A stretch of DNA of 32,000 nt from Caldimicrobium thiodismutans (GCF_001548275.1 NZ_AP014945.1:1740001-1772000), one strand, 5' to 3'; shown: positions 1 through 32,000, counted from the first letter of the stretch. Numbers and translations: made by a program. Notes: generated by a model from the letters alone, not told the origin.

Positions 1-1133
1 GTTGCACTGGAAATGAAGTTCTTATGCGTAAGGGGATACCTATTGCTGGATCTTTTATTCAGCAGGAAGTTGCTATTGCAACTGGAGCACTTGAAGCGGT
101 TGTTGTTGATGTGCAGTGTATCATGCAAAATGTAGTTGAAATAGCTAAACACTTTCATACAGCAGTGATTACCACAAGTCCCATTGCCATGATGGAGGGG
201 GCAACGCATATCCCCTTTGATGAAAAAAGGGCTTTAGAGGTTGCTAAGGAAATTTTAAGAACAGCTATTGCCAGATTTCCTCAGAGGGACCTTTCTAAGG
301 TAAATATTCCCGATCAGAGTGTGGATATTGTGGCTGGGTTTAGTCATGAGGCCATTATGTATATCCTTGGAGGAAGATTCAGGGCAAGTTATAAACCATT
401 AAATGAAAATATTATTAATGGAAAGATCCTTGGAATTGCAGCCATTGTGGGTTGCGATCAGTATAGAGTAAATGAGCCCATTCAGGTTGAGCTTGCTAAG
501 GAGCTTATTGCTAATAATGTGCTTGTTCTTGCCACAGGTTGTTCGGCAACCAACATGGCTATGGCAGGGCTTCTTTCTCCTGAAGCAGCAAAGCTTGCAG
601 GAGATGGTCTGAGAGAGGTTCTTGAAGCAGTAGGTTGTCCGCCTGTTCTTCACATGGGGGCTTGTGTGGATAATTCGCGAATTCTTATTGCAGCAACAGA
701 GATAGTTCATACAGGAGGTCTTGGAGATGATATATTTCAGATTCCAGCGGTAGGATGTGCCCCTCAGTGGATGAGTGAAAAGGCTATCGCTATTGGGATG
801 TATTTTGTTACCACGGGTGTTCAGGTTGTTTTTGGGCCTGATTTTCCAACCCTTGGAAGTAAAACTGTTACCGATTTTCTCTTCTATGAAATTGAAAATT
901 ATTTTAATGGATGCTGGAGGGTTGCAAGGACTGCCAATGAGTTTGCTAATATTATGATAGATAGAATTAATGGTGGAAGAAGGGCTCTTGGAATTGATAA
1001 GCCCAAGCCAAGAGTCCTCTTTGATATGGCTATGAGAAGGGCTCTTGAAGGGCCAAGATATGTGCCTGTGTTCCATGGACTTGGTTGTTTTGGTTCCCAT
1101 GAAAAGCTAACCACTGAAGAAAAAACTGCATAG
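1..1133 (+). CDS. cooS: Ni-dependent carbon monoxide dehydrogenase catalytic subunit (CooS/AcsA), 5'-truncated by the window edge
   Basis: The frame is open from nt 3 (CTGNEVLMRKGIPIAG..., the conserved CTGNE-LMR-G-P-AG region of CooS). ORF-track 24..1133 is only the Met-initiated tail. It lies directly upstream of the hdr/met/acs genes. Confidence 0.9.
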   Translation, partial: CTGNEVLMRKGIPIAGSFIQQEVAIATGALEAVVVDVQCIMQNVVEIAKHFHTAVITTSPIAMMEGATHIPFDEKRALEVAKEILRTAIARFPQRDLSKVNIPDQSVDIVAGFSHEAIMYILGGRFRASYKPLNENIINGKILGIAAIVGCDQYRVNEPIQVELAKELIANNVLVLATGCSATNMAMAGLLSPEAAKLAGDGLREVLEAVGCPPVLHMGACVDNSRILIAATEIVHTGGLGDDIFQIPAVGCAPQWMSEKAIAIGMYFVTTGVQVVFGPDFPTLGSKTVTDFLFYEIENYFNGCWRVARTANEFANIMIDRINGGRRALGIDKPKPRVLFDMAMRRALEGPRYVPVFHGLGCFGSHEKLTTEEKTA

Positions 1134-1148
1134 GGGGAAGTTTAAAAG

Positions 1149-4100
1149 ATGAAGAATCCCAAAGGACAGGTCTTAGTTGTTGGGGGCGGAATTGCTGGGA
1201 TTCAGAGCGCTTTAGATTTAGCAGATCTTGGATTTTATGTTTATTTAGTGGAAAAAAAGGCAAGTATTGGTGGGGTAATGGCTCAACTTGATAAGACCTT
1301 TCCCACCAATGACTGTAGTATCTGAATCCTTGCCCCTAAGATGGTGGAGGCCGGGCGGTCTCCCAATATTGAAATCCTGACTCTGACTGAGGTGCTTGAG
1401 GTAAAGGGTAAGGCTGGAGACTTTAAGGTAAAGCTTAAAGTCAATCCTCGCTATATTGACCCGGATAAGTGCACTGCCTGTGGGGAGTGTATGAAGTATT
1501 GCCCAAGGCTTGCTATTGATACTTATAACGAGAATTTGACCTTTACCAGAGCTGCACGCATTGATTTTCCTCAGGCGGTGCCAACTAAGTATTATCTTGA
1601 TCCTGAGGTCTGTTTACGGTTAAATCATGAGACCTGTCAGCTCTGTAGTAATGTCTGCGGGCCAAAGGCCATAAATTTTGATCAGAAGCCAGAGATTAAA
1701 GAGGTTCAGGTGGGAGCTATTCTTTTGGCACCGGGTTTTGGAAAGGTCCCGGTTTCTGCTCTGGAAAAATTTGGCTATGGGAAGTTTAGTGATGTCCTCC
1801 ATAGTCTGGAGGTAGAAAGGCTTACCTGTGTAGCTGGGCCTACAGAGGGAGAGGTTATTAGACTTTCAGATTTCAAACATCCCAAAAGGATTGCCTATAT
1901 TCAATGCGTTGGCTCAAGGGATCTTACCTGTGGCCAGCCTTATTGTTCAAGTGTTTGCTGTATGTATGCAGTAAAACAGGCCTCAGTCATTAAGGAACAT
2001 GAGCCTTCTGCCGAAATTACCCTTTTCTTTATGGATGTGAGAACACAGGGTAAGGGTTTTGATGAGAGTTTTAGATCCGCGGTGGACAAGTATGGTTTCA
2101 AGGTGGTTAGGGCTCGGCCTGGTAAGGTTGATAGAGTTGATGGAAGGCTTGCTCTTAATTATGTAGATGAAGCTGGAGAAGTAAAAAGGGAATACTTTGA
2201 TCTCATTGTGCTTTCTGTTGGTTTGGGAGCTCCGGAGGACGCTGAAAAGCTTTCTCAGATCTTTGGGATTGAATTAAATGAGTTTAGATTTGCAAAGACA
2301 AATTATCTAAATCCCCTTGAGACCTCAAGACCAGGGATTTATGTAATTGGAGCCTTTCAGGGACCAAAGGATATTCCTGAAAGCGTTATTCAGGCAGGAG
2401 GTGGGGCAGCTCTTGCCTCGGAGCTTCTTAAAGATGGTAGAGGGACTTCCACGGTAGTCAAAGAATATCCCCCTGAGGATATAGAGCTTCTTTCTGAAGA
2501 ACCAAGGATTGGGGTCTTTGTCTGCCATTGTGGAGTAAATATTGCAGGAGTTGTGGATGTAAAGGAAGTAAGGGATTATGCTAAAACCCTTCCCAATGTT
2601 GTGCTTTCAGAAAATGTAGTCTATGCCTGTGCTCAGGATTCTCTTGTTCAGCTTGTAGATAAGATAAAAAAATATCGTCTCAATCGTATTGTTATGTCAG
2701 CCTGTACCCCAAGAACTCATGAGCCCTTATTTCAGGATACCTTAAGGGAGGCAGGTCTTAATTTAGCTCTCATTGAGATGGCTAATATTAGAGATCAGTG
2801 CGCCTGGGTGCATCCTGATAATCCTGAAAAGGCAACAGAAAAGGCTAAAGACCTTGTAAGGATGGCTGTGGCTAAGGCAAGGAGACTTAAACCCCTTGAG
2901 CTTCAGAGAGTAAAGGTAACTCCTTCAGCTTTAATAATAGGGGGCGGAGCTGCAGGAATGACCTCAGCCCTCTCCTTAGCTGAGCAAGGCTTTGAGGTCT
3001 TTTTGGTTGAGAAGGAGCCTGAGCTTGGTGGAACTTTAAGAAGGGTTAAGACCTTGATTGCTGGAGATGATCCTCAGGCCTTTTTAAAGGAGTTAATTGA
3101 AAAGGTTAAAGCCCATCCTAAGATTAAGGTCTTTACATCTGCAACCGTTGAAAACATCTCTGGTTATATTGGAAATTATACTACCACTATAAGGACAATG
3201 GAGGCTTCAGAAATTCTTAATCACGGAGTGGTAGTAGTAGCCACAGGAGGAAAAGAATACAGGCCATCAAGTTATCCCTTAGATGGTGAAAGGGTTATTA
3301 CGCAACTTGAACTTGAGGAGAGACTTACTAAGAAAAAGAGCAAAGGTTTTCCCAAGAGAGTGATTATGATTCAGTGTGCAGGCTCAAGGGGTGAGGAGCT
3401 TAAACATTGTAGTAAGGTCTGTTGTATTCAGGCTCTCAAGAATGCCTTAAAGATAAAAGAGCTTAGCCCAGAAACAGAGGTCTATATCCTTTATATGGAT
3501 ATGCGGGCCTATGGTTTTTATGAAAAATATTATCTATCTGCCAGAAAGAAGGGGGTTAAATTTATAAGATTTTCAGCAGATAAGCGCCCAAGAGTTGAGG
3601 TAAAGAACAAAAAAGCTGTTGTAAAGGTATGGGATACATTGTTGGCTGAAGAGCTTGAGCTTAAGGCAGATCTCTGTGTCCTTTCTGTGGGAATTACTGC
3701 AACAGAGGACAATAATATTGCCAGTATTCTCAAGTTGCCTGTAAATGATGAGGGTTTTCTGATGGAGGCCCATGTAAAATTAAGGCCTGTTGAAACTGCA
3801 ACAGATGGGGTCTATTTGGTAGGGCTTGCCCATAGTCCTCAGCTCTTGAGTGAGGTAATAGCGCAGGCTAAAGCCGGGGCAGGTAAGGCAGGTATTCCCC
3901 TTGCGAAGGGTTTTGTTGATGTGCCTCCTATTGTGGCAGAGGTTAATGAGGCTAAGTGTATTGGATGTGCCATCTGTGCTGAGGTATGTCCTTTCTCAGC
4001 TATTGAGATGGCTAAGGTTGAGAAGCGGAGAAAAGCAAGGGTCATTAAGGCAGCCTGTAAAGGCTGTGGGGTATGCGCCTCTCATTGTCCAGTTTTTGCC

Positions 4101-4211
4101 ATTGATGTTGGAGGATTTACTGGAGAGGCCATTCTTGAGCAATTGAGAGGATTTAAGAGAGAGGAAGAAAGAGTAGAAGAGGAAAAAGAAGCTAAGGCTG
4201 GAGGGGCTTAG
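1149..4211 (+). CDS. hdrA: HdrA-like flavoprotein/FeS oxidoreductase, selenocysteine-containing (UGA at 1323-1325, residue 59), 1020 aa
   Basis: ATG at 1149 lies 15 nt after the cooS stop with a GGGGAAG SD-like stretch. Translation of 1149-1340 gives [66 protein letters not shown], in frame with ORF 1341..4211. This is the HdrA TNDCSMC(I/L) motif with Sec at the second Cys. Later HdrA motifs are also present ([39 protein letters not shown]-terminal 2x CxxCxxCxxxCP). Confidence 0.85.
1346..1363 (+). promoter_or_regulatory. Candidate bacterial SECIS hairpin for the hdrA UGA
   Basis: ggaggcc-gggc-ggtctcc forms a 7-bp stem (one G.U) with a G-rich 4-nt loop. The stem starts 20 nt after the UGA. 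Confidence 0.35.
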
Positions 4212-4213
4212 AA

Positions 4214-4924
4214 ATGGATTTTGAACCCAGAATACTAAGCTTTATGTGTCACTGGTGATGTTACGCGGCAGCTGATGCGGCCGGGGTGGCTCGCCAGAAT
4301 TATCCCCCTTATCACAGGGTGATAAGGGTTATGTGTAGTGGCAGAGTAGATCCTCTTTTTGTCCTTGAAGCCTTTAAAAATGGGGCGGATGCTGTCATGG
4401 TTGGTGGCTGTAAACTTGGAGAGTGTAAGTATATGGATGGAAATTTTCAGGCCCTGATTATGGCAGAGATGGTCAAAAACCTTCTTAGATTAATAGGCAT
4501 AAAGGAGGAGAGATTCACCCTTGAATGGGTCTCATCTGCTGAACCTGCTAAACTTGTTGAGGATATGAAAAAATTTATGCTCAAGGTCAAAGAGCTTGGT
4601 CCTCTTGGCTCTGCTGAGGGGCTTAGTGAGGGGGATTTGAATTTTTATCTTGATTCAGCAATCGCTGTTTGCAAGAACATGCAAGTTCGCACAACTTATG
4701 GTAATATAGCCAAGGAATTGAAAAAATTACAAGATTTTTCTGAAGAGACCATTAAACAGAGGGTAGAAGAAAAACTTCTGCCTCAACTAAGGGGAAGACT
4801 TTATGAAATTGAGGTTAAGACCCTTATTCAGGACGGACCAAAGAGCCTTGATTATTTAGTTAGTAAGACTAAGGCCTCAGTTGATGAGCTAAACCCCATT
4901 TTATCTAAGCTTATGAAGACCTAA
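4214..4924 (+). CDS. mvhD: MvhD-like (methyl-viologen-reducing hydrogenase delta subunit family) protein, selenocysteine-containing (UGA 4256-4258, residue 15), with a C-terminal extension of about 90 aa
   Basis: ATG at 4214 lies 2 nt after the hdrA stop. Translation gives MDFEPRILSFMCHW-UGA-CYAAADAAGVARQNYPP, in frame with ORF 4286..4924. This matches the MvhD N-terminal F-C-C-N-W-C-(S/Y)-Y-A-G-A-D motif with Sec in place of the third Cys. RVMCSGRVDP and GADAVMVGGCKLGECKY motifs follow. Confidence 0.8.
4277..4294 (+). promoter_or_regulatory. Candidate SECIS hairpin for the mvhD UGA
   Basis: gcggcc-ggggt-ggctcgc forms a 6-bp stem with one bulged U and a G-rich loop, starting 18 nt after the UGA. 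Confidence 0.3.
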
Positions 4925-4935
4925 GGAGGAAAAAG

Positions 4936-5478
4936 TTGATTACCCTGAGTGTTAATGAAGGCGAGGTTAAAGGTTTTGTAGAGAGGGTAGTTACAAGTTA
5001 TGACCAGTGTTTTCGATGCGGAGCCTGTTCTGGAATTTGCCCGGTTAAAAAGACTACCAAGATCTTTGATCCCAGAAAGATTGTGCATCTTCTTCTCCTT
5101 GGATTTATGGATAAGGTCTTGAATGAGATTCTCTGGTATTGTTCTCAGTGTGGGTCCTGTGTTCCAGTGTGTCCCATGGATGTGAAGCCAAGAGATGTGA
5201 TAGGGGCTTTAAGAAATTATGCCCTTGAAAAGGGCCTTCTTGATGAGGAAAAGCTCTTTGAGCTTGGTGTTTTTGCCCGGGTTAATACGCAAAAGTGTAT
5301 AGTTTGTCTCACCTGCGTGAGAACTTGTCCCTTTTCAGCAGCTTCTATTGGAAACTTAGGTTTTGCTTATATAGAGCCCTCTAAGTGCAGGGCTTGTGGA
5401 ATCTGTGTTAAGGAGTGTCCAGCAAGAGCCATTGAGCTTAAACCTAAACCTGAATTTTTGGAGGTAAAGGCTGAATGA
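4936..5478 (+). CDS. Iron-sulfur protein with four CxxCxxCxxxCP-type cluster motifs (HdrC-like N-half plus 2x[4Fe-4S] ferredoxin C-half)
   Basis: Motifs seen: CFRCGACSGICP, CSQCGSCVPVCP, CIVCLTCVRTCP, CRACGICVKECP. TTG start is preceded by AAGGAGGA. The stop overlaps the next start (ATGA). Confidence 0.7.
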   Translation: MITLSVNEGEVKGFVERVVTSYDQCFRCGACSGICPVKKTTKIFDPRKIVHLLLLGFMDKVLNEILWYCSQCGSCVPVCPMDVKPRDVIGALRNYALEKGLLDEEKLFELGVFARVNTQKCIVCLTCVRTCPFSAASIGNLGFAYIEPSKCRACGICVKECPARAIELKPKPEFLEVKAE

Positions 5479-5870
5479 AGAATTCTTTTCAAATAACTAT
5501 TCTTTGTTGTAATTATACTAATTTAGCAGAAAGAGAGGACCTTGCCTCTCTCTTGGGAAAGATTGAGATAAAGAGATATCCCTGCTCCGGACATATTGAA
5601 ATTACAGATATATTAAGGGCCTTCAAAGAGGGAGCCAAAGCGGTGATGGTTGCTGGATGTAGTAAAGGAACCTGTCATAATCAAAAAGGAAGTGAGAGGG
5701 CTGAAAAGAGGGTTCTTGGAGCGAAAAAAATTCTTGAAGAGATTGGTATTGAACCTGAGAGAGTGGAGATGTTTTATGTTTCAAGACTTGATAGTGGAGA
5801 CTTTGTGGAAAAGGCCAAGGCCTTTTATCAGAGGGTCTTGAGTTTAGAGCTTAAGGAGAGGGCTCAATGA
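5475..5870 (+). CDS. Second MvhD-family protein (all-Cys paralog)
   Basis: Motifs ILCCNYTNLAE, YPCSGHIE and GAKAVMVAGCSKGTCHN parallel the upstream MvhD-like protein. ATGA overlaps occur at both ends, indicating translational coupling. Confidence 0.75.
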   Translation: MKNSFQITILCCNYTNLAEREDLASLLGKIEIKRYPCSGHIEITDILRAFKEGAKAVMVAGCSKGTCHNQKGSERAEKRVLGAKKILEEIGIEPERVEMFYVSRLDSGDFVEKAKAFYQRVLSLELKERAQ

Positions 5871-6547
5871 TTATAGCAGAGAGAAGGCCAATACCTGAGA
5901 TTTTGCAAAATATTGAAGGTTATGAGAAGGTGCTTGTGCTTGGATGCAGGGGGTGTGTGGCGGTTTGTTCAGCTGGGGGAGATAGAGAGGTAGCCATACT
6001 TGCTGAGGCCCTAAGGCTTGCCAGAACCCTTTCTGGAAAGCCTCTTGAGGTTCTTGAGGCAACCTTTATAAGGCAATGCGATCCAGAGTATCTTGAGCCT
6101 TTGAAAAAATACAAAGGTGAGGTTGAGGCAGTGGTCAGCCTTGCCTGTGGAGTGGGGGTGAATTTGATTGCAGATCTCTATCCTGAGATGAGGGTTTATC
6201 CCGGAGTTGATACCTCCTTTTATGGGGCTAATCTTTCTCTCGGAGAGTGGGTAGAAAAGTGTAGAGGTTGTGGAGATTGTATTATAGATAAGACAGCCGG
6301 GCTCTGTCCCATTGCCAGATGCGCTAAAAATCTTTTAAATGGTCCATGTGGAGGTTCACAGGGGGGAAGGTGCGAGGTAAGAAAGGAGATGCCCTGTATC
6401 TGGCATGAAATTGTGGAGAGAATGAAAAGGCGCGGAGAACTTGAAAAACTTATGGAAATCTGGGAACCTAAGGACTGGAGACCTGCAGGAGGAGATGGTT
6501 TGAGAGTAAGGATTAGAGATGACCTAAGACTTAATGGAGGGAATTAG
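5867..6547 (+). CDS. metV: MetV (methylenetetrahydrofolate reductase C-terminal-domain-like Cys-rich small subunit)
   Basis: Contains LVLGCRGCVAVCSAGG, CRGCGDCIIDKTAGLCPIARCAKNLLNGPCGG. It lies immediately upstream of metF, as in acetogen metVF pairs. Confidence 0.8.
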   Translation: MIIAERRPIPEILQNIEGYEKVLVLGCRGCVAVCSAGGDREVAILAEALRLARTLSGKPLEVLEATFIRQCDPEYLEPLKKYKGEVEAVVSLACGVGVNLIADLYPEMRVYPGVDTSFYGANLSLGEWVEKCRGCGDCIIDKTAGLCPIARCAKNLLNGPCGGSQGGRCEVRKEMPCIWHEIVERMKRRGELEKLMEIWEPKDWRPAGGDGLRVRIRDDLRLNGGN

Positions 6548-6549
6548 CC

Positions 6550-9069
6550 TTGGAAAGAAAAAGTCATCTTGAAAGTCTGCTTTCAGCGGGAAAATTTGCA
6601 GTTACAGCGGAGATTGGTCCTCCCAGGAATGCTGATTCCGAGGTTATTAAGAAAAAGGCCCGTCTTCTTAAAGGATTTGTGGATGCTGTAAATATTACCG
6701 ATTGCCAGACTGCGGTAGTGAGGGTTTCAAGCCTTGCTTCAGCAGTTTTGGTTTTAAGTGAAGGGCTTGAGCCTGTGTTACAGATGACTTGTAGAGATAG
6801 AAATAGGATTGGGATTCAGGCAGACCTTCTTGGGGCAAGTGCTCTGGGTATCAGGAATCTTCTTTGTTTAACCGGGGATCATCCAAAGTTTGGAAATCAT
6901 CCTCATGCCAAACCAGTCTTTGATCTTGATTCTATCCAGCTTCTTAGACTTGCTAAAGGACTTAATGAGGGAAGATTTGAAAATGGAGAAGAGATAAAAG
7001 GTTTAAGGCCATATTTTTTCTTGGGGGCTGCAGAAAATCCCTTTGCTGAGCCCTTTGATTTCAGGCCTTTTAGGTTAGCTAAAAAAGCTCGCGCTGGAGC
7101 CCGCTTTTTTCAGACCCAAATTATTTACAATGTGGATAAATTTAGAAAATTTATGGAGAAACTTAAAGATTTAGGGCTTACTGAAGAGGTTTATGTTCTT
7201 GCTGGAATAACTCCTCCCAAGTCCCTTGGGATGGCTAAATATATGAAATACAATGTCCCAGGTCTTGAGGTTCCTGATGAAATTATACAGAGGCTTGAGT
7301 CTGCTAAGGACAAAAAAGAAGAGGGGATTCAGATTGCCGTAGATATTATTCAGCAGGTAAAGGAAATCCCTGGTGTCAGGGGTGTCCATATCATGGCTAT
7401 TGAGTGGGAGGAAGCTGTTCCTGAGATTGTGAAAAGGGCAGGGCTTTCACCCCGAGAGTCAATAGCGGAGATGCACCCACCCTTTGTAGTAGAAAAGGTA
7501 GTAGAAAAGATTGTGGAAAAGCCTGTTGAGGTAGTTGTTGAAAAGATTGTGGAAAAACCAGTGGAAGTAATAGTTGAAAAGATAGTTGAAAAAGAAATAC
7601 CTCTGGAGGTAGAAATGGCAGGTGAGAAAATATCCGCATTAATTGAGATTCTTTCCGATCTTAAGGCAAGTCTAAAGAATCTGAGATCGGGTATGGAATC
7701 CTTAGAGGAGGGAATTGTAAAACTTGAGGAAGAATTTTTAGGGAAAAAAGAGGCTCGTCCAATAGTCAGAGAAATCCCTAAGCCTGCAGTGGAGGTAAAA
7801 CCACCAGTTAAGGTTGAGGAAAGGCCTGTAGAGGCAAAACCAGAGCTAAAGGCTGAACCCGAAGTTAAACCAGAGCTTAAACCTGAAGAAAAACCTGAAG
7901 TAAAACCAGAGATAAAACCTGAAGCTAAGCCTGAAGTCAAACCTGAGGTTAAACCTGAGGTAAAATCCGAAGTAAAACCTGAAGTGAAAGCTGAACCAAA
8001 ACCTGAAATAAAGCCAGAAGTAAAGCCTGAGGTGGAGCCTGAACCCAAACCTGAAGTAAAACCTGCTGAGGTTAAAATAGGAGGACTCAAAGGGGTCTAT
8101 AGACCTCTTTCTGCAAGGGCTTCAAAGATTGCCCAAGACCTTTATTTAGAAAAGGCAAATGGTGAGATTAGAGAGGTTCAGATAGGTAAGGGTGAGAAGG
8201 CCCTTAAGGTTGGAGGAATCTCAGGTATTAATTTTCATCTCTTTGAAGGGGAGATGAAAAATGGTCTTAAAATTGCCTTTGAGATTCTTGATGTAAAGCC
8301 AGAGGACTGGCCAGAGCATTTATCTAAATATTATAGCGATGTCTATCACGATCCTGGCCTCTGGGCTAAAAAGTGTGTTGAAGAGTATGGAGCTGAGGCT
8401 ATTTGTTTGTATCTTTTAGGCACGGATCCCAACTTTTTAAATCTTCCAGCAGAACATGCTAAAAAGGTAGCGGAAAAAGTTGTTTCTTCTGTTGATGTGC
8501 CTTTAATTGTCTGGGGATCAGGAAATGCAGAAAAGGATGTGGAGGTCCTGAGGGATGTTGCGGATATTGTTGGAGTTAGAGGTGCGGTAATTGGTCCTGT
8601 GGTTGAAGCTAATCACAGAACCTTAGCTGCAGTTGCTATGGGCTATAGTATCCCTGTAATTGCCTCAAGCCCTATAGATGTTAATCTTGCAAAACAGTTA
8701 AATATTCTTCTTGAAAATATGGGGCTTGCCTTAGATAAAATACTTATGGATCCATCGATTGGGGCTTTGGGATATGGTCTTGAATATACCTATTCTGTTA
8801 TGGAGAGGATAAGGCTTGCAGCCCTTTTTGCTCAGGATACCAAACTTCAGGTGCCCTTTATCTGTAGTATCGGTAAGGAGGTTTGGAAAACTAAGGAAGC
8901 CGGCCTTCCCACAGATGCCCTTATGGGAGATGCAGAATCAAGAGGGGTGCTTATGGAGGCCTTAACTGGCGTTACTCTTGCTTTAGCTGGTGGAGACCTT
9001 CTCATTATGAGACATCCTAAGTCAGTTGAGTTGTGTAAGATACTTTTTAATGGGTTAAGTTTAAGTTAA
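6550..9069 (+). CDS. Fusion protein: MetF (methylene-THF reductase, ~aa 1-300), repetitive linker (~aa 305-510), AcsD/CdhD (corrinoid Fe-S protein small subunit, ~aa 515-839)
   Basis: Uninterrupted 839-codon ORF with a TTG start 9 nt after GGAGGG. The N-terminal part shows FAVTAEIGPP, MTCRDRNR and LCLTGDHP (MetF). The C-terminal part shows VGGISGINFHLFEGEM..., PLIVWGSGNAEKD and MDPSIGALGYGLEYTYS (AcsD-like). Confidence 0.8.
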   Translation: MERKSHLESLLSAGKFAVTAEIGPPRNADSEVIKKKARLLKGFVDAVNITDCQTAVVRVSSLASAVLVLSEGLEPVLQMTCRDRNRIGIQADLLGASALGIRNLLCLTGDHPKFGNHPHAKPVFDLDSIQLLRLAKGLNEGRFENGEEIKGLRPYFFLGAAENPFAEPFDFRPFRLAKKARAGARFFQTQIIYNVDKFRKFMEKLKDLGLTEEVYVLAGITPPKSLGMAKYMKYNVPGLEVPDEIIQRLESAKDKKEEGIQIAVDIIQQVKEIPGVRGVHIMAIEWEEAVPEIVKRAGLSPRESIAEMHPPFVVEKVVEKIVEKPVEVVVEKIVEKPVEVIVEKIVEKEIPLEVEMAGEKISALIEILSDLKASLKNLRSGMESLEEGIVKLEEEFLGKKEARPIVREIPKPAVEVKPPVKVEERPVEAKPELKAEPEVKPELKPEEKPEVKPEIKPEAKPEVKPEVKPEVKSEVKPEVKAEPKPEIKPEVKPEVEPEPKPEVKPAEVKIGGLKGVYRPLSARASKIAQDLYLEKANGEIREVQIGKGEKALKVGGISGINFHLFEGEMKNGLKIAFEILDVKPEDWPEHLSKYYSDVYHDPGLWAKKCVEEYGAEAICLYLLGTDPNFLNLPAEHAKKVAEKVVSSVDVPLIVWGSGNAEKDVEVLRDVADIVGVRGAVIGPVVEANHRTLAAVAMGYSIPVIASSPIDVNLAKQLNILLENMGLALDKILMDPSIGALGYGLEYTYSVMERIRLAALFAQDTKLQVPFICSIGKEVWKTKEAGLPTDALMGDAESRGVLMEALTGVTLALAGGDLLIMRHPKSVELCKILFNGLSLS
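7486..7596 (+). repeat. In-frame tandem repeat, 36-nt/12-aa unit (EKIVEKPVEVVV), about 3 copies
   Basis: gaaaagattgtggaaaagcctgttgaggtagttgtt (7504-7539), gaaaagattgtggaaaaaccagtggaagtaatagtt (7540-7575) and partial units on both sides. Confidence 0.85.
7780..8076 (+). repeat. In-frame P/E/V/K-rich low-complexity tract (~99 aa) built from degenerate 18-nt (KPEVKP-type) units
   Basis: KPAVEVKPPVKVEERPVEAKPELKAEPEVKPELKPEEKPEVKPEIKPEAKPEVKPEVKPEVKSEVKPEVKAEPKPEIKPEVKPEVEPEPKPEVKPAEVK. The DNA shows repeated cctgaagt(a/t)aaacc variants. Confidence 0.85.
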
Positions 9070-9086
9070 AGAAGGGGGTTGAGTTT

Positions 9087-11309
9087 ATGTCCAAAATTAT
9101 TGCAACCGCAGCAATAAGAGGGGCTCACAAAATTTTGGAGAGGGCCCTTGAGAAGTATGAAGAGGCAGTGAAAAAATTTGGAAAAGAGGCTGAGATTGGA
9201 TTCCCCAATACCGCTTATTATCTTCCTATAATTTATGCTATGCTCGGTTATCCTGTTAAGAGACTTGGGGATTGTGAAGAGGTTTTGCAGGAGGCTAAGA
9301 GACTTCTTCCTGAGATACCTTCTGAAAAGACCTGGCTTCCTTATCTGGGCCCGGCTCTGGATGCGGGAATGGCGACTTTTTTTGCTGAGGAGATTATTGA
9401 GGCCATTAAATATCTTGAAGATCCCAATGTATATACCAAGACAGAAGAACCCTTAGAAAATAATATCTGGCTTGGAGCAGCCGATGATGTTATTTTCAGG
9501 AAGAGGGGAGTTGAGTTTGTGGATGGCACAGCTCCGGGCTTTGCCGCTATCCTTGGTGCTCCTCCGGATAAGGAGACCGCTCAGCGTATTGCGCAGGAAC
9601 TCCTTGAAAAGAATCTCTATGTTTTTATGCATGATCAGACCAATGGGATTTACATGCCCTATTTGCTTAAAGAGGCAGGAGTTCAGCTTGGCTGGCCCAC
9701 GCGTTTAATTCCCTTTGGACCTGATTACACCTCTGTTGTCTTTGCCATTGGTTTTGCCTGCAGGGTGGCAATGTCCTTTGGTGGAATTAAGCCAGGAGAT
9801 TATCTTGGAAACCTTCTTTACAATAAGGATAGAACCTTTGCTTTTGCCATTACCTTTGGCCCGGTTTCGGATGAATGGTATGCCAATGGAGCCGGGGCTA
9901 TTAACTGGGGATTCCCCGTAATTTCCGACTGGGATATCCCTGAAATTAAGCCCTTTGGTGTTTGCACTTACGAACATGTGGTCTCTAAGGTCCCCCACAA
10001 AGAGATTGTAGATAGAGCTGTTGAGGTAAGAGGTCTAAAGGTTACAGCGGTAAAACTTGATATTCCTGTTTCCTATGCCCCAGCCTTTGAAGGGGAAAGA
10101 GTTAGAAAAGATGATCTTTATCTGGAGTGTGGAGGAGGAAGATCTCCTGCGGTAGAGCTTTTGTTAACAGGTTCTCTTGAAGAGGTAGAGGACGGAAAAA
10201 TTGAGGTCATTGGACCGGAAATAAGTGATGTAGAGAAACTCGGGATCAAGGGGCCTCCTTATGTGCTTCCCTTTGCAGTGGTGGTAAAGGTTGCTGGAGT
10301 TAATATGCAAGAAGACTTTGAGGCTATTCTGGAAAGACAATTCCATCATTTAGTAAACTATGCTCAGGGCATAATGCATGTGGGTCAGAGAAATATTATG
10401 TGGCTAAGAATCAGTAAACAAGCTGTAGAAAAGGGATTCCAGTTTGTGCATGTTGGTCGCATCCTCTATGCTAAGCTCAGACAGGAATATGGAGCTATTG
10501 TAGATAAGTGTCAGGTAACCATTTATACTGTTGAGGATAAGGTAAGAGAGATCCTTGAATTAGCCAAAGAGGTTTACGAGAAAAGAGACGCGAGACTTGC
10601 AGGGCTCACCGATGAGACAGTGGATGTCTTTTACTCCTGTACTCTCTGTCAGAGCTTTGCTCCCAATCATGTCTGTGTGATAACTCCAGAAAGAGTTGGA
10701 GCCTGTGGAGCTTATAACTGGCTTGATGGAAAAGCCTGTTATCAGATCAATCCTACCGGGCCTAATCAACCCATACCTAAGGGGGAGCTAATAGATGCAA
10801 CTCTCGGTCAATTTACAGGTGTTAATGAGTTTGTAAAGCAAGCCTCTCGTGGGGCTGTGGAAAGGGTAAGTCTCTATAGTATTCTTATAGACCCTATGAC
10901 AGTGTGTGGTTGTATGGAGGGAATTGCAGCCCTTTTACCTTCTATAAATGGCATTATGATTGTTAACAGAGACTATATGGGAATGACTCCTACAGGGATG
11001 AAGTTTTCAACCTTAGCGGGAATGGTTGGTGGAGGGCAAGTGACCCCTGGTTTTATGGGAGTTTCCAAGCATTACTTGACCTCTCCCAAGTTTCTTTCTT
11101 CAGAGGGAGGACTATTAAGGGTTGTTTGGATGCCAAAAATGTTAAAGGAAGAACTTAGAGATAAGCTTCAAAAGCGTGCGGAGGAGTTAGGAGTTCCTGA
11201 TCTTATAGAAAAGATTGCGGATGAGACAGTTGCCACAACTGAGGAAGAGGTCAGGGCCTGGATTGAAAAGGTTGAGCATCCTGTGCTCAAGCTTCCTCCC
11301 TTAGTATAA
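9087..11309 (+). CDS. acsB: Acetyl-CoA synthase catalytic subunit (CO-methylating ACS, AcsB/CdhC)
   Basis: Contains CTLCQSFAPNHVCVITPERVGACGAYNWLDGKA and the CGCMEG A-cluster Cys-Gly-Cys motif. 740 aa. Confidence 0.95.
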   Translation: MSKIIATAAIRGAHKILERALEKYEEAVKKFGKEAEIGFPNTAYYLPIIYAMLGYPVKRLGDCEEVLQEAKRLLPEIPSEKTWLPYLGPALDAGMATFFAEEIIEAIKYLEDPNVYTKTEEPLENNIWLGAADDVIFRKRGVEFVDGTAPGFAAILGAPPDKETAQRIAQELLEKNLYVFMHDQTNGIYMPYLLKEAGVQLGWPTRLIPFGPDYTSVVFAIGFACRVAMSFGGIKPGDYLGNLLYNKDRTFAFAITFGPVSDEWYANGAGAINWGFPVISDWDIPEIKPFGVCTYEHVVSKVPHKEIVDRAVEVRGLKVTAVKLDIPVSYAPAFEGERVRKDDLYLECGGGRSPAVELLLTGSLEEVEDGKIEVIGPEISDVEKLGIKGPPYVLPFAVVVKVAGVNMQEDFEAILERQFHHLVNYAQGIMHVGQRNIMWLRISKQAVEKGFQFVHVGRILYAKLRQEYGAIVDKCQVTIYTVEDKVREILELAKEVYEKRDARLAGLTDETVDVFYSCTLCQSFAPNHVCVITPERVGACGAYNWLDGKACYQINPTGPNQPIPKGELIDATLGQFTGVNEFVKQASRGAVERVSLYSILIDPMTVCGCMEGIAALLPSINGIMIVNRDYMGMTPTGMKFSTLAGMVGGGQVTPGFMGVSKHYLTSPKFLSSEGGLLRVVWMPKMLKEELRDKLQKRAEELGVPDLIEKIADETVATTEEEVRAWIEKVEHPVLKLPPLV

Positions 11310-11332
11310 AAATTTTAAGGAGGATATGGGGA

Positions 11333-12703
11333 ATGGGACTTACGGGAATTCAGATACTTGGTAAATTACCTAAAAAGAACTGTAAGGAGTGCGGATTTCC
11401 AACCTGTATGGCTTTTGCTATGAAAGTTGCTGCAGGACAGGCAGAAATTACCGCCTGCCCTTATGTAGATCCCAAGGTAGTTGAAGAGATAGCAGAAGCA
11501 ACGGCACCACCCATTCGAACAGTTAAAATTGGAGGTGGAGACTTTGTTTATTCCTTGGGAGGGGAGACAGTTCTTTTTCGTCACGAAAAACGCTTTGAAA
11601 ATCCTCCTTTAATCGGAACTTATATAAACACATCTATGGATGAAGCTGAAATAAACAGGCGAATTCAACTTTATAAGAACCTGGTATGGGACAGAGTAGG
11701 GATTAAGCTTCAGCCAGATGTGGTTTTCCTTCAAAGTGACGGGGCTTCAGAAAAATTTGAATCCCTGGTAAAAAGGATAAGAGAGGAACTTCCTCAGGTG
11801 GCTATAATTCTTTCTGGAGATAAACCTTCTTTACAAAAGGGAATCTCGGCCTGTGGAGATTTTAAACCCCTTCTTTATGGGGCAAACAGTCAAAATTTTG
11901 ATGAGATGGCTGGGCTTGCAGAGGAGACCAAGGTGCCTCTGACTTTGTTAGGGAACTCTTTAGATGAACTAACAGAGCTTTCGGAGCGTGCCCTTCAGAA
12001 AGGACTTAAAGATTTAGTGCTTGATCCCGGTTCCCAAAATGTGAGGGAACTTTTTGAAGACTTAGTTATTATTCGTAGGTCTGCAATAAAAAAACGCTAT
12101 AAACCTTTTGGATTTCCAGTAATAACCTTTTCTTATAAGTATACAGATGATTATCTTCTTGAAAGCTCAATTGCTGGGATGCTTATTGCTAAGTATGCCA
12201 GCGTGATCATCCTTTCGGATTTAAGGGCAGAAAGCCTTTTCAATCTTTTAGTTGAAAGGATGAATATATTTACCGATCCTCAGAAGCCTCTTGTTGTTGA
12301 AGAGGGCATTTATCCAGTGAACGGACCAGATGAGTATTCTCCAGTTATCATCACTTGCAATTTTGCCCTTACTTACTTTATTGTAAATGGTGAGGTGGAG
12401 GGAAGTAGGGTGCCCACCTGGTTGTTGATAAAAAATACCGATGGACTTTCAGTGTTGACTGCATGGGCTGCTGGAAAATTTGGTGCAGATAGTATTGCAG
12501 AATTTGTAAAAAAATGCGGCATAGAGGGAAAGGTAAAACACCGTAAAATCTCCATTCCTGGATATTTAGCAGGAATTAAAGGGGAACTTGAGGAGGAGCT
12601 ACCTGGCTGGGAGATTATTGTTGGTCCAAGAGAGGCAAGCGGTCTTCCAGCTTTTCTTAAAAAGTTGTCAGCAGAACTGAAAGAAACCGCTAAAGCGGCT
12701 TAA
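11333..12703 (+). CDS. acsC: Corrinoid iron-sulfur protein large subunit (AcsC/CdhE)
   Basis: The N-terminal LPKKNCKECGFPTCMAFAMKVAAGQAEITACP [4Fe-4S] motif is typical of AcsC. Its size and acs context also fit. Confidence 0.9.
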   Translation: MGLTGIQILGKLPKKNCKECGFPTCMAFAMKVAAGQAEITACPYVDPKVVEEIAEATAPPIRTVKIGGGDFVYSLGGETVLFRHEKRFENPPLIGTYINTSMDEAEINRRIQLYKNLVWDRVGIKLQPDVVFLQSDGASEKFESLVKRIREELPQVAIILSGDKPSLQKGISACGDFKPLLYGANSQNFDEMAGLAEETKVPLTLLGNSLDELTELSERALQKGLKDLVLDPGSQNVRELFEDLVIIRRSAIKKRYKPFGFPVITFSYKYTDDYLLESSIAGMLIAKYASVIILSDLRAESLFNLLVERMNIFTDPQKPLVVEEGIYPVNGPDEYSPVIITCNFALTYFIVNGEVEGSRVPTWLLIKNTDGLSVLTAWAAGKFGADSIAEFVKKCGIEGKVKHRKISIPGYLAGIKGELEEELPGWEIIVGPREASGLPAFLKKLSAELKETAKAA

Positions 12704-12786
12704 AAATAAAAAGGAGTCAACTATCAAAATAGGATAAGGTAAAAATGTTTGCCATGGCAAATCATCCCGGTATTATTAATCCTCTT

Positions 12787-12819
12787 AAAGGGAAGAACAA
12801 GTTAGGCACTTCCCTTTTT
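12787..12819 (+). terminator. Intrinsic-terminator-like hairpin downstream of acsC
   Basis: aaagggaag-(13-nt loop)-cttcccttt followed by tt. The GGGAAG/CTTCCC core stem runs into a T5 tract. Confidence 0.35.
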
Positions 12820-12970
12820 AGAAATACCTTTATTGCTTTTCCATTTACCGGGACTCTTAATCGCAGGATTAAGCCCTGTATAATATTTGATAATCTCTTT
12901 AGAAAAGTGGAGAGTTCTTCAATTTGGCTTTTAAGAAAAAAGAGTTTTGAATGTGGATAGAAGAGATTTT

Positions 12971-12999
12971 TTGCAAAGAGCACATGCTTATATTATAAA
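12971..12999 (+). promoter_or_regulatory. Sigma-70-like promoter candidate upstream of acsE (TTGCAA-N17-TATAAA)
   Basis: TTGCAA at 12971-12976 and TATAAA at 12994-12999, about 25 nt upstream of the acsE start. An alternative extended -10 TGTATAAT lies at 12877-12884. Confidence 0.3.
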
Positions 13000-13023
13000 C
13001 AAAAAATTGCAGGAGGTAGAAAA

Positions 13024-13920
13024 ATGGGAGAGATTGTAGTTTGCATTGCTGAAAGTATAAACATTATGGGTAAAAAAACAGGGCCTGCTATGAAAGAGAG
13101 GAATCCTCAACCTATTCAACAGATGGCCAAAGAAGAAACTGAGCTTGGGGGCGATTATTTGGATCTCAATATTGGACCAGCTAAAAAGGACGGCCCTGAG
13201 CTTGCAAGCTGGATTGTAAAGGTGGTGGAGGAGGTTGTGGATACTCCCCTTTCCTTAGACACTACTAATCCTGATGCAATGATAGCAGGAATTAAGGCCT
13301 CAAGAAAGCCTTCTACCTTTCTCATGAACTCCATTTCAATTCAGCCTGAGAGACTTGAAAAACTTGGACCCTTTGCAGCTGAGGTTGGCTGTGATGTGGT
13401 GGCACTACTCTGGGGGCTTGAGGGACTTCCAAGAGATGCCAATGAAAGGGCAGCCCTTGCTGTAGATCTCATCATGAAACTCAACGAATACGGTATTCCT
13501 AATGAGAAGATTTGGGTAGATCCTATTTTGACTCCTATTACTCTTGGAGCAGAGCAGATTCAGGAGGCCCTTACCTTTTTATCTATGCTTCAAGATATTG
13601 CCCCGGGAGCTAAAAGCACAATAGGTCTTTCCAATGTTTCCAACGGAGTAGCCCATCATCTTAGACCCTATCTTAACAGGGTAATGCTTATGATGCTTAT
13701 GAAGTATGATATTTATAGCGCTATTGTGGATGTTTATGATAAGGAGCTTGTGGAGGTTGCCAAAGGTAAGCATCCCGATTGGGTAGCTCTTGTTCATCGG
13801 ATGATGGATGGGGAAGAACCTGATCCAAAAGGGCTTACTCCTAAGGAACTTGAAATTTATAAGACTTACAAGGTTTTGAGTGGCCAGAGTATTTTCTCTG
13901 AGTCCTGGTTAGAGCTATAA
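13024..13920 (+). CDS. acsE: Methyl-THF:corrinoid/iron-sulfur protein methyltransferase (AcsE; pterin-binding DHPS-like fold)
   Basis: AESINIMGKK...GGDYLDLNIGPA...SLDTTNP...GLSNVSNG pattern of pterin-binding methyltransferases. AGGAGG RBS is present and the gene sits in acs context. Confidence 0.85.
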   Translation: MGEIVVCIAESINIMGKKTGPAMKERNPQPIQQMAKEETELGGDYLDLNIGPAKKDGPELASWIVKVVEEVVDTPLSLDTTNPDAMIAGIKASRKPSTFLMNSISIQPERLEKLGPFAAEVGCDVVALLWGLEGLPRDANERAALAVDLIMKLNEYGIPNEKIWVDPILTPITLGAEQIQEALTFLSMLQDIAPGAKSTIGLSNVSNGVAHHLRPYLNRVMLMMLMKYDIYSAIVDVYDKELVEVAKGKHPDWVALVHRMMDGEEPDPKGLTPKELEIYKTYKVLSGQSIFSESWLEL

Positions 13921-13959
13921 ATATTAAAAAGATTGTCCATTACCTCAGGAGTTAGAGCT

Positions 13960-16900
13960 GTGCTGAAAATTAAGGTAAATCAAAAAGAAATAAAAGCTGA
14001 AAAAGGTGAGCTTCTTCTTAATGTGCTTAGACGAGAAGGCATTTATGTTCCTACTTTATGTTATCTTAAAGAGAAAACTTTACCGTCTAATCCCTGTGGA
14101 TTATGTATTGTTAAGATTGAAGGGGAAGGTATTGTTAGAAGCTGTAGCTATCGCATAGAAAAGGAGATAAAGGTTGAGACAGATACTTCCGAGATTAAAG
14201 ATATTAGAAAAAAGATTCTTGAAAATTTGGTTGCTAATCATTATGGAGATTGCAAAGCTCCCTGTCATACTCCCTGTCCCGGAGGTTTAAATATCCAGGG
14301 GTATATTGGTTTTATTGCCAAAGGAGATTTTAAGGCCTCCCTTGCCCTTATTAAGGAAAAGCTTCCTATACCTGCTGTGGTAGGAAGGGTCTGTCCCAGA
14401 TTTTGTGAGCCTGTTTGTAGAAGGGCACTGGTAGATCAAGCGGTAGCCATAAATAATCTCAAGAGATTTGTGGCAGATTATTGTCTTGAACATGGAGAAC
14501 TTCCTCTGGAACTTCCTCCTTTGAATAATAGAAGGGTAGCCATTATAGGTGCAGGTCCAGCTGGTATTAGCTGTGCCTATTTCTTGAGGCTAAAGGGATA
14601 TCAAGTAACAATCTTTGATAAAGAAGAGGAACCAGGTGGCCTTTTAAGATATGGAATTCCCTCTTTTAAACTCCCCCGTAATGTCCTGAAAAAGGAGCTT
14701 GAGAATATATTTAAAATGGGAATTACCTTTCAGGGGGGGAAGAGCTGGGGTAAAGATTTTACCTTTAAAGATCTTAAAGCATCTGGATTTGAGGCTATTT
14801 TTATAGCTATTGGCTCAAGGAAAGAGAAATGTTTTGGATTTCAGGGAGAAGAACTGGCTGAAAGTGGCTTTAATTTTCTCTATGATTTTAACAAAGGGCT
14901 AATTAAAAAGGAGAAATTTCAGGGTAAAAAGGTAGCTCTTTTAGGCTGTAGTTATACAGCTCTTGAGTTAAGCAGGATCCTGCGAAGATTAGGCTGTTCC
15001 GTAACTATTTACTATCCACGCTCAAGGATGGAAGTTCCTGTTCCTCAGAGAGAGGTAGGCTATGCCCAGAAGGAAGGAGTAAATTTCATATATGTTACCG
15101 CGCCCTGGACTCTTGAGAAATTAAATGGCACTTATAAGGTAACCTTTGTAAGAACAAGTTTAACAGAAAAAAAGGAGATTAAACCTCTTCCCGAGACAGC
15201 CTTTGAAGAGGAGTTCGACCTTGTCTTCAGGGCCTGGGGTGAGGTTCCCTCGGATGAATTTCGGGCCTTTGGAGAGCTTGAGTCCCAACTTGAGGTCAAT
15301 CCTGAGGGATATATAAAGGTTGATCCCAAGACACTTTCCACAAATCTTGAGGGAGTTTTTGCTGGTGGCGATTTTATTTATGGGTCTAAGACTGTTATTC
15401 AGGCGGTTGCTTCGGGAAGAAAAGCAGCTGAAACTATTTCAGCCTTTCTGGAAAAGAGACCCCTTGAAAAGACCCCTATCACTGTTAAATATGATTTTTC
15501 CCGTGGGAAAAGAGCAGAAGAGTTTGATTCAAACTTCCTGGATCTCTTCATTCCTGAAGAAAGGGCTCAACTGAAGGAAAGGGATCCCAAGGAAAGAGTT
15601 TGTGATTTTGAAGAGGTTCTCATAGGTTTAACAAAGGAAGAGGCTTTAAAAGAGGCCAATCGCTGTTTAAGGTGTGGTTGCCTGGGAATTCATAAGTGTG
15701 AGTTTAGAGAACTTCTTATTAAGGAGGATGTAGGAGTTGCTAAGGCGCGCAAAAAAATTAAATATGCCATTCAGAAAAATCACCCTCTTATTGAGGTAGA
15801 TTCCAATAAGTGTATTGCCTGTGAAAGATGTGTAAGAACCTGTCCTTATTCAGCTATCTTTTTTAGAGTAGTTAATAAAGGGAAGCCAACGGAACATATC
15901 ACTTTTAGATTTACGGAGTCTTGCATTAATTGTGGGGCCTGTGTGGATGCCTGTCCCACAGGTGCTTTGATAAAGAAAAATCTCCTTGTGCCCTATAACA
16001 GGAATAATGCTCGAGCAGTGAAATCAGTATGTGGATATTGTGGGGTTGGCTGTAATCTAACTATTTGGGTCAAAAATAGAACTATTTTAGAAGTTACAGG
16101 GAGGGATCTTGCCCCTAATTATGGCTATGCCTGTGTAAAGGGACGTTTTGGTTTTGAATTTTATAAAAGTGAGGAGAGATTAACTAAGCCTCTTCTCCGT
16201 AAGGATCGCTTGAAGAACTTTGAGGAAGTCTCTTGGGAGACAGCGCTTGAATTTGTGGCTGAAAATCTCTTGAAGATAAGAGATAAATATGGCCCTCAGG
16301 CTTTAGGATTTCTTTGCTCTGCACGCACATCCAATGAGGAAAACTATCTCATGCAAAAGATAGCCAGGGGTATTTTTAAGACTAACAATGTAGATAATCC
16401 TGCGCGGGTCTGACATGCTCCATCGGTCGCAGGTCTTGCGGCCACAGTTGGAACAGGAGCTGCCTGTGTTAATTTTGACGAAATTTATAATGCAGACCTT
16501 CTATTTCTTGTAGGGACAAATTCCTGGGATGCTCATCCCATTGTAGCTCAGAAAATCAAGCAAGCCCTTGAAAAGGGAACTAAGTGCCTGGTTGCTGATC
16601 CACGAAGAATTTATTTTACAGATAAAGCCAATCTCTTTTTACCTTTAAGACCAGGAAGTAATATACCTCTTCTCAATGGAATGGCCCATGTGATAATAAA
16701 AGAGGAGCTCTATGATAAAGAGTTTGTGGAAAATAATGTGGACAATTTTGAGGCATACAAACATTACATCTTAAGTGAGTGGGATCTTGCCAAGGCAAGC
16801 AGATATACAGGGCTTAAGCCTTTTCTAATTGAAGAGGCAGCCTATCTTTATTCTCAGGCAAAGAGAGCTCTTATTCTTTGGGGGCTTGGGGTTTCCGAAC

Positions 16901-18045
16901 ATAGATCAGGTTCCTATACAGCCATGGCAGCAGCCAATCTTGCAACCCTTTGCGGCTTTTGGGGGAAACCAGGCTGTGGAGCCATGCCTTTAAGAGGTCA
17001 GAATAATGTTCAGGGTGCCTGTGATATGGGTGGGCTTCCCTATGTGCTTCCTGGATATCAGAGTGTTCTTGATGACACGGTTAGACTGAGATTTCAAGAG
17101 GTCTGGGGAACTAATTTGCCCACTTCTGAGGGAAAAACCCTTCCTACTCTCTTAAAAGAGGCTCTGGAAGGGAAAGTTAAGGCTCTTTATGCTATGGGAT
17201 ATGATGTAGCCATGAGCCATGGAGACATAGGTTCAGTTTGGAAGGCCCTGAGTAACCTTGATTTTTTTGTGGTTCAAGATATCTTCATGCCCCTTTCAGG
17301 AAAATATGCCCATGTGGTTTTACCATCAGCCTGTCTTTTTGAAAAGTGTGGAACCTTCACAAACGGCGAAAGAAGGGTTCAACTCTTTGAAAAGGCAGTT
17401 TCCCCTCCAGGAGAGGCCCTGCCTGACTGGTTAATTTTAACCAAATTAGCTCATATTCTCGGTTTTAATTGGAATTATCAATCACCTGCAGATGTGGCTG
17501 AAGAAATCGGTAAGGTCTGGCCAGCTTTCAGAGGAATAAAACATGAAAGGCTTAAAGAAAGAGGAATTCAATGGCCCTGTTTAGATGAAACTCATCCCGG
17601 CACATCTATGCTTTTTACAAATGGTTTCCCTAAGGGTAAGGTTCATCTTGCTTTAGCAAAATACTTACCACCCTTTGAAGAGCCCTCAAACCAGTATCCT
17701 TTTATTTTAGTAACAGTAAGAAAACTTGAGCATTATAATATCGGAAGTATGACCAGAAGGTGCCAGACTTTGATGGAACTCTATCCTGAGCCTGTTATAG
17801 ATCTAAATCCAGAGGATGCTAAAAGGCTTGGTATTTTAGAGGGGGCTAAGGTTAAAGTCTGGAATGAAAGAGGAGAGGCTATTTTTAGGGCTCATCTGGA
17901 TAAAAGAGTTCCTGAGGGTTTAATCTATACAGATTTTCATTTTGAAAGTGCCCTTACCAATATACTTGTTAGCCCGGGACTGGATGATCTTATGGAGACC
18001 CCTGAATATAAGGTCTCTGCAGTTGCTCTCTTACCTTTAAATTAA
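13960..18045 (+). CDS. fdhA: Selenocysteine-containing formate dehydrogenase alpha fused to N-terminal 2Fe-2S, GltD-like NAD(P)H/FAD and ferredoxin modules (~1361 aa; Sec at UGA 16411-16413)
   Basis: ORFs 13933..16413 and 16681..18045 share one frame and are joined by ...NNVDNPARV-UGA-HAPSVAGLAATVGTGA..., the FdhA active-site Sec motif. GltD-like motifs: APCHTPCPGGLNIQGYI, GRVCPRFCEPVCRR, VAIIGAGPAGISCAYFL. Also 2x CxxCxxCxxxCP and the CGYCGVGC MopB cluster. I prefer the GTG start at 13960 (AGGAG 8 nt upstream) over the TTG at 13933. Confidence 0.85.
16425..16443 (+). promoter_or_regulatory. SECIS hairpin for the fdhA UGA
   Basis: ggtcgca-ggtct-tgcggcc forms a 7-bp stem starting 11 nt after the UGA, with a GGUCU apical loop. 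From memory, this closely resembles the E. coli fdhF SECIS geometry and loop. Confidence 0.6.
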
Positions 18046-18092
18046 AAAACTTCTTGCAGCGTTTTTAAAAGAGAGTTAAATTAAGGTTTATT

Positions 18093-19169
18093 ATGGATAA
18101 AAAGCTATTTCCCTTAAGAGCCAGGATTGATCAAATTGATGCAGAAATAATAAAGCTTTTAAAAGAGAGACTTAAGCTTGCTCAAGAGATTGGCAGGATT
18201 AAAGAATCCAAAGGGGTTCAAACCTTTGATCTGGGCAGGGAAAAGCAAATTCTTAAAAGAGTTCTTGAGCTTAACCAGGGGGTTTTCCCTGAGGAGACCC
18301 TTAAGATAATTTATTCAGAGATTATTCGAGCCTGTAGGGCCTCACAGGAAAAGCCAAGGGTAGCGTTTCTTGGCCCAGAGGCAACCTTTAGTCATATTGC
18401 TGCCCAACACTATTTTGGAACTTCTGCCCAATTCATTCCTGTTGAGACCATTATTGATGTTTTTGAGGAAGTAAGTTCTGAGAGGGCCCATTTTGGAGTT
18501 GTCCCGATAGAAAATTCCATTGAAGGGGTTGTGGCAACCACTCTGGATGCTATTTATGAGTATGGCCTTAAGGTTTGTGGAGAAATTTATGAAGCTATAA
18601 GTCATCATCTTATGAATCAGACGGGAAGACTTGAGGATATAAAAAAGATTCTCTCCCATCCTCAAGCAATTGCCCAATGTAGGAAATGGCTCAGAAAAAA
18701 ACTTCCATCTGTGCCCATTGAAACGGTTTCTTCAACCGCCTTTGCAGCTAAATGGGCAGCTGTGGATGAGACCGTTGCTGCTATAGCCAGTCTTATGGCT
18801 GCTAAAATTTATCATCTCCAGATTGTAGCTAAAAACATTGAAGACCTTAAGGGGAATTCTACGCGATTCTGGATAATTGGAAAAGTTGAGATGCCACCAA
18901 CAGGTGAGGATAAAACTTCACTTATTTTCAGTGTTGCTGATAAGCCCGGAGCTCTTTTTGAGGTGCTAAAGTGTTTTGCCGAGAGGAAAATAAATCTAAC
19001 AAAGATTGAGAGTAGACCCTCCAAAAATGAACCCTGGAAATATATCTTTTTCCTTGACTGCGAGGGCCATATTAAAGATCAAGAGGTATCTAACTGTCTT
19101 GAAGAGATGCAAAAATATTGTATTCAAGTGGTTTGGCTTGGTTCTTATCCCAAGGGAAGACAGGTTTAA
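18093..19169 (+). CDS. pheA: Bifunctional chorismate mutase / prephenate dehydratase (P-protein)
   Basis: N-terminal CM_2-like helix (LRARIDQIDAEIIKLLKERLKLAQEIG), a PDT domain (VAFLGPEATFSH, TRFWIIGK) and an ACT domain (ESRPSK). Confidence 0.9.
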   Translation: MDKKLFPLRARIDQIDAEIIKLLKERLKLAQEIGRIKESKGVQTFDLGREKQILKRVLELNQGVFPEETLKIIYSEIIRACRASQEKPRVAFLGPEATFSHIAAQHYFGTSAQFIPVETIIDVFEEVSSERAHFGVVPIENSIEGVVATTLDAIYEYGLKVCGEIYEAISHHLMNQTGRLEDIKKILSHPQAIAQCRKWLRKKLPSVPIETVSSTAFAAKWAAVDETVAAIASLMAAKIYHLQIVAKNIEDLKGNSTRFWIIGKVEMPPTGEDKTSLIFSVADKPGALFEVLKCFAERKINLTKIESRPSKNEPWKYIFFLDCEGHIKDQEVSNCLEEMQKYCIQVVWLGSYPKGRQV

Positions 19170-19238
19170 TCCCCTTTAATCTTTGGGTTTCTGCTTTATA
19201 TTTTTATTTCAAAAATCTCTCATCTGGAGGTGCTGAGG

Positions 19239-19487
19239 ATGGCTATTTACGAGTATGAGTGCGCTAAGTGTGGACATTATTTTGAGGTATGGCAAAAAAT
19301 AACTGAAGAACCACTTAAAGTTTGTGATAAGTGTGGTGGTGACCTTGTGAGATTAATCGGAAATACGGGGTTTATTTTAAAAGGCACAGGCTGGTATGTA
19401 ACTGATTATGTAAGAAAGGAAAAAAAGAATGGTAGTGGAGAAAAGGGGAATAAACCTGAAACAGAAAAAACAGGGAATTTATCTTAA
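19239..19487 (+). CDS. FmdB-family zinc-ribbon protein
   Basis: [17 protein letters not shown]...CDKCGG matches the N-terminal signature of the FmdB/CxxC_CxxC_SSSS family. The ATG at 19239 has GGAGG 8 nt upstream, so it is preferred over the GTG at 19230. Confidence 0.75.
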
Positions 19488-19508
19488 AAGATCAGGACAT
19501 TACTGCAT

Positions 19509-19542
19509 AAGTTCATATCCTTACAAGAAAAAGGAAGAGTGG
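19509..19542 (+). repeat. Intergenic repeat R2 left module (aagttcatatccttacaagaaaaaggaagagtgg)
   Basis: Matches the reverse complement of 28680-28711 with about 2 differences. Confidence 0.8.
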
Positions 19543-19763
19543 TGAAAGGTGAGAAGTGAGAGGTTAAAGGAGGGGCAAATCTATAGTGTCTGTCCAATCC
19601 TTGAGTATTTGCTTAATAGTTTAAATGAACTCACAACGGGCAAAGACATAGGTTTGCTAAAAGATGGTAAACACATAGGTTTGCCCTTACAGTAAAATGA
19701 AAATTAGATAAAAATTGTTCAAAAATGATTGACTTGGGTTAGATGCAGGGGCAGATTTGAGTT

Positions 19764-19787
19764 TCAAAAGATATGGACGCATACGCG
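19764..19787 (+). repeat. Intergenic repeat R2 right module, 24-mer tcaaaagatatggacgcatacgcg
   Basis: Perfect 24/24 match to the reverse complement of 28596-28619. In both places it ends 3 nt upstream of a -35-like hexamer. Confidence 0.9.
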
Positions 19788-19790
19788 AGG

Positions 19791-19818
19791 TTGCCATTTT
19801 AAAAATGTGATTTATAAT
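19791..19818 (+). promoter_or_regulatory. Promoter candidate for tRNA-Gly (TTGCCA-N16-TATAAT)
   Basis: -35 at 19791-19796 and -10 at 19813-19818. The tRNA 5' end is at 19830. Confidence 0.45.
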
Positions 19819-19829
19819 AATACAAAAGT

Positions 19830-19901
19830 GCGGGCGTAGCTCAGGGGTAGAGCGGGAGCTTCCCAAGCTTCAGGCCGCGGGTTCGAATCCCGTCGCCCGC
19901 T
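19830..19901 (+). tRNA. tRNA-Gly (anticodon CCC)
   Basis: Hand-folded cloverleaf: acceptor GCGGGCG/CGCCCGC, D arm GCTC-AGGGGTA-GAGC, anticodon arm GGAGC-TTCCCAA-GCTTC, T arm GCGGG-TTCGAAT-CCCGT. No CCA is encoded. Confidence 0.9.
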
Positions 19902-20103
19902 TATAATTCTTTCATCCTTAAAAATATACTCTCTTACTTGTAGCCACCTTTTTACTTATTAGTTGGAGAATCTTATAAAACCATCCTTTCAAATCAATAT
20001 TTGCCTGATAAGGATAAGTAATTTCCCTTTGATGTGTTGAAAATAAAAAAATTGACTTTAATTTAAGTCCTGAAAAGTTAAATCAAAAGTTCAGAGGAAG
20101 GGT

Positions 20104-21414
20104 ATGGAAGAAATTATTGTAATTGGTGCAGGGCTTGCTGGCTCTGAAGCAGCTTATCAAATAGCTAAAAGAGGAATTAAGGTAAAACTCTATGAAATGC
20201 GTCCCCATAAACTTACTCCTGCGCATAAAACAGGGCTCTTTGGAGAACTTGTTTGTTCCAATTCCCTTCGTTCCAAGGAGCTTACGAAAGCTGTTGGTCT
20301 TCTTAAGGAGGAGTTAAGAATTCTTGGCTCTCTGATTATGGAGGCAGCGGAAAGGTGTCAGATTCCAGGCGGAAAGGCTTGGGTAGTTGATAGGCAATGT
20401 TTTGCCAGTTATATCACGCAGAGGCTCACTCAAAATTCCCTTGTTGAGGTCATACGAGAAGAGGTTACAGAAATCCCTCAAGATAAAATTATAATTATAG
20501 CTACAGGCCCTTTAACCTCGGAAGCCTTAACTCAAAACCTATTAGGTCTTACAGATGTGCCCTTTTTACATTTTTATGATGCCCTATCTCCCATTATTTA
20601 CGCTGATTCCATTGACTGGGAAAAGGTCTTTGTAGCTGATAGGGGCACCCCTGATGAGGGTGTTTATGTGAATTGTCCTATGACAAAAGAAGAGTATGAA
20701 ACCTTTGTTGAAGAACTAATACAGGCTGATAAAGTCCCTTTAAGAGATTTTGAAGAGCCACGCTATTTTGAAGGTTGTCTTCCCATTGAGGTTATGGCAG
20801 AAAGAGGCAAAGATACTCTTCGATTTGGCCCCATGAAGCCAACAGGTCTCATAAATCCAAAAACTGGTCTTGAGCCTTATGCAGTTGTTCAATTAAGACC
20901 TGAAAACAAAGAAAAAACATTATACAATATGGTTGGATTTCAAACCAAGTTGAAATATTTTGAGCAAGAAAGGATATTCCGGAAGATCCCCGGTCTTGAA
21001 AGAGCTGAGTTTGCAAGGTTTGGCTCCATTCACAGAAATACCTTTGTCAATGCCCCCTTAGTTTTAACCCCCTATTTGCAACTTAAAAATTATCCCCAGA
21101 TTTTTTTAGCTGGACAGATTACTGGTGTAGAAGGTTATGTGGAATCAACTGCCATGGGGTTTCTGGCTGGGATAAACGCAGTTCAGCTTTTACAGGGCAA
21201 ACCTCTTATAACTCCTCCGCCGGAGACTGCCTTAGGAGCTTTAGTGCATTATCTACAAACAGCAAATCCTAAACACTTTCAACCTATGAATATTAATTGG
21301 GGGCTCTTGCCCCCTTTAGAAAATCCCAGAATACCCAAAAAAGAGAAATATTTTCGCTTAGCAGAAAGGGCTTTACAAAGATTAAAAGCCTGGGAAAAAG
21401 TTATCTACTGCTGA
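20104..21414 (+). CDS. trmFO: Methylenetetrahydrofolate--tRNA-(uracil-5-)-methyltransferase TrmFO (Gid)
   Basis: IIVIGAGLAGSEAAYQIAKRGIKVKLYEMRP...ELVCSNS...GQITGVEGYVES. Size 436 aa. Confidence 0.9.
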   Translation: MEEIIVIGAGLAGSEAAYQIAKRGIKVKLYEMRPHKLTPAHKTGLFGELVCSNSLRSKELTKAVGLLKEELRILGSLIMEAAERCQIPGGKAWVVDRQCFASYITQRLTQNSLVEVIREEVTEIPQDKIIIIATGPLTSEALTQNLLGLTDVPFLHFYDALSPIIYADSIDWEKVFVADRGTPDEGVYVNCPMTKEEYETFVEELIQADKVPLRDFEEPRYFEGCLPIEVMAERGKDTLRFGPMKPTGLINPKTGLEPYAVVQLRPENKEKTLYNMVGFQTKLKYFEQERIFRKIPGLERAEFARFGSIHRNTFVNAPLVLTPYLQLKNYPQIFLAGQITGVEGYVESTAMGFLAGINAVQLLQGKPLITPPPETALGALVHYLQTANPKHFQPMNINWGLLPPLENPRIPKKEKYFRLAERALQRLKAWEKVIYC

Positions 21415-21710
21415 AAAGTCCCGGCTATATATCCCTTTATAACCGGGATTTGCACATCCTTTTCCACTTCTATCCAAACTATATCACCCTCAATTTTGGC
21501 AATCCTTCCCACAATTCCACCATTGGTAAAGACCTTTTGCCCGGGGCTGAGTTCAGAAAGAAATTTCTGATGTTCCTTCATCCTTTTTTGTTGGGGTCTA
21601 ATTAAAAGAAAATAGAAGATGACAAAGATGAGAATAAGGGGCAAAAGGGTAACTATTAACCCCATTATCCCCCCCTGTCCCCCCTGTCCTTGAGGTGGAG
21701 GGGCCATTGC
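21405..21710 (-). CDS. yajC: Preprotein translocase subunit YajC
   Basis: TM helix followed by LLIRPQQKRMKEHQKFLSELSPGQKVFTNGGIVGRI. It lies downstream of tgt, the classic tgt-yajC order. I prefer the ATG at 21710 (GAGG upstream, no overlap with tgt) over 21752. Confidence 0.85.
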   Translation of the reverse strand, partial: AMAPPPQGQGGQGGIMGLIVTLLPLILIFVIFYFLLIRPQQKRMKEHQKFLSELSPGQKVFTNGGIVGRIAKIEGDIVWIEVEKDVQIPVIKGYIAGTFQQ

Positions 21711-21726
21711 TAAAACCTCAGATACC

Positions 21727-24064
<2,338 letters not shown>

Positions 24065-24068
<4 letters not shown>

Positions 24069-25117
24069 AAGGTTTCAACCTCCCAGTAATTTTTGAAATT
24101 TAGGAGATCTGCAAGTTTGTTATAAAGGGTCTGAGCATAGCTTGAGGGAGAAAGGGTATCTGGATGGGAAGTTTTTTTGCTTCCTGCTAAAGTAAATAAA
24201 ATGGTTGCTACCCCTTCAGAGAGATTTTTTAAGTTATATCCTCCTTCAAGGGTAAAGAGAATCTTTCCTTGAGCTGAAGTTTCTGCTATTTTTTGAAGGA
24301 TTTTTATCATACATGAGAGGCCTTCAAAAGTTAATTGAAGACTTCCAAGAGGATCTCCTTGTAAGGAGTCAAAGCCAGCTGAAACAAGAACTATCTCGGG
24401 TTTATATTGTAAGGCAATAGGTTCTAAAAGATATTTATAAAAAAACAGAAAATCTTCATCACCACTTTGGCCTTTTAGTGGAACATTAATGGTATAACCT
24501 CTTCCGATGCCTACCCCGATCTCGGTGTAGTTGCCTGTCCCCGGATAATGGGGGAATTGATGGGTTGAAAAAAAGAGGACCTCCGGGTCATCATAAAAGG
24601 ATCTTTGGGTGCCATTTCCATGGTGGAGATCAAAATCTACGATAAGAATTCTTTTAAGATTATAATAATGTTTGGCATATAAAGCAGCCAGAGCAACATT
24701 ATTAAAAAGGCAAAACCCCATAGCTCTATCTTTTTCTGCATGATGCCCTGGGGGTCTAACAAGAGCAAAGGCATAATTATAATCCTCATCCAGAAGGAGG
24801 TTTAGGGCCTTTTTTTGGGCTCCTGCTGCATAAAGAGCTGCTTCAAAGGAGTATTCATTGGTAGCAGTATCCGGGTCTAAGGAAAAAAAGGGTTTCCCTG
24901 AAGTGCTTGCTATAAGGTCGTATAATTCTTCTGTATGATTCCAGAGGATCTCTTCTTTGGTTGCCCTTTCAGGTTTGTGAAATTCAATTAAGTCTTTTAG
25001 ATCTGGTTCTGAAATTCTCCTTAAAATGGCCTCCAAGCGATAAGGACTTTCGGGATGCCAGTCCCCAGCCTTGTGTTTTAAAAAAATTTCATCATAAAGA
25101 ATAGCTATTTTTTTCAT
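24065..25117 (-). CDS. Histone deacetylase-family (AcuC/Aph-like) deacetylase
   Basis: RPPGHHAE, DFDLHHGNGTQ and GFD motifs. The ATG at 25117 (MKKIAILYDE) is preferred over the TTG at 25129. Confidence 0.85.
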
Positions 25118-25142
25118 TTTCCTACCCAATTTTTTTAGGACT

Positions 25143-25170
25143 ATTTTAAATTAAGAAATTTAAAAAGCAA
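25143..25170 (-). promoter_or_regulatory. Promoter candidate for the deacetylase-tgt-yajC operon (TTGCTT-N16-TAAAAT on the minus strand)
   Basis: Reverse complement reads cgcgaggTTGCTTtttaaatttcttaattTAAAATagtcc. Confidence 0.35.
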
Positions 25171-25192
25171 CCTCGCGGTAGACCTTAAGTCC

Positions 25193-25390
25193 CTTTGCAA
25201 AGCTTATTTTAAAGGAAAAAGGGGGTGGAAAAGTAAAGGAGCTTAATAGAAAGATAAGGAGATAGCAGAGAAGACTTGAAAGAGCATACTTAGAAAAAAA
25301 GGTAATTATTCACAGAAAAAATTGACTGTAAAAAAGATGGGGTGAAAATGATTTTATTTAGAAAAATAAATGAGGTATTACGCGGAATTG
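25193..25390 (+). repeat. Intergenic repeat R1, copy A
   Basis: Aligns by eye to the reverse complement of 28888-29120. The first ~115 nt are roughly 85-90% identical and the rest roughly 75%, with a ~38-nt extra segment in copy B. Confidence 0.8.
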
Positions 25391-25414
25391 ATAAACAGAG
25401 AGGAAACAAAGTAG

Positions 25415-25451
25415 CACAAATATTTGCATTTGCTAAAATTTGTGTTATAAT
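25415..25451 (+). promoter_or_regulatory. nikR promoter (TTTGCA-N17-TGtTATAAT) overlapped by the dyad CACAAAT-N16-ATTTGTG (candidate NikR operator)
   Basis: Half-sites at 25415-25421 and 25438-25444 are exact reverse complements separated by 16 nt. -35 at 25423-25428 and extended -10 at 25443-25451. Confidence 0.4.
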
Positions 25452-25478
25452 TTTTTAAAAAAGGGGAGGAAAGATAAT

Positions 25479-25901
25479 ATGGATGAGCTGGCAAGATTTG
25501 GGGTCTCCCTTCCTGCTGAGCTATTAAAGGCCTTTGACGCATATCTTGAAAGGAAACACTATGCCAATCGCTCAGAGGCTATAAGGGATTTGATTCGTCA
25601 AAAGTTAGTTGAAGAAGAGTGGAAGGAATCTGAGGAGGAGGTAGCTGGGGTAATTACCTATCTTTATGACCATCACAAAAGGGAACTTACTGATAAACTT
25701 CTTGATCTTCAGCACGATTTTTATGATAGAATTATTACTACTCAACATCTACATGTAGATCATGAGAGGTGTTTAGAGATAGTGCTTGTTAAGGGGAGGG
25801 CAAATGAGATCAAAAATCTTGCTGATAAGATACAGTCCTTAAAAGGGGTTTTGCATGTTAATCTGGCTTTAACCACTCTTGGAAAAAATATACCAGCATA
25901 A
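25479..25901 (+). CDS. nikR: Nickel-responsive transcriptional regulator NikR
   Basis: Ribbon-helix-helix N-terminus (RFGVSLPAELLKAFDAYLERKHYANRSEAIRDLIR) and a C-terminal metal-binding domain with His/Cys ligand pattern (YDHH..., HLHVDHERCLE). The ATG at 25479 has GGAGG upstream. Confidence 0.85.
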   Translation: MDELARFGVSLPAELLKAFDAYLERKHYANRSEAIRDLIRQKLVEEEWKESEEEVAGVITYLYDHHKRELTDKLLDLQHDFYDRIITTQHLHVDHERCLEIVLVKGRANEIKNLADKIQSLKGVLHVNLALTTLGKNIPA

Positions 25902-25912
25902 GGAGGGTAGTC

Positions 25913-26119
25913 ATGTCAGAAAAGGAGAAGGTAGAAAAATTAACCAACAAAGAGGGCTTAATTGCTTATCTAAATGAATTAATCTCTCAGGTTGAACAGG
26001 GATATGTTATGGTTGGAGAAAAAAAGATAGATTTACCTGAAAACTTTGAACTTGAAATCAAATACAAAGAAAAAGAAAACAAGAAAGAAGTAGAATGGGA
26101 AATTGAATGGAAATTTTAA
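25913..26119 (+). CDS. Small acidic protein, amphi-Trp-domain-like (C-terminal EVEWEIEWKF)
   Basis: 68 aa. AAGGAGGG RBS lies 11 nt after the nikR stop. The alternating Trp/charged C-terminus is recalled as typical of the amphi-Trp domain family. Confidence 0.5.
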   Translation: MSEKEKVEKLTNKEGLIAYLNELISQVEQGYVMVGEKKIDLPENFELEIKYKEKENKKEVEWEIEWKF

Positions 26120-26123
26120 GAGT

Positions 26124-28259
26124 TTATTCTATTAATTGAAAGTTGATTTGAAATCTTCGTAGATCTACATTCTTAACTTTTACTTTTACTGTCTGGCCAA
26201 TTTGGTAAACCTTTCCTTTTTGTTTTCCGATAAGGCTTATTCCCTTTTCATCAAGCACATAGAAGTCATCCACGAGATCAACGACTCTTACCACACCACT
26301 TACCAAATATTCTTTTAGATCAACAAAAAATCCAAAGGCTGTTACTCCTGAGATTATACCAGAAAAGGCCTCTCCAATTTTATCCTTCATAAAAAAGCAC
26401 TGGAATTTTTTGAAGACCTCTCTTTCAGCCTCTTCAGCAGTCCGTTCTTTTATGGATAAGGATTTTCCCATCTCCTCAAGTTCATCTTCGGTGTAAGGGG
26501 CTCTTTTTTTTCTTAAAGCCCTTTTTAAGGCCCTGTGAACAACAAGATCAGGATATCTACGAATAGGGGAGGTAAAGTGGCAGTAGCAGGTTGAAGCAAG
26601 GCCAAAATGTCCCACATTATGAGGTGAATATTTGGCTTGTTTGAGAGACCTCAGGAGTAAATGATTATAGAGATAACTCAGTGGATGGTCTTTAATAAGA
26701 TCCAGAAGTTTCTGAAAAAACTTTGGCGTAGGCTCTTCAGGGATTTTAATTTTTGTGTTTTCAAGGGGAAGAAACTCAATTAATTCCTTTACTTTATTTG
26801 AATCTGGAGTTTCGTGAACACGATAGAGTAGGGGAAATCCCTTTTCTGTAAGGAATTCGGCTACTGCTTCATTTGCGGTGATCATAAAGTCTTCAATTAA
26901 CATATGGGCAAGGTTTCTTTCTCGCTTTACGATATTTTCAATCTTTCCCTCAAGATTAAGGATAATCTCTGGTTCTGGTAAATCAAAGTCAAGACTTCCT
27001 CTGGCCATTCTTTTCTCCCGAAGGATCTGAGCAAGCTCTCCTGCTGAAAGGAGCATGGGGTAAAGGTGTTGATACTTTTTAATGAGCTTTTTATCTTTAT
27101 CAAGAAGCATTTTTTTTACTTCTGTATAGGTAAGTCTGGCCTGGGAGCGGATAACAGCTTCATAGATTTTGCGGTTCCTGATCTTTCCTTTGGGAGTGAA
27201 GTCAAGCTCAACCACCATGGCTAATCTATCCACTAAAGGGTTCAGACTGCAGAGTCCATTAGAGAGTTTTTTAGGAAACATGGGAAGCACCATATTGGGA
27301 AAGTAAACACTTGTTCCTCTTTCATAGGCCTCTTGGTCAAGATGAGACCCCTTTTTAACATAATGAGAAACATCAGCAATGGCTACCCAGAGAGTAAAGC
27401 CCTTTGAGTTTTTCTTAACGCAAATGGCATCATCAAAGTCCCGGGCACTTTCTCCATCAATAGTTACAAGAGGGATATTTCTAAGATCAATCCGCCCAAT
27501 TTTGTCCTCTTCAGGAACTTCATCTGGAATATTTTCAAGCTCTTTTTCTACATCTGAGCTAAATTCTTGAGGAAGGTTAAATTTAAAAACAGTTGCAAGG
27601 CAATGGGTGGTAATTTCTTCTGGGTCCCCAAGATCCTTGATTATTTCTCCCAGTGGGACTCCAAATTCAGAGGTAGATTGCAAGATTTGGGCAACAACAA
27701 GATTTCCCTCTTTAGCTTTCAATCGCTTTTTTTTGGGGATAAAGATCTCAAAGGGAAGACGACGGTCTTCTGGCTCTACAAAGAAAAATTTATGTCTTTT
27801 AACAAGATAGCCCACAATGTTTTTTCTCGGTCTTTCTAAAACAGTGACAATACTTCCTTCAGGTCCTTTACGAGCAAGTTTTTCAATTCTTACTAAGACT
27901 ATATCACCATCAAGGGCCTTATTTAAACGCCTCTGGGGAACAAAAACCGTTTTGCCCTCTTCTGTTTCAACAAAACCGTATCCATCGGGGTGAACCCTGA
28001 GCTTGCCTTTAAGTATAGATAAGCTCTCTGGTAAGGCAAAGCGTCTTTTACGAATCTGAATAAGTTTGCCTTTCTCTACCAGAGCTTTTACTAAATTTCT
28101 TATTTGTTCTCTTTCAGCTTTTGGAACATTAAGTAGATGATAGATTTCTTTAAGTAAGAGGGCCTTTTTAGATTTTTGAAAAAGTTGAATTATCCCTTCT
28201 TCAGAAGGGATAGGCTTTTTTGAGATTTTAAAAGGAGTTTTTTCTTTCTTTTTTGACAT
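26124..28259 (-). CDS. rnr: Ribonuclease R
   Basis: Cold-shock/OB N-terminal region, RNB domain (IDGESARDFDDAI, YFPNMVLPMFP, HFGLA...YCHFTSPIRRYPDLVVHR) and a C-terminal S1 domain. Confidence 0.95.
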   Translation of the reverse strand: MSKKKEKTPFKISKKPIPSEEGIIQLFQKSKKALLLKEIYHLLNVPKAEREQIRNLVKALVEKGKLIQIRKRRFALPESLSILKGKLRVHPDGYGFVETEEGKTVFVPQRRLNKALDGDIVLVRIEKLARKGPEGSIVTVLERPRKNIVGYLVKRHKFFFVEPEDRRLPFEIFIPKKKRLKAKEGNLVVAQILQSTSEFGVPLGEIIKDLGDPEEITTHCLATVFKFNLPQEFSSDVEKELENIPDEVPEEDKIGRIDLRNIPLVTIDGESARDFDDAICVKKNSKGFTLWVAIADVSHYVKKGSHLDQEAYERGTSVYFPNMVLPMFPKKLSNGLCSLNPLVDRLAMVVELDFTPKGKIRNRKIYEAVIRSQARLTYTEVKKMLLDKDKKLIKKYQHLYPMLLSAGELAQILREKRMARGSLDFDLPEPEIILNLEGKIENIVKRERNLAHMLIEDFMITANEAVAEFLTEKGFPLLYRVHETPDSNKVKELIEFLPLENTKIKIPEEPTPKFFQKLLDLIKDHPLSYLYNHLLLRSLKQAKYSPHNVGHFGLASTCYCHFTSPIRRYPDLVVHRALKRALRKKRAPYTEDELEEMGKSLSIKERTAEEAEREVFKKFQCFFMKDKIGEAFSGIISGVTAFGFFVDLKEYLVSGVVRVVDLVDDFYVLDEKGISLIGKQKGKVYQIGQTVKVKVKNVDLRRFQINFQLIE

Positions 28260-28270
28260 TCAAAGGTGAT

Positions 28271-28552
28271 TTATTTAAGGCCTAAATATTTTATAGCCCG
28301 TTCCAGGTCTTCATCAGAGGAAGTAAGGTGAAGACCAGCTTTTGGCCCTTGTCTTACAAGTTTTCTAAATTCTTCTGCACTTGTAATTTTTTTCTCCTGA
28401 ACATACTTTTCCAGAGAGTCCTTTCCTTTATGACATTTAAGGCACTTAAAATCTTGGGCTGAGCTTGAACCAGAGTTTTTAAGAACAAAAAGAATTCCTG
28501 CGGAAAGAACTATAATAAGTAATGAAAAAGAGTAAAGTTTAAATCCCCTCAT
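28271..28552 (-). CDS. Small secreted monoheme c-type cytochrome (putative)
   Basis: N-terminal signal/TM helix and a single CxxCH (CLKCH). 93 aa. No SD is seen upstream of the ATG. Confidence 0.55.
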   Translation of the reverse strand: MRGFKLYSFSLLIIVLSAGILFVLKNSGSSSAQDFKCLKCHKGKDSLEKYVQEKKITSAEEFRKLVRQGPKAGLHLTSSDEDLERAIKYLGLK

Positions 28553-28595
28553 AATTTAAAAAATATTTTAATCATTTTTTTTCTTTTGTCAAAGG

Positions 28596-28711
28596 CGCGT
28601 ATGCGTCCATATCTTTTGAGACTCTATAGGATTTTTTCAACTACTTCTGTTGTAGGAAAATGAACTTTTCCCATTTTTTCCACTCTTCTTTTTTTGTAAG
28701 GATATGAACTT
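28596..28711 (-). repeat. Intergenic repeat R2, compact inverted copy (both modules, ~60 nt apart)
   Basis: 28596-28619 is the reverse complement of 19764-19787, and 28680-28711 is the reverse complement of 19509-19542. Confidence 0.85.
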
Positions 28712-28887
28712 TGACAGGGAAGGGGTTCAAAATTCTGGTTACCTACAATAAAATCTTACTTTTTTAAAACTACTTTAGTATAAAACTATTTTAGTTTAGA
28801 TAGAAATCCCTTTTAAATGATTTTCTCAAGCTCAATAATTATTCATTGGATAAAAATTTTTTATTGATTAGACAACTTTTATAAAAA

Positions 28888-29120
28888 CAATCCGTAATGC
28901 CTCACTTAAAAATCTACTTGAAACGGGTTTCGTTGCCTCACATAATTTTCTAAATGAAATCATTTTACCTTCCCCTTATTTGTTGTCAATTTTACCTTGG
29001 GAATAATCCCCTTTTTCTTTAAATATGCTCTTTCAAGCCTTCTCTGCTATCTCCTTATCTCTCTGTGAAGCTCCTTTACCTTTCCACCCACTCTTTCCTT
29101 TGAAATAAGCTTTGCGAAAG
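28888..29120 (-). repeat. Intergenic repeat R1, copy B (inverted relative to copy A)
   Basis: Reverse complement reads ctttcgcaaagcttatttcaaaggaaagagtgggtggaaaggtaaaggagcttcacagagagataaggagatagcagagaaggcttgaaagagcata..., matching 25193 onward. Confidence 0.8.
28892..28944 (+). repeat. Left arm of a ~50-nt inverted repeat (partner 29197-29245)
   Basis: The reverse complement tatgtgaggcaacgaaacccgtttcaagtagatttttaagtgaggcattacgg aligns with tatatgaggcaacgataaaatttcgaatagatttttaatgaggcaatcc (roughly 75-80% by eye). Confidence 0.7.
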
Positions 29121-29196
29121 AACTAAGCTTGTAAATTTAAGAGGGGCGAAATAGATAGTTTTTTCGTGAAGGTTCAAGAGAGGAGCTGAGATTTTT

Positions 29197-29245
29197 TATA
29201 TGAGGCAACGATAAAATTTCGAATAGATTTTTAATGAGGCAATCC
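29197..29245 (+). repeat. Right arm of the ~50-nt inverted repeat (partner 28892-28944)
   Basis: See the left arm. Each arm carries two TGAGGCA motifs about 28-38 nt apart. Confidence 0.7.
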
Positions 29246-29288
29246 AAGAACTTGCTCTTTTTTCTTCTTTTGGTAAGATTAAAAAATA

Positions 29289-29822
29289 ATGTTTTCCCTT
29301 AGGGTCATTTTTTTTCTTTTGGTTTTCTGTTTTTTTTTGTCTCTCCCTTGTTTTGCCCTTAAAGTGGATAAAATCTCCCTTTTTAAGACTTCAAAAAATA
29401 TCTATCTTGTTTCTCTTCAATTTAAAGATTTTCCTCTACAGGAGGTTTTATTATCTCTAAAAAGGCAAAAAGGAGAGGTCTTGATTCTCTATGAGTTTGA
29501 GTTTTATAAAGAAAGATTTCTCAAAGATGAAGAGATTTCCAAGGAGGTTTATTATCAAAAAGCTGGATATCTTCCTGAGAAAAATCAATATTTTCTTGAG
29601 GATAATTTTCACAGATCCCTTTTTAACCAACCCGAGGAGATTATGCCTTCCCTTATCTCTCTTCAATCTTATTCTCTTAAAAGTCCCATGCCTGAAAAAG
29701 GAGTATATCTTATTCTTCGCGTTACCCTTAAATACAAGAGTCATCTAAATAAAGATTTGAGATATACTTCCAAGGAAAGGGAGGTTATTTTAAAGACCGC
29801 AATTAAATATGACAGGTTATAA
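29289..29822 (+). CDS. Secreted/periplasmic DUF4390-like protein
   Basis: Signal peptide and ~177 aa. It overlaps the start of an NtrY-like kinase by 14 nt. The DUF4390-before-sensor-kinase arrangement is recalled from other bacteria, and the family assignment is unverified. Confidence 0.45.
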   Translation: MFSLRVIFFLLVFCFFLSLPCFALKVDKISLFKTSKNIYLVSLQFKDFPLQEVLLSLKRQKGEVLILYEFEFYKERFLKDEEISKEVYYQKAGYLPEKNQYFLEDNFHRSLFNQPEEIMPSLISLQSYSLKSPMPEKGVYLILRVTLKYKSHLNKDLRYTSKEREVILKTAIKYDRL

Positions 29823-31878
29823 AAGATTTTTAAATAGGAAGTTTCTTTTCTTCTTTTTTATCTTTATTATAATCCCTCTTTTAGAAATTTTTCTTTACCA
29901 AAGTAATTTGATAAATTTTCCTCAGAGAAGTATTTTCTTCTTTTTTCTTATCCAGATTGATCTTCTTCTCTTGCTTCTTCTTTTGTATTTTATCTTTAGA
30001 TATCTCTGGAGGATTTTCTGGGAAATACGGGGCAAAAAGATTTCAAGAAGTCTTAAATTTAAACTATTTCTCCTCTATTTTCTTTCTATAACCTTTCCTG
30101 CAGTAATTTTAGTTCTCGGGAGCTTTTATTTTCTTAAAAAGGGTATGGATTACTGGTTTGAAGAGTTTTCTTCTGAAAAAATCATTGCAAGGCTTTTACA
30201 AAAAGAGGATTTTATAAAAGATGTTGAGGCAGAGCTTTTGCAAAAGGCTTTTAAAATTAAGGAGGAGTATCTTGAAAAGACGGATGAGATCAAGAGTAAG
30301 GATCTGCGGGAGAAATTTCGTTACTTTCTTGGGCTAAATTCTATAGAAATTTTTTATCTCGATGGGAACCTCTTTAAAAAGACCTATTCTTCTGAGATTG
30401 ACGAAAAACTTGGTATTCCCCCCTCTCTTCTTGAAAAAATAATCAAGGAAAAAACCCCTCAGACCTTTCTCCAACCCATAGATTCAAGACTTATTTTAAG
30501 GATTTTTCTCCTGTTTAATGATAAAAAAGGACAGCCCTATATTCTTGCCGTTGGTAAAATTTTGAATCCACAAATGTTAAGCGGAAAGATTGATGAAAAA
30601 GGGCTTACTCAATCCCTGAATTTATTTCTTTTTTTATCTTTTCTCTTACTCTTTTTGTTTATTCTCTTTGTAGGCATCTGGGTAGGGAATAAACTTGGTA
30701 AGAGCTTATCAGAACCCCTCCAGGGGTTAATTCTTGCTACTCAAAGGATATCTCAGCGAGACTTTGATCTTTCTGAACTTCCAGAGGTCTCTTCCCAAGA
30801 CGATGAAATAGGAAGGTTAATTCAGTCCTTTAAATTGATGGCTGAGGAGATTAAGTCCTATCAGGAGACCCTGCGTAAGTATAATCAATATTTAGGTGGT
30901 GTCTTAAATGCCTTACCTGTGGGTATTGTAATTTTTAAGAGTAATAGGGATATTCTTTTTAAAAATTTTTCCTTTCAAAAGTGTTTAGATACATCTGGAA
31001 TCAAAGACCTTAAGGAATTTGCAGATTTCTTATCCCTTGAGAGTTATTTTCAAACCCTTGATTTTAATCAGACCTTTTATAAGGTTTTTACTTTGGAAAG
31101 GGAAGGAACTGAACTTTCCATAGGGATAACCTTTATGAAACTTGAGCTCTTTGGGGATAATCTTTTACTTCTTATTGTTGAAAATCTTCAAGAAAAGGAG
31201 ACCCTCAAGAGACTCTCCCTCTGGAGAGAGGTTGCCGTTAAAATCGCCCATGAAATTAAAAACCCTTTAACCCCTATCAAACTCTCTGTAGAAAGACTCA
31301 GGAAACGGCTATCGGAAAAGCTTCAGCCCGAAGATAGAGATCTCCTAAATCAAACTGTTGAGGTGGTTGAGCGCTATGTAGAGGAATTGAGAAAGCTTGC
31401 CCTTGATTTTTATCATTTTTCTCAAAAACCTCTCTTTGAAAAGATAGAATTTGATCTTTTGAATAATCTTGAAGAGGTGATTGAACTTTATAAACTTGCC
31501 TATCCTGAGCTTGAGATTAATCTTAAAAAGGTAGAAGTTATTCCTTCTCCTTTTCTCATTAAGGCTGATCCCTTTCAATTAAAGAGAATCTGGATCAATC
31601 TCTTTGATAATGCTATAAAGGCTATGCCAGAAAAGGGTAAGATTAACATATTCCTTGAAAAAAAAGAGAATAAGATAGTTATCAATTTTCAGGATAATGG
31701 AAGCGGTCTTGATGAAGAGATTGCTTCAGCCTTTAATAAAGACGATTTCTCTAAACTTCAGAAGGCAGGCACAGGGCTCCTTCTTATCAAGGGTCTGGTT
31801 GAGCTACATCAAGGAAAGATAAGAGTAGAAAATCTCAAAGAGGGTGGCACAAGATTTATTTTGGAATTACCCTGTTAG
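29809..31878 (+). CDS. ntrY: NtrY-like membrane sensor histidine kinase (TM - HAMP - PAS - HisKA - HATPase)
   Basis: H-box HEIKNPLTPIKLSVERLRK (NtrY-type), N-box NLFDNAIKAM, G-boxes DNGSGL and GTGLLLIKGLVELHQG, and multiple N-terminal TM helices. Confidence 0.8.
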   Translation: MTGYKRFLNRKFLFFFFIFIIIPLLEIFLYQSNLINFPQRSIFFFFLIQIDLLLLLLLLYFIFRYLWRIFWEIRGKKISRSLKFKLFLLYFLSITFPAVILVLGSFYFLKKGMDYWFEEFSSEKIIARLLQKEDFIKDVEAELLQKAFKIKEEYLEKTDEIKSKDLREKFRYFLGLNSIEIFYLDGNLFKKTYSSEIDEKLGIPPSLLEKIIKEKTPQTFLQPIDSRLILRIFLLFNDKKGQPYILAVGKILNPQMLSGKIDEKGLTQSLNLFLFLSFLLLFLFILFVGIWVGNKLGKSLSEPLQGLILATQRISQRDFDLSELPEVSSQDDEIGRLIQSFKLMAEEIKSYQETLRKYNQYLGGVLNALPVGIVIFKSNRDILFKNFSFQKCLDTSGIKDLKEFADFLSLESYFQTLDFNQTFYKVFTLEREGTELSIGITFMKLELFGDNLLLLIVENLQEKETLKRLSLWREVAVKIAHEIKNPLTPIKLSVERLRKRLSEKLQPEDRDLLNQTVEVVERYVEELRKLALDFYHFSQKPLFEKIEFDLLNNLEEVIELYKLAYPELEINLKKVEVIPSPFLIKADPFQLKRIWINLFDNAIKAMPEKGKINIFLEKKENKIVINFQDNGSGLDEEIASAFNKDDFSKLQKAGTGLLLIKGLVELHQGKIRVENLKEGGTRFILELPC

Positions 31879-32000
31879 AAGACCCTTAAGTGCTGATATT
31901 TCTTTTTCAGTTAAGGGTTTCCACTCTCCAGGTTGCAGATCACCAATTTTGAGAGGACCTATCTCAATTCTTTTTATTTTCAATACTCGGTATCCGAGTT
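31867..32000 (-). CDS. C-terminal end of an RsuA/RluB-family pseudouridine synthase (partial, runs off the window)
   Basis: Minus-strand frame reads LGYRVLKIKRIEIGPLKIGDLQPGEWKPLTEKEISALKGLLTG*, the typical C-terminal pattern of this family. Only 44 codons are visible. Confidence 0.5.
   Translation of the reverse strand, partial: LGYRVLKIKRIEIGPLKIGDLQPGEWKPLTEKEISALKGLLTG

Follow-up and report, generated by a model that had tools for sequence, protein, structure and literature searches.

The locus described here raises a simple question: are a methylene-tetrahydrofolate (methylene-THF) reductase (MTHFR, MetF) and AcsD, the small subunit of CFeSP (a corrinoid protein), truly made as one polypeptide in Caldimicrobium thiodismutans, and if so, what would such a joint be for? 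The window, by which we mean the whole 32,000-nucleotide stretch analysed (NZ_AP014945.1:1740001-1772000), had been read from its sequence alone as encoding this fusion, with a long tether between the two halves.

One reading frame encodes complete MetF and AcsD domains

The fusion gene (Table 1) is a frame of 839 codons without interruption, which begins two nucleotides past the metV stop. Its MetF half matches the Pfam MTHFR family PF02219 over residues 7-298 (E 5.9e-40; 137.8 bits, cut-off 24), covering profile positions 2-287 of 287 and so a complete domain, and the model of this half resembles the MTHFR structures of T. thermophilus and E. coli (target-normalised TM 0.75-0.80). Three putative catalytic residues, E21, D110 and Q190, do not vary among 70 fusions; they presumably correspond to Glu28, Asp120 and Gln183 of the catalytic/FAD site in E. 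coli, a pairing that we take as a lead. Among NCBIfam models, the top match is the YitJ-type homocysteine S-methyltransferase/MTHFR (NF006396; E 6e-70, profile 310-587). In that family, too, an MTHFR is fused to a consumer of its CH3-THF. However, there the homocysteine methyltransferase is N-terminal, the link is short and the fusion serves methionine synthesis, not the acetyl-CoA pathway.

The complete AcsD domain occupies approximately residues 529-837 of 839. It matches the Pfam CdhD family PF03599 (residues 542-783; E 8.7e-39; 133.8 bits, cut-off 24.8) and the NCBIfam delta-subunit model NF003376 (residues 533-836; 362 bits, cut-off 280), aligns with target residues 3-299 of 310 in PDB 2h9a_B, the CFeSP small subunit of C. 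hydrogenoformans (E 6e-75), and its AF2 model fits 2h9a_B and 4djd_D with target-normalised TM scores of 0.93 and 0.88, respectively. Against the exception-level NCBIfam model NF040759 (WLP_AcsD) this half scored 281 bits, below the 430-bit cut-off; by its sequence it is a member of the delta-subunit family that falls outside the narrowly defined acetogen AcsD model. When set beside the AcsC/AcsD structures (PDB 2h9a, 2ycl, 4djd, 9fzy), the last 310 residues cover the entire small subunit with 40-42% identity, and acsC and acsE are adjacent. In contrast, an N-terminal extension is absent from the characterised small subunits, whereas AcsD is preceded here by a coiled coil, a spacer of ~120 aa and a whole MTHFR.

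An 839-codon ORF with two domain matches near 1e-40 is far beyond chance. The original prediction of one uninterrupted ORF, with MTHFR at residues ~1-300 and AcsD/CdhD at residues ~515-839, is therefore upheld; every sequence motif that it quoted is present, and searches with the MTHFR and CdhD families both gave matches above cut-off.

Table 1. Features of the fusion gene and its neighbours, in positions of the window.
Feature	Position	Strand	Remarks
acsA/cooS, CODH catalytic subunit, 3' part	24-1133	+	cut by window start
Electron-input module	1149-5870	+	HdrA-like to MvhD
HdrA-like	1149-4211	+	Sec TGA 1323-1325
MvhD-like	4214-4924	+	Sec TGA 4256-4258
HdrC-like polyferredoxin	4936-5478	+	
MvhD	5475-5870	+	
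metV (DUF5981/MetV, MetF partner subunit)	5867-6547	+	PF12225, E 5.9e-36; stop 2 nt before fusion
metF-acsD fusion gene	6550-9069	+	839 aa; TTG start, GGAGG 9 nt upstream
MetF (MTHFR, FAD TIM-barrel) domain	6550-7449	+	residues 1-300
Linker segment 1	7450-7623	+	residues 301-358; disordered (V/I)VEK(P)VE repeats
Candidate internal Shine-Dalgarno GGAGG	7605-7609	+	in frame, then 5 nt and ATG 7615-7617 (Met356)
Amphipathic helix, conserved	7624-7740	+	residues 359-397; five heptads
Linker segment 2	7741-8106	+	residues 398-519; PEVK-like disordered spacer
AcsD (CFeSP small subunit, TIM barrel) domain	8107-9069	+	residues 520-839
acsB	9087-11309	+	
acsC, CFeSP large subunit	11333-12703	+	NF003195, 561 bits
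acsE, methyltransferase	13024-13920	+	

The fusion carries the only acsD of a Wood-Ljungdahl operon

The gene lies in a Wood-Ljungdahl operon of the order fhs-folD-acsA-hdrA-mvhD-FeS-mvhD-metV-[metF.acsD]-acsB-acsC-acsE-fdh. No second acsD was found within the window, and the fusion carries the operon's only copy. Since one ORF holds full MetF and that sole AcsD, the link between reductase and CFeSP is built into the gene, and the predicted covalent connection between the enzyme that makes methyl-THF and the CFeSP holds at the gene level. With metV, the gene for the Zn/FeS subunit, directly upstream, the reductase is of the MetFV (acetogen) type.

The neighbourhood recalls Moorella thermoacetica, in which Mock and co-workers reportedly described, in 2014, a MetFV-HdrABC-MvhD methylene-THF reductase. 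In the window metV-metF likewise follow hdrA and mvhD next to the acs genes, and MetF is of the acetogen type that needs MetV. In Moorella, however, MetF is a separate protein of ~300 aa and acsD a separate gene, whereas the two are fused here. Furthermore, the module in the window has an HdrA2-type match of 876 bits with two FlpD/MvhD proteins alongside, carries selenocysteine in HdrA and in one MvhD, and has no match to an HdrB/CCG-domain model among the operon ORFs scanned in the window, although HdrB could be encoded outside it. In lacking a visible HdrB within the window, the electron-input module departs from the Moorella complex that has been characterised.

The same fusion recurs across one phylum

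A search for the same architecture in relatives was successful: of the best 120 database clusters, nearly all have PF02219 and PF03599 in one protein, and among the best 80 GTDB species loci 20 are fused, every one of them in Thermodesulfobacteriota. Closed or large isolate contigs with the fusion include those of Thermosulfurimonas marina (1.76 Mb), Thermosulfuriphilus ammonigenes (2.29 Mb) and Thermodesulfatator indicus (2.32 Mb). In a neighbour-joining tree of MetF, a distance tree that carries no support values, the fused genes form one clade; the window MetF groups there with the Caldimicrobium, Thermodesulfobacterium and Thermodesulfatator fusions, and the clade also takes in those of Desulfurivibrio (L045, L046). 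The arrangement of MetF followed by AcsD in one ORF, between metV and acsB, places the window gene in this family, and the operon order is identical in loci L081-L084 and L090.

An assembly or sequencing artefact at 7400-8100, where repeat collapse or an overlooked stop or frameshift would falsely join two adjacent genes, might be suspected because the linker DNA is repetitive and because two MAG loci (L026, L066) show broken frames. However, given that the window protein is collinear from end to end with its closest homologues (77-82% identity, 822-872 aa), that nearly all of the best 120 clusters, which were assembled independently and include isolates, share the fusion, as do 20 GTDB species, and that the 12- and 36-nt repeat periods keep the frame, we consider this explanation effectively refuted. 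All repeat periods are multiples of three, so a collapsed repeat would alter the length and not the frame.

Outside the closest relatives, the fusions of Desulfurivibrio alkaliphilus AHT2 and MLMS-1 likewise have MetF followed by AcsD within a Wood-Ljungdahl acs cluster, and are about 56-64% identical to the window protein. The TPR-linker fusions of Thermodesulfatator, Thermosulfuriphilus, Dissulfuribacterales and Desulfobacterales (880-1100 aa) share the terminal domains and the operon position, but their linkers contain PF00515, PF07719, PF13414 and others; in the window protein no TPR family was matched at E <= 0.01, so it does not belong to this subtype. Split forms also exist: L003 encodes metF and a coiled-coil-acsD, and L008 metF and a plain acsD. 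A covalent MetF-AcsD link is thus not obligatory. Independent fusions between the same machineries join MvhD to AcsE (L090) and AcsC to AcsE (L003 and more than 20 clusters) in sister lineages.

The linker is variable but contains a conserved helix

The linker comprises ~220 aa of low complexity, 74% of which are P, E, K, V and A. It had been described as a tether without globular signature. It is indeed mostly predicted to be disordered, with AF2 pLDDT below 50 at residues 313-366 and 396-505, but it is not featureless: its sole long helix, at residues 359-396 (pLDDT moderate, about 50-66), has the strictly conserved five-heptad pattern of a coiled coil. Tandem Repeats Finder located a 36-nt repeat of 2.6 copies at 7499-7593, within linker segment 1, which accounts for the three tandem 12-aa units noticed earlier, and a 12-nt repeat of 17.5 copies (KPEV) at 7856-8065, within linker segment 2.

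Hydrophobic residues occupy the a and d positions of the helix at 361, 364, 368, 371, 375, 378, 382, 385, 389, 392 and 396, a spacing of 3-4. Among the 47 closest sequences these 11 positions are 72-100% hydrophobic, and 10 of them are L/I/V/M/F in 96-100%; over all 70 fusions, seven of the 11 remain L/I/V/M/F in at least 94%, while the rest of the linker is unalignable. With at least four uninterrupted a/d heptads in a modelled helix, the segment has the pattern of a coiled coil, and it may oligomerise or bind a partner. Every one of the 70 aligned fusions has a conserved linker module: fusions of the Thermodesulfobacteria type carry this five-heptad coiled coil, and those of Desulfobulbia and related lineages carry the motif GLxALKKAxGLSxxQF. 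A coiled-coil HMM detected the former at 1e-13 to 1e-20 and the latter marginally, at the equivalent position. The Desulfobulbia-type linker carries a helix-turn-helix-like GLxALKKAxGLSDDQF motif, whereas the window protein has a continuous coiled coil followed by a PEVK array; going by their sequences, we treat the two modules as related yet distinct. In the split locus L003 the helix remains on the AcsD side.

Could the fusion be a neutral read-through, in which the stop between metF and acsD was lost, the linker is a drifting former spacer that reflects no selected coupling, and each half works just as a separate protein would? Both the length and the sequence of the linker are hypervariable, and the split arrangements of L003 and L008 work in nature, as this explanation would have it. 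Set against it, the fusion has been kept across classes of one phylum, the linker module is conserved in 70 of 70 fusions (as coiled coil or GLxALKKAxGLSxxQF), TPR protein-interaction repeats have been inserted in many lineages, and this operon family has also given rise to fusions of AcsE with MvhD and with AcsC. We think a neutral origin unlikely.

Linker lengths across the fusions range from 92 to 456 aa and composition is highly variable, PEVK-like here and TPR in other clades; such a spread is equally expected from neutral drift. As P/E/V/K-rich, low-complexity sequence predicted to be disordered or extended, the linker resembles, by analogy, titin PEVK, TonB (EP)n(KP)n and the Ala/Pro-rich arms of 2-oxoacid dehydrogenase E2, with which it shares no homology; the arm here bears no prosthetic group itself. 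A Pfam match to Trypan_PARP (17.5 bits, cut-off 100) and PDB matches to circumsporozoite protein and eL29 reflect the composition of the PEVK array and not homology. Antisense ORFs on the minus strand (7350-8090 and 7397-7639) were rejected as genes, being a low-complexity mirror of the repeat, and the ~50-aa C-terminal extension of AcsE was rejected as a coiled-coil partner for want of any long stretch of amphipathic heptads. An Rfam scan of the whole window gave one tRNA and nothing in the linker DNA or in the 320-nt acsC-acsE spacer.

A candidate internal start may give a second product

Just upstream of the coiled-coil helix lies a GGAGG-N5-ATG that is conserved in the Caldimicrobium-like clade, and it makes Met356 a plausible candidate start for a second product of 484 aa with the coiled coil, PEVK array and AcsD. 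In eight of nine genes of this clade a 5-mer Shine-Dalgarno sequence stands 4-10 nt before the Met356-equivalent ATG, compared with one of 151 other in-frame ATGs, counts that are drawn from related sequences and so do not represent independent events. In the split locus L003 the homologous element is the ribosome-binding site and start of the separate acsD. It is absent from the Thermodesulfatator-like and P0008 fusions.

One might then regard the locus as a functionally split gene, in which the Met356 product is the working CFeSP small subunit and the full-length chain is minor or regulatory, for example through translational coupling of AcsD to MetF. The conservation of GGAGG-N5-ATG and its homology to the true acsD start of L003 speak for this. 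However, there is no stop codon, so ribosomes that translate metF must make the full-length chain, and an internal start that is missing from the Thermodesulfatator-like and P0008 fusions cannot explain the whole family; we judge the split-gene explanation improbable. Because the internal ribosome-binding site is conserved, an AcsD-sized product in proteomics would not refute the fusion. Given the candidate internal start, a one-gene, two-product arrangement is worth considering when proteomes are read.

Proposed role of the tether

We believe that, taken as a whole, the data are probably best explained by a genuine, vertically inherited fusion by which the MetFV/HdrA/MvhD reductase is held to the machinery of CFeSP and the methyltransferase. 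In this model the N-terminal half, with MetV and the HdrA/MvhD electron module, would reduce methylene-THF, and the C-terminal half would form CFeSP with AcsC, to be methylated by AcsE from freshly made CH3-THF. The tether would set a 1:1 stoichiometry and hold the reductase within roughly 10 nm of CFeSP, AcsE and ACS, in a methyl-branch supercomplex. The coiled coil would most likely dimerise two protomers (compare the 2:2:2 CFeSP-MeTr complex) or dock a partner, and the PEVK spacer would let the CFeSP half move as it must between AcsE and ACS; untethered coiled-coil-AcsD would probably be added from the internal start. Complexes of CFeSP with MeTr (PDB 4djd) and with CODH/ACS (PDB 9fzy) provide precedents. 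The tether might also act as a 'swinging arm' or in channelling.

However, CH3-THF diffuses freely, and a metabolite of this kind is channelled little, in kinetic terms, by mere proximity of two enzymes. What the tether offers may therefore be assembly or stoichiometry instead.

A different benefit would be electronic. The tether would place the HdrA/MvhD/MetV bifurcating module beside CFeSP and CODH/ACS, and low-potential electrons would pass to CFeSP reactivation or CO2 reduction. Consistent with this, hdrA-mvhD lie between acsA (CODH) and metV-metF.acsD, MvhD is fused to AcsE in L090, and we know of no second electron acceptor established for the Moorella MetFV-HdrABC-MvhD complex. However, a flexible tether of 220 aa does not hold redox centres at electron-transfer distance and the argument is drawn purely from gene context, which makes electron wiring very unlikely in our view. 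A broader proposal would be a stable supercomplex, of which the MetF-AcsD tether and the sister-lineage fusions MvhD-AcsE and AcsC-AcsE would all be signs, in which the flavin-based bifurcating HdrA/MvhD/MetFV reductase is coupled both physically and electronically to CFeSP and CODH/ACS, with the carbonyl branch as the long-sought second low-potential acceptor of Hdr-type methylene-THF reductases, the coiled coil as assembly element and the internal start tuning the ratio of tethered to free CFeSP; we regard it as a long shot.

Under the vertically inherited fusion that we favour, the gene bears on how Hdr-type reductases couple methylene-THF reduction to energy conservation and the acetyl-CoA pathway. 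It also predicts which complexes touch in vivo, as do the MvhD-AcsE and AcsC-AcsE fusions.

A known but uncharacterised family

The architecture is not new to print, contrary to what had first been supposed. Melton et al., 2016 (PMC5016858) labelled an "mthfr/acsD ... fusion" in Desulfurivibrio alkaliphilus; the gene-cluster scheme there also covers delta proteobacterium MLMS-1 and was drawn after Pierce et al., 2008. The label stands alone there, with neither linker nor function analysed. Our literature search found a mention of the fusion in this paper only, and no expression, proteomic or biochemical study of any member. The fusion is unmentioned in the genome papers on T. dismutans (PMC4911364), which names no separate AcsD gene, Dissulfurimicrobium (PMC8780430), in which two listed MTHFR genes lie far from the WLP cluster, and Thermosulfurimonas F29 (PMC9676032), as well as in papers on D. 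autotrophicum (PMC2702500) and ANME-partner SRB (PMC10553843). The MetF-AcsD fusion is thus common in one phylum, noted in print and, as far as we found, never studied. What seems to be new is the five-heptad coiled coil in the linker, the conserved in-frame internal GGAGG-N5-ATG, the clade-specific linkers (PEVK-like or TPR) and the fusion of AcsE to MvhD or AcsC that sister lineages show.

Annotations of the fusion carry a single name, 'subunit delta' at NCBI and 'MTHFR' in UniRef and some genome papers, so that one of the two genes, metF or acsD, may be overlooked when pathways are reconstructed.

The MetF-AcsD fusion and its family

The original prediction held that MetF and AcsD, the small subunit of the corrinoid protein (CFeSP), are joined in one open reading frame through a repeat-containing tether. 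We confirm this observation in all its details, including both tandem repeats, and the architecture was rightly read. The start codon of the fusion gene is a TTG, with GGAGG ahead of it, 2 nt beyond the metV stop. Searched separately, both halves are complete: residues 7-298 match Pfam MTHFR (E 5.9e-40) and residues 542-783 match Pfam CdhD (E 8.7e-39), with the NCBIfam delta subunit model NF003376 cleared over residues 533-836 (362 bits, cut-off 280). The AcsD half also aligns with residues 3-299 of 310 of 2h9a_B (E 6e-75), nearly the entire solved small subunit. E21, D110, and Q190 of the MetF half, unchanged in all 70 aligned homologues, appear to align with Glu28, Asp120, and Gln183 of E. 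coli MetF. An AlphaFold2 model built from the 70-sequence alignment has two confident TIM barrels; the AcsD barrel superposes on 2h9a_B and 4djd_D with target-normalised TM scores of 0.93 and 0.88, and the MetF barrel on MTHFR structures with 0.75-0.80.

The window gene is a further member of a fusion family widespread in Thermodesulfobacteriota. Searching 5.8 billion protein clusters gave 840 matches at E <= 1e-20; among the best 120, almost every one has PF02219 and PF03599 together in a single protein. The nearest are Caldimicrobium MAGs (77-82% identity over aligned regions), followed at greater distance by Thermosulfurimonas, Thermodesulfatator, Thermosulfuriphilus, Dissulfurimicrobium, Dissulfurirhabdus, Dissulfuribacterales, and Desulfobacteraceae. 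In a GTDB scan for MetF (one genome per species), 20 of the best 80 loci were fused; those named below phylum belong to Thermodesulfatator, Thermodesulfobacteriales, Dissulfuribacterales, Desulfobacterales, Desulfobulbaceae, Desulfocapsa, and Desulfurivibrio, and the others have nothing more precise than a broad MAG label (Deltaproteobacteria, Proteobacteria, Thermodesulfobacteriota). A further 56 of the 80 lacked AcsD in the locus, comprising 54 complete stand-alone MetF genes, with hosts in Chloroflexota, Brocadiaceae, Actinomycetota, and others, and 2 frames cut by a contig end.

The independent fused clusters, the isolates that carry the gene on megabase contigs, the GTDB loci, and a neighbour-joining tree of MetF domains in which the fused genes make up a single clade together exclude an assembly artefact. 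In the linker, moreover, every repeat period is a multiple of three. In two MAGs (L026, L066) the fusion is seemingly interrupted by changes of frame, inside metF or past it; assembly error is the probable cause, though pseudogenisation or fission may also account for the breaks. Stand-alone MetF proteins (L010-L080) from Chloroflexota, anammox Brocadiaceae, and Actinomycetota are 57-67% identical to fused MetF and have no acsD within 8 kb, a pattern which suggests that this MetF type is common to many Wood-Ljungdahl anaerobes or has passed widely between them.

The architecture had been thought undescribed, but it is already labelled in print: one paper records it, in a figure drawn after the MLMS-1 cluster of Pierce et al., 2008 (Melton et al., 2016; PMC5016858). 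Its novelty is therefore low. Most genome papers examined do not mention the fusion, and in the literature we found no analysis beyond the recording of the architecture, so that 'not characterised' appears right. Database names conceal it, the same sequences being called 'acetyl-CoA decarbonylase/synthase complex subunit delta' by NCBI and 'Methylenetetrahydrofolate reductase' by UniRef.

Features of the window and of related loci
Feature	Position	Strand	Detail
metF-acsD fusion ORF	6550-9069	+	single unbroken frame, 839 codons
Linker tandem repeat	7499-7593		36 nt x 2.6 copies
Candidate internal start	7603-7617		CTGGAGGTAGAAATG, in frame (Met356)
Linker tandem repeat (KPEV)	7856-8065		12 nt x 17.5 copies
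Heptad hydrophobic positions	residues 361, 364, 368, 371, 375, 378, 382, 385, 389, 392, 396		
Operon order			CODH (5' cut by window start), putative Sec HdrA, putative Sec MvhD-like, HdrC-like polyferredoxin, MvhD, MetV, MetF.AcsD, AcsB, AcsC, AcsE, putative Sec GltD-like/FdhA fusion
HdrA-like gene	1149-4211		ATG at 1149; in-frame TGA 1323-1325
MvhD-like gene	4214-4924		in-frame TGA 4256-4258 within FMCHW-U-CYAAADAAG
acsC-acsE gap	12704-13023		320 nt, non-coding
acsE	13024-13920		298 aa
GltD/NfnB-like flavoprotein + formate dehydrogenase alpha	13933-18045		TGA 16411-16413 within NPARV-U-HAPSV
tRNA	19830-19901		
NikR-type nickel-responsive regulator	25440-25901		about 7 kb downstream of Ni-dependent CODH/ACS operon
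MvhD-AcsE fusion	L090, 7866-9302		478 aa
AcsC-AcsE fusions	L003, 12452-14782		also clusters P0134-P0144; P0182-P0208

A conserved module within the tether

The tether was expected to be non-globular, and the region between the barrels is indeed disordered in the model (pLDDT below 50), but it is not featureless, as one long, conserved helix spans residues 359-396. Linkers are hypervariable (92 to 456 aa): those of the Caldimicrobium and Thermosulfurimonas group are PEVK-like and rich in EKxV, and many other lineages have TPR repeats there. The constant element, residues 361-396, has hydrophobics at an unbroken 3-4-3-4 spacing, the signature of a five-heptad coiled coil as judged from sequence. 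In the 47 closest sequences, L/I/V/M/F make up 96-100% at ten of its 11 heptad positions and 72% at position 361; at positions 368, 371, 375, 378, 382, 392, and 396 they make up 97-100% in all 70. In fusions from Desulfobulbia and Dissulfuribacterales the equivalent site is occupied by another conserved motif, GLxALKKAxGLS(D/E)(D/E)QF. Since one element is constant in a hypervariable linker, the tether is a conserved, putative interaction module flanked by two disordered spacers.

Natural split versions exist. One is found in 'Ca. Thermodesulfobacterium syntrophicum' (L003), a member of the window's group in the MetF tree: metF terminates directly past a conserved AGLxPRP motif, and 28 nt later a 411-aa acsD begins at GGAGG-N5-ATG, its N-terminus being the coiled coil; the helix therefore belongs functionally with AcsD. 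The two genes are also plainly split in a Desulfobacterales MAG (L008). Given these two loci, the covalent link is dispensable.

Met356, directly ahead of the linker helix, corresponds by homology to the start of acsD in L003. When the window gene is compared with eight fused relatives of its clade, the equivalent ATG is present in 9/9, with a Shine-Dalgarno (SD) 5-mer 4-10 nt upstream in eight and a 4-mer in the ninth; among other in-frame ATGs of these genes, 1/151 has such a 5-mer. The surrounding amino acids vary (LEVEM, LEEEM, ELEEGM, GEEEM, LETEM) while the nucleotide motif is kept, and within the operon a GGAGG likewise precedes genuine gene starts by 6-10 nt. The internal SD-ATG is not present in the P0008 lineage, nor in the Thermodesulfatator-like and Thermodesulfobacteriales fusions examined (L001, L039). 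Initiation at Met356 would yield a second product of 484 aa (coiled coil-PEVK-AcsD), put forward only as a hypothesis because the clade sequences showing the motif are related.

Sister fusions and a proposed supercomplex

The P0008 lineage (L090) joins the MvhD ahead of metV to the methyltransferase AcsE (FlpD and Pterin_bind) through an E/R/K-rich linker, probably a single alpha helix. This protein replaces separate mvhD and acsE genes, with no acsE after acsC; two such clusters were found (P0132, P0133). AcsC-AcsE fusions (776-823 aa; FeS, CdhD, and Pterin_bind) form more than 20 clusters in Thermodesulfobacterium-like lineages, including L003, where AcsC-AcsE is fused while metF and acsD are split. 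Thus three different covalent links join MetF, MvhD, AcsC, AcsD, and AcsE in this operon family; two of them, MetF-AcsD and MvhD-AcsE, connect the reductase complex with the machinery for methyl transfer. Five clusters (P0223, P0224, P0229, P0231, P0237; 564-572 aa) with Pterin_bind and CdhD matches are possibly another AcsE fusion architecture.

The window holds a Wood-Ljungdahl operon that encodes the partners of both fusion halves; relatives share the gene order, with fhs and folD just upstream. As the fusion is the only acsD of the operon, the CFeSP of the pathway must use its C-terminal half. We detected no HdrB within the window, so the electron-input module differs from the Moorella HdrABC type.

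Both domains are intact, the partner genes adjoin, and the fusion and its helix are conserved. We propose that the N-terminal half would join the MetFV reductase with its HdrA/MvhD electron module, that the C-terminal half would form the CFeSP with AcsC, and that the methyl group of newly made CH3-THF would pass to the corrinoid via AcsE. The tether would impose 1:1 stoichiometry and co-localisation. Disordered spacers of this length are expected, as a polymer-physics estimate, to span roughly 10 nm, and the PEVK spacer may let the CFeSP move freely between AcsE and ACS. The coiled coil may dimerise protomers or dock a partner, which would agree with 4djd, a dimeric MeTr-(CFeSP)2 assembly. The tether may channel metabolites, control assembly, or provide electron coupling; because mere proximity is a weak channelling device, we favour assembly and stoichiometry. 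Together, the conserved coiled coil, probable internal start, clade-specific linkers, and sister fusions give a concrete, testable supercomplex hypothesis.

Other features of the locus

The HdrA-like gene appears to encode a selenoprotein, and gene callers cut it in relatives into pieces of 57-58 aa and ~955 aa. In the MvhD-like protein, which has ~100 additional residues past the FlpD domain, a probable selenocysteine takes the place of a cluster-ligand Cys. If its TGA is read through, the flavoprotein-formate dehydrogenase region encodes one ~1370-aa selenoprotein, not two ORFs. The acsC-acsE gap matches no Rfam family and compares with about 20-35 nt in relatives. NCBIfam methyltransferase models span only residues 6-247 of AcsE; its ~50-aa C-terminal extension is kept in relatives, whose AcsE is named 'dihydropteroate synthase' by NCBI and 'methionine synthase I' by JGI.
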